Shown: positions 1 through 64,000 of the stretch, piece after piece
Position numbering within the stretch: position 1 is the first letter of the stretch
Layout: the number at the start of each line of letters is the position of its first letter
NCBI RefSeq assembly: GCF_964204645.1
Contig: NC_134026.1
Location: 10,501,950 to 10,565,949 of the forward strand
DNA length: 64,000 nucleotides
DNA from: Tubulanus polymorphus
Lineage: Eukaryota > Animalia > Nemertea
Direction: 5' to 3'
Position numbers and translations under genes: made by a program
Notes under the pieces: generated by a model
Databases searched by the model: none
What the model was told of the DNA's origin: nothing
Seen by the model: only the letters and a program-made list of their open reading frames with translations

Positions 1-2023
1 ATAATTTGAGACGGGAAAATGAGAATGTGAAGAAATTTGATGTGAATTATGTGATATCAATATTTCGGGACACAGCAAAGAGAGACCATGAATATGTACG
101 TGCTGTTTGTCAATGTCTACTGTTTAAAATCAAGTGAAAAGATTGGATGTTAGCATGTATAGTACTCACAGTTCCAAACACTCAGCACAGGAATGTATAA
201 CAGATAACTATTTACATACATGTAACGATGCTTGCTCTCAGTCATGTACCTTGAAAGATCGACCTTGTGGAAAATCATGGATATGTCATTGTTGTCATAG
301 AAAATTACTGTCAGTACCTTGTGAAGCTGCTGTAGATAACTTGCAATTAGAAAGTATTCCCGATACGCTAACGCAACTGAATTCGCTAGAAGTTCATCTC
401 GTTTCAATTAACATACCATTCATTAAAATGATAGCTTTACCAAAGCAAGGTTAGCATGGATCTCATGGGCCAGTCGTATGTGTACCGAGCAATGTAAAAA
501 ACAACAGACATATTACCTCGAAATTCTTCTGATGATCAAATGATGAAGGTCAAATTGAAACGAAAAGTTACATTCAAAGGACATTACAAGTATCAATCTG
601 TTGAGAAGAAAAAGATTATGGATGCGTTTTGTACATTGAAATCAATTAATCCACATTATCGTGATGTGAAATTAAACTATGAGTGGAATAACCCACTTGA
701 AGAAGTCACTGAAGTATCTGAGAGTGAATCACTAGAAGATTAGATATTAGATTGAAACAATTATACAGAAACAATTGAAACTGAAGAACTGCCTGATCTT
801 GCCAACAATTCCACAGCACAAGGACAAAATGATTTCAACTGCCAGGAAGAAACGGATGCTGAAAATCTGCATGGAATGTACAAGAATTCCTGCCTGCAAC
901 CAATCAATATCGGCCAGGAAATTCTTGACGCACATTTCAATGACATTTTTTGAGTGGCTCCTGTTGAAGGTAATACAAATCATGATATTCGAGGACACAG
1001 GATTACTTTATCACGCTACTTACACACACGTTTAATGAATGCTGACCCCAGATTCTCCAGAAAAACATATTACATATTTCATGCACAGTTTATGTCTGAA
1101 ATCAACCAGGTCAACACAAATGTTTCAATTGCATTGCGAAAAGGAGTGAAAGGTGGGAAGAAAAAATTGAATATTGACTTGAATACTTTGAAAAACATTG
1201 AAAATATGAACGAATTGTTGAAACATAATGATGGTTATAAGTTTTTGAAACCTATCAGAGGAACACCTCCGTTTTGGGAAGCTGCTCAAAAAGACTTCCT
1301 GGCTATGGTTAGACAATTAGGTGTGCCAACATTCTTTGTGTCATTCTCTGCAGCTGAAATGAGATGGGAGGACCATTTAAAGGCTATAATGCGAGTTGAT
1401 GCTTGTGAAAAGCCAGTGAGAGACATGTCATGTGGTATATTGAGACGAAATCCAGTAACTGCAGCCAGGATGTTTGATCAAAGATTTCGTACGTTCCTCA
1501 ACACTGTTATCAAGTCCCCTGCAAAACCTATTGGTGAAATACAGGACTACTTTTATCGGGTAGAATTCCAGATGCACGGCAGCCCACATGTACATGCTCT
1601 GATATGGGGTAAAGATGCACCTAATGCAGGAATCGATGATGACGCTGATGTCACTGAGTTTGTAGATAGATACATAACCTGCAGATTGCCTGAAGAATCA
1701 GAAGATCCTGAACTGCATGAGGTTGTCACCAGTGTCCAAATGCATAGTAAAAGACATTCTAAAACATGTCATAAAAGAGGTTCAATTTCCCCAGAAATCC
1801 ATCCCTACAAACATTTCTAACTCATATGAAATATGAAGCCCCTCCAACAAGTGATGAACCAAATGAAGAAATTCAGCAAATACAACATGATGCAGCTATG
1901 AATGCAATGAGCCCAGCTAGAACAAAAGAGATACTTGGAACTGTGCATAAAATAGTGAATACAGAGGGAACTGAGTTAACAACAACAGAATCATTATTCA
2001 GATCAATAGGGCTCGCCAGTTAA
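1..2023 (+). pseudogene. Helitron (probably Helentron/Helitron2-type) Rep protein, decayed N-terminal/HUH part; helicase part absent
   Basis: ORF 954-1820 has Helitron_like_N motifs FFVSFSAAEMRW, RNPVTAARMFDQRF and HUH motif YRVEFQMHGSPHVHALIW; upstream DUF6570-like segment (LVSINIPFIKMIALPK..GPVVCVP) broken by stops/frameshifts. Confidence 0.9.
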
Positions 2024-2066
2024 CATGACTCATGATAGATGGCGTGCCCATTTGATGAGGTAAACA

Positions 2067-3529
2067 ATGGCTGCACCCAGTGACAGCAGCATGTATGGAA
2101 AATGTACTATTTCTCGGTTAAAAGAGGAATTAGGTAGAAAAGGAGCGGCTACAAAAGGGAGAAAGGCAGATCTGATAGAGAGGTATTACATAACTTACGG
2201 TATCTTGGCCGATTGTTTATGAGAGGCGCAGTGGCCGAGTGGTTTAAGCCAACGGTCACTGGTCTCGTCAATCCAGGGTTTATGGGTTCAAACCCTGTTT
2301 CTTGGTCGAAGGTTCTTCTCTGGTCTCTCCCCATTGGGGAAAAAGAAACATCGAACCCGCTTAGTGGCGCTTAGCGGGTCGAGGGTGTTAGAGAAAAAAA
2401 ATGTTTATACTAAAGCTATAAATCCCGTTAATTAATGTACTACTAATCCATTTTGTACTGATGTAAATCCATGAAATTTCCTGGATATGGATGCTGTTTT
2501 GTTTTTAAGCATTGTTGAGATGGCAGCAATGCCGGTAAAATCATGATCGTCCCTGTTCCGGGGTCCGGTCTCTTGCCAATGTGAACTCGGCATAGATGAA
2601 AAATAAATACTTCCTATTGATAATATCTCTCAGTAAATAAATATTCAATATAGGCCTAAATAAACTATACAGACTATACACAGCTCATAGAGCTGTGATC
2701 ATATACAATCTAATAAGAGATATCTGTTAACATCTTCAGTTTGGAGCATGAATCACTAAGTTAGATGTTTATTTATTTCAGATTGGAGGCTTATGATAGG
2801 AATTTTGATTTCCAGCCAACACCAGTTCTGCTACCAACGAATGTAATTTCTGAATGGCCTTCATCGGGATTTAAGCAAATGAATTTAGCCCACAAAACAG
2901 ATATTCCTTCTATTTTGGAAGAACATATCAAAGGTTATTTTCATTTTCGCCTTACTAGTGATAAAGAAATGTCTGCTGACTTAAAGGGTCTCGAGAAAGG
3001 TCACCTTCTTTTAGAATCTGACAGGATTGATGCATGTAGTTTCCAAACAATGAATGATTTGACATTTTGCACTGGAATAGTTAGAGCTGCAATGAAGAAA
3101 AAGGTAGATAAATATAACTCAAGTAAATAATCAAAGAATTAGATAGATAACTAAATTTAAGTAATATCTAAAAAATTCAATTATGAAAAAAGTATCAAGT
3201 AGCCTATAAATTTTAAGAAATTCCTGAATAATTTTTGTTCATTTATTCACTCTGTGGACTTTTATTTTAAGGTATCCTACAACTTCAGACTTAGTATGAA
3301 GACTGAACCCGCAGAAATTGTAAACAGTGATTGTGAGTGCCCAGCAGGGAAAGGTCCCCATGCAACCTGCAAGCATATAGCGACAGTGTTATTGATGCTG
3401 GTTAGATTTAAGGAGTCTGGTGAGATGAAAGTTGGAAAAACCTGTACGGATACTCTTCAAACATTCCACCAACCCAACAAGAGGCCCATGGGCCTTGAAG
3501 CATCGGTAGATTATACTGTGGTATTTTAA
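2067..3529 (+). pseudogene. Spliced SAP-SWIM protein, N-terminal part of an ISL2EU/KolobokE-type accessory (YqaJ) gene, 3' truncated
   Basis: Exon 2067-2182 = MAAPSDSSMYGKCTISRLKEELGRKGAATKGRKADLIER (SAP); GT-AG introns; exon 2782-~3102; exon from ~3272 with SWIM CECPAGKGPHATCKH and CTDTLQTFH; same architecture and first-intron phase as the gene at 11260. Confidence 0.75.
2221..2401 (+). mobile_element. tRNA-derived SINE in intron
   Basis: Box A GTGGCCGAGTGG (2231-2242), box B GGTTCAAACCC (~2285), A-rich tail, flanking direct repeat TGTTTAT (2214-2220 / 2402-2408). Confidence 0.75.
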
Positions 3530-3956
3530 GTGGTTATAATGTTTTACATCTTCTATGACGATGTTGATTGGGAGGACCACAGACTTAAAGGTCTATTTGT
3601 CTAGTACGATTTTATTCCTGAAAATGAATTTATTTTCTGCCGAACGATTTAGCCTTGGCTATTTGTACTGTTAAACCTCATTAATGCGATTCTGTTAAAG
3701 ACAAAACTAGTTTATTCTGATGTTTTCCATCATGTCCCAGCCAAGATATTTATATCAATCAAGATTTGGATACAAAAACCCATTTTTACGCATGAACTGT
3801 TAGGCCCCACTGAATAATGAAAACAAAAACAGAACGATTTTTCTGAATGCAATTGCAAGACCCTCTGATCTTAGAGCTCCAAGCTCTGATGCATGTACGC
3901 ATGCAAAACGTCGCAGAGAGCGATGCCGGCGTTGGTGTCACTGAGGCTGGCGGATG

Positions 3957-4180
3957 ATTGTTTGTTTGTCTTTTTGTTTGTTTGGCTTTATGTACGTCGT
4001 TTGGATCTTGGTTTCCCAAGACTATTCCTATTGGATTGTTCATTTAACCTCACGACGGTACGGCCTTTGAAGTGTTGCCCGCACACTGTTCGCAGCCAGC
4101 AGGACTCGAACCCACTTGTAACTCAGCATTGATAGTGGATTCAACAGCATCACGCCTTATCTCACTGAGCTACCGAGGCC
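3957..4180 (-). mobile_element. tRNA-derived SINE with (CAAA)n tail
   Basis: Minus strand begins GGCCTCGGTAGCTCAGTGAG (box A), contains GGGTTCGAGTCC (box B), and ends in AAACAAACAAAAAGACAAACAAAC; A-B spacing too long for a plain tRNA. Confidence 0.7.
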
Positions 4181-4470
4181 GCTCGATTCAATTCCAAAAA
4201 ACTACAGCGGTGGCAAATAACCATCGCAATATTGCAATTTACAACAAACAACGCGTAAATTAAATTACTGTTGTTTAACGCATGGAAAAGATAATAAAAG
4301 GTATTTTTTCCCGGCGCGCATTACAAAGCGAATCTCTGCCGAGTGCGTAAGAGGGTGCTACCGCCTTATGAGTGCGCAGCAGGCGGGTAGGGCGTCCTAA
4401 AAAGAAAACTTATATTAGAATATAGCCAAATCGAATTTTACAATGTCAGTCAACTGATTGATAATACAAC

Positions 4471-5736
4471 ATGGTTGTTCTCGGCAATTTGAGATACCCC
4501 TTGATTGCTGATGCTATGAGCAGAAATAGATTTCAAAAAATTCAATCAACACTTCATTTTGTCGACAACATTGTGGTATTCGATGACGCCAAGAAGGAAG
4601 ACCGAGTGTGGAAACTGCGACCTTGGATCGATCAGGTTCGTAATAATTTCAAAAAAGTTAGTAATACTGAATTTCAATGTGTGGATGAAATCATGATTGC
4701 ATTCAAAGGGCGCTCATTCCTGCGGCAGTACATGCCAAAAAACCCAAAAAATGGGGTTTAAAGTTGTGGGGTAGATGTGATGCCAGTTGCTTTCTCCATG
4801 ATTTTAATATTTATCAGGGTAAAGGCACTGGCATCCAATCTACTGACACTGCAGATTGTGGTCTAGATGGCAACGTTGTCCTCCAGTTATGTAATGACCT
4901 AGATGATAGAGGATATAAGGTATTTGCAGATAACTTTTTTTCAAACTTCAACATGGCAATTGAGATGAAAAAGAGAGGATTCGACTATACGGGCACCATA
5001 AATTCTAACCGTACCCATCATGCCCCACTTGATTCTGATAAGCAGCTCAGTCAACAAGGTCGTGGATCATACAGCATGGTCACTGTTGAGAATGAAATTC
5101 TGGCTTTAGTCAAATGGAGGGATAACAAACCCGTAACCATTATTTCCACGCACCTTGCTGTTGAACCGCTTAGCAAAGTGCAAAAGTACAATAAAGCACG
5201 AAAAGAACATATCGAAGTCAGCAGACCTGTTGTTGTGAGTGAGTACAATAAAAACATGGGTGGCGTTGACATATTAGATATGATGTGTATGTACCCTGTA
5301 TAAACGCCAAGTCAAAGGCAAGAGGTGGTACATGTATATATTTTACCATACATAGACTATCTGTATCCTAAATGCATGGTTTCTGTACAAAAGGGACTGC
5401 CAACAAGGGACACCAGCAAAGAAAACACTGCCTTTGAAACTATTTCAGTTTGAAATCGCAGAGGTGTTTATAAGGAAAAGCAAACCAGCCAGCGGCAGAG
5501 GTAGGCCTAGCCTTTCTTCTCCTCCACCTCCCAAAAAAGGAGCCGCTGTAGCCGCGCCACCACTTGATGTAAGGTTGGATAAGTTTGACCATTGGCCATT
5601 GCCTCTTGAAAAAAGAGGTAGATGTAAATACTGCCCAAAAGGGTACACCCAATGGAAGTGTGGTAAATTTAATATCTCTCTGTGTCTGAGTGCTGGTGTT
5701 GAGCCCAGAAACTGCTTCACAGATTACCACAAGTAA
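4471..5736 (+). pseudogene. piggyBac transposase (DDE_Tnp_1_7), 5' truncated and frameshifted
   Basis: MSRNRFQKI..LHF, VDEIMIAFKGR, QYMPKNP, FADNFFS, YNKNMGGVDILD, C-terminal Cys-rich domain RCKYC..CGK..LC..CF..YH. Confidence 0.92.
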
Positions 5737-6065
5737 CATGGTATTGCTCGGAGCTGATGTGTACTGTTTTTATGACAGTGGTAGTAGCCAATATACTGTA
5801 ACTGAACTGGATTTGATTGTTGATACTGATTGTAATAGCTTATTTCTTTGCAAAATAAATAGAATTGACTTATTTCAATTCTCATATTTTTGTTAATTTT
5901 ATCCACTATTTCCCAATGTTGCAATGGTGCAACATTTAAAAAATGTAGGTCAAATGGGCCAAATGTCAAATTTGACTCTAGGGGTGGTTAACCTACTGGC
6001 TTGTAGGTCTACCAACCCACTGACATAATTTTCCTGCCTTTCAAAGAGAGCTTGGGATCCAGAGG

Positions 6066-6960
6066 ACAAACGCATCGATGCATATTGTTTTAAGGACACG
6101 AGCGGAGCAAAATTCCAGGATGGAAAAAAAGATCAAAGTGAAGGGACATCGCGCCAGAGAAGATGACAAAACTGGCATTCTGAATGTCTCAATTGTACAA
6201 TCGGCTAAGGTATGTAACAGTTTTTATTATTTTGTTTCTTCATAGTTTGTCAAATCGTATTTCTTAATCATGATCTAACATTCAAGCATCTTCTGGCTTG
6301 GCTTGGCTTGTTAGGTAAATTGCATCAAACAAATCATGCCAGGGCAAACAATTTGAAATTGATTGTCCCATTGCTTTCAAAACTTTCTCACTGCCCTTTC
6401 AGGTTTTCGTTGGGTCTCCTTTTCCCATCAATGATGATATTATGTTGGCTTTAACAAACCCTCCAGCCATTTCTATTTTTGAGACTCTGTCCAGTCCAAA
6501 AAAGAAAAGAGTCACCATCAAGGGAAAAGTTGAAAAAGTGAGTACTAGGACATAAATATTCTCATCTGTTTATCACTTTTCCTTCGTGCTCACGGGCCTG
6601 TTGTTCTATAGTAGGTTTAAATATCAACTGAAAGAAATGGCATTTACTGCCATATAAGTGACTTCAAGTGATATTTCTAATCCACTAGATTATCAACTAT
6701 CAATTTTTCGCCATTGTCTTTAGAGATCCTGATATTTTTGGCGTTTTTGCACAATCCCCAAAGTAATATATTATATGTGATAGGCATTTTTCTCATCTTC
6801 AGGTGTTCCAAAGTTCTGGAAAAAGGACAGATGTGTTTGTGTCCGACGGCACAAATGATATTGTAGCCAATTCTGGGAAGGGTCTACTACGCAATATGGA
6901 AGTGAGAATTTATAACAACTGCAGGGAGCTGGTGTCCATTGCAAGCGCCTCATGTGAGGT
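6066..6960 (+). pseudogene. Spliced gene fragment, tentatively OB-fold (RPA/SSB-like)
   Basis: GT-AG bounded exons ...-6209, 6403-6537 (45 codons, ends KKRVTIKGKVEK) and 6803- (VFQSSGKRTDVFVSDGTNDIV); beta-strand pattern VxIKGKV...DGT.I resembles RPA OB folds. Confidence 0.4.
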
Positions 6961-7394
6961 AATTATTAGGGTTATTCGTTACAATGTTTCAGGGCCTGGT
7001 TTTGTAGACTGGTATTATGGTAACATCTTTAACCTAGAAGGGCTTGAAATTGAATTCAGTTAGCCTCCCTGGACCCTGCTGGTAAAAGATAATTCCTGTC
7101 TATAAAAATAGCCCCTGTAATGTTTTCATTGCACCTCTTTCACCACCAACAATGTGCCTACACACATTTCTATTTGTTACTTCAAGGTAGAACAGTCTAA
7201 CTACAGAAACGGCATATTGACTGACATAGACGACGAGGACATGCAGTTCATCGTGGATGACAACATGTTTGAATTCATACCTGATATTTAGGAATTTGTT
7301 ATGGAATTACAATACCATCTTCCAGTTAATGTGGATATTACATTGGAAGTGACACAAAGGTAGTCGTTAATTAGAAATTTCCCTGGGAGGCACA

Positions 7395-7816
7395 TGTCAC
7401 CATGTGTCAACATCTGACCAAAATTATTGAATAACAGCCACTACAGCGCGTGTCTCCCTCAAATCATATTCATATTATTGATTTGTTCTAAATTTAGTAA
7501 CTTTGGCACTGACCAGAACAAATACAGCCTCTTTGGAAAGAATGAAGCCATCTGGCAGAGGAGAACAAAGGGGGCTGGAATCTGTATAAATAGGCTGGTC
7601 AGTACCAAAGTGGGAGACTCGAGACTCCTGAGTGAGAGCGAACACACACGACTCATCGGACAGAACACCCCAGAAGAATAAAGGAACCCAGATATACTCA
7701 ATCAACTGTTTTCGTTTCACTTACATAGTATTCCTGAGGAAGGAAACACAGAGTCGACCCCGAAGAGAACTACTAACTCGAACACGGAAGATAACAAACT
7801 CAATTAAAAGTCAACA
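7395..7816 (+). repeat. 5' LTR of Gypsy element (boundaries approximate)
   Basis: TGT...ACA termini, TATAAATA box ~7585, AATAAA ~7677, followed by PBS and gag. Confidence 0.6.
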
Positions 7817-7824
7817 TGTTTGAG

Positions 7825-7834
7825 TGGTGGAGAA
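7825..7834 (+). promoter_or_regulatory. Primer-binding site TGGTGGAGAA (tRNA-Ala-like)
   Basis: TGG-initiated motif just 3' of LTR; same 10-mer follows the other LTR at 48300. Confidence 0.55.
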
Positions 7835-7878
7835 CCCAGCTCAGTGTACGAAAGTTTGAACGGGAAATTTAAAAAACT

Positions 7879-9015
7879 ATGAATGTACCGATCTGTGTTT
7901 TGGGGAATGTCGTGGTTAGTCCAATGAGTCAGGAGGGTGGCACGGCTGTACCAGTTGTGCCCGCCCCAGCGAATGTAGACCCGACATACCTGCAGGCTAT
8001 GTTGCGAGGCATGCAGGTGCAACTTAACGCGATGGCGGATGGGTCCGACCGCATGGGTTTAATCCGGACATTTCGTTCAGTGGGGGAGCTACGGAAAGCT
8101 TTGACAGTTTTATGAGGGCTTTCAAGGCACGGGCCGATTTTGGTGGACGGTCGCAGAAAAAGCACTTTGCAGCGTTTCCCATGTATTTGAAATCCAGGGC
8201 GTTAGATTATTATTATGACATAACAGGGGCGGAGAAAAGTGAGTTTACAATGTTCGAATCTGTGGAAAGGGAATTTCGTTAGAAATTTCTTATCAAAGAA
8301 TTAACTTGGGTATTGGAGCAGGAGCTAATGGAGAGGAGAATGAGGGATACGGAATCCCTAGACTCTTATGACAATAGTGTCGTTGGGTCTGGCCTCTAGG
8401 TAAGATAAATCGGGGGACCAGGTTTTGTTGCCGTTTATACATGGGCTGTTACCATATATGAAATCTTTTGTTTTAAGTAAATCGCCCACTTCGCTGGATC
8501 AAGCTATTAATTTTGCCTGCTTGGCACAGGCCCTAAAGGGATTGCCGCCGGATCCATCATCCGTATTTTCTATAGGTTCGGCCAGTTATATTCCGTGTGC
8601 AAATCCACATAGCATGCTGGCGCAGGTGCATACTGATCCCCGGGATGCGCAAATACGGGTTCAACAGGAGATAAACTCTTTGCGCGAGTCCCTCCTAGAA
8701 ATCAAAGGGCAGCTTTCGCGCTCGAGCTCTCTGCCCATGAGGCCTCGCCAACAACGGCTGAGCGACGGTCGTCCGTACTGTGAAAACTGCCAGACAGCTG
8801 GCCATCTTACTTCGCGATGTTTTCGGAGGAACGGGGGGCGTTCAAATTTGGGTCCACGGGGGAGTGTGGAAACGCGATCTTGCCACAACTGTGGTAGAAT
8901 CGGTCATTTAGCTCGTGACTGCAGAGTCAGTCCAGAAGGATATTGGCAAATACAAACTCAGTTCCACATACTAGGTCAGGAAACTAGAAAGGTCTGCTAC
9001 CATAGAGGTCTATAG
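7879..9015 (+). pseudogene. gag: Gypsy gag with two CCHC zinc knuckles, frameshifted
   Basis: CENCQTAGHLTSRC and CHNCGRIGHLARDC; capsid-like FIHGLLPYMK..P.SLDQAI. Confidence 0.88.
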
Positions 9016-9631
9016 CAGACCCAGTTACGAAGCAAGCATTTATCAAATTCAAGAGATTCTGAGAATAAATGCCCATAAAGATCAAACTAGAAAATCAGAA
9101 TTGAATACTTATAAATACAATAGCATTGTCCCTCCGCAGTTAGTAAATGTTGACTCAGATTTAGAGAATAGAGTAAGTAATGAGAATAATGAATCAAATA
9201 CGGTTATTAAATCAATCGAGAATGTAGAGAAAGAGAAATATGAGGAATGTGGAAAGTCTGAGTCAGTTAAAATCGAGAGTGTCAATGAAGGAACAATAGA
9301 TTCAAAGTTAGCTAAAATTAGAACGGCATGTAGCAGCAATAACGAATATTTATGCAAGAAACTAAACGTTGAAAAGGATAGTCAGAATAACACGGGTATT
9401 CCAGATACCCTGGAAGGGAAAATTGAGACTTTAGATGACAAAGAAAAAAGAAAAAGGAATTAAAAGATGAAAGGTTAACAAAATCAAGGGCAATGTTGCA
9501 TTCGATGAATTTGAAGATAGTATGAATAGCTCGCGGGGAAATAGTACCTCGCAACAGATGAGCTCAGTTGATAGATATAGATCAGACAGATTGGCTGATC
9601 ACACATTAGACAGACAGAGTCAAAAGGGACA

Positions 9632-11138
9632 ATGGAAATATTAAACAGCGATGATGAAAGTCCGTTATTGTTAGCTTCGATAGCAAATACAATTCCAGGC
9701 AAAATAGAGGGTAAACACTTAAATATATTGATAGATAGTGGAGCGGTTATTTCATGTATGGACTCAGAATTTTTCCATTCATGTTTCATCACTCGAGGAA
9801 TAAAAATCCATGAGGCACCGCTCAAATCTGCAGTCTGCTAATGGTTCGGGCATGAAATTAGAAGGAATTGTTAAATTGCCAGTTCAGTTGGGAGATGAAA
9901 TAATTGAACATGACATTTATCTGGCAAATCCATTACAGCAGCAGTTAATTTTAGGGTTAGATTTCCTAAATGACCATGGTGCTCATTTAGATTTTCAAAA
10001 TGGGATTTTAACTTTAGACAATGGTCCTCCTATAGCATTACAGAAGCAAATAGGACTTGGTCACAGGGCGAAAGTGAGGGCACTTGAGTCCACAGTTATT
10101 TCCACTAGATCAGAATGTGTAATTCAAGGAAAATTGTCAGACCATATAATGGATCAAACATGCGTATTGTTGGAACCCTCAAGCTATGTAAAAGGGAGGT
10201 ATAATTTAAATATAGATGAATCGGTGGTTGAAGCTCGAAATAACCGGGTGCCTATTACAATATTTAATTTGTCAGATAGCCCCCGAAAGATACACAAATA
10301 CACTACATTAGGCTTTGTCTCAGAGAATTTTTGGGTAGTACCTGAATTGAATAAGTGCGAAAATCAAGGGGAACAAGCAGTTCAATCAATCGAAACAGAT
10401 GAAAATCCAAATGTTGATATGAGTGATTTGATTTTATCAGAAGAGGGCAGGAAAAAGATTAGGAAATTTTTGAAAGAACACCGAGAAGTATTTTCAAATA
10501 ATTCATCTGAATTATCTAGAGCGAACCTACCATGGAAACACATGATTCACACTGGGTCCAGTCCTCCTATAAAACAAAGGCCTTATCGCCCACCCATTGC
10601 TTTGAGGGAAGAAGATAAACTCGTTCAGGAATTATTTAGTCAAGGTATAAGCCGGGAGTCTTCATCAGAATGGGCTGCACCTTGTTTATTAGTTAAGAAA
10701 GCCCAGTCAAACCCAGACGGTACACCTGCGTATCATATAGCACAAGATTATCAGAAACTCAATGTGATCTCTAAAGTAGATAATTTTCCAGGCCAAAATA
10801 TCACCGAAATATTCACTAGTATAGGGAAGAAGAAAGCAAGGATATTTTCAACTGTAGATTTATTCTCCGGGTATTTCCAAATCCCTATGATGCGAATTCA
10901 ATTCACAAAACATCTTTTGTGACAACATCGGGTCAATGGGAATATTTGATGATGCCCCAGGGTCTGATGAATGATCCGGCTACATTCTGGAAAAACATTA
11001 CTCACTGTTTGAAAGGTCTTTTACACAAAATCTGCGAAGTATTTTTGGACGATATCATTATCTTCTCGGAAGATGAGGAGTCTCATTATAAGCACCTACA
11101 GTTAGTTTTCGAGCGGTTACGTCAGGCAAATTTGAAAT
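9632..11138 (+). pseudogene. pol: Gypsy pol, protease and RT 5' part
   Basis: Protease LIDSGA / ILGLDFL; RT PIKQRPYR, SEWAAPCLLVKK, DLFSGYFQI, MPQGL, VFLDDIIIFS; interrupted at 11138 by ISL2EU. Confidence 0.93.
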
Positions 11139-11259
11139 AGCACAGCGCACCTAACACATCATCAGCTCATGAATATTAATGAGCTGATTCAATGCAACCC
11201 GGAAGTCAGGCAAGCACTCGAGTGGCTGACTTCATTGTATTACAATTGAATAGAGAATA

Positions 11260-13335
11260 ATGCCCGATTTAACAATCATAACGCTTTCTGAAGAAGATGT
11301 ACCTGGAGCCAAATTAACTGGTGAATTTAGCCACTATGATATTTTACGTCTAAAGAGGTGGTTGGAATGTCGTGGCCTGAAAACAGGAGGGAAAAAAGCT
11401 GATCTCATTCAGCGGTAAGTATCTTCTTGTTTATGTTCTGTCTAAACACTGCTCTGTTTGTTCAAGCCATAGTTGGTTTAAAGAAGTGTGTTGCGATTAT
11501 TCATTTAACAGTATATCAGCTATGATTAAGTGATTTTCATTTTTGCTTAACTTTTGATATTGTTTAAGTTTTTTAGACCATAATTTCAATTCCATATAGG
11601 CCTAGACCTAACACTTAATCAACATAGAAACTATGAGGTATGCATTTTGATTTGTAGGCCCAGAAAAAGTTAGCGAATTGACTCAATTTATAGAATTCAA
11701 ACCTTGTATATTTTCAGGTGTAAAGAAGCAAGAGAATTTCAAAAACCAATTGATATTAAAATAGACAGAGGTAAATGGTATGAGGAAAAGCTGCAACAGC
11801 AGAGCACCACAAATCCAGCGGCTCAAACCATTCTACCAATCACTGGTTGGACTGACTTTAAGCCTGAATCTCTCTCTCAGCTATTCAACTATGGACATGT
11901 ATATCATTGGATAATAGAATCGATGTCGTCCCTACCCATAACGTGTGTAACCACCGGTGATGACAGTGCCACAGAGGAAATTCAAGATACAGATGATTCC
12001 TCAATGACACAAAAACAATTAAAGCGAGGCAGGCAGTATGTTAAATCGGGATTTGTTCATGACATTCTGGTAAAAACCTCAAATGACACTGTACATTTCA
12101 AAGCAAAGGTCGATGCATCAATGAAAAAAGATACATATAATGTAACAGCATCGCTTTCTAAAATAAGCGGGTCAATCAAAGATGCAAGTTGTCATTGCAA
12201 ATCATCGTCTCTATCTCGCTGTAGTCATATATCTGCTTTACTTTTATGCCTCAGCGATTTTGTAGGTTAGCAGTCACCAGCTTGTACATCAGTCCCTTGC
12301 CAATGGAAAAAAGGTGGTAAAAAGAAAGACCCCACTAGTATAAACAAAGCGACATATCATAGTTCAAAGGCAAACAATGAAATAATTAAATTCGACCCGA
12401 GGCCTGAAAATGACAAAACGATCAGTATGATTGCGAAAAACAATTTTCTAGGAGATTTATCTCTGCAAGAATCACCCAGCATGTGGCAGACTCTGCTGTC
12501 TTATCAATATGATGATTACCCGTTGACCAGTGAAAGAAAATCTATACTTTTAGATTGGAAAAATCTCGTTAAATCTAATCTTTCACCCACTGGACAGTTG
12601 TTTAGTAAAAATGCTGTGATGGTACCTAATACTGAAAATCAATCCACATGTGATGCTTGGTATTCCAATCGATATCTTAGGATGACTGCTTCTACTGCTA
12701 AAGAAAGATTCATGTTGTGGAAAGCAGTCAACCAGGATATTTCTAGTCGTGTTTTATTTCGCCTTCAAAATTACATCAAGAAAAATGTATGGGGCATTGA
12801 TAAAATCACGACTGCTTACATGCAAAGAGGTAATGACTTGGAGGATGAAGCTCGGCAGATGTATTCTAGCACCAATCCTAATTACATTGTCAGTAAAACT
12901 GGGCTCTGGGTCAATCGAGAATTTCCCCAACTATCCTGCAGCCCTGATGGCTTAGTGCACGTTCCACCATTGAATGAGTATGGTATACTAGAAATTAAAT
13001 GCCTAAAATTACTGGAAATGTATTCTGTTAGGGACCTGATAGCTGCCTATCAAGCAGACAAAAGTATAATTAGGTCTGCGTGTTTCAACATTTTTGGAGA
13101 GAAACTAGTCCTCAAACAAAGCCATCAGTATTACTATCAAGTGCAATATCAATTAGGTGTTACTGGGTTCAATTGGTGTGACTTTATATTATACTCAGAG
13201 AAAGGTGATCCTTCAGTTGAAAGAATCTATCCGAATAAAAGTTTGATCTCAGAGATGTTTACCTCAGACTTAAGATTTTGGGGGGCCGTCATTGCCCCTG
13301 AAATCTTTGAGATGCAGTATTCCACGAAACTTTAA
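11260..13335 (+). pseudogene. SAP-SWIM-YqaJ (lambda-exonuclease-like) protein of ISL2EU; one in-frame stop at 12268
   Basis: Exon 11260-11414 SAP (LKRWLECRGLKTGGKKADLIQR), exon from 11718; SWIM CHCKSSSLSRCSH; YqaJ motifs R.TAS, GNDLE, SPDG, EIKC, YYYQVQYQL. Confidence 0.88.
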
Positions 13336-13475
13336 ACCTTTTGTAATAGACAGTTGGATTTGAGATTCATTACAAATTCTTATATATTTTCAAATTATGA
13401 TCCATGTATAATACATTTAAATCATTTTTATAATACCGGTAAATTAGACAAAAATATAATTTGTCATACATTTAC

Positions 13476-15265
13476 TCAAATTTGTTCTTTCTTTATGTTG
13501 CCAATGGAGTTTGAAAATTGACAAGGCAGCAGGCTACAAAAACAGCTTGAGAAGCCAGAGGAGTCATGTTTAGAGGCATTCATTGTGCCTGAAATAAGAC
13601 AGAATTTTTTAATTCGTTCATTATAGCGCTCAACATGAATCCTGGCCTTTGCTATTTTTCTGGTCAATAGTTCTTCCTGTGAAGTTAGTCTATCCCTACC
13701 ATTTAAAAAAGGTGGAATATTAAGGTGAACCTGTCAAGACATCAGAAGATCTTCAACATTGAAACCACGATCTGCTAGTACCAAATCCCCAGGTTCTAAA
13801 TAGTTCATGATACCACATTTTTCGAAGATTTCCCTATCACTGACTGCTCCTTCGAACAGATCTGACACAAAAACTGCAGCACCATTTGGTGCCGCAGCAA
13901 TTAAGCACTTAAAGGTGTGATGGTGTTTATAACTTGAAAATAGATTGGCCTGCCGTGCTAAATTTCTGGGCATTTCAACAAAAAATTCAGTGCAGTCTAT
14001 AGAACGTACGTTTTTGAATGACTTAAATGCTTTTGGCAAAATTTTTTTTAAAGAATTGCGATCCGGGAACATTTCACTTCTCAAACTATCAAAATTACAA
14101 TACAATAACTGAAGCCATGTCGAAAAGATACACTGCAGTGTTGTCAAGGATAAACTAAAAAAGCATTTCATCGTTTGAAAACAGTATCCCCCTTCACAAC
14201 CTGACAAGAGTTATAAACATTTCTTCACAGGCAGGGATATTTGCAGGCTTTGATTTTCTATTCCAGTACTTCAGGCTATTAACGCAAGGGCCTAAAAACT
14301 GAAACAGTGCCATGAATTGGATAAAAGTTAGTCCGGTAAAAAATTTCATTTTAGTATCATCATCTTTGACAGCATCTAAGCTCAGGAGTGATTGTTTTTC
14401 ATGAGTTGTGGTGGCTTGAAGTTGAGATTCATTGCGCAATATCATTGTCTCCACTCTTGCCTGCAGTTCATGTTTATAAAATATAGTTTGTGTGTCAACA
14501 TCCTTCTTGTCAGCTTGCAAAATAGTAACTGGATCCGTCTGTATTCCTATGTTCACCTTAAAGTAAAAAATGGATAAATATTTTCATTTCATGATTCACA
14601 CATAGTCCTATTTCCTTTTTTTATTAGTCAGATATCATAAAGATAGTTTTACCTTCTGTACTATTGTAGATTGATGACTACTGTTGCATATTGAGCTTAA
14701 ATCTAGCAATGCACTGGCAGCAAAATTTATTTCATCATCGTCATTATAAGAAGTAGCCAACCGTTTGCACTTCGGAGTGCTCTCATGTCTTGGTGTTGGA
14801 GCCTTTCGACGTCCCCGAAGGGCTTTCTCACACTGCAAAAATGAACATCATATATTTTCTTTGAAAATATCTGCAAGATGACAACTTTACTTAAGTTAAA
14901 ATCTAGAATCTAAACTAAAGAAAAAAAGTAGGCCTAATAATTGAATTGAGAATCCAATAATAATGAAAAATGACAATCCTCACCTGTTCATTCGTTGCCG
15001 TTGCTGGTATTGGATCTGGGTGTGTAGAAGTGGGCCCATTTCCACCGATAAAATGTTTACTACATATGAATGTCATCTTACTTATTTTGTTAACATTGAA
15101 TTGTTCATGCAGACGACCACAACACTTAATCCATCGTAAACACTTCTCCAGTTGGGTTTTCGGCTTAGGAAAACAAACGAAAGTAACACCTTTCATATTC
15201 TCTCTATCTGGGTACCTGCTGTCACTATTACAAGTCCCGTAACAACAGTGCTTCTTGTAAACCAT
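13476..15265 (-). pseudogene. THAP - HTH - DDE_Tnp_4 transposase of ISL2EU, frameshifted
   Basis: THAP MVYKKHCCYGTC...FPKP...W...ICSKHF; FFTGL, LVRL; IDCTEFFVEMP, YKHHHT, LADRGF, RIHVER. Confidence 0.9.
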
Positions 15266-15428
15266 ACTTGATACATGTACAACTCTTAAAATCCGCAATT
15301 TTAACAAATAAACACCACGATTTTCAGCTTAACAGTACAACTATTACTGGCGAGCTTGCCTGACTTCCGGGTTCATCCTAACCCTGACTCATTGATTGCA
15401 ACTAAAAATAGATCAGGTGCGCTGCGCT

Positions 15429-15856
15429 ATTGAAATCATCTAAATGTCACGTCTTCTGTGATAAGGTAAAATACTTAGGTCACATAGTAACCGAGTTAGG
15501 ATTATTGCCCTGTGACGATAAGATCTTATCTATCAGAGACTTTGCTGCTCCCACAGGACAAAAAGGAGCGGGCGTTCTTAGGATTGGCGAGTTTCTACCG
15601 GTCTTTTGTGAAGGATTTTGCAACCATAGCGAAGCCTTTAACCAAACTATTACAGAAAGATGTTAAGTTTGAATGGTCCGATGAGTGTCAAGTACCATTT
15701 GACACTCTTAAATCGTTCTTAGTATCCCCGCTCATACTCCGTTTTCCAGATTTTGATAAGTAATTCATATTACAAATGGATGCGTCAAACTTTGCAAGTG
15801 GAATGGTATTATCTCAAATGGGCGACGATGGGAAAGAACACCCTATAGCATATTAT
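15429..15856 (+). pseudogene. pol: Gypsy pol continuation (RT C-terminus, start of RNase H), truncated
   Basis: VKYLGHIV, FLGLASFYRSFVKDFATIAKPL, FILQMDASNFASGMVLSQ...EHPIAY. Confidence 0.9.
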
Positions 15857-15938
15857 ACAATTAAATATACATGTTATTTGTGATAGGCCTATCGTATGTG
15901 CTCAATATCTAATTTTTCTATATTTTTTTTCATTATAG

Positions 15939-16878
15939 AGAACCATTATTGTCTCCATGAACTATGTACACTATATGGCAAAGAAGAGGTTATACCGACT
16001 GATAGACATCGAAAAGAAGTTCTTTCAGCGTGATATTGAGTTTATATATGGGCATGATGTTTTGTGTGATGGTGAGGATGTACAAATATATGTGTGTAAG
16101 GCGTGTGAAGTAGCTTTGAAGCGGTGGCAGAAAAATAAAAACTATGAAGAATACAATAAAATATTAACATTGTTATGATTGATCAAGCTACAGAGTTAAG
16201 AACACAGTGTAAAAAATGCAAAGAATCATCATTTCCAGTGGATTTTGGGGTAAGTTCGTCTCTTCAGCAGCCAAACATGCTTTATTCACCAATAAGACTA
16301 CCGATGGCTTAACTGTTTCGAAAATCTCTCCAAAATCAAACTTATCGCCGTTAGTGGTTTGGAACATAACCGTGAGAGTTGACTAAACATTGCCCATTAT
16401 GACCAATATAACTGATCCGATAATTGGCCAGATTGCCAAAAACTCAGCAGTGATGACATAGAATCATTATTTACTCATCTAGTCTCATTAAATATATATC
16501 AAGGGCTGACTGGTTTTAGCGATCTGTGTAGAGATAGATTCGAGGCACCTCCGTGGTATTTAACAATCCAAGTGGTGATGTTATTGCTCGTGAAGTAAAG
16601 GACTGTGTGCGACATGTCAACTGTGATATCTTAACGAAGTTCAATGTTGTGTTACTTGTTCGATATATCGACCATCTCTAAGCAAAATGCTGAGTAGGTT
16701 AATGTGTAAGAAAGAGATTGCGAAGCCCACGTCCGGTTACCAGGAATGATTGTTTAATAAAAACATAATTTTAAAAAAATGTGCACAAATAACTCGCCTT
16801 AATATATATATATTGAAAGAAAAATTGAAATCTGTCGAAGAAAAGTGTTACGATAAGATTGAAAGAGATTGCATCCAG
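15939..16878 (+). pseudogene. Decayed N-terminal part of a P-like transposase paralogous to the 37279 gene
   Basis: QRDIEFIYGHDVLCD..IYVCKACEVALKRW, GLTGFSDLCR and CVRHVNCD align with QRDINLIWKIDVKND..YLCKSCDSKIRRW, GIAGFSDLCR and CIRHVNCD; same splice acceptor position. Confidence 0.75.
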
Positions 16879-18900
16879 TTAGGTAAACACCAGATATAGT
16901 TCGTAGAAATTGGCACTGGTTGGTTGGAATCTCTCATCGCTACGATGAATGAGCAGCAGCCTTTCTAGCTTTGCATTTGTCCTTGAGCTTGTTGATGCGT
17001 TCGGCTTCGAAGGATACGACAGCATTATGACAGTGGGTGCGCCAGAGCAATCTGTCCTGGGCAAAACGTTCCCATGTCTCAGTGTCCATACCACTGGCTT
17101 TGAGTTGACGCTTGAGTGAATCCTTGAAGCGGAGGCGTGGGCGGCCAGTGTTACGGCGGCCATCACGCAGTTGGCTGTATAGTAGGGCCTTGGGTATCCT
17201 GCTATCATCCATCCGTACAAGGTGACCGCATCAGTGGAGTTGAGCTTTCATGATATTTGCCTCGACGCCAGTACAGCCACATCTCTCAAGCACGGTTGTG
17301 TTCGGTACATAGTCCTGCCATTTTATTCCACAGATGCGCCTTAAGCAATGCATGTGGAAGCTATCAAGCTGATTAATGTGGCGCTTGTAGATTGCCCAGG
17401 TCTCGCAGCCATATAGCAGAGATGAGAGTACTGTCACTTGGATCTTGTTAGACAGTCTGATGCCATGATCATTCCAGAGTCTCTTATTGAGTCTGCCGAA
17501 TGCAGTGCTGGCTTTGGCAATGCGTAGGGCAATTTCTGCATCAAGGCTTGCATCATGACTCATAATGCTGCCTAAGTAGCAGAATTTTTCTACTGCATTC
17601 AGGGTGTGACCATCGACGGTAGTGGCTGGTGGTACATAGGGCTGCCCTGGGGCTGGCTGGAACATCGCTTCAGTCTTGGTGAGTGAGGCTTGTAGTCAGT
17701 CCAAATGCTTTTGCTGCTGCAGTGAACCTGTCGGTGATAAGCTGGATGTCTTCCGGGGTGTGAGCTGACAAAGCGCAGTCATCAGCGAACAGTAGATCAC
17801 GAATGATCATCTCGAACACCTTTCGTTTAGCAGAGAACCGACGGAGATTAAACAGCTTGCCATCGGTTCGAACTTGCAGGAAGACACCCGTGTCCAGGTC
17901 TTTAAAGGCATGGTGTAACATCAGTGAGAAGACAATCCCAAACAGGGTTGGGGCTAGAACACAGCCCTGTTTGGTACCGTTTCTTATTGGGAAGCCTTCG
18001 GAGACATTTCCCTCTGAGATGACGTGACCTTCCATGCCTTCGTGGAACGCTTGAATCATTTGAGCGAATTTTTCTGGGCAGCCAATTTTTCGAAGAAGCT
18101 TCCAGAGACCTTCTCTATTCACGGTATCGAAGGCTTTTGTCAGGTCGACGAAAACCGTGTAGAGGCATGCTTTGCTCCCGGCACTTTTCCTGCAACTGTC
18201 TCATGGAAAAAATCATGTCTGTTGTGCTGCGGCCTGAGCGAAAACCACATTGTGATTCAGGATAGACTCTCTCGGTGATGTGAAGGAGTAGTCGGTTCAG
18301 CATGACACGGGCAAGGATCTTGCCAGCGATAGAGAGCAGCGATATTCCACGATGGTTATCGCAGACTGGTCTGTTGCCTTTCCATTTGTAAAGGTGGACT
18401 ATATTGGCATCCTTCATGTCCTGTGGGAGTTCACCTTTGTTCCAGAAGATTCCAAAAAGTTTGGTTAGTATGTTTGCCACGTGCATTCCACCTGCTTTGT
18501 AGACCTCTGCAGGAATGCTGTTGGGACCTGGTGCCTTGTTGCTGGACTGCTGTTTCACGGCTTTACATACTTCATCCACTGAGGGAGGTAGGTCCAGTTC
18601 CGGAATAATAGGCAGCAGTGCAACTACGTCTAGCACATCGCTGGACATGGAGGAGTCTCGATTTAGTAGGCTGTCGAAGTGTTCCCGCCATCTCTCTAGA
18701 ACCGCAGCTTTGTCAGTCAGGAGTGTACAGCCATCCTTTGAAAGTATGGGTGCCGCGCCAGAGGATCTCGGTCCATAGACTGCTTTTAGGCCATCGTAAA
18801 AAGCTTTGGTGTTATGGGTGTCAGCTGCCTGTTGTAACTCGGCAGATTTGGCCTCCCACCATTCGTCTTCATGTCCCGCAGTTTCTGCTGCTACAGCTGA
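16879..18900 (-). mobile_element. RTE (BovB-like) LINE, 5' truncated RT with frameshifts
   Basis: RWREHFDSLLN, NHRGISLLSIAGKILAR, PESQCGFR, KQGCVLAPTLF, LLFADDCAL, YGCETW, RIPKALLY..GRPRLRFKD. Confidence 0.93.
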
Positions 18901-19190
18901 TACATTTCTTCTGTGATGCGCCGCACTAAATGAACATGACACGAAAGAACTTTGAAAAGTCTTGGTGGCATAACAAAACACGGAATCTTGAGGTATTTAC
19001 TTGGTTATATGGTTTTTTTAATCATGATTTTGTTTACCTAGCATTAAAATGCTAATACATGTGAAAATATCTAACAAAGGCGTAATTACTTTACAGGTCA
19101 ATGGTAAACAGCTCAATGGCCTGCAGATATGATGGGAACAAATTGTTAATATTATTCTGATTATTCCAAGGATTGATCGACAGGCACATC
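18901..19190 (+). pseudogene. Decayed central part of the paralogous P-like transposase
   Basis: HFFCDAPH*M...WHNKTRNLE then GT donor at 18993, matching FFCDVPHLMK...WHNKTRNLE|intron at ~39111; next exon LNGLQI*WEQI. Confidence 0.75.
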
Positions 19191-19939
19191 GAATAGAGGA
19201 ACAAAAGATGTAGCCATCCACACACATCGAATGACTAATCAGTCTTGATGGATTGTCAGTCTTATTTGAAAGGGGTAGAAGAGAGTAAAATGACTCCATA
19301 AGTCAGGGGCAGATCCAGAGGCCAATTGTAAAGGACTTGTCATATCCCAAAAAGGCACTTTGATGTCCAAAAGGGCAATATTATGTGAACGCCTGAATTG
19401 AGGTGCTAATTTTGAAGAATTTGTCAAGTCCCTAAATATGAAAGTGTTTTATGTATGTTTTGATACACAACAGAATTTTGATTAAATTCTAAAACCTTGT
19501 GTGAAGCTAAAATCTAATGCGCAATTTCATTCTGCAGGTTTAACACTCTATGGATCCTTACTCTGATTAATCTCAGCATCTTCTTGTTCTGCATATGTCA
19601 CCACTAATAAGCCTTTAATGAATTAAGTTAATGCTGCATTGTATAGTTGATACAAAAACGATGGTTTATTTATACTGCACGGTTTCACTGGCCGCACTAA
19701 GTGCAATTTGAGGTATGCAGTCAAACAATCAAAGAGAAATATCCCAAAATGATCCATGTCAGATAAGAATAAAGAAACTATGCATATTTCATTCTGGCTT
19801 TGGATTTTTATGCACGTCGTGCATCTAAATTATGATAAATGCAAGTTTGGTGTATCTCGAACTAGGGGTCCAGGGACACCATGCCCACTTGGGAGTGTTT
19901 TCAAATGCTCAACACCATGGGAGTGTGGGTCACATACTC

Positions 19940-20719
19940 CAGGTCGTCGCGTCATGAATGTTGATTTGCCATTCAGGCTGAGTGAGTGTCATTTTATTGA
20001 AAAGATAGCTGGTAGACCTGACTGTGTAGTTTGCACACTCCAAGACAACAACAAATATATTCACCGGCGACAAACACACTTTCAGTGCAAATCATGTTTG
20101 CCGCAGATTCCGTTGTGCGTAACACCGTGTTTCGAGATATATCACATCAAGGAAAATCCCAAAGCATTTTGGCGAAGAAATTATCTTGAACAACAACAAC
20201 CACAGCAGCAGTAAGGTAGGACAACCTTATACAAATTTGATATGGAAAGTTACAGGCAAGAAAAATATGAATGTTTTTGAGAACACTATGAAAGTCGCGT
20301 ACATGATGAAGACGTGCGAACAATGACCTTCTGTTGAATAAATTTTTCACCTTTAGGACTTATGGTATTTATTTCAATTATTTCTAAATATAAAACAGTT
20401 ATGAATACCTCATGTGCCTTTCTAGAAAAAAAATGAAACAAAAATTATGAATTCTAGCGAAATTCGTCAAAAAATGCGTATTTTTATTAAAAAAACAGGC
20501 TTTTTACCCCCAAAAATTTTGATAATTACTAAATGCTAATATCAAAAGAAAGCTTGAAAAGAGTACTACAAACCTACCATTTACAGTGAAACTCTAACTC
20601 TACTGGTTTATGAGTTACAAGGCTTGGTAAATAGGTACTCGTTTCCTTTGTTTTACCCAAAATTAATTCAGTCCTGCTCAGTGCATTGTTGTAAAATAAT
20701 CCAGATTCCAAAGAGTTAA
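19940..20719 (+). mobile_element. piggyBac 3' remnant (Cys-rich C-terminus and right end)
   Basis: RLSECHF..RPDCVVC...QCKSC...LCVTPCFEIYH; ends AAAGAG|TTAA at 20716-20719. Confidence 0.75.
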
Positions 20720-21570
20720 TCAAATAGATGATCTAACATTGCGCACGAATGAATCCTTTCGAAATCAAACACAAAAGGAGCATCACCATGCTGTATCGCC
20801 TTTTTTAGCTTTGGAGATTGATATGATTCACTCTTTCCCCATTGATTTTATGCATCAAATTTGTCTTGGTGTTATGAAACATTAATTAAATATTTGGAAT
20901 AGTGGTAGCAGACAAGTTAAAATGTCACTGCAGCATGTTAATAAAATTGATTACCATGTGTTTAGCTGTTGCGATTCGTATACTTGTGTCTCCACGTCTT
21001 TCTCTAGAATTAATCAATTATGCACATGATCTGCTAATACACTTCGTTAAGACATGTGTTGCTCTTTATGGTAATGAAATATTAGTAAATAATGTTCATT
21101 CTCTGTTGCATCTATGTGATGATGTTCGTATTCATGGCAATCTTGATCAGTTTAGTGTTTTTGATTTTGAAAACTATATGCAGCAACAGAAGAAAATGGT
21201 TCGATCAGCTCATTATCCGTTGTGGCAAATAGCAAAGAGACTTGGCGAGGAGTGTGAAATGAATTTAAAATTGAAGATTCCTGACCCAAAACCTTCTTGT
21301 AATGATTGCTTCCTTTTGGAAAACAGTTGCTGTAAAATTATTGACGAAAGGAAAAATGTTGAGAGATTACGCTGTAGAATTTATGAAATGTCACATCCTA
21401 TCTTTGACCAACCATTCGATTCAAGAATTGTCGGTATTATGAAGGTAGATATTCGCCGAACCCACATTCGTCTCATCGATCGCGAAGTGCTGTTCAGGAA
21501 AGCAGTTATGGTGCCAATGCCTGAAAATCGAAATTCTTGTGCTTTCTTGGGAATTTTGCATGATATCTAG
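20720..21570 (+). pseudogene. EnSpm/CACTA (CMC) transposase C-terminal remnant with internal deletion
   Basis: [15 protein letters not shown]...[15 protein letters not shown]; YG...NNVHSLLHL.DDV..HGNLD.FS.F.FENY. Confidence 0.85.
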
Positions 21571-21952
21571 TAACTAAATTAGAGATCCATTGACCATGTC
21601 CAATAAGACCAACACCGTATTACACCAAAAGCAGACTGAAGAAACAGACAAACTTAAAAGATAGACACTGGGGACCATTTCACCAAATTAGTTATTATAT
21701 TAGTCAAATGATACAAGCTACAAAATTGACAATATTTACACAGTGGTGCCACATACCAGGTACGAGAAATTCTTCTGTTCTGATTAGATAACCATAACAT
21801 TTCATGACATACTCTCATAAGTATGAAGCATAAGAAAGATTTCTAAAAAACTGACAGCTATACATGTTAAAATCTTGAATATAATCAACCTGAAATTCCT
21901 TATGTTTCTTATCTATCAATATATGATAAAATTCAAGATTCACATTTTCAGG

Positions 21953-22042
21953 ATGGATTTTTCTGTGGTACATTTCCTGGAAGATGATACAGTAGCTGTT
22001 GCATACAACCAGTGGCTTGATGAGGAAGAAACAGATGACAAG
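21953..22042 (+). pseudogene. First exon of the second gene typical of animal EnSpm elements (DUF4806-type protein N-terminus)
   Basis: MDFSVVHFLEDDTVAVAYNQWL bounded by AG/GT; position downstream of the EnSpm transposase. Confidence 0.55.
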
Positions 22043-22543
22043 GTAGGCCTATGGTTTTTTTGCGTTGCTATAAAATACAATACTTAAATGGAGAAGTTTC
22101 CAGTTTCTAGGCGCCATTTTGTGGCGGTCCCTCGAGGTCCCCATTGTTGCGATAATTTGCACTCATTTATAAAACATAAGTTTTTATTGAATATCATGTA
22201 GCTCTGCAGTCCCTTGCTTGATACAGCTCGCTCAGTGAAATTATCATCAAACTATGACTTACAGGTAAGTCTTGTTTAATTTTCCCAATTTTTGTTGAGG
22301 AATACATTCCAACGAAGTATGATGAGTAAGTACTATGTTCATTTATCAATGATCTAATTGTCTTCATACCACAATACCATTTCGCCAAGTAATTATGATT
22401 GAACTCTCTCTGAAGACCAAATTTTAAAGTTGCAAATCTTAAACATATTAACTGTCTTTCAGGATTTAGGTCAGTAAGGTAATGAATAGTCAATGTTGTT
22501 ATTGCTTAATGATGGATATCATGCACACTTCTAATTATCTAAT

Positions 22544-22705
22544 GTATGGTGGCTGATTCGCACCACGCCGACATTTTTCGACCACGAAAAATCTCAAAAC
22601 AAACTTTATAGCTAGAAAACAAATATTAACGCGAGAAAACAAATATTTCGGGCGAGAAAACAAAATAATTTGTTTTCTCGCACTAAAATTTGTTTTGGCG
22701 ACCCC
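22544..22705. repeat. Left arm of non-autonomous TIR element with 21-bp subterminal repeats
   Basis: TIR GTATGGTGGCTGATTCG; units GCGAGAAAACAAATATT... Confidence 0.8.
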
Positions 22706-23671
22706 TGCTTAGTTATTCAACTGCTTAAGGTGAGCTCATTCTCTTGATTAATGGTGAAATTATCAAATTAGATAAGGCCTTAACTATGGAACAAACAGCC
22801 TAATTTCACATATTTCATGGGCGGAAATGATGTTTAGAAAGCTAAGCCTATGCCTAAAATCGAGGCCGATAATCCCGCCTTAAATCTGTACTGATTAGTT
22901 TGCTTAAGAATAGCTGTAGACTATACATATATCGAAACATTTCCAAACAGTTAACTTGGCTTGCATGTCAAATTAAAAACTACGGCATCAACAAAATGCC
23001 GGGCGCTTGCCGGTGGGTTCCATTGTTGGAAGATTGCTTAAAAACCTTGATTCAAATCATAGTTTCTAATGAAAGTATGTAATTTTTTTGGTGCATACTT
23101 ATGACGAGAAGTAGTTTTAGCGTAATTTTGAGTAACCTAAATATGACAGTAACATCGAGGTTAATGTTCTAAGAATGAAGTCACCCATTACTTTTTTGCG
23201 ATGATACAAAATCAAACACGCCTTACTGCAGTCGATAAAGAATACAAGATATTTGATAAACAGTAGTAGCGTATCAGAAAATATATATTTAAAGGCGTGT
23301 ATTAGCAATATAGATGAAATTGTATTAGGAAAAAATTGATAATTTGAAGAGACTCAGTGATATGTAATGGATCCAAGAACATTTCCACATATAAAGGTGA
23401 ACGAAAATTAGAAATCAAAATTGAGAAAAGTTCTCCGGTTGCAGTTGATTAGATGATCGTAGAAATCCATAAACAATGGATTTTCTAGATTGTCCCATTG
23501 TAACGCATATACGATAAGCTGTATAACCACTGGCCAAGTGGACTAGTTCTACTTTGATTTCCATGTATTATCATTATTAATCATAAAAAGAATGTATCAT
23601 TCACCCTTTGTATTTTCTTTTTGAAAATTTCGAAACGATAACACAAATGAAGGCTATAGGTGTATTCAGCC

Positions 23672-25965
23672 ATGGATGAGAAAAATATTAAACGCATTCT
23701 GTCGGAACTTGCCTTGGATCAGTTCATCCCAGTCTTTCGCGATAATAAGGTAATAATACACTCCAATTAACAAGGAGAATTGAATTAAATTATGATAATT
23801 TTGCCCTTTGTAGTCTTAAAATGTTTGGTAACATTTTGTCTTTATAGATAGACATAGACGACGTTTTGACTTTAGCAGATGATGACTTTATTGCTATGGG
23901 TATTCGTGCAATAGGTGACCAAAATCGGTTACGTCAAAGATGTCGCATGGTTAGAACTCAAACGGGTGAGTCGAGAGATAGACATCATTAAACTTTAACC
24001 ATCATAAATACTCTCAGTAGTGATACAGGTAACTGAACTAATTCACCGTGTTCACTCAATGATTTAGCGACATATCTTGCAACGTTTACTGGAAACAAAC
24101 TCAAAGAACACCTACCATCAGGTGAAGAATTCTGTATTCAGTCGTACATAGATTTTCATAAGTCAAATCCTGTGAGAATATACCTCCACACATGTACCAC
24201 CAGCAGTGACGACGACGACTTGCCCACTTTAGAGCAATTGTGTGAGTTGAGTCAACAACAAGTCGCTTAGGGTGAATCCCCAGCGACAGAAAGTGTTCAA
24301 GGGCCCAGTCACCAGCACCACGTGGTTTGATAAATACACCTAGAAGACGAGCCTCTTCGTAAGTACACACTGTAGAAAGGGACCGTGAAAAAATATACTG
24401 TTCTAATTCCAGTCGTCGAATTCCGATAATTGCTTTCTTCAAGATTTGGTATTTCATTAAGCGCATTATCTATCAGCAACTAATGTGCACACAATAGAAA
24501 AAGAAATTAGATTTCGACTGGACTTTGAAATACTTTGTAGGGCCCACTTCTCACAGCGCTTGTTAAACCAACCATTCTTTAAAAATGAAATGTTTGTTCG
24601 AATTTCTTTCCAGGGCAATTGGTTCTGCAAACCAGTTACATTTAAACGATCGATCCACAGTACAAGATGCAGGGCCTCCGATCATTCCTGAATTGATATC
24701 GCCAGCTCCACGTGGCTTCATGAACACTCCTGTGCCGAGTATGGTTGACCAACCATCAACGTAAGTTTGTAGTTATCTTTCTGTTATTTTTCATTAACTC
24801 CAATTGTGCAATACAGTCGAACCTACATATTCCGAATCTGCTTAATCTGGATTTTGGTCCAATCCCGACAATATTTGCAGTTCATTTTTTCATTAATATA
24901 CAAGAAAATTACTTTTAATCCGGATTTCCCGTAAACCGGATTTGTTGGTCCCAAATAATCCGAATTAAGTGGGTTCTACTGTATTTATTACTGTGGACTC
25001 TATAAAAATCACAGCCCACAAGGGTTGTCCATAGCTGTAGGTGTTATATATTGTGAAGTCTATAGCTATTATTGTATTGCGTGTGTAAGTTCCTGTTATG
25101 GCTTAACATATTTCATTCCAGGATCGAAATTGAATGCGAAACCCCCACCATATCTTTCAACAGAAGAAATGAGACCTTCCAGTCAGTCGAGGATATAGTG
25201 GGAGTCCTTAAAATGTCCATCGATGAAGATGGGCGAAAGAACATAATAAATGTCAATCGAGATGAAGTTTGGCAGGGAGCACAGCGAGGATTCAATCGGG
25301 ATTGTTTCAATGAAAAAAGCCCACTGTCCGTGAAATTTATATCTGAAAGTGGCATTGATACTGGTGGTTTATCCGGAGAAATGGTACGACTTCTATTCTG
25401 AGAAATTCAGAATATGAACGACATTTTTACCGGACAACAAGATAAAAGATTTGTACAGTTGAATTTTACAGGTATACCACATCATGGCTAAAGTTATTAA
25501 GTTATCATGAACCCTTGACACATCAGGGGCATATGTGTCAGGGATATTGGGCATGAAATAAGAAAATCCTTTTCAGCTGGTGAGACCGGTGAGAACCAGA
25601 GTATTCACACTTACGTATATTGGAACCTACACGCATGTTTGCTAACCACGCACAATTGCAAACTTGTAGATGATGGCGTATTCTAGAAATAATATTCAGC
25701 AATATATGTCCCTATACTAGCACTGGTTTGAGTTTGAGTCAACTATAAACATGGCTAAACTTCAAAACACATTTTTATTTCAGCTCTTGCAGATGGAAAA
25801 TACAAGACAGTGGGACAGATTCTGGCATACTCCATCATCCATTTCGGAATAAAGCCAACATTTTTTCACGAATTGATGTTTGATGCAATTTGTGGGAAAA
25901 AAATCGAAATTGATCTTCAAGAAATTGATCTTCTACCAAACAGTGCGAAAGCTATCGTCGAGAAG
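23672..25965 (+). pseudogene. Spliced SAM-domain ... G2E3-like HECT ubiquitin-ligase gene, with stops, 3' truncated
   Basis: Exons 23672-23749 + 23848-23965 = SAM (ILSELALDQFIPVFRDNKIDIDDVLTLADDDFIAMGIRAIGDQNRL); exons 25122-25471 + 25784-25965 = HECT N-lobe (INVNRDEVW...SVKFISESGIDTGGL, YKTVGQILAYSIIHFG). Confidence 0.72.
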
Positions 25966-25993
25966 GTACTAATTTGATTTGTGTAATGCAACA

Positions 25994-26260
25994 GTTTTTA
26001 GCCGACTTGGGATTTTAGTCCCTGTGGGCTATTGCATTCACTTTTCGTCCGTCCGTTCGTCCGTAGACAGAATCCAGTTATTGTGGGTGGTTTGGAAGAT
26101 GCTTCAATGGATTGTTATGATAATTGGTTTATACATGTATCTACCTTAGACACATATGCAGCTTAAAAATTGGCCTGATAAGATTCACCAAAATCAGCAT
26201 TCTTACACATTAATGATGCTTACAAGGGAAATTTTGAAGACGCTTCAATCAATTATCTTG
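25994..26260 (+). mobile_element. Helentron-associated non-autonomous element (DINE-1/HINE-like), 5' part
   Basis: TTTTAGCC..GGGCTATTGC hairpin followed by (GTCC)n microsatellite; reverse-strand homologues at ~53000-53266 and ~63720-64000. Confidence 0.7.
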
Positions 26261-26667
26261 GTGTTTCACATATAAAATGGTCGATGTGCACATGTTTTCT
26301 GGGGAAAGTATTTACAGGTTATGACTTGTTATTGTTAGCAGCACTCTCATAGCACACATCTCACGTAGAATTGGGTTTATTCATTTTTATGTCGTTGCGA
26401 AGTTTAATTTTCCCATTTATATTGGTATATATGCATATTATGTGAGTTTCAGAGTCACTTCTTTCTGTATATGTTCACTAGGGTGCGGGCGTTGGATATC
26501 TAATCTATCAATCTGTCACATAGTCAAGCGATTCACCAAACTGAACATGATGTCCCTGGACCCTAGTTTGATTGTGTATCCATCCTCATGATATTCTCAT
26601 AGACCATTCAAAATATCAATTGGCAGTCAGATGTTCAACTGAACTGACCTTGTATTGTAACGACATA

Positions 26668-27047
26668 CACGCCCTACTTTCTCGACCCCGCCAAAACAAA
26701 ACTTAAAGCGAGAAAACAAACTTTATAGCGAGAAAACAAATATTTCGGGCGAGAAAACAAATATTTCAGGCGAGAAAACAAATATTTCGGGCGAGAAAAC
26801 AAAATGATTTTTTTTATCGCGCTAAATATTTGTTTTCTCGCGCTAATATTTGTTTTGGCGACCCCGCCAAAACAAAAGTTTGTTTTCTCACCCCGCCAAA
26901 ACAAATATTAGCGCGAGAAAACAAATATTTAGCCTGAGAAAACAAAATAACTTGTTTTCTTGCGCTAAATATTTGTTTTCTCGCGTTAATATTTGTTTTC
27001 TTGCTATAAAGTTTGTTTTGAGATTTTGCCCGAATCAGCCACCATAC
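26668..27047. repeat. Fold-back array of 21-bp repeats with right TIR
   Basis: Direct and inverted GCGAGAAAACAAATATTTCGG units; ends CGAATCAGCCACCATAC, the exact reverse complement of 22544-22560. Confidence 0.85.
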
Positions 27048-27525
27048 TAATGCGTACTTGTACTGTGCTTTTAACTACTTCACCTCTCTAACTACTTCAC
27101 CTTGTCTAGACCTTTGACCTCTCACATCAATCATCTAGGTATATCTACCCCATGTTATACACGGTAATAAATGAATATATTTAAGGGGCTTGCCCCATAT
27201 TATATATTTATGATGCGGTAACCTCGAATATATTTTTTTCTGATCCAGATACACATGCTTTCTAATGCACCTTTTCTTGAAATAACTATTGGGTCAAGAT
27301 TTTGAAAATTTATGAAGCTCTATTAATTCTAAAATGTGTAGGAAGAGGCTCATATTTCTTTAATTAATTATACTCCATGTACTTTGTATTGTATCAATGT
27401 TTACATACAGGTATTATGATTCCTAAAAATCAAAATGACCCCGTTTATCTCTCGGTTCAAGGCTCTCCGAGTAAGAATGTGGTGTGGTCGGCATGCGTGT
27501 TCTTATAAGTTTCTTTCCTTTTCAG

Positions 27526-28266
27526 TTATAAACTAGCAAATTTTCGCCAATCGTCCAATTATCGGAAGTACAATAAAATTGTTACGGCAGTACTACATGG
27601 CCTTCCTAAATTTGTCATCAAGCATTGCATGGAGAAATTGGAATCTGCATCAGATATTGGAAGGTAATTTTGGTTCACAAAATTTTATCTAGTGACATTG
27701 AAAAGTAGCGGTAAATTATTTACCAGTCGTTTACTATTCATTGTTGCAATTTATATTTTGAGAGAATCGATCAAAGAGAGTGGAGACAAACTTTCATTTG
27801 ATGTTAAGTCACAATCAGGAAATAAGGACTATCACGTGAGTCTTGGAAAAGCTGATGGCAGTTTACCATTTTGCTCATGTTATGATTGGGCACATGCTGG
27901 TTTGCCCTGAAAACACATTTGCGCGGTGTTATCGTATAAGACCTGCCGGATTCTTATTGGAAAAGTCCGTTTTTTGTGTTGGACCAAGACATTGTTGGAT
28001 CGCAAGAACATGAATCTTCAAATGAAATTGTCGATTGTGAAATACATGTTGAAAGTGAAACAGCAGACCCAGTTATCTCTGATGATTGTCTAGCTGAAGA
28101 CCAACATTCAGAAATAAAGGAACTACCTGCTCCTAATAGATACAGCCGAAATTTAGGCTCACTCTGTCGTGAGATCTTAAAACATTTGCACGCAATGACC
28201 TATTTAGTCGAACACTCGTCTACTTCAATGCAAGAACTAAAAAAAAGATTTGGACTTGGTTCTTAA
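27526..28266 (+). pseudogene. Mutator/MULE-type transposase C-terminal region with SWIM finger
   Basis: YRKYN...HGLPKFVIKHC exon; FDVKSQS...YHVSLG...PFCSCYDWAHAGLP*KHICAV (Cys codon mutated to stop). Confidence 0.65.
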
Positions 28267-28278
28267 CAAGTTTCAAAA

Positions 28279-29475
28279 ATGTGTTTGAAAGAAGACTGTA
28301 TTAATGTTTTACCGGAACCAAAGAAAAAACAAGAATCCAAAACTAGTGAAAAGTCTGTCGATTTATGTGACATACGTAGTTTACCAAAACGGAACAAGCG
28401 TAAACATCCATTTTCTGGTCGCCATGGTAAAACCGCTGAGACCATAAAAAAGATGTTCCTCACTAAACTGATTATTGAAGAAATGAGTTCCGAAACAGAG
28501 TTAAAAAAGACTAAAGTTAAAACGGTAGCTGTTAAACCATCACAAAAAACTTCTAAACATTCTCAACCAAACTGCATTATACAAGATCGATCAACTTCTG
28601 GTAAAAATGAGCCTGTTCCGTCAACTTCAAAATATGGTAAAAATGAGCCTGTTCCATCAACATCAAAACTGAATGTGCATGACATAGATACATGCATTAC
28701 GGCAGTAACTCAGTCAAAGCCAAATAAGCGAAAAAAGAGAAAACTTAGTCAAGAAGAAGTAAAGATCATTGAAAATTGCCAGTGGCTGAGCGATGAATCG
28801 ATCAACTTATCTCAAAATATTTTGTTCGAGCAGTTTAAACATTTTGAGATAGAAGGACTCGAAGACACAACCCTCGGTCCAAATCTGTCTTTCTTGGTTG
28901 CAAGAGGGAATTTCGTACAGATCCTGAATTCCCAGAATCAACATTGGGTAGTTATATCAAATATTGGGTGCCATTATGAAGAGGTGAAGTATTACGATAC
29001 TTTGTTTAGTGGATCATTACCTAATGATATACAGAAGCAAATTGCTTCAATTTTATTCTGTGAAGACCGCGAAAATATATCTGTACTTGTGCAGCCTGTT
29101 CAAAGACAAGCTAATGGTAGAGACTGTGAAGTATTGGCTATAGCGATAGCAACATCTCTGTTATTATCGACTAATCCATGTGAGATAGTCTACGATAAAT
29201 CAAAACACCGACACCATTTATTAGAGTGTTTGAAAGCGGGTAAGATCTCAGAGTTCCCAGTCGTTCCGAATAGAACTGTGCGTATCAAGTCGGATATCAT
29301 ACGGATGATATTATACTGCTTTTGTCCTCTTCCTTGGCATGTTAATGATGATGAGGACCCACATTTATATATGGCAGAATGCGAGCGTTGCGGCAAGTGG
29401 TTTCATCGTAAATGTGCTAATGTTCCATATGCTGTTTTTGTTAGTGGTAACTTTTGGGCCTGTCCCAAGTGTTAA
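28279..29475 (+). CDS. Ulp1/SENP-like (C48) cysteine protease + PHD finger; C-terminal module of the preceding element
   Basis: 398-aa ORF: WLSDESIN, QHWVVI (His), YYDTL (Asp), QRQANGRDC (Gln/Cys); PHD YCFC...CERCGKWFHRKC...WACPKC. Confidence 0.8.
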   Translation: MCLKEDCINVLPEPKKKQESKTSEKSVDLCDIRSLPKRNKRKHPFSGRHGKTAETIKKMFLTKLIIEEMSSETELKKTKVKTVAVKPSQKTSKHSQPNCIIQDRSTSGKNEPVPSTSKYGKNEPVPSTSKLNVHDIDTCITAVTQSKPNKRKKRKLSQEEVKIIENCQWLSDESINLSQNILFEQFKHFEIEGLEDTTLGPNLSFLVARGNFVQILNSQNQHWVVISNIGCHYEEVKYYDTLFSGSLPNDIQKQIASILFCEDRENISVLVQPVQRQANGRDCEVLAIAIATSLLLSTNPCEIVYDKSKHRHHLLECLKAGKISEFPVVPNRTVRIKSDIIRMILYCFCPLPWHVNDDEDPHLYMAECERCGKWFHRKCANVPYAVFVSGNFWACPKC

Positions 29476-29781
29476 CGATAGATATTTGTATGTGTACATA
29501 TGACATTGATTGACAACAAGGACACCTCTGCGTCACGATTAGTCAGTAGTAAACATTAGTCAGTAGTAAACCGATGTATATTTCTGACTGATCATTCCGA
29601 AGAACCGAGTCATGTAACTATGACGTATGATCCAAGTTTATACACAAAAGCTAAGAGGGGGCATCCCCATGCATGGAATTATAGCTTTTAAAATTGTGTG
29701 TTGATTCTGCGATTTTCAGACATAGACCAATGTGGTGTTTAATTGGATTAAGCGATTTTTGGTGACGTTGCCAAATTCATA

Positions 29782-30286
29782 TTTAGGGTTTTCTGACTTT
29801 CGTCGAAAACCCTCTTGAAATTCTGTTGATTATTACTATTATATATTTTCCGCCGATTTCGTCAAATAAAATTCATCTTCATTCAGATTCGGCAACTGAC
29901 AGCTTCGAAACGAAATGTATAAATTGATACTGTAATAACGGTCTCTCTGAACCAACAGATGTCTGAATGTACTTTCCATCCTATTTGAAACTTAAAATTA
30001 CTTATTAGGTTACTGTAAATAAAGAATTGAATTGAATTGTTAGACAACAAGCACCGGCGAAATAACAGTTTGTGACGTCATTTAGTAAGTAAATAAAGGA
30101 GGGCTCCAAGAATTTCCAAATCACGGGGGACTATACTGGGGTTAGACCATTCAACCAAAAAGAGGATTGCTCCGATAATATCCAAATCATCTCATTTTAT
30201 TTTTTCCATCGAATACCCGGTAATTAATTTTTCCTTTCGATCACATGCATCCATGAAACCCATTATCGCTGCTTTGCAGCTATATT
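29782..30286 (+). mobile_element. Short Helentron-associated non-autonomous element
   Basis: 5' TTAGGGTTTTC..GAAAACCCT hairpin; 3' GAAACCCATTATCGCTGCTTTGCAGCTATATTT, the same end as at ~36220-36251. Confidence 0.6.
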
Positions 30287-33011
30287 TCTTATTATAATTC
30301 CACTGAAAATCGCAGAATCTACTCAGAGTAACATCTAGGTTCGTATGATTTCATTAAATAGAAAATAAAATTCATGGCATGACCAAATTTGACCACTGGT
30401 TCCCGGGATCCCCCCTTTGACTAATTACTGTTTGAGGTTTTCAGTTCAAATGTGATCCATTTAAAATTTTGTTTGATACACATCATATACCGGTTCAAGA
30501 GAAGCTAATTATCCGAAATATAATATTACATAATCGTTAATTCTAATCATTAAGCTCTAATATCTCGTAAAAATCATCAGGACTCTGAGCACCAACTTAA
30601 TGAAATAAAATGTATTTTGAATTGGATTGAAAAATAATAGCCATGTGCTTTTTGTATATTTACATCACTCTTTGTTTACTTCCTGAATAATTAAACGCAT
30701 GAGCAGAATGAAACCTGGAAATGGTTGTGAGAAAAAATCGTTTTCCCACAGAAGTAAATTTTCGCATTTTGAAACCACATTTTCGTCAGATATCTTGATG
30801 CAACGTTACCTCACGCACGGGATATCAAAACTAGATGAATCATTGAACACATCGCACACGATAAATCATTTAAGTCATACGCCTTGAATATCAGTATTTG
30901 CGCTAGAAATGATGAATATTCAATCATGCCACCATTTTGTTTGTGAAATAACGCGCACCAGCTGATCCACCTCGTTCAATGTTATGACGTCATGATGGAA
31001 GTCAAAACCGGGTCAACACAAATTATACATAACCGAGATTTTAGGGGGTTTCGTCTTTGAAAGCCCATAACTACCGAACAAAGTGTTGGATCTTGGCAAT
31101 ATAAAGTTCTTCCGACGCAAATAGCATTGAATTTTCACGTATGTTATTTTGGACAGTTAAAGATGCTGCATGAAAAAACGTGCTCAAATAAATTGAATTT
31201 TTGAAACTTTTTGGTAAATTTCTCAAAAACTATGAACCCCACGGATTTCAACTTTGCGCACCGTAAAGAAAGACCAATTACGAAATATATTTTTGCTTAA
31301 TCTGTTCAATTCACCTATTAGTAGTGAAATTACAGGCTACTGAAATTGCGATTGAGAGTGCTAAAAATAGCTTTGAGTGTAGTGTATTTAGCATGCGAAT
31401 GATTATCAATTGGCCAGATTGTTGACAAAGGCGAGCCAAAAACCGCCAACACCTTACAAAAAAAGCTGTCCGAGCCATTGATGGAGCAAATTCAATGCAC
31501 CATCATCCCCCTCTCTCGTAAATACAAGATTTTGAAATTTGAAGACATGATAACACTTGAACTCCTCAAATTAGGGTGTGGTTTTGCTAAAAAAACTCTT
31601 CCCAAGCCCATCTTAGCTCTTTTCAACACAAATTCAAAAACCTAGTCACAATAATAATACAAGAAGTAGACATTACCCAAGAATTCATCCACACAAATTG
31701 CATATTTTTAACCAATCATTTCTCACCAGAGTGCATCTGTTATGGCAGATTCAACCATCAAGTCTGCGCCATCATTGCATTCTTTAATCAGGTTCAAAAT
31801 TCAGGCGATTACAAAATATTAATTTTTTCACAAGGACAAGCTAAATATCCGTTGTAATTTATCCGTCATATTTAATTATGATTTATTTATATCACTATTT
31901 GATTTTTTCGTTCTCTTTTCTTTTATTGGTTTCTCATGAAGTTATTTATATTACTGATATTCTCTGAGGTCTTTTGTCCATTCTATTACAGTAATACTTT
32001 ATTATTATTATCATGATTATTATTATAATTATTAGGGTTTCTACTGCTTTCGCAGAAACCCTCTTGTAATTCTGTTGATTATTAGGGTTTTCTGTTATTT
32101 CACAGAAAACCCTATTGATATCCGCGTGATTATTATTATTATTTTCTTCCACACTATTTTTACTAAAAGAACAAAGGCTTTGTTACCGTGCCGCTGTTGT
32201 CGATACAATCCGTCTGATATCATTCTGCTCACTTCGATCTACAAATACCCCGTGCGTATTTTGAAGAATCATCGTCGGCACTGTCGGGCCGTAAACATCG
32301 AAAATTGAGCCCCATTCAAAGAGCCGACATGTTTTTCTAAGTCCTCTTTCCGAAATCTACCGCACGCTTCTTGTCACATCAATTATCAATTCAAGCATAA
32401 ATTAACAAATTTATTACCCAAAGATTGCACATTCTGTCGCGGTTTTTAAAAACTAATTTTTAACAATAGCCCATTTTCCTCATCAAATCGTATTACCGAT
32501 ATAAAGGAAATTTACTACTTGAGATTTCAAAAGCACTGTCGAGCCGTAAACATCAACGAATCGACGTGTGTTACTACATCGTCGTTCCGGGGATCAGCTG
32601 CGAGTTTCACCTCATCATGAGAATCAAATCGAGTACAAATTAATTTATTACTACATGTGATTTGACTGCGGGTGTCAAGCAGTTAGTTTAGCAATACCTA
32701 TTTTTCTTTATCAAATTAACCGTGTATTTACTAAGATAAATCATAAGTGTACCGGGGAGTCGTAGGCCTAAACGAAACACGCCGAAGAGATATAGCGGAG
32801 AAAAGCTGTTATGTCGACGAGGTATCAAAATAAAAGAATATATTACTTTATTCGGCCGCGGGCTTCAACCTCTATATCAATACCATCAATACTCTATATT
32901 TCCTACAGTACATACCGATCATTGTCAAATGCACAAGGTATTTACTAAATACAAGTATACAACACAATCCTTTCTGTATGCTGGACTCACACTTGACATT
33001 CGGAGTAAGCC

Positions 33012-33350
33012 TTCGCTGTGGGGGAAAGGGATCGTTCGCTGTGTCGCTTGAAGTGTTTATCGAGTTTGACGCGGCTTTAGGCCTACCGGTACTGAGCTTT
33101 ACTGTCTCAAACAAACACAGAATAATTGTTGCGTTTATTAACGGACTCATTGGATTGATCTTCAAAACAAAATTTACGATATTTAGGTGGGTTGTTATTC
33201 AATAGGCTTACGACCAATCTGTCCGGATGTTAGGCCTACGCATATACATAGGCCTACATAGGCTAGTAGCCTCTACTAGGTTAAGCGTTCGCTGTGGGGG
33301 AAAGGAGATCGTTCGCTGTGTCGCTTGAAGTGTTTATCGAGTTTTACGCG
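33012..33350 (+). repeat. ~63-bp direct repeat pair
   Basis: TTCGCTGTGGGGGAAAGG..ATCGTTCGCTGTGTCGCTTGAAGTGTTTATCGAGTTT at 33012 and 33288. Confidence 0.85.
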
Positions 33351-33468
33351 ACCTTAAGGCTTTAGTATGGTGGCTGATAAGGGCCATGCGTAAAAAAAAC
33401 ACGTATATGCAAATGAGGGCGACATTATGACAAAACGACAAAACTAAAATAACGCAACAAAAAAATAA

Positions 33469-34727
33469 TTTTGGTTTTGTCGCCCGCGACAATTCATTAT
33501 TTTTGTTTTATCGCCCGCGACAATTCATTATTTTGGTTTTATCGCCCGTGACAATTCATTAATTTGGTTTTGTCACCCGCGACAAATCAGTATTTTGGTT
33601 TTGTCGCCCACGACAATTCAATATTTTGGTTTTATGGCCCGCGACAATTCATTATTTTGGTTTTATCGCCTGCGACAATTTTTTTTTTGTTGCGGTTTTA
33701 TCGCCTGCGACAATTCAATATTTTGGTTTTATCGCCAGCGACAATTCATTATTTTGGTTTTATCGCCCGCGAAAATTCATTAGTTTGGTTTTGTCGCCCG
33801 CGACAATTCAATATTTTGGTTATGTCGCCCGCGACAATTCAAGATTTTGGTTTTATCCAGACCTGCCAACATTGAATTTTTCAAGATAGTAACATTTTTC
33901 AAATTTGCCAGTATTTTTTAGATTTTGCCAGTGACCCACTAGACTTGATGTGACCTTTGCCAGTAACATTTTCAATATGGCCAGTAACGAATTTTCGGAT
34001 TAAAATCAGAATATAGAATATTAAAACTACTAAAGAAATTAATTTCAAAAAATGCATTTATGTTTTCTACTGCCTGTTACCGCAGTATCAGTTTCAGATT
34101 CTGACTCCGAAGAAGACGGAGAACCCTCCGAATTTTCCAGATTTGACAAAACGTCGTGAACTTCGTCCGCCATTTGCAACATTCATGACAATTTGAGCGA
34201 TGAAAATTACTCTTTGTAACCGAAAATTCGCTAGACTGGTTCCCGGTATTACTCGTTGTAACCGAAAATTTGCTAGACTGGTTCCCGGCTGTATGGAAAC
34301 TTCGTGACAATTACTCAAATAAAAACCAAATTTCCCCGTAATAAATGTTAATAAACCATTAAAATACCGATTATGTACTGCAAAATTACCTTTATTGACA
34401 TAATATAAGATTTTTATTGAGGCCGTATTTATTTGCTCATTCGCGTAACATCAGAACGATATCGGAAAAAAGCGTATTCCATTGCCTGTGCCAGTAACGC
34501 CGTATTACCGCGGGTAGCACCGGAACGGAATACGGCAAAAACGTAACGGTTGGCAGGTGTGTTTATCGCCCGCAACAATTCATTTTTTTTGTTTTGTCGC
34601 CCGCGAAAATTCAATATTTTGGTTTTATCGCCAGCGACAATTGATTATTTTGGTTTTATCGCCCGCGACAATTGATTATTTTGGTTTTATCGCCTGCGAC
34701 AATTAATTTTTTTGGTTTTGTCGCCCA
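33469..34727. repeat. 31-bp minisatellite (about 17 units in two blocks) of a TIR element starting at 33365
   Basis: Consensus TTTTGGTTTTATCGCCCGCGACAATTCATTA, head-to-tail at 33469-33857 and 34562-34727. Confidence 0.92.
33858..34561. mobile_element. 704-bp non-autonomous TIR element (hAT-like MITE) with 6-bp TSD
   Basis: TIR CAGACCTGCCAAC / GTTGGCAGGTGTG (1 mismatch); TTTATC duplicated at 33852-33857 and 34562-34567; internal ~43-bp tandem repeat at ~34207-34288. Confidence 0.8.
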
Positions 34728-34930
34728 CTTTAAAAGCTTTGGAATAATTAGGCCAATTAATAACGTAATAAAGACTTATGCTTTCGCCTATTTTGAAGTC
34801 GATTAATCTGATATAGTGTCGAATATTAAGGTCATTTTGGCAGATTCTTTTTTTTTAAAGTGATATTAAAGCGATCATTCAAGTGATCCTACTTAATGAA
34901 AGATCACATATTATTTCTTTTTCTAAAGAT

Positions 34931-35363
34931 GTACGGAAGCTTATATGTCAAAAGCCATAAAGGGCCTAGAGTTGTCGCGTTCCAACTCGACAAGTCGCTA
35001 TATTTATGTCGACATATCGCGATATATCGCGTCAAGTCGACATGAATATGTCGACATATCGTGACGTTTTCACGACAAATTTCGCATTTCGCCCATTTTC
35101 CATGGGACAAGTCGTCATTTGAAGACACGTCGAAATGTAAGATGAGGACGCCAGTTATATGGCGACTGAGTTTCAAGTCGTCATGAATATGTCGAATTGT
35201 TGCGAGGAAAATGGTTGAGAAAACGAAATATGTCGTCAAAACGTCACAATATGTTGACATATTCATGTCGACTTGAAGCAATATATCGCGATATGTCGAC
35301 ATAAATATGGCGACTTTGTCGAGTTGGAACGCGACAACTCGAGGCCCTTTATCGCTTCCGTAC
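34931..35363. mobile_element. Palindromic MITE
   Basis: GTACGGAAGC...GCTTCCGTAC termini and >100-bp imperfect inverted arms (ATAAAGGGCCT.GAGTTGTCGCGTTCCAACTCGACAA...). Confidence 0.75.
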
Positions 35364-38300
35364 TTCCGTATATATGGGACCCGTACAAAACCGTCGCGAC
35401 CTTTTATCATGACGAAATTATGTCGAACAAACGTGATATATCACGATTTATCGACATAATTAAGTCGATATATCGTGTTAATATCACGATAAATCGTTAT
35501 ACGGATCACGCCTTTCACCAATGTCGACGTCTGTATCTCAACATAACCGCGTACCGTCGACATAATTATCACTCCTTTAGCTAAAATGTCGTGATACGTA
35601 TGGCAATTTATTGAGACAATATCGCAAAAAGTCGACATAAAAATCACGACATTTTAAATAAGGTCTTCCTAGTTACATCGATATATTGAGATAACCTAAT
35701 TTCAATAAGGGGACGCATACTTAATGATGTTTAATGTTAAATGAATATGAAAGAAGAAATAAAGTTGGCAGAAAAATTAAAATGACTTTATCATCACCAG
35801 AATCTGGTGGACATATTGAATGTTGGGGTTCAAGTAGAATGACCCCAAATGCTGGGGCACAATAATAGTGTTCGGAATATGGTCGATGAACTAAATAGGT
35901 CATTCGCATCAATACTTTGTCACAATTGATTTGCGGTATATTTTGGATTACTGTGTATGTCATTTGTCAGGACATTAAACAGTAGACGACTTAGGATACT
36001 ACCTAGCGTGACTCCACTAGTTAGACCGACTTATTCCAAGATGAGGCGTTCCGTTGATTTTGGCTATAAGTTTTCGTTCAGAGATAACTGCTGAGCCATT
36101 TGGGCGACCTATCATTGATACTGTTTCCTAATAGCCTGTTTAGTTAGTAATGGCTGATGTTGTGCCTTATCAAATGCTTTGTCGAGATCCACCGATGAAC
36201 AGGATTCTAAGACAGCAGAAAACCCGTTATCGCTGCTTTGCAGCTATATTTATTATTATTATTATAAATCTTCCACTTTCCAGCCAAAAATTCTTCATAA
36301 AATGTAACTCCTCTCAGATTCGACTACTAACAGCTAATAAGCATAATTTTAAATTATAAAAGTAATATAACTCAGCGCCTGAGCATTTCGAATTTGCATA
36401 TTGTAATTAATTATGAATAAATTCCGCGTAATTATTGGGTCTAAAGAGCATGAGAATGTCGCAAGCATCATCATCCATTGATAAATCTTGGAGTAATCAT
36501 TTGACTGGAGAGAGCTTGCCTAATCATTCGCTATACGCACTGTGGTCTATTCATGTAGCACCACTCACCGATCTCACTCGTAGCAACGGCTCACCGCTGA
36601 CACCGCGTCGCTTTACGGGAAGCTTTACTACCAGTATGCGCAGACGGGCTTAATCGAATACGACCTATTTAACGCATGCGCAGTTGTTACAAACATGTCC
36701 GCACCGTTGTGAAGATTTTATTGGAAAAAGAATCGTCAAAATCGACAAATATTTAAGGAAATTACAGATTTTTACCATGCTTTTCACAAACAGTACTCAA
36801 TTGAATGTAAGTGAAAAAGAATTCTTCATCAAATTAAAACCCGATTCTTCCGGATAATGGCACATACATCATATTAGAGATCGAGAGTTGATGATAATGA
36901 AATAGTAAATGTCTTTGTGTTGCACTTCGTCGCGAAATCAATATTTGTAATGAAAATTCCCTAGTTACTGTGGTGGTAATACAATATCCTCACTGATGAT
37001 AGACTTATCATTTCTGGCCATTGGCGTTGTTGCTTTGCCAGAATCATATTCAAAACCGTTTTATCAAGTTAATTATATTCCTAGTCTATTTGTACTCCCA
37101 CTCAACAACATATTATTTATTATTATTCACTTACTTTAACCTTTTTTTCAGTTAGACTTTTGTTCTGATTGCTTGTTTTGTTTGCATGCTAGTCTATCTT
37201 CAATTATTGCAAACATAGGCTTTACATCATACAATTAGAAAATAGATTTTTTTAATATGTGCTTTTATATTTTTGTAGAGGAACATTCATGCATAGCTTT
37301 GTTTTGTCGGATATGTGGCCAAACACGTGCACTGATCGCCGACAGAAAAAAACAAATAAACAAGGAAACTCATCAACGAGATATTAACCTGATATGGAAA
37401 ATTGATGTGAAAAACGATCCGTCCAGTTATCCTCCGTATTTATGTAAGTCTTGCGACTCAAAAATAAGGCGATGGCGGAAACGAAAAAATTCAAAAATAT
37501 GCTCAATAACGTCACCGTTGAAATTAACGACTGGGCCGATAATAATGTTACGTGTCGTAGCTGCATCCAAAATGTCGACAGTCTTTCCCAGGAATTTCCG
37601 GACAGTTTTGTGCAGAGATTTAGTGAACTAATTAACCCGAACCAATTTTTTGTCAACGTGTCCCAGGAAAAATTAGCGGCATCGCAAAATGTGAGCCTGA
37701 ACGATTTGTGTAAATATGTTTAGATAAACCGCCATTTTCAGACTGCAGTTTGGGTCTATGGTCACGAGATTAACCTCGAGAAGTTTCGAATTCCAAAATG
37801 TGTGTCGGCTGATGAAGATTTAATGTTATTTGTGAAACTTGTATCAAGCTGGAATGTACGCGCTGGAATTGCTGGATTTTCTGATCTATGTCGATTGCGT
37901 GCTCCGACTCCAACAGCTGTTTCTACAGATCGAAGTGGTGAGACAGTTGCCAGAGAAGAAGTTAATCCAGTGCAGTGTATTCGCCATGTCAACTGTGATT
38001 ATTTTTCCTTGAACTTATTGTGTGATGCCTGTGAAGGATAGAAGTCGACTCTGAGAAGTCTTAAATCTAAAGCTGAGAAGAAAGTTGAATCCAAACCGAC
38101 TGCATCATCTCATCATCGAAATGACTTAATGTCCAGAGCAGATTTATTGATGAAAATGAAAAATGTGCAACAAAATAGACAATTTTGGAAAAAAAGAGCA
38201 AAGTCATTATCAGAAAAAATTGAGCAGAAAATTGAAAACAAAGGAGTGAATTTGAAATCTAAATTAGGTAAGTCATTGAGCCAAGTCATCCAAGATAACC

Positions 38301-39730
38301 CTCCTACACCTGATTCAATCGCTGAATTACTCTGGCAACAGCAAGTGACATACAACAGCAAAAGCGAAAAAAGGCAGATGCGCTGGCACCGTTACTCATC
38401 AAATGGTGCATTGCTCTGCAAGCCACATCGAGCAAAGCGTATGATCTTCTCTGAGACTCAAAAATTCTCCATTTGCCACACAAAACAACCTTGAGAGACT
38501 ATACACATCACATTGATACGAAAATCGGATTTTCACAGCAAATCTTGGAATTCATAAAATCGGACATTTCTTTTGATCGCTTACTACCCTTTGAGAAGAA
38601 TGTGATCATTGCTTTTGATGAAATAAAAATCAAAGAAGGCCTAGCATATTCTTCCGAGACTGGAGAATTAGTCGGATTTGTGAATTTTGGAGACTATTTA
38701 AATGAAATCGAGGAGTTAGATTCCGAGAACACTTCACCTGCCCATGCAACGCATTGTATATCATTCATGGTTCGCAGTATTTTCAAACATTTTAATACTG
38801 TATTTGGATATTTCCCGTGTGTTGGGTTCACCAGTCACCAACAATACGTTTCAGTGTGGGAAGCCATAAAAATTCTGGAGATTAATGGCTTCCATGTAAG
38901 AGGCATTGTATCCGATGGAGCATCAGCTAATAGAAAATTCTATCGAATGCATGGTTCGGAAGAATCGCCTGAAAATGAAATATTCTTCTCGTCAAACCGA
39001 TATCGTCCGGGATCGAAAATATACTTTTTCTGTGATGTACCTCATTTAATGAAAACAATTCGAAATAATATAGAGAACTCGAATTGGCATAATAAGACAA
39101 GGAATTTAGAGGTAAAAATGAATGTAAAATATGTTGGCTTATCGATCTTCACATTCATATATTCATTTTTTTTCAATTATATTTTGGTACAGTTGAATGG
39201 TCTGCCTATTCAGTGGACTCAATTGATCAGATTGGTGGAAGAAGACTTGGGCATTCAAGTATTTAGAGATCAAAATGGTGATTTTCAGGAAAACAGAAAC
39301 AATGTTGGCCAGTTGAGGCTACTTCCACGGCTGACCAATGACCACTTACGTTTAACGCCAGGATCTCGTATGAATGTAAAGCTAGCAGCGCAGGTACAAA
39401 TTCTTAATGAAACTTATCTTATATTTCTTTATTTTATGATATACTACTAGTAAAACTCTCCACGATAAATTATGTTTTAGGTGCTCAGTGGCTCTGTTGC
39501 TTCAGCCCTAAAACTGAAGGGTGATCCTCGTCTCGAATCGACACGAAAATTAATAAAATACATGAATCGATTTTTTGATTGCTTGAATGTGTCAAATACT
39601 GTTGATAGTATTCGTCAACGCAATAAATATATTGCACCATTCACAAGAGAAAACCTGGACAGATTAGATGTAAGCATAATCTTGGAGTCAGTCGAGCATT
39701 CAGTTAATAAACTTGGTTGCTAAAGATTGC

Positions 39731-40850
39731 AAATTTTTTGACGCCTTATAAAACGTTACCATTATGAAACCTAAACAATGTTAACCATTCAGCGTCATTT
39801 TACAAACGACAACCGTAAATCGATGTGCAAAACGTCACAGGTTTATGTGTACACATACAAGCTATTTGGCAAAATATTATTGAAAAAGATGTAGAATGGC
39901 TCCCTGGGATTATATAATGACCTCTATTTGAACGTCGAAATGTTATATCGTATTGAATATCATGAGAAGACGTATTGTAATAGTAAAGGATGTATGATTA
40001 TATCAGGGGCGGCAGGGATAAATAGAAATGATAAGTAAATCGGATTATTCGGTTAAATGGCGGATGTATACACGATTTGGAAGTCTGATATAAAAGTCAG
40101 ACCCTGACATGGGGATGCTAGTGGAATGACGAAGCTATCTACGATCTGAGTTGGGCCGGCGTGAATTTCATCGGCGGCTACAAGCGGTCTATATAAAAAC
40201 GTGTAAACATATAATTTCAATATTCAAATGGTTTAGAAAATATGTTCGATATTAGACGTATGCAGGTTTCATGAGATTAGCAATTTATAGTAGCATAGCT
40301 GTCATATACGGCTCCGCGTCCGCTGATGGCATGTGTATAAGGTGACAATTAAATTCAATACTTTATTGATCCTTATTACATTGAAATTCCGGGATAAAAT
40401 TCCAAAAATCAATACATTTACAAATTTTAAAATAAGAAAATACAAGACACACAGGTAATTCATACAGAATAACATGAAGAAGTTAATTATATGACAATGT
40501 CTACTTCAACCCAGACTCAAGTCTATGATATCAAGTGACAGCCAGACCGGGCCCCAGGACCGGGCTGGCTGGCTACACGATATGCTCAAAGTCATGATGA
40601 AGCAGACATCAGAAGAGCTCTTTCTTCAACCATGGAGGCAATGAAGTTGCAGACCAGCTTAGAGGCAAAAGTGAATCGAAGTCACAAGTTGACAATTTTT
40701 CTTTTATTAGACCAGTCGAAGACTGTATCATCTACCCAATCGCCAAATCTCATAATTCCCGAAATTTCTTAAAACTTCGATTTCAAATTTGCAATTCCAC
40801 ATTAGCTTATACCAGAAATTCTACATTTTTTCGCAGGCGTCAAATAATTT
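39731..40850. mobile_element. ~1.1-kb non-autonomous element with short TIRs, in P-transposase intron
   Basis: Ends TTTTTTGACGCCT / AGGCGTCAAA; full-length inverted homologue at 51012-52115. Confidence 0.8.
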
Positions 40851-41199
40851 ATTAAAGTTAATTTTCTTGTTGATTTCTCATTTCTTTCAGTGGTTGGAGA
40901 ATAAATTATAATAATATTTATTTCGCAATGTACATATGCAAAACAATTTACATACATACGAGGCTGGATGCTTGGAAAGCCAATGGAGGCTGCGTCCCAT
41001 AGGGATCCAAGCACCCAGAAAAAAAGATCAAAATTTAATGAAATAAGGTAGAATGAGGGTGAAATGGAAATGCAAAATGGGAGTAATCTGTCCGCTGTAG
41101 AAGTTTTAGATACATCAGTTTGATTCATTAACTTCAAAGAATTGTGCTTTAAATGACTTAAGACCAGAATTGGATTTGGGTTCAATAGCCATTAAAAGT

Positions 41200-43110
41200 G
41201 ATTTCCTTAAATCTGTTTATTAGAGTGTGGACTGTTGGAGCATTTTTGATTGAGGAATTTTGAGTTTGCCAGATAATTGGTATTTTTCCAAGAAAAAATC
41301 TATTATATAAACTTGATGAATAGGCAGCAACTCTCGGATAGTCTCTTTGTCTAGTATTATAGTTGTGGTTGAATGAGTTTTTTTGAAAGATAGCAAGAAT
41401 GGGCTAGTTAGGAAGGCTAGTTTTAGTATATCTATAGCCAGTTTTAACCAATTCCAGTTTGATCAAGTCGTCAAGCTTCAAGATTTTCATAATTTTTTAT
41501 ACGTCTAATTAAATACAGGTTTTTGTTGATTTTTGAAATTATACTTCGGACATGCTCTTCAAAAGTTAAGTTCTCGTCAATATTAAGTCCTAGTAAAGTA
41601 AAGCTAGTCACCCTCTTTATTGTGTCATTTCCAAATTTTAGTTCTATATCGTCGAAATTTACTTTAAACGACCATGGTTTAAATGGCATATATGCTGTTT
41701 TGCTGATATTCAGGGTTAATTTATTTGCTTTAAACCAGTCAATAATAGAAATTAAGTCAGATTTGACATTTTGCACAAGTAATCTCAAATTTTTTCCACT
41801 TGCTACTAGTGTACTGTCATCTGCAAAGAGAATAGATTTACAATACTTTAGGGACCCCGACAAATCATTTGTATAAATAATAAAAAGCAGTGGCCCTAAA
41901 ATTGAGCCCTGTGGTATTCCAAAGTCGACATTTTTAATACGGGACTTAGCATTTCTAAATTCAACAAACATTTTTCGATTTTTCAGGTAACTTGTGAACC
42001 ATTTTAGGGCTGTTTCCCGAATTCAAAGATATGATAGTTTAGATAAAAGAATGTCAATGTCTAGTGAATCGAATGCTTTCGAAAGATCTAAATATATACT
42101 TAACATAAATTGTTTAGAATCAATGCTGTCTATGGCATGACTCAAGAATTCTGATAGGGCATCGCAGGTCGAGTGATTTTCTCTAAATCCGTATTGACTT
42201 GGATAAAGTAAACTAAATCTTTTAATGAAAGTATATAGCCGTTTGTGTACTATTCTTTCAAGAACTTTTGATAAAACTGGCAAAAGAGAAATAGGTTTGT
42301 AATTATTCATATCGTCCTTACTTTTATTTTTGTATATAGGAATAACTTTGGCAATTTTCATGCTGGTAGGGAAGTGACCTTCAGCCATTGACTTATTGAA
42401 TACTACAGTGAGTGGTTCAGCTATTTCATGGCCAATGGACCTGATCAAAATATTGTTCAAATCATCGTGTCCACAGCTCGATTTACTTGGGAGATTAATA
42501 TAACTTTTAATACCTCGTTAGAATCTGTGGGGAAGAGAAAAATAGAAGATTCATTACGGTTTCGAAGATATTTGTCAAAAGATTTATTTGGTATGGGAAT
42601 ATTTGAAGCGTACGATTTACCCGCCGTACTAAAATAATCATTGAATGAATTACTTATTTCAAGTGGTTCATTGATAACCCTCCCACTCACAGTAAATGAA
42701 TCGGAAGTAATACTGGTTTTATCATTTTGTTTCCCAATGATTTTTTTTGAGAAGCTCCAAAGTTGTTTGGCATTATCTTTATATGTTAGAATTCTTTTGG
42801 CGTAATATGCCTTTTTAGCTCGACGTTTGATGTAGTTCAGATTATTACGATAATTTAAGTACGCGATATAACGAGGATCGGTTTTATTTAAGCTAATGAC
42901 TTTTCTATAGATTCTATCTTTCTTTCTGGTAGCTTTACATAAGCCTGTTGGCATCCATGGCTCAATGATAACAGTTTTTTTATAGGTATTTGATATACAG
43001 GGGGAAATGTCATCTAATACAGTTTTAATGTTTTCAATGATATGATTGTATCCCTCTTCGCTACTTAGATTATTAATTTGGTTCCAGTCCTTTCTCAAAA
43101 GGGAATTTCT
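41200..43110 (-). mobile_element. CR1/L2-group LINE ORF2 (RT) fragment in P-transposase intron
   Basis: EPWMPTGL, KIAKVIPIYK, YKPISLLPVLSKVLER, QYGFR, DLSKAFD, GIPQGSILGPLLFIIY, FADDS, NKLTLNISKT. Confidence 0.92.
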
Positions 43111-43707
43111 GATATCAAAAATTTTTTTTTTAGATAGATCTCTATAAGTATATTGATGAGTAATTCATACCATTCTTTGAAAATTGGGAAATTCAGTGTC
43201 TCCAAAAAGTCGATTTGCCAATCAGATTACGAAGAAGAATGTGTTTAAGTCGAGAAACACTTCAAGGATTGCGAATAACTGGTAAGTTTCATTGATGGAT
43301 ATCATATTATTTATTACATAAACAATTACACTGTATGTACATATACATAATACATCGTATGGTTTGAAATTAAAATCTATATGAAATGCTTTGTTACAGT
43401 CAAATCCGCTGTCAATTTGATTAAAGAGCTTTTGAACGAAGATGGTGTACAGTACGTATTGACAGCAAAATTTAATCAGGACCCGTTAGAAATATACTAT
43501 AGCAAGCAACGTAGATGTGGAGGCTCAAATGATAACCCGTCTGTGAAAGAGTTTCAACAAAATGCAAGAAAACTGCTTGTTGCATGTTCCAAGACAAAAA
43601 AAAGGTTCTTCGAGAGGAAACTGCACAATCGTTCAAGAAAATGGCGACTCAGTCATAAATTCAGCACCTATACCTAGACGAAAATCAACTCATTAAATGG
43701 TAAAAAT

Positions 43708-45355
43708 TCAGTGACACTCATTCTGAGTTTTTAATTTTTCTCTTAAACATTTTTCTCGTTTTTTGGCAGTTTTACCAGCTTTCTGTGACAGGTACATGTA
43801 TGCGCGACTGAAAGTATGAAGTCGCACTGTAACCCAGCAGTCAACCACTTTAGCGAACAACGAATCTTTAATTGAATGACATTCTGCATTTGCCACCAGT
43901 AATGACCAGCTTGTTTGTATTGAATCATCATTCATAACTGTCTCTTCAACAGTTGAACGCAAATCTTGACGAAGTCTCATAACATTATTTGTCTTTAATA
44001 TTGGATTGATAATAGTTTCTAACATTTCAAAGAACCTGTATGCAGTCGCTGACATCTCGAATAAACCCCCCCTGTTCACAATTTCTGTCCATTTCTTGGT
44101 ATATACCATGAAATTTTGTGTACTTGACACTCCTGGAGACACTTTCCATAACTTTAATAAGTTCGTAAATATATGTGCACGTTGATTTTTACATTTTCTG
44201 TAGTGATTAATCAGCTTAGCAAATACATAACCACCCAAATAGTACACGACTTGCTTTTCAGTCTCTGTCAAGGTCAAATTACCTGCATTTATTTCCAGTG
44301 ATTGTTTATCAGGATTTTTGTGCCTTTTTTTCAGAATTTCTTTAAGAAGATTTTCAAGAATTATCTGTATGAGAAAATGGTCACTACCCATGGGAGGAGT
44401 TTCTGATACTGTTTTGAACCTTTGTATAAAATTCATGGCTGGTGCCGAAGTAGCTCTCCATGAAATTTCGAAAAGACTGCGATTTGTTTTTTTTGGAAAC
44501 TGTGTTTCATTGTCACCCGCTGTCACAGCAATCCAAATTTTTTCCAAAAGTTCCGTTAATAATTGATTTAAAGCGTCTTTATAATTTGGGTTTCAATTAA
44601 TTTTAAAACTGTGGTAGCATTTTCCAAAAGTTCCGAATTATTTATAACCGAGTTGAGAATATCCTTTACAGCATCACAAAATAGCTGAATTCTTTCCTGT
44701 TGGAGCTCACTCAATGAATATTTTGCCTTGTCTGAAAATGAAATAATATGATGTTAAAATATTATTATTATATATTATATAGGGCAATTAATTATTAATA
44801 TTAAATTATTATTAAAGCAAAAAATAAATATTTTAAATCACCATGCGGGAATACTTACTCTGGAAGTTCTGAGTTCTTTTTTTCGTTTTCTTTACTGTAG
44901 GAACATTTGATTTCTTCTGAGGTTTTACTTGTAGCTCTTTGTCTTTGACCTTGTCATCCTTCATCGAATTTGAGGAGTCTTTCAGAAAAGTGTGTTCAGC
45001 AGCTTGCCCCACAAGAAAAAACAAAATATCTGTACTTACAAACGATTATTTATATGAAGATGATTAGATCCAGATGGAGAGACAGACAATTCAGAAATGA
45101 CCAACCTTTTTTGCAATTCGAACACAGAAAAACTCCGGCGTTCTCTTCCAATCGTTTTTTCAAATTCGGCACACATGACATATGATACCAAACTGTGCTG
45201 GAAGCGTGTGATTCGCACGCAATGATATCGTCTAATTCTTGAGACTTACATGTACAGTAAATTTCAAATAAATTAGAAAAATCACTGTCTTCCGATTCGG
45301 AATTATTCTCAAAATCAGATTGACTAAACCTGTACGCTATGTCATCATTCGCCAT
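43708..45355 (-). pseudogene. Spliced partner gene of the P-like element: N-terminal ING-type PHD finger plus helical domain of unknown function
   Basis: Exon 45355-45106: YCTCK..DDIIACESH...WYHMSC...FLCSNC; last exon contains VVYYLGGYVF and WTEIVNRGGLF; stop codon about a dozen bases from the transposase 3' end. Confidence 0.75.
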
Positions 45356-45859
45356 TTTGTCGAGTGTTATTGACTAGTTGCTAAGCGCCGAGTTAAGCTG
45401 AGTGCTGACGGAAATTGCCGAAGTGGAATCCCTGCCCACTGTGTAGCAGGTGCGCGATGATTGACTGCAACTATGATACGCTGCGCGAAATGAATAGGCG
45501 AGCTCTCTCCAGTCAAATGATTACTCCCAAGGATAAATGTACATCCCGAAAAGCCTACAAATTACCGGACGACCTTGAGCTTCAAACTCAACCGTAAATC
45601 ACGGATTCAGACATGGATTCGGACTAACATCAGTCCAGAACTGTTATTTACCACGAACAATAACTACAGCGGTGCTCTCTCTCTCTCTTCAAACAACAAT
45701 CTTTTATTCTAAATCTAATCACTTCTATAGTTCTTAGACTGAACCAATACTAATACTAGACTGAACAAAGATCCAGGATATACAGACAACGAAGGCGAGC
45801 CTTTAAACAGCTCAGGAGTTTATTTCACCGACATTGGTATTATTGTTTAACAGCGTTCT

Positions 45860-47690
45860 CGTTACAGGTATTATCCCAGATTGTTGGTCCATTGGAACCA
45901 TAATCCCTGTTTATAAAGGGAAGGTAGCACTGGTGACCCAGATAATTATCGAGGAATTACCTTGGTAAGCTGTTTGGGTAAGCTGTTCACCAGCATGTTT
46001 AATGATCGCCTCCAAGAATTTCTGGAATGTAATAACCTACTTTCTGAAAACCAGGCAGGATTCCGAAAAGACCATGGGATCTTAGATCACATTGTTACGC
46101 TTAAAAGTTTAGTAGATATGTTTTTCGTCACCGGGAAAAAATTATATTGTATTTTCATAGATTTTAAAAAAGTGTTTCGATACCATATGGCACAAAGCTA
46201 TTTGGCATAAACTCATCCAAATGGGAATCACTGGGAAAATTCTTCAGTTGTTATTTAATTTATATAAAAATGCAAAATCCTGTGTTAGTGTAAATGGAGA
46301 GTCATTTGGTTTTTAACGAGCTTCACAGGTTTAAGACAAGGCGAGAATCTCTCACTTGTACTTTTTTCTAACTTCGTAAATGACATGGAAGCTCACTTAA
46401 TCGACTTTTTAGCAGACGACAATACGCCATGGTTTAAACTACTTATCCTTTTAGGCCTATACGCTGACGACATGGTATTACTGGCCGAAAGTCCAAATGA
46501 ATTACAAACAGTGGTAACTAAATTTACAGAATACTGCGCCTGGTGGAATCTATTTATTAATTACGACAAAACCAAAGTCATTGTTTTCCAGAAAAGAAAA
46601 AGCCGCCAACAGTTATCAATATATGCTGATGGTAACTTAATTGAATCAGTTGATAGTTTCAGGTATCTTGGTACCATTTTTAGTTACAATGGAAAATTTA
46701 CTCTTCGTCGTAAAACGGTGGCTGCAAATGCACTAAAAGAGATGTATTTTGTATTAAAAAGGTTCAGCAGCACTCCCTTGATGTCGACTTAGCACTGCAG
46801 CTATATGACAGTATGGTTATACCTGTTTTATCTTTTGGCTGTGAAATTTGGGGTGATCTATCTATGTTAGAAAGAGTACAATTATCATCTTTCAAGTACC
46901 TTTTGAAACTAAGGATAACTACCCCAACGGTATTTGTGTAAGGAGAACTGGACCGCTACCCTATCGAAATTCTAGTCAAATGCAGAATGGTTAAATTTTT
47001 AGTCAAATTGAAGCTTGGAAGTAAACTATCATCGTATATGTATAAAGCATTATATAAATATTATGATAATGGCAATGAAAATTCGTGGTTATCATTTATA
47101 TGGGACACTTTGGAAAGAACTGGTCTTGGAGAGTTCTGGCTAACTGAGAACTCTCCAAGCCCAGACTATTTAGCACATACCCTCTCCCGCCGATTAAAGG
47201 ATCAATATATACAAACATGGCAAGCTTTATGTATGTAATCAAACTCGAGTTGCCGACACCTATAAATCATTCAAGACAACTTGGGGTCTGGAAAGGTATC
47301 TCACTGACTTGCCAACAGACTTACGGATTTCATTTTGCCGATTCGCTGTTCAAACCATGTATTACACCCCGTGAGAAGAGAGAATATGTGCTAAATGCAA
47401 CGCAGCCCTTCTTGGAGACGAATATCATTTGTTAATTTGTCCCTTTTTCAATGACAAACGCGCAGCGCACATAAAATCCTACTACAGATTTAGACCAAGT
47501 CATTTAAAACTCTGCCAACCTATAAATTCTACAGGAAGAAGTCGTCTCAACTTATTACTTTATGTTAGAAAAGGCTTGAAATACTTTTGAACTATTGTTA
47601 TATTTGCCATCTTGTTAAAAACAATTTTTGTAAATCTGTACTTTTTGCTCTATGCAAATTATCTTTTGTGAGCAATAAAATATGAATGTA
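45860..47690 (+). mobile_element. 5'-truncated LINE RT (RTEX-like), decayed
   Basis: NYRGITLVSCLGKLF, ENQAGFRK, FIDFKK, GLRQGENLS, LYADDMVL, FRYLG, GCEIWG, GDEYH..C zinc motif, AATAAA at ~47674. Confidence 0.88.
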
Positions 47691-47898
47691 ACAACACTAA
47701 ATTATTATTTACGATTTCTCCTTTTTTATTGAAGATTTATATCACATATTGGCATCATTTATATCAGTATGAAATAACCATTTCATACATCATATTCAAT
47801 TTCATATTATCTGACTTTTTGAATATCAATTATTTAGTAAATTAAAACAGTCATACTCAAGCAGAGCTGACACGTCTTTGTTTACAATACAACTCCAA

Positions 47899-48298
47899 TA
47901 TAAAGTGACATCTGACTCGAGTGTGTTTTTATTAGAGTTAAAGGAAACTACTTCAATCAAAAGTCCGTCCATTAGTGGACCAAACTATTAGGCAAACTTT
48001 CACCTGTGTAAACACCACTGTAGCTTGGTTTCTACCCACCAATCGGTTGCCTGGTCCAAGAAGGCGGAGCCAAAACCAAGAAGGTCCAGCATAGACCGTT
48101 TTGGATCATTCTGGTTTTGGACTCTCGATAATAAAGAACGACTATTATATATCATCGTGTTTTTGGTCTTCTTGGACATTACAGGACGTTGCAGGTAAAA
48201 GGTGGACAAAACCAGGGTCCCAGGCTGTGCGACCAACGTCTGACTAGATTCCCCGTCTAAGTCCAAAGCATTGTTATAAAGTCTAAAGCGTTATTATA
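47899..48298 (+). repeat. LTR (400 bp) with TATAA...TTATA termini
   Basis: Near-identical to 50109-50744; immediately followed by PBS TGGTGGAGAACGC (48300-48312) and a gag-like ORF. Confidence 0.8.
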
Positions 48299-48321
48299 AT
48301 GGTGGAGAACGCTCGTTCCTG

Positions 48322-48936
48322 ATGCCACAGCCTGGTAAAAATAATCAGTACCTATTGAGAAGTGGTACGTCAACTCCTGCTCCGATTATCGTACAACCCG
48401 GTTCGGTGGAAGCAAGCGATCAAGAAAGCTATTCTTCGGTGGACAATAATATGGCTTTTGATAGTAGCGTATGTGCTACTGAATCGCCGATAGATCCAGA
48501 AGTAGTCGCATTCGATAAGATATCAATGAAACAAAATTTGACCAAATTCGATGGTTTACAAAATGTTGATGCGTGGATACGCCAGTTCGAGCTCTGGGCC
48601 CGTCATCATGCTGTACCGAACTCGCTACAGCCGTATTATTTTATTTCGAACATAACATGCTGTACCGAACATTCGGTGATAAATGGGCTGAGTGAAATTG
48701 AACAAGATGATATTGTGAAATTAAAAGATGCGTTGCGTCGTAGGTTCCAACCGGTAACAGATGTCCTATTATCTGGCATCAATCAGGGTAGAACCGAATC
48801 GACGAAGGATTATCTAGATCGTGTGGAAAGAGCGGCCACGACATCAACTTGCGGTACCACCGAAATCGTGCATCTTGCTTTGAATGGCATACGTGACCAG
48901 CTGAAGCCGTATCTGGTAATAAACCCGCCTAAGTAG
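48322..48936 (+). CDS. gag: Gypsy-like gag N-terminal/capsid fragment, truncated
   Basis: YLLRS motif, KFDGLQNVDAWIRQFE, LKDALRRRF, QGRTESTKDYLDRV, ALNGIR; directly after PBS. Confidence 0.8.
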   Translation: MPQPGKNNQYLLRSGTSTPAPIIVQPGSVEASDQESYSSVDNNMAFDSSVCATESPIDPEVVAFDKISMKQNLTKFDGLQNVDAWIRQFELWARHHAVPNSLQPYYFISNITCCTEHSVINGLSEIEQDDIVKLKDALRRRFQPVTDVLLSGINQGRTESTKDYLDRVERAATTSTCGTTEIVHLALNGIRDQLKPYLVINPPK

Positions 48937-49614
48937 TTGATTTTCACGATTTCAGATATCAGGCAGCTTATTCACGATTCCAATATATTGATACATTTGG
49001 ACTTAATCCCTCCTTCAGTATTTTGAAAACATAGAGATCTTCTACAGTCTGATTTATAGTATATCTTAAAGAAATCGAAATGGATTATTTTCTCTTTAGA
49101 TATTGAGAAAAGATTCTGCAGGGTTAATATGTGCTAGTGGCCTGACGTCAACCACAAAATTTTCTTTTCGTTCTGCAGACCTTGTTTATATGGTTTAGTT
49201 TTCATTGTAGAAGCAATATACAGTAATTATTAATATGGGGGAGAGGTATCGAAATATTTTGGTTAACTTTCAATTCTTTTCCGATAGGCTTGGTTAGGTA
49301 TCTCACTTTTGTGTTGTTTGTGGTAAAAGTGACTCTTTGTTTACAACTACTGATTAATCTGTTTACCATGTCACATGTATGCTAGGTAGGAAAGGTTTCT
49401 GAAAGTGTTCGTTATTTAGTAAACTTCCACCCAGTCCAACGATTTCTTGAGAATGTTGTTGTAGACAGTATCTTCAAATTTTTGGGTATTTTAACGAAGT
49501 TGTTAGTTGACTTATCCATAAAGGATATATACGTTTCATGCGTATTGGCTAATATCTAATTCGAAAATAGAAACAAGAGGTATAATGAATAGTATTTAGG
49601 GAAAATTATTATTA

Positions 49615-49877
49615 TTTTGCGTGTGACCGTATTGATGCGGCGGAAACCACTGCGCATGCGTGGAAACTTTCCGAAAGGTTAAGATCAGTGCAAGTTCAAT
49701 TGATTTTTCTCAAAAACCTCTGTCAAGCCAAGGCAATCACACTTCTAAGGAAAGTATCAATTTTTGAATTGATATAGAAAAACTATAATGTGTAGTTTGA
49801 TTGACAGCTCACAAGCGCTCGGAAGTTGCCGCGTATGCGCAGTGGTTTCCGCCGCATCAATACGGTCACAGGCAAAA
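49615..49877. mobile_element. Palindromic MITE-like element
   Basis: ~46-bp inverted arms TTTTGCGTGTGACCGTATTGATGCGGCGGAAACCACTGCGCAT / ATGCGCAGTGGTTTCCGCCGCATCAATACGGTCACAGGCAAAA. Confidence 0.8.
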
Positions 49878-50108
49878 GCGAAGCCGTTTCATCCCTTGTT
49901 ATTTTAATATAGTAAGACGTCGCGCCCGCTGATACTGATCCTTAACAGCCAATTGTTTATCGGAACTCTATAGTGGATAAATAAACAACATCAAAATAAA
50001 GTATTTCTGTGATATTTTGAATTTATGTGCAGTTTAAATTAAGCGCCATTCTCGCGAGATTATCAACAACCCGGAAGTAAAATCCAAGCCAGTTTACAAG
50101 CCCCTGTG

Positions 50109-50744
50109 TATAAAGTGACATCTGACTCGAGTGTGTTTTTATTAAAGTTAAAGGAAACTACTTCAACCAAAAGTCTGTCCATTAGTGGACCAAACTATTA
50201 GGCAAACTTTCACCTGTGTAAACACCACTGTAGCTTGGTTTCTACCGACCAATCGGTTGCCTGGTCCAAGAAGGCGGAGCCAAAACCAAGAAGGTCCAGC
50301 ATAGACCGTTTTGGATCATTCTGGTTTCGGACTCTCAATAATAAAGAACGACTATTTTATATCATCGTATTTTTGGTCTTCGTGGACATTACAGGTAAGC
50401 AAACCGTAAACTTGAGTTAAGCAATATTTGTACTAAACTAGTAGTGCAATGTAAATCTTTTAGGCAGATTTGTTTTTGTATTGAAACCTATATCATGTAG
50501 GCCTTTATCTTATAATTAATATTTGTAATCAACATAATAAGACTACAATAAGCATTCTGGTTTTGAACTCTCAATAATAAAGAACGACTATTATATATCA
50601 TCGTGTTTTTGGTCTTCTCGGACATTACAGGACGTTGCAGGTAAAAGGAGGACAAAACCAGGGTCCCAGGCTGTGCGACTACCGTCTGACTAGATTCCCC
50701 TTCTAAGTCCAAAGCGTTGTTATAAAGTCTAAAGCGTTTTTATA
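50109..50744 (+). repeat. Second, longer copy of the LTR (636 bp)
   Basis: Same start/end as 47899-48298 plus a duplicated ~80-bp block flanking ~155 bp of extra sequence. Confidence 0.82.
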
Positions 50745-51011
50745 TGAATGAATGATTAACCCCTTATTACATGATTAATACATAATATTACTATATTCGC
50801 AATTTCCAGATTTTATCATCCTTGAATCAAAATACGCACGCAGCGCACGTCTCCCAATCTCATCTGTGTTTGTTTTTTTACAGCACACGTGTGATAACTA
50901 TGCTGTACGTTCCCACGGATTTCCGTAGTACAATAGCGACATATAAGGGTCTATGTGTATAAACTAGCTCCAACCTCTAAATCAGTGTTGAACAAGAAAA
51001 TTGATTCTAAT

Positions 51012-52115
51012 AAATTTTTTGACGCCTGCAAAATGAAGAATTTTTGGGATAAGCTAATGTAGAATTGCAAATTTGAAATTGAAGTTTTAAGAAATTTGGG
51101 AAATTATGAGATTTGGCGATTGTAGATGATACAGGTCTTGCCGACTGATTTTTTTATTGAAAATTGTCAATAATTGATCACATGTGACCGACTTCATTCA
51201 CTTTTGCCTCTAAGCTGGTCTGCAACTTGCCTCCATGGTTGAGGAAAGAGCCCCCTTCTGATGTCTGCTTCATCATGACTTTGGAGCATATCGTGTGGCC
51301 TAGCCAGCCGGCCGGGTCCCCGGGTTTGACTGTCACTCGATATCCTCTTGAGTCTAGGTTGAAGTAGACATTGTCATTTAAAATAACTTGTTTATGTTAA
51401 TCTGTATGAATTACGCATGTGTCTTGTATGTTGTATTTTCTTATTTTAAGAATTGTAACTTTATTGAATTTGGAATTTTATATGTTATAAGGATCAATAA
51501 AGAATTGAATTGTCACCTAATACACAGGGACGCGGAGCTGTATATGACAGCTATGCTATTATAAATTGCTTATCTCATGAAACCTGCATACCCCTAATAT
51601 CGAACATATTTTCTATAACATTTTAATATTGAATTTATACGTAAACACATTTTTATATTAACCGTTTGTAGCTGCCGATGAAATTCACGCCAGCCCTACA
51701 CAGATCGTAGATAGCTTCGCCATTCCACCATTATCCCCATGTCAGGGTGTTACTTTTATATCAGACTTCCAAATCGTGTATACATCCGCCATTTTGACCA
51801 AATAATCCGATTAACTTATCATTTCTATTTATGCCAGCCGCTTCTGATATAATCATACATCCTTTACTATAACAATACGTCTTCTAATGATATTCAATGC
51901 AATATAACATTTCCACGTTCAAATAAAGTTCATTATATATTCACAGGAAGACATTCTACATCTTTGTCAATAATATTTTGCCAAATAGCTCGTATGTGTA
52001 CACATAGACCTGTGACGATTTGCACATCGATTTACGATTGTCATTTGTAAAATGACGCTGAATGGTTACCATTTTTTAGGTTTCATAATGGTAACGTTAT
52101 AAGGCATCAAAAAAA
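51012..52115. mobile_element. ~1.1-kb non-autonomous element, inverted copy of 39731-40850
   Basis: Colinear reverse-complement similarity along its length; TIR TTTTTTGACGCCT / AGGCATCAAAAAA. Confidence 0.8.
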
Positions 52116-52999
52116 CTGACTGTTGATTAGATGAATAGCTGAGAGCATTCCACTGTCCGCTATTGTCTACAGACTATTTAGTCTACTAATTCATCACCGC
52201 TCACAATTCTACCTAAGAAACGTACTAAAATTGAAAAAGAATAGAGCAGTAACACGGTTCACAAAAAAGCTGACGGCCGTGGTTCAAACCATACGGGTTA
52301 GCAGGTCTTTAAGGCATTGACAAGAAAAATCTAAGCCAAAACTCCATTGGTATGGTCATACTTGCTAGTTCGGATACTGAATTGAATAGCCTACTCGTAA
52401 CACCAAACAAATTATAAGCAAACATACGATACCTAGTCGAATGAAATGCTCGCCATTTTATTTTGGGTCCACATGGGGCTTTCCCAATGGGCTTTCCCAA
52501 TTACATCAGAAGCGCCTTAATTCCAGGAATTTCTCGTATATCCCACTAACAGCCAATCACATTCATTGTAGCTCAGGTAACAAGGTCAACTCAGATAAAT
52601 AGAAGCGAGAAAATTTAGGGGGTTTATTAAGTGAGGGCCTGTAGGTTGAAAAGTACATCGAGATGAGTCGCACAAAAAACGGCAACACTTCCAGGAAGGA
52701 TTGAACTTTTATATATTTCAATTCCAAGTATGCAAATTGTCATATGTAGAAACGTGCCATTACTTAGTGCTAAAATGCAGGGTTTTTACATGTTTTTCAA
52801 GAAAAAGTCCCCTAAAAATAACTCGATCACTATGAAACTTTTGTGGGCTCGAGAACTCATTAAGCCAAACCATTATATAAAAAATCAACACTATTGGTTC
52901 AACAGCCAATGTTTGTGTCTTGTTGACACACCGGTACTCTATTCATTTTCAATGAAAACTGCTTCACCAGACTGTTTGCATAGGCAAACCTACGGTTCG

Positions 53000-53266
53000 C
53001 CAAAAATGTGTAAAAAGTGCTGATTTTGGCGAACAACAATGGCTGCCAGTCGGCCATCTTGAATCTGACCGGACCAATTTTAGGGCTGAAGATGTGTCTA
53101 GGGTAGATACATATATAAACCAAATATCAAGACATAACCAAAAAGCGTCCTCGAAACTTCCCAAAATAACTGGATTCCATCTAAGGACGGACGAATGGAC
53201 GGACGGTCGACGGACGAAAAGTGAACGCAATAGCCCGCTGGAACTAAAGTCCCTAGTGGGCTAAAA
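53000..53266 (-). mobile_element. Helentron-associated element (HINE-like), 5' part
   Basis: (GGAC)n, GCAATAGCCC..GGGCTAAAAA end; core shared with 63720-64000 and 25994-26260. Confidence 0.7.
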
Positions 53267-54960
53267 ATTAGTAAAAGTTGATTGTATCAAGATTATAAAA
53301 TGGTTCTCTTTTTGACTCGGTTCTTTGTAAAGAGTAAGCTGAAACATAATTGTTGCTTTTCTGTGTTGATTCCTTGGGTAAAAAAACTTATTATCGGTAC
53401 TAGACAGCGGTTTCTATCAAAATAATTTTAAAGGAACCGGTACATGTTTGGTCTAAGCAGATTTCACATTTGCGGCCATCTGAAACTAAGGCCCGACGTA
53501 CAGCAACAGTGCTCAATCCCCGAACTAATAATAGGCCTATTCGCTTCCACTATGTTCGCAAGAAGTCGATTAACACGTTGACTGCCATCTACGAGATATC
53601 TCGTAGTAGCAGGTGTACCGCTCCTTGCCACTACGAGATATCTTGTAGTAAGCCCGGAGTGAATGAATTCATTTTTTTTCTGTTTGGCAATGTGGATAAC
53701 AACATAAATCGAAGTCTGGTAACTCAGATAAACAAGTAATTTTTAAAAAATCAATAACTAACTTTTTTATCAATTCTTTATTTATTTATGAACATCTAAA
53801 AAATCAAATTATATTACGTGATTATTTTCACATCAAAGTTTATAAGGCATCAAACGCTTATCAAATACCTTTCCTAATTGGAAAGAAATGATTCACCTCA
53901 CTGTGAATCGATAATAAACATAGAACGATAGAAATTATAGCATTGTTGTCATCTTTAGTTTTGTACATGGTATCTCCTGAAACAAGGGGTTACACATAAT
54001 GCTGGTTTTCCAGGACAGACATCACAAACGTAACGTGTTTCTTTGCGGTTACCATCTCTTCTGCAAATGCGACATGGCTTTGTGGGGTATTGCTTTCTAT
54101 CTGATGGGGGAACACATGCAAGATAGTGAAATGCTGCTGGAACATCTGGGTTTAGGGGAGGGGGAACTAATGCAACTGGTGCCAAGGCGGGGATATCGCC
54201 AAGCAAATGTTTGACGATGGCTTCACGGAAAGCTAATATCTGAATTGAGTCATTTGCATCATTGTAAATCATATGTGCATTGACAATGCTCATTTCTAGT
54301 ATGTGCAAACCAATCTTTTTATACCAACGCCAGTGGCGGATTTAGGGGGAGCACGCGGGGCACGTGCTCCCCCCCTAAAAGTCACAGCAAAAAAAATTGG
54401 ACCTACCTTTTCAAGCCAAATGAGTAAAAAAAAATTTTGGGGGGGATATTTGGGATTCGAACCCTTATGCCTTCTGCTCAACTGGATGTAAACCAGCCAC
54501 TAGGAAGTAAATGCATGTAAAAAATAATTTCTCTGCCGCAATAAAATGATCATCTAACTTATATAACGCTTCTAAGGTATGTATAATTATATTTTTGTAA
54601 AGTTCTATTATTTATTCTTCTGTGTATATAGATTGCATTAAATTATGTGAGCCCACAAGAGAAATATTGACATTTCTATATATTAAATAGTCTGTGAAAA
54701 ATCCCCTCGGCCTCAAGTTGAAGTAGTCGCGGACTATTACTAATTACATGTACCATTATCAAGGAGCTATGATGTATTTATAATTGAATGTTTATCATAG
54801 ATAAGGCCAGTTCTGATTTCACTTTTGAAGTGTGAAATAGACATTGGCTTGCAAGCTTTCTGCCAATTTTTCAACTTGACGAACCAGTGATGAGTTGATC
54901 ATGATTATCATATGCGAATTTGTTGAATTATTCTTATTTGTGTGTTTTTTTATTTTGCAG

Positions 54961-57336
54961 ATGAAAAAGCAGACGAGTATTTCTTCGTTCTTTGGATCCA
55001 CAAGTACCGGTCTAGATGCTAGTGTAAGAAAACAGGGAACTGATGAAACATTCACCCCTCCACCCGCACCCAAAAGAACAAAAAATGACATTCCGATTCC
55101 ATCTGATAATTGTGATATTGGATTAATTGAAGACATAGCTAGCCTTAATGCCGATGAAAAGTATAAATTATTACGGAAACACTTCGTTCCTGGTGAAAAT
55201 GACAATTTCCCGACGACTCTATACCAAAATAAGAACAGGAGGTTTAGTGTAGATTGGCTAACTAAAAAGCAATATGCAGGCCTGGTATATTCAAAGGCCA
55301 AAGAAGGCGGGTATTGTATATATTGTTGTCTGTTTGGGTCAAGTGATCTCGGAATACTATCTACATCTCCATTGACGCATATGAAACACGCCCATGCTCG
55401 ATTAGGGGCTCATTACGGAACTGATAAAAAGGAACCAAAAAAAACTCACCTTGAGGCACGTGAAAAGGCATTGCAGTTTCTAAATGTACATGAAAACAAG
55501 CAAAAAACTGTCGTGGAGCTGAGTAATAAGAATGCTTTAGAAAAGATAGAAAGAAACCGTACTGTCTTATCATCCGTGATAAAAACTGTCTTACTTTGTG
55601 GTAGACAGAATATAGCACTGCGGGGCCATCGAGATGATCCTGATATAAATTCCGGAAATTTCCAGGCATTAATTGATTTCCGTATGGATGCTGGGGATTC
55701 TGTTCTCTCGGATTACCTTGCCACCGGACCAAAAAATGCCACATACCGTTCAAAAACAATCCAGAACAGTATAATCCTGGCCATTGGCGATAACATTGTC
55801 GGAGATTTGATTAATGAAATCAAAAGCTCACAATTTTACTCTATATCAGCTGACGAAAAAGCGGACACTTCACACAGTGAACAACTAAGTGTGGTTGTGC
55901 GATTTGTTGATTGCAACAAAGATATCAGAGAGGTTTTTCTTGGCTTTGTCGAAGTATCAAGTGATACAACTGGATTGGGATTGTCTTCAATAATTAAGAA
56001 AACCCTTGAAGCTTGGGGTTTGTCCCTCGAAAACTGTAGGGGTCAAACATATGATGGCGCTGGTGGAATGGCTGGTGCTCAAAGCGGATGTGCTGCTCGA
56101 ATAACTGCTGATTTTCCACTTGCAGTGTACACTCACTGCTACAGTCATTGCTTGAACTTGATTCTCAACGACTGTGCTAAAAGCACATTAGTTAGAAATA
56201 TGGTGGACTGTGCAGAAAAAGTCTATAAATTCTTCGACAATAGCCCCAAAAGAACAGATTATTTGGAAAATGTGATCAAAGAGGTATGCCCTTCAACGAA
56301 ACAGAGACTGAAACAAATGTGTAGGACCCGTTTTGTTGAGCGACACGATGCATTCGAGGTTTTTGTTGAGCTCTATCCAGCGATTGAAAGATGTTTCAGC
56401 GATATGTCAACCTCACAGAATTTCAACCGTGAAACCACCAGTGATGCCACGACGCTTTTGGCAGCTATAACACAATTCCAGTTCATTGTGACCCTGATTA
56501 CTGTCAAAAACTGTATGGGCTATACAAAAGGGCTTTCAAAAAAGCTTCAAGGCAGATCTGAAGATATCTTGTCAGCATACAACAGCATTGAAATTGTTAA
56601 GGCAACTATCAAATCGGTTCGTTCAGATATAAATGCAGTATTTAGTAGCTGGTTTGAGGAGATTACAAATTTGGCAGCACAGAATGGCATAGCACCATCA
56701 AAACCACGTACCTGCAACCGTCAAACTCAGCGTGGAAATTATCCTGCTGATACACCTGAAGAATATTATAGGAGAACTCTTGTTATTCCATACATAGATG
56801 GTCTTATCAGTGGACTAGAAACCAGATTCTCTACATTGAGTGTCATTGCTTCAGAGCCACTGAAGTTAATTCCAACAAATGTGCAGAATACCACACTTAA
56901 TGATCTGAAATCGTTCATCAATCAGTACAAACAAGATTTGCCATCCCCATGCGGTATAAGTTCCGAACTCCTCCTCTGGAAAACTCATTGTTCTCAAGTC
57001 ATTGCTAATCTAGGGAAAGATGACAAGAAACCCAATACTGCAGCTCAGGCATTGAAATTATGTAATGAGGACGACTTTCCAAATATCTTTATGATGCTGA
57101 AACTAGTTTGCACATTAGGTGTGACAAGCTGTGAGTGTGAGCGGGCAAACTCTGAACTTGGACTACTCAAAACATATTTGAGAAGCACCATGACCCAGTC
57201 CAGAATGAATGGTTTAGCATTGATGCATGTCCATTATGGACTTACCTCTAAAGAAGGCTTTATCGACCGGGTAATAGCAACATTCAGCAGACAAAATGCC
57301 AGGAGAATGGTTTTAAATAATATAATTGATGATTGA
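54961..57336 (+). CDS. hAT transposase (ZMYM1/THAP12-like: TTF-type Zn finger, DUF4371, hATC dimerisation), intact 791 aa
   Basis: Uninterrupted ORF; CIYCCLF, ALRGHRD, SKTIQN, ISADE (D), GQTYDGA (D), HCYSHCLNL, TRF, CERANS (E), LKTYLRSTMTQSRMNGLALMHVH. Confidence 0.93.
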   Translation: MKKQTSISSFFGSTSTGLDASVRKQGTDETFTPPPAPKRTKNDIPIPSDNCDIGLIEDIASLNADEKYKLLRKHFVPGENDNFPTTLYQNKNRRFSVDWLTKKQYAGLVYSKAKEGGYCIYCCLFGSSDLGILSTSPLTHMKHAHARLGAHYGTDKKEPKKTHLEAREKALQFLNVHENKQKTVVELSNKNALEKIERNRTVLSSVIKTVLLCGRQNIALRGHRDDPDINSGNFQALIDFRMDAGDSVLSDYLATGPKNATYRSKTIQNSIILAIGDNIVGDLINEIKSSQFYSISADEKADTSHSEQLSVVVRFVDCNKDIREVFLGFVEVSSDTTGLGLSSIIKKTLEAWGLSLENCRGQTYDGAGGMAGAQSGCAARITADFPLAVYTHCYSHCLNLILNDCAKSTLVRNMVDCAEKVYKFFDNSPKRTDYLENVIKEVCPSTKQRLKQMCRTRFVERHDAFEVFVELYPAIERCFSDMSTSQNFNRETTSDATTLLAAITQFQFIVTLITVKNCMGYTKGLSKKLQGRSEDILSAYNSIEIVKATIKSVRSDINAVFSSWFEEITNLAAQNGIAPSKPRTCNRQTQRGNYPADTPEEYYRRTLVIPYIDGLISGLETRFSTLSVIASEPLKLIPTNVQNTTLNDLKSFINQYKQDLPSPCGISSELLLWKTHCSQVIANLGKDDKKPNTAAQALKLCNEDDFPNIFMMLKLVCTLGVTSCECERANSELGLLKTYLRSTMTQSRMNGLALMHVHYGLTSKEGFIDRVIATFSRQNARRMVLNNIIDD

Positions 57337-57519
57337 CTTGATTTATTTCAAACCATTGATGATAAGTTTCAAATATAGTAGTTTATTGTATCCATTGAAT
57401 ATTTTACCGGTGATTAGCATAAATTGCTTTTGATAAAGGAACACTGATGTAAGTTGTTTTTGTGCGGTTTTATGTATTTGTGCAATTTTAAATATGTTTA
57501 TAAATCTATTCATCTGTAA

Positions 57520-58070
57520 TGTAACCTGCTGATAAGGACTTAAAGAAGTGCAATACATTCTTCTTTGTGTTGCCTTAGTCTATACAGTATTAAGGTCGTT
57601 AATTAACTTGTGCAAATGTAAAAATGTTTTTGTTTTAAAATTTGGATAGTTTTACTTTAATCTGATTGATTTTGACTAACTACTCAAAGTTATGCAATGT
57701 ACAAGTAAATTTAATTAATCAGTGCAAATATAAATATGTTTTGTTTCAAAATCTGATAGATAATCTATGACTAATCTGTATTAAATGGAAATATTGAAGG
57801 TAACTGCTGATAAAAAGAAGTGCAATGTATCCTTCTTTGTGTTGCCTAGATTAGAAAGTATTATTATGGTCATCTATTAACCTGTGCAAATGTAAATATG
57901 TTTTTGTTTTTAAATTTGGATAGTTCTTTATCTGATTGATATTCTATTATTTTAATAGTGTAACTCAAATTTTATAATTGATACAAGTACATTATTAACA
58001 TGTGCAAGTGTAAATATTTTGTTTTAAATGTGAACAGTTTTACCAGTTTTACTTATCTGATTGATTTGAA
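57520..58070 (+). repeat. Degenerate tandem duplications in hAT 3' region
   Basis: Recurring TGTGCAAATGTAAA.ATGTTTT.GTTTTAAA..TGGATAG blocks and duplicated AAAGAAGTGCAAT..TTCTTTGTGTTGCCT. Confidence 0.7.
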
Positions 58071-59562
58071 TAGACTTAGTCAAATTCCATGATACCAGTG
58101 TTAGTTTCTTTCTACATCTGATAAGTATGATTTAGGCATTTATATCTAAGGAGTATATTTTTCTCAATATGTTTCAGAGTTTTACCTTCACTTCTTTAAC
58201 CTCCAGACTGCCCTAAAATGGACACGAGGGCCCCAATTTCCCCCAATGTTTCAGGGCTTTCCCTTCATATATATGACCATATAACCAATCATCTTTGACC
58301 TGAGAAGTGCCCTAGAATGCATCCTGTGGGCCCTAATTTTCAAAATTTTCTGGGGGGAGGACCCCCCAACCCCCCCTTGGTGACCTGAGATAATGTTCTG
58401 TATTTCATGGTGCTCTACCCCTAAGAAAATCCTACATCCGCCCCTGAACGCAGTGTTTTGCGCAATGCAGAGTGATATGACATCATTTGATCGGCTCGGT
58501 CAATACCGGACATGCCAAGATTATAATCCCTAATGATATTATGGTTTCTTGGTAATCTTTCCATTTCGGTTTGGAACGTCCAACATTTCTACCCGGTGCA
58601 TATTACTGATTGTCAAAACATCTCGTTTATCCTTCCATTTACAAACAACAACCGAGTCCGACCTTTTCCATGTGTGCTCACCTTTTTTGAGCTTTTTAGT
58701 TGTTACCTCTAAGGGGTTGTCCTTACGATCGGTACGCAGTGTCCCACAACTATATGTCCGTTTTCCAGTCATATATTTGACCAATGACACAGAATTGTAA
58801 AAGTTGTCTGTATAGACAATATGCCCTTTATCAAGGAACCCTTCCATGAAATGGAGAACAATGGCTCCTGACTGGCCTAGGTTTTGTGTATCAGGAACTG
58901 CTTTTCCAGAATATATGTGAATTCTTAGAACCATGCCACGAGACTCGCATAGCTCATAGAATTTTACACCATATTTATGTTTTTTGTTTTTTATATATTG
59001 CCTGAACACAAGGCGGCCCCGCCAGAGAACCATTGACTCATCAAGTGATAACGATTGCCCTGGATAATAAACCCGATCCATCCTATTATTGAAGTTTTCC
59101 AATAAAGGTCGGATCTTGTAAAGTCGATCGTCAGGTTGAACTTGGTTGTTGTTTGCAAAGTGCCAGAAACGTAACAATAATTGGAATCTATTTCTGCTCG
59201 TGACACGACCAAACAGTTTTATACAGTACAGACTGATTCCAGTAATGTTCAATTGTCGGCATTCCGTTAGGGCCCATATGAATGAGGAGTGCAAGAAACC
59301 GTTTCATTTCAGCAGCATCTGTATCTCCCCATGCATGGAGATGTGACTCTCTACGTAGTGGGTGATTTCTGTTGATTTCCTCCCGCGCATATCCATTGGT
59401 TTCTTCAACCATGAGATCTATTAGTTCTGGAGTCACCAATAGATCAAAATAACTTCCTGGCTTTTCAGGATTGCGGACAGCAGTACGCAAATCAACGACT
59501 TCATTTCAAGGAAAGTCCGGCGGATTTGCAGGAACAGCAGACCAAACATGAACAGCAGCAGG

Positions 59563-59690
59563 TGGTGCAGCAGCAGGTTGCTGCACATTTTGAACGACTG
59601 GCTGTGCTGCAGCAGCAGGTTGCTGCACATTTTGAACGACTGGCTGTGCTGCAGCAGCAGGTTGCTGCACATTTTGAACGACTGGCTGTG
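59563..59690 (-). repeat. 42-bp coding tandem repeat x3 (AQPVVQNVQQPAAA) in piggyBac N-terminus
   Basis: Three near-perfect units GCAGCAGCAGGTTGCTGCACATTTTGAACGACTGGCTGTGCT. Confidence 0.92.
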
Positions 59691-61529
59691 CATTTTGTCT
59701 ACGGGGTGCTGTTGGAGGTTGACCTCGACCCCCACCTCTGGTCCAAACACCGCAGCCTCTAGGCCTATTACCGCCCCTAGTCTGAGCTCCACGGACTACG
59801 GTACCTACGGCGATTGCTGTTGGTGGATGCACTGAGGGTTGAATACCCTGACCTCTAGTACTGCCCCTAGCTCTAGCTCCACGGCCTCGAAATACAGGCC
59901 TACCACGTGGTGATGAGAGTTCATCATTCTCGGACGATGATGAGGGATCTTCTGACCACAAATTGGGATCCCCTTCAGAGGCAGAATCCAATTCAGAACT
60001 TTGATTATTTACATTATAGTCACTATCATGCTATCGTCTATTTCTGAATTACCTGACTGGCTTATATCCATTTCATCAGATACATTGTCTACATTATCGG
60101 ACATTACAAGACCAGCGACATCGGCGACAGACAAACGCGCCATTTTCACCATGTGCTTAGCCACGTGCAGCGTTTCCGGTCCAAAGGGGACAGTAGTAGC
60201 TGGTATAGAGATGAAAAACGGTTTGGAATATGTATCGTAGCTGGCAATGGGGGAGAGATATTTATTTCCACTGCCAGCTACGAGACTCGTAGTTGGCAGT
60301 GGGGGTAAACTTTTTATACCGGTTGCCAACTACGAGTCTCGTAGCTGGCAACTGGTATAAAACGTTTACTCCCACTGCCAACTACGAGACTCGATTCAAC
60401 TCTGTTTTCACCATATAATAGGTGTAATACATGCATTAAATGCAATAAAAATCAATATATGTGGTTTCCGCCTACTTTTCGTTGATTGGTGAAACTGGCA
60501 ATGTTGAGAAAAAAAAATTTTTTGAGTGGCAGTCAACGTGTTAACTACGATAAGCGTTTGCCTTGGTGCCGGTCTCTTTTTCCGATTAGATTCCGACTGC
60601 TGCTGCAGGTGGCATCTGAACTGGCAGACAGTCAATGGTATCATAGAACAATTTCAGATAAAATAGCGTGCAAATAGGGGGATTCGAAGCTAACTCATCG
60701 ATTGGTCTAGTGCCTTGTTTGGCAGCGGGTATATGTGGGAAAACCTGGTTACTATATTCAGGTCTATCGTGAAAATTCTGTTTTTGGAAAATTCCGCGAT
60801 TCTGTGATTCCCGACATGACAACACCGACCTAAATGGAGTTGATGTTTAACCTGATATACCATGAATTGTGAAAAGAAAAATTACAAGCAACATAGTTGT
60901 AAAAGCTACATACACAGCATACTAGACATTTATCTGTCTGTCCCCCAAAAAAATCTTTTAAGGGACAATGGCATTAGCATTTAGGCAATGAAAAAACGAT
61001 TTTGTGTAAAACCGGACCAACTAACATTGAATTACCAGAATCAGAGGTGCCACCATCTAGGCCTATATAGACTTACATAATCCAGTATCTTCATATCTGC
61101 TTGCATCTTCTGTTACTTTTGTTCACTTCTATGTTATACACCTCTGAAATGTAGCCAACCCGTGACAAAGTGAAAAAGCAAAGAAAAATCAATATGTTGA
61201 GTTTTAGAATTGAAAGGGGATATTTTTGTCAATGAGCACACAGCATTATTTTAGTTATCACTATTTTCCTAATAGTTCATTCCGATTAATTACTGATATT
61301 GCATATGTTCACTTTGGTAGGCAAGCCTATTGGGACAAAGCTCAAGTTTTTTAGTCTATCACAGCCTCGGTGAATGTATGCACAGGCCAATGACCTTGAA
61401 AATCACCACAATCATAGCAAACATCATAATTTACAACTTAACTTATATGAATTGAAAGATGATTTAATAATTTTCATTATTCAACTCCCCGGGTGGCGAG
61501 AACTGGGTTACTACTATTAATAGTGACTA

Positions 61530-62161
61530 ACGTATTTACCGGCCAATAAGCCGACTCGGCCAATAAGCCGAGGGCAGTTTTTTAGCCTAAAATACATGGA
61601 TTTCATAAAGCTTCGCCCAATAAGCCGAGGCCCTTCATCAGAGATTTTAATTCACTGATTTGTCAATTAGATCGTCTTAATTGACGATTTAAGAGGCTGA
61701 CAGTAGCGCCCGCCGATGTGTGAGAGTGCTGTGTATACTATCATCGCCGAGTGACTGTGCTATATATTATATATAGACTCACTCAGCTGATTACTATACA
61801 CACAGCCATACACGCAGTATGCGGCTCACTGCTGATTTGCATATATACTAATGTATGAACTGACACGTGGTAGTACGATGAACTCGCGCGTTATATAAAT
61901 GTATACCATTGCCGCTGTGCGGTGATGGAACAATCAAAGTAAAAATAAAATAGTTCAAAATAGATTATAATTGGTAGTAAATAATGACCTCAAATAAATA
62001 TCGACCACTTTTCTTGATTTTGACGATCATTGAGAGCGTTAGAGTGGCATAGATCGGAAAGTGATTTTTTATGTCAGATCGTATCCGCCCAATAAGCCGA
62101 TCACGATATTTTGGGTAAAAATCTGAGGCTAGAAAATCGGCTTATTGGCCGGAAAATACGG
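61530..62161. mobile_element. Tc1/mariner-pogo-type MITE
   Basis: TA-flanked; TIR (A/C)CGTATTT(A/T)CCGGCCAATAAGCCGA; internal CCAATAAGCCGA repeats. Confidence 0.82.
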
Positions 62162-63719
62162 TAATGACTATGAAATCTGCAGCTTTAATGAGCTCGAAAA
62201 GGCCCAAGTCTGATGTACATGTACATCGAAATGTACATCGAAATTCGGGAAGTCATCAGACATAAGTCGAAATTCGACTAAATAAGGGTCCAGTAGTAAG
62301 GCCAGGGTAAAAAGAAGTACTAGGAAGGACTTTTTTTGGCAATTTTAGATCCAAAAGGAAGGACAATTTGACTCGGAAATATGTACTTTCCAGTAAAATG
62401 AGGGCCCATAAAGGAGCATTTTTGCAATGCATTTGCCCGAATACTAGTCATGTAGACCAGTCATATATTTTAGGGTAATTCCATAACACTGCCTTTCCTG
62501 TAGATTCAATCTTACTGATAATTGAATTACCAGTAATTACCAGTTACTGAGTAATGAAATACTTCAACGGTCGAATTGGCGACGAAATTGCGCGCAAAAA
62601 TACATAGAAATCAAATTTAGAAGGACTTTTTTTATGAAAAGGAAGGACTTAGAGTCAAAAAGAAGGACAAAGATGATGTTTGTCCAAACTTTTTCCGAAA
62701 GAAGGACAAAGAAGGACTTGGAAGGACCGCTGGAATCCATTATTTTCATGTCGAATTTCGAGTTATTTTTATGTCGAATGTCGAGATAATAAGTCTACAT
62801 GAAAATAACATGAAATTCGACATTATTAATTTGACATGAAAAGAGAACTCGAACATAAATTAAACATAACTAAATCGGAATTCAACTTATTATTTCGAAA
62901 TAAGTCGAAATTCGACCGAATATCTCGGAACTCCACTTAATTAGTTGAAATTATGAAAAAATTATCTCATATGTCACCTAGGGGCTTCCATAGATTTGGA
63001 AGTGGAAATGGAGAAGTATTTAATATGCTTTTGGGAGATATTACTACCAATACTCAATCTAGTTAAGCTTGCCTAACTCGGAAATGGTCAACTCAAAATT
63101 TTGACTAACTAAACAAAAAAGAAACTATTTTTCATTACTAACATATTTTCCCATCCTTAACTTGGACTTACTCACCACAATCATAGATGATGTCATGAGC
63201 TACAACTTTGCAATTGAATGTGGTAACAAAATATGCAAATGTACAAATACAACATAGAAATACTAAGCTATTGCATTATTCAACGCCCCCTGGTGGCCAT
63301 ATACAAAAACCAATGACAGTGAAACTCATCAAAATCATAGAACACGTTGTGGGCTACAACTTTCCAATTGATTGTAGTAACACAATATGCTTAGGTATCA
63401 ATATAATGTGGAAAAAACTGTTTCCCACCTACGAATGAGTTACTGATGACACCAAGATAGCCACCAATTGCGTCATAATCGGCTGATCAAAAATAACTAT
63501 CTCAGCTATAAAACATCCCTTTCCAAAGAACACCCATCCAAATTGCAATGAGAAATGGCAAACCAGTAGGAAGCTACAGGACCTAGAATTCCGGCCAAAA
63601 TTGACATTTTTGGACTCTAAAAAGGTCACAGGACTATCTTGAGTCCGATCGACCCAATTTTTCTTATGCTGATAGGCCCTTGGGGGATTCAAATATATCC
63701 CAAAGATAAAGGTAATTGA

Positions 63720-64000
63720 TCAAAGCGTCTTCAAAATTTCCCTCAAAAACTTCAAATATGTGTAAAAAGTGCTGACTTTGGTGAACAACAATGGTTGCCA
63801 GTCGGCCATCTCAATTCTGACAGGGCCAGTCTTCAGGCTGAAGATGTGTCTAGGCTAGATACATGTGCAACCCAAATATAAAGATGTTACATCGAGGCGT
63901 CTTAAAAACTTCCCAAAATAACTGGATTCCGTCTACGGACGGAGGAACGAACGTCGACCGGACAAAAAGTGAACGCAATAGCCCGCTAGTGGGCTAAAAA
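63720..64000 (-). mobile_element. Helentron-associated element (HINE-like), 5' part
   Basis: Homologous to 53000-53266; ends GCAATAGCCCGCTAGTGGGCTAAAAA. Confidence 0.7.

What the first reader, a model, noticed from the sequence alone, without database searches (positions are those of the whole stretch)
36487..45531. P-superfamily transposon with RAG1-like N-terminal zinc domain and ProtoRAG-like convergent two-gene layout
Seen: ~36-45-bp TIRs, 7-bp TSD GATAAAT, P-type DDE core, and no THAP domain. The N-terminus reads CRICG...KIDVKND..PPYLCKSC...DWADNNVTCRSC (last part after a frameshift). Established: RAG1's central non-core domain reads CRICG...RIDVKAD..HPTEFCHNC...EWHPHTPSCDIC, and a related Chapa domain occurs in Chapaev transposases; ProtoRAG has tail-to-tail RAG1L and PHD-bearing RAG2L genes. 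Here a PHD-finger gene also lies tail-to-tail inside the TIRs. Inference: a possibly undescribed P lineage that swapped THAP for the RAG1/Chapa module and pairs with a chromatin-reader partner, bearing on modular domain exchange in RAG origins. The termini start CTTGG rather than the usual P-element CA.
Basis: partly seen in the sequence, partly recalled or inferred. Interest (0 to 1): 0.85.

Follow-up and report, generated by a model that had tools for sequence, protein, structure and literature searches.

The report
Split P transposon, RAG1-like zinc finger
This is a broken 9-kb P-type jumping gene whose cutting enzyme lacks its usual tail domain, while a second, facing gene encodes a protein predicted to fold like that tail and likely works as a separate subunit, and the enzyme starts with a zinc finger likely related to the one at the front of RAG1, the antibody-gene recombinase.

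Summary
The element is real: 36487-45531, 39-nt arms 95% complementary, 7-bp target duplication confirmed by 86 empty-site reads and a second insertion site. Gene 1 is a decayed P-type transposase with no THAP domain, and it stops right after the catalytic core. Gene 2 is not RAG2-like. It is a PHD finger joined to the P-transposase C-terminal domain (CTD): the top structural match is the Drosophila CTD (Z 12.0, 2.2 A, 118 of 118 residues). It belongs to a large stand-alone family (993 clusters), linked to CTD-less transposases in 3 of 13 related loci. So the transposase is split over two genes. This scan found that layout before on other DNA (7 notes). I found no paper on it, and could not search Repbase. 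What is new here is the N-terminal zinc domain. It belongs to the ZAD/RAG1-ZFa class; weak evidence puts it closer to RAG1 than to solved ZADs, and ligands for a second zinc site recur in a diverged copy nearby. Split relatives in another clade carry THAP, so the domain was probably swapped. The second zinc site and the trans action of gene 2 are untested. The ProtoRAG likeness is analogy.

The parts
36480..36486 (.). left 7-bp target-site duplication GATAAAT
   Evidence: empty-site joint, 7 letters fit either side
36487..36528 (+). left terminal inverted repeat, starts CTTGGAG
   Evidence: other junctions at this end
37281..37564 (+). gene 1 N-terminal zinc domain: H-x-C at 37284, CxxC at 37305 and 37443 (ZFa/ZAD-like), -1 frameshift near 37484-37503, CxxC at 37553 (candidate ZFb). 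Follows a likely intron acceptor; first exon not identified
   Evidence: PDB profile; ESM
37565..38454 (+). gene 1 middle domain, coiled coil and HTH region; stops at 37721, 38039 and 38452, frameshift near 38388
   Evidence: (tblastn with P0001/P0002)
38455..39669 (+). gene 1 RNase H N-part (FDE at 38614, VSDG at 38908, CDVPH at 39031) and GTP-binding insertion; introns 39112-39192 and 39394-39480 inferred from homology and GT-AG ends
39734..40870 (.). nested high-copy repeat in the intron that begins at 39670 (84% identical to window 50968-52114); right edge approximate
40908..43161 (-). nested non-LTR retroelement fragment (RVT_1) that splits a gene 1 exon between WLENK (40891-40905) and FIPF (43164); AATT on both sides; absent from one X1 contig
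   Evidence: (record 3)
43164..43696 (+). gene 1 last exons: end of GTP-binding domain, intron 43282-43399, QDPLE motif at 43477, frameshift near 43600, basic tail, stop at 43694-43696; no C-terminal domain
43708..44592 (-). gene 2 main part: helical region plus P-transposase C-terminal domain (YLGGY at 44244, RGGL near 44070, basic last helix); frameshift near 44590; its stop lies 11 bp from the gene 1 stop
44593..45355 (-). gene 2 first exons: ATG at 45355, acidic stretch, PHD finger 45113-45259, basic linker; two introns inferred
45489..45531 (-). right terminal inverted repeat
45532..45538 (.). right 7-bp target-site duplication GATAAAT
15933..16700 (+). second, more decayed relative: same likely acceptor position, H-x-C-x4-C, second CxxC, RW, third CxxC; a core fragment lies at 18900-18992 beyond a retroelement

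Best explanation
This is a decayed copy of a cut-and-paste P-superfamily transposon whose transposase gene lacks the C-terminal domain (CTD), while a facing second gene encodes a PHD finger plus a domain predicted to fold like that CTD, and the two products likely assemble into one working enzyme. Shown: the ends, the 7-bp duplication, other insertion junctions, the P-type core, the missing tail, and the homology of gene 2 to the CTD. Inferred from the Drosophila structure: gene 1 supplies the RNase H and GTP-binding core that cuts at the TIRs, and gene 2 would dock between the RNase H and GTP-binding domains and contact the looped transposon strand and, with its basic last helix, the target DNA. 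Inferred with less support: the PHD (C2H2 in some relatives) would steer or regulate that target-contacting subunit on chromatin. In this clade the N-terminal THAP domain was likely replaced by a zinc domain of the ZAD/RAG1-ZFa class, possibly with a second zinc site, which would serve dimerisation or end binding. The copy in the window is dead.
For: Gene 2: AF2 model pLDDT 87.7. Top Foldseek hit among 350,542 chains is 6p5a_B, probability 0.97, E 0.13. Top VIA hit among 48,161 chains is 6p5a_B, Z 12.0, rmsd 2.2 A, 118 of 118 residues (617-734), next row Z 9.0. Family profiles hit 6p5a_B at E 0.048 (rank 2 of 5) and 0.0081 (rank 1 of 6). Pfam Tnp_P_element_C is hit weakly by 3 of 143 members and by the L006 and L009 partners. 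Complementarity: 6 of 6 homologs I checked with a complete 3' end stop 68-80 residues after the QDxxE motif; the gene 2 profile hits 0 of 13 transposases; the core profile hits 0 of 150 gene 2 relatives, which are 127-535 aa long. Linkage: partner convergent in L004 and L006 (near-identical elements) and divergent in L009. The close relatives P0002 and P0018 share a longest-contig length of 7,412 (a hint only). CTD role: PMC7776569 passages. 7-bp TSDs in Galileo and 1360: PMC3698922 passages. Swap: L004 has THAP (28.2 bits, cut-off 23.9), a CTD-less core and a convergent CTD gene; the window groups with P0001, P0002 and P0003 at 100/99; P0003 has the same first finger.
Against: The CTD match is near the level that helical bundles reach by chance (note: up to about 13), and no single sequence or Foldseek E-value passes 0.001; the case rests on four searches naming the same chain. 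10 of 13 loci show no partner. Nine of them are short, cut near the transposase or decayed, and I did not check each one's reach; L012 has 1.2 kb downstream with no hit. No intact copy of this family was seen: the X1 contig that opens three breaks has an 8-nt deletion. The PHD is present in only 8 of 150 relatives by pattern, 7 of 16 among those of 400 aa or more, and is degenerate here. The tree is unrooted, so it does not give the direction of the swap. The N-terminal domain scores as zf-AD in Pfam.
Confidence: 0.7

Rival explanations
1. Gene 2 derives from the CTD but now acts as a regulator or repressor (it competes for the core or the DNA, or counters silencing through its PHD), and the CTD-less core transposes alone.
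For: Gene 2 swaps N-terminal modules (PHD, C2H2, none) and changes orientation (L009), as accessory genes do. The two stops lie 11 bp apart, so the transcripts would overlap.
Against: [quoted passage not shown]
Confidence: 0.2
2. On the N-terminus only: it is a generic single-zinc ZAD-type dimerisation domain picked up from a host gene, and the extra H-x-C and CxxC are not a RAG1-type second finger.
For: Pfam gives zf-AD 27.6 bits and no RAG1_imp_bd at E up to 1. P0003 has no third CxxC. The residue at the position of RAG1 H206 is Asn, and the N-terminal His sits 7, not 8, residues before the first Cys. With four sequences in the profile, RAG1 NZD drops to rank 10 of 13, E 1.4.
Against: With two sequences, RAG1 NZD (21wb) is the top PDB hit, E 0.039, sharing the IDVK-x-D word, and none of the 14 rows is named as a ZAD. 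The first named ESM cluster is RAG1_imp_bd (32% of 73 members, score 0.88, a lead only), against zf-AD at 0.76. H-x-C and a third CxxC, 34 and 35 residues after the second, recur in two copies about 45% identical; RAG1 has 32.
Confidence: 0.4
3. The element is a ProtoRAG-like system and gene 2 is a RAG2-type partner, with shared descent of the two-gene layout.
For: Tail-to-tail genes inside TIRs, a PHD finger, and an N-terminal zinc domain of the RAG1 class.
Against: The core is P-type with a GTP-binding insertion. Gene 2 is all-helical with no beta-propeller and matches the P CTD. Its PHD is N-terminal and optional.
Confidence: 0.02
4. Gene 2 is a chance passenger or an unrelated neighbouring gene.
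For: Linkage was seen directly in only 3 of 13 loci, from two families.
Against: It lies inside TIRs confirmed by empty-site reads, encodes the very domain that gene 1 lacks, and recurs next to distant P cores.
Confidence: 0.03

Closest known systems
Drosophila melanogaster P element transposase (PDB 6P5A/6PE2) and vertebrate THAP9
   Same: HTH, split RNase H with GTP-binding insertion, D..D..E triad with D-x2-H, and a CTD fold
   Different: The CTD is on a separate gene with a PHD finger and an extra helical region; no THAP; 7-bp, not 8-bp, TSD; termini CTTGG (the usual CA start is recalled, not checked)
Galileo and 1360/Hoppel (P superfamily)
   Same: 7-bp TSD (PMC3698922 passages)
   Different: Described there as intronless; this element has introns, two genes and no THAP. 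I did not compare their sequences.
[quoted passage not shown]
   Same: CRxCG first pair, IDVK-x-D..P-x-x-x-CxxC second pair, a third CxxC at similar distance, a His before the first Cys
   Different: No His at the H206 position, H-x-C before the first Cys instead, no RING, and attached to a P-type core. The fold was not confirmed.
ProtoRAG / RAGL transposons
   Same: Convergent two-gene layout inside TIRs; second gene with a PHD finger
   Different: Different catalytic superfamily; the partner is a split-off CTD, not a Kelch-PHD protein

Membership tests
P superfamily | P-type DDE RNase H core with D-x2-H | tested here: met
P superfamily | GTP-binding insertion domain | tested here: met
   window fragment E 0.0018; closest homologs above cut-off; tblastn colinearity
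P superfamily | TIRs and a 7-8 bp TSD | tested here: met
canonical P element / THAP9 | N-terminal THAP domain | tested here: not met
   a zf-AD-class domain stands there instead
canonical P element / THAP9 | C-terminal domain in the same polypeptide | tested here: not met
   gene 1 ends about 70 residues after QDPLE; the CTD homolog is gene 2
RAG1 NZD / Chapa domain | ZFa: four Cys in two CxxC pairs with helices H3 and H4 | tested here: met
   four Cys present; zf-AD-class score; profile match to 21wb over the second pair. This feature is shared with ZAD.
RAG1 NZD / Chapa domain | ZFb: a second zinc site from N- and C-terminal ligands (H, H, C, C in RAG1) | tested here: inconclusive
   H, C, C, C available in two copies; H206 position is Asn; a frameshift separates the halves; P0003 lacks them
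RAG1 NZD / Chapa domain | NZD fold with two zinc ions, monomeric | tested here: inconclusive
   only the first finger could be modelled, pLDDT 57; fold searches gave nothing above Z 3.0
ProtoRAG / RAGL | Transib/RAG1-type catalytic core | tested here: not met
   core is P-type
ProtoRAG / RAGL | second gene is a Kelch beta-propeller with or without PHD | tested here: not met
   helical model matching the P CTD
ProtoRAG / RAGL | convergent two-gene layout inside TIRs | tested here: met
any catalogued Repbase/Dfam P family | sequence match and recorded architecture | not testable with these tools
   neither library is offered

The most novel reading that the evidence does not exclude
A P-element lineage carries a true two-zinc NZD/Chapa domain, making it a third transposase lineage with this domain and the first outside the RAG/Transib/Chapaev group. 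It also works as an obligate two-subunit transposase whose free target-DNA-contacting subunit reads histone marks through a PHD finger, reaching RAG1/RAG2-like logic by a separate route.
Probability: 0.25. Interest if true: 0.82.

Novelty: new variant of a known kind. Interest (0 to 1): 0.62.

Why it matters
Two papers say that the Chapa/NZD domain is confined to RAG1-like and Chapaev transposases (PMC4411706, passage; bioRxiv 10.64898/2026.01.24.700457). A P-type carrier, with one-finger and possibly two-finger forms in one clade, would show that the domain moves between unrelated transposases and would give a test of the proposed ZAD-to-NZD path. A naturally split P transposase also makes the role of the CTD directly testable: it can be added, withheld or given another reader domain, which may matter for target choice.

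Tried and rejected
No whole genome is held for this window. Word-index search for gene 2 relatives: 0 of 223 candidates passed; the full HMMER library found 993. Word-index search with the N-terminal profile: only P0003 among 27 candidates, so no RAG1L or Chapaev sequence could be fetched for a direct comparison. Single-sequence PDB search and ESM search with gene 2: nothing useful. The model of the first zinc finger was low-confidence (pLDDT 57, 4 sequences); Foldseek gave no E under 1, and VIA gave best Z 3.0 with two ZAD chains at 2.5 and 2.1 among 15 rows; uninformative either way. Viral and prokaryote contig scans found no relatives (L014 is a 24-residue match that I disregarded). No RNA holder listed, so introns rest on homology and GT-AG ends. 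TIRs were not found for L004, L006 and L009, nor for the second relative in the window. A programmed frameshift between the two zinc halves was considered: both window copies shift by -1 there, but stop patterns place the shifts at different A-runs and the relative has other shifts, so independent decay is favoured. Literature searches that showed no split or NZD-bearing P element: (listings), plus term searches. Repbase Reports and subscription journals are not covered. The supplements of the NZD preprint (its table of Foldseek hits) were not seen and could list P-type proteins.
Full report
The element. The 9,045 bp between 36487 and 45531 end in inverted repeats. The arms found are 39 nt and 95% complementary, and they extend to the termini with one extra G on the right. 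The best 39-nt match is 37/39, against 19-23 in 20 random pairs. GATAAAT flanks both ends. In a DNA run of the same species label, 86 reads from 56 starts skip exactly 36480-45531, with 7 letters that fit either side; 3 contigs of another run do the same. The flank is a high-copy repeat, so these are probably empty paralogous sites. A closer look shows three more left-end junctions and a 55-bp mini-copy whose two loose-end rows give GTATAAT on both sides. The ends and the 7-bp duplication are therefore real, and the family has moved. Read depth inside is about that of the unique right flank, so full-length copies are few. Galileo and 1360 also make 7-bp duplications (PMC3698922, passages).

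Nested insertions. About 3.4 kb is foreign: a high-copy repeat in an intron (from 39734, 84% identical to 50968-52114) and a reverse-transcriptase fragment on the minus strand that splits an exon between WLENK and FIPF, with AATT on both sides. One X1 contig joins 39739 to 43162 and so lacks both.

Gene 1. Pfam finds the P-type RNase H N-part (4e-24), the GTP-binding insertion (0.0018 for a fragment) and the RNase H C-part (6e-9). The closest of 13 proteins found are from Mytilus (59%), an unnamed assembly (57%) and Amphiura (42%); the last hits Drosophila transposase at 4e-13. The acidic triad motifs are present. The copy is dead, with three stops, at least three frameshifts and the retroelement. 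Other reads open some breaks but carry others, so no intact copy was seen. The key anatomical fact is that gene 1 stops about 70 residues after the QDPLE motif, with a basic tail like that of P0001. All 6 homologs that I checked with a complete 3' end stop 68-80 residues after it. Drosophila transposase continues into a C-terminal domain, residues 617-734 in the structure.

Gene 2. It runs from 45355 to 43708 on the minus strand, and its stop lies 11 bp from that of gene 1. Its main part has 993 relatives at E up to 0.001; the best 150 are 127-535 aa long, none carries a transposase core, and named ones come from a hemichordate, echinoderms, a lancelet and mussels (30 looked up). A model built on 143 of these sequences has pLDDT 87.7 and is almost all helix. 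Its top match is the Drosophila CTD chain 6p5a_B in Foldseek (probability 0.97, E 0.13) and in VIA (Z 12.0, rmsd 2.2 A, 118 of 118 residues; next row 9.0). Sequence profiles reach the same chain (E 0.048, rank 2; E 0.0081, rank 1), with the YxxGY and GGL motifs aligned. No single score is overwhelming, and helical bundles can reach such Z values by chance, but four searches name the one domain that gene 1 lacks. The gene 2 profile finds nothing in the 13 transposases. Among 13 related loci, a gene 2 homolog lies tail-to-tail with the transposase in L004 and L006 (one family) and head-to-head in L009. The other ten show none; most are short, and L012 is a real miss over 1.2 kb downstream. The PHD is an add-on: 8 of 150 relatives have it by pattern, 7 of 16 among those of 400 aa or more; P0024 and L006 have a C2H2 finger instead. 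Here it scores below cut-off and has Ser at the fourth Cys. Gene 2 is thus not RAG2-like.

The N-terminal zinc domain. No THAP is present. Pfam scores the region as zf-AD, 27.6 bits against a cut-off of 28, with no RAG1_imp_bd hit. The NMR preprint on RAG1 (10.64898/2026.01.24.700457; parts 1-4 of 6 read, supplements not seen) defines the NZD as a ZAD-like C4 finger (ZFa) plus a second site (ZFb: H102, H206, C210, C213), and names Chapaev as the only other lineage that keeps it; it never mentions P or THAP. A ZAD score therefore does not exclude kinship. For kinship: a two-sequence profile ranks the RAG1 NZD structure first (E 0.039) with a shared IDVK-x-D word, and none of the 14 rows is named as a ZAD; the first named ESM cluster is RAG1_imp_bd (32% of members, 0.88), ahead of zf-AD (0.76). 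Against: with four sequences RAG1 falls to rank 10 of 13, the ESM score is below 0.9, and the model and fold searches were uninformative. For a second site: a diverged relative in the same window (15933-16700) keeps H-x-C before the first Cys and a third CxxC 35 residues after the second pair, against 34 here and 32 in RAG1. Against: the H206 position is Asn, the His is one residue closer than in RAG1, and the intact Amphiura protein has the first finger only. H, C, C, C would fit the preprint's type II pattern of two N-terminal and two C-terminal ligands, but that is my inference. I put a two-zinc NZD-like domain at about even odds.

Domain swap. L004 carries THAP (28.2 bits, cut-off 23.9), a CTD-less core and a convergent CTD gene. 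In a tree of 20 core sequences the window groups with P0001, P0002 and P0003 at 100/99, apart from the THAP-bearing loci. P0001 and P0002 begin downstream of the zinc domain and cannot be scored. The tree is unrooted; THAP as the older state is inferred from canonical P elements.

Mechanism. [quoted passage not shown] A domain that already acts across subunits could be split off. The most likely working model (0.7) is a two-subunit transposase: gene 1 binds and cuts the ends, and gene 2 supplies the CTD in trans, with a variable reader domain that would tie target capture to chromatin. Binding and function are untested. The main rival is a regulatory role for gene 2 (0.2).

Novelty. Eight literature searches showed no split or NZD-bearing P element, but Repbase and Dfam could not be searched. 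[quoted passage not shown] This scan has seven earlier notes on split two-gene P elements in other genomes, which I saw after reaching that reading; a word search for RAG1, Chapa, ZAD and THAP together found none. These notes are unchecked and are not counted as support. Verdict: a new variant of a known kind, interest 0.62. The split is well supported, the RAG1-type domain is a reasonable but unproven lead, and the ProtoRAG parallel is analogy.

Noticed in passing
window 15933-16700 and 18900-18992: A second, more decayed element of the same zinc-domain P clade, interrupted by a minus-strand retroelement; ends and gene 2 not found.
   Followed up: partly
window 37484-37503 and about 16150-16160: Both copies shift frame by -1 between the two halves of the zinc domain, with colinear DNA across the spot, and no read or contig shows an insertion there. 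Independent decay is favoured; a programmed shift giving a short one-finger product is not excluded.
   Followed up: partly
window 36487-36522 (loose ends): A 55-bp mini-derivative made almost only of the two TIR ends, flanked by GTATAAT; seen in runs X5, X2 and X3.
   Followed up: partly
L009:4371-8617: An apparently intact pair with an open 952-codon transposase frame and the CTD gene head-to-head, a second layout of the split system.
   Followed up: partly
L006:3326-6084: Another element with long inverted repeats sits just upstream of gene 2 and holds a THAP-like ORF and a SWIM/YqaJ-like ORF (read by eye).
   Followed up: no
window 11674-15328: SWIM/YqaJ-like ORFs on the plus strand facing THAP-like and DDE-like ORFs on the minus strand, by eye an ISL2EU/Harbinger-type two-gene element.
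   Followed up: no
window 22544-29472: Arrays of short inverted repeats (22544-22700 against 26700-27050) around a HECT-like fragment, next to an ORF with a peptidase-like region and a PHD-like end (by eye).
   Followed up: no
window 54880-57333: A long open hAT-like transposase frame (818 codons) between piggyBac-like fragments (by eye).
   Followed up: no
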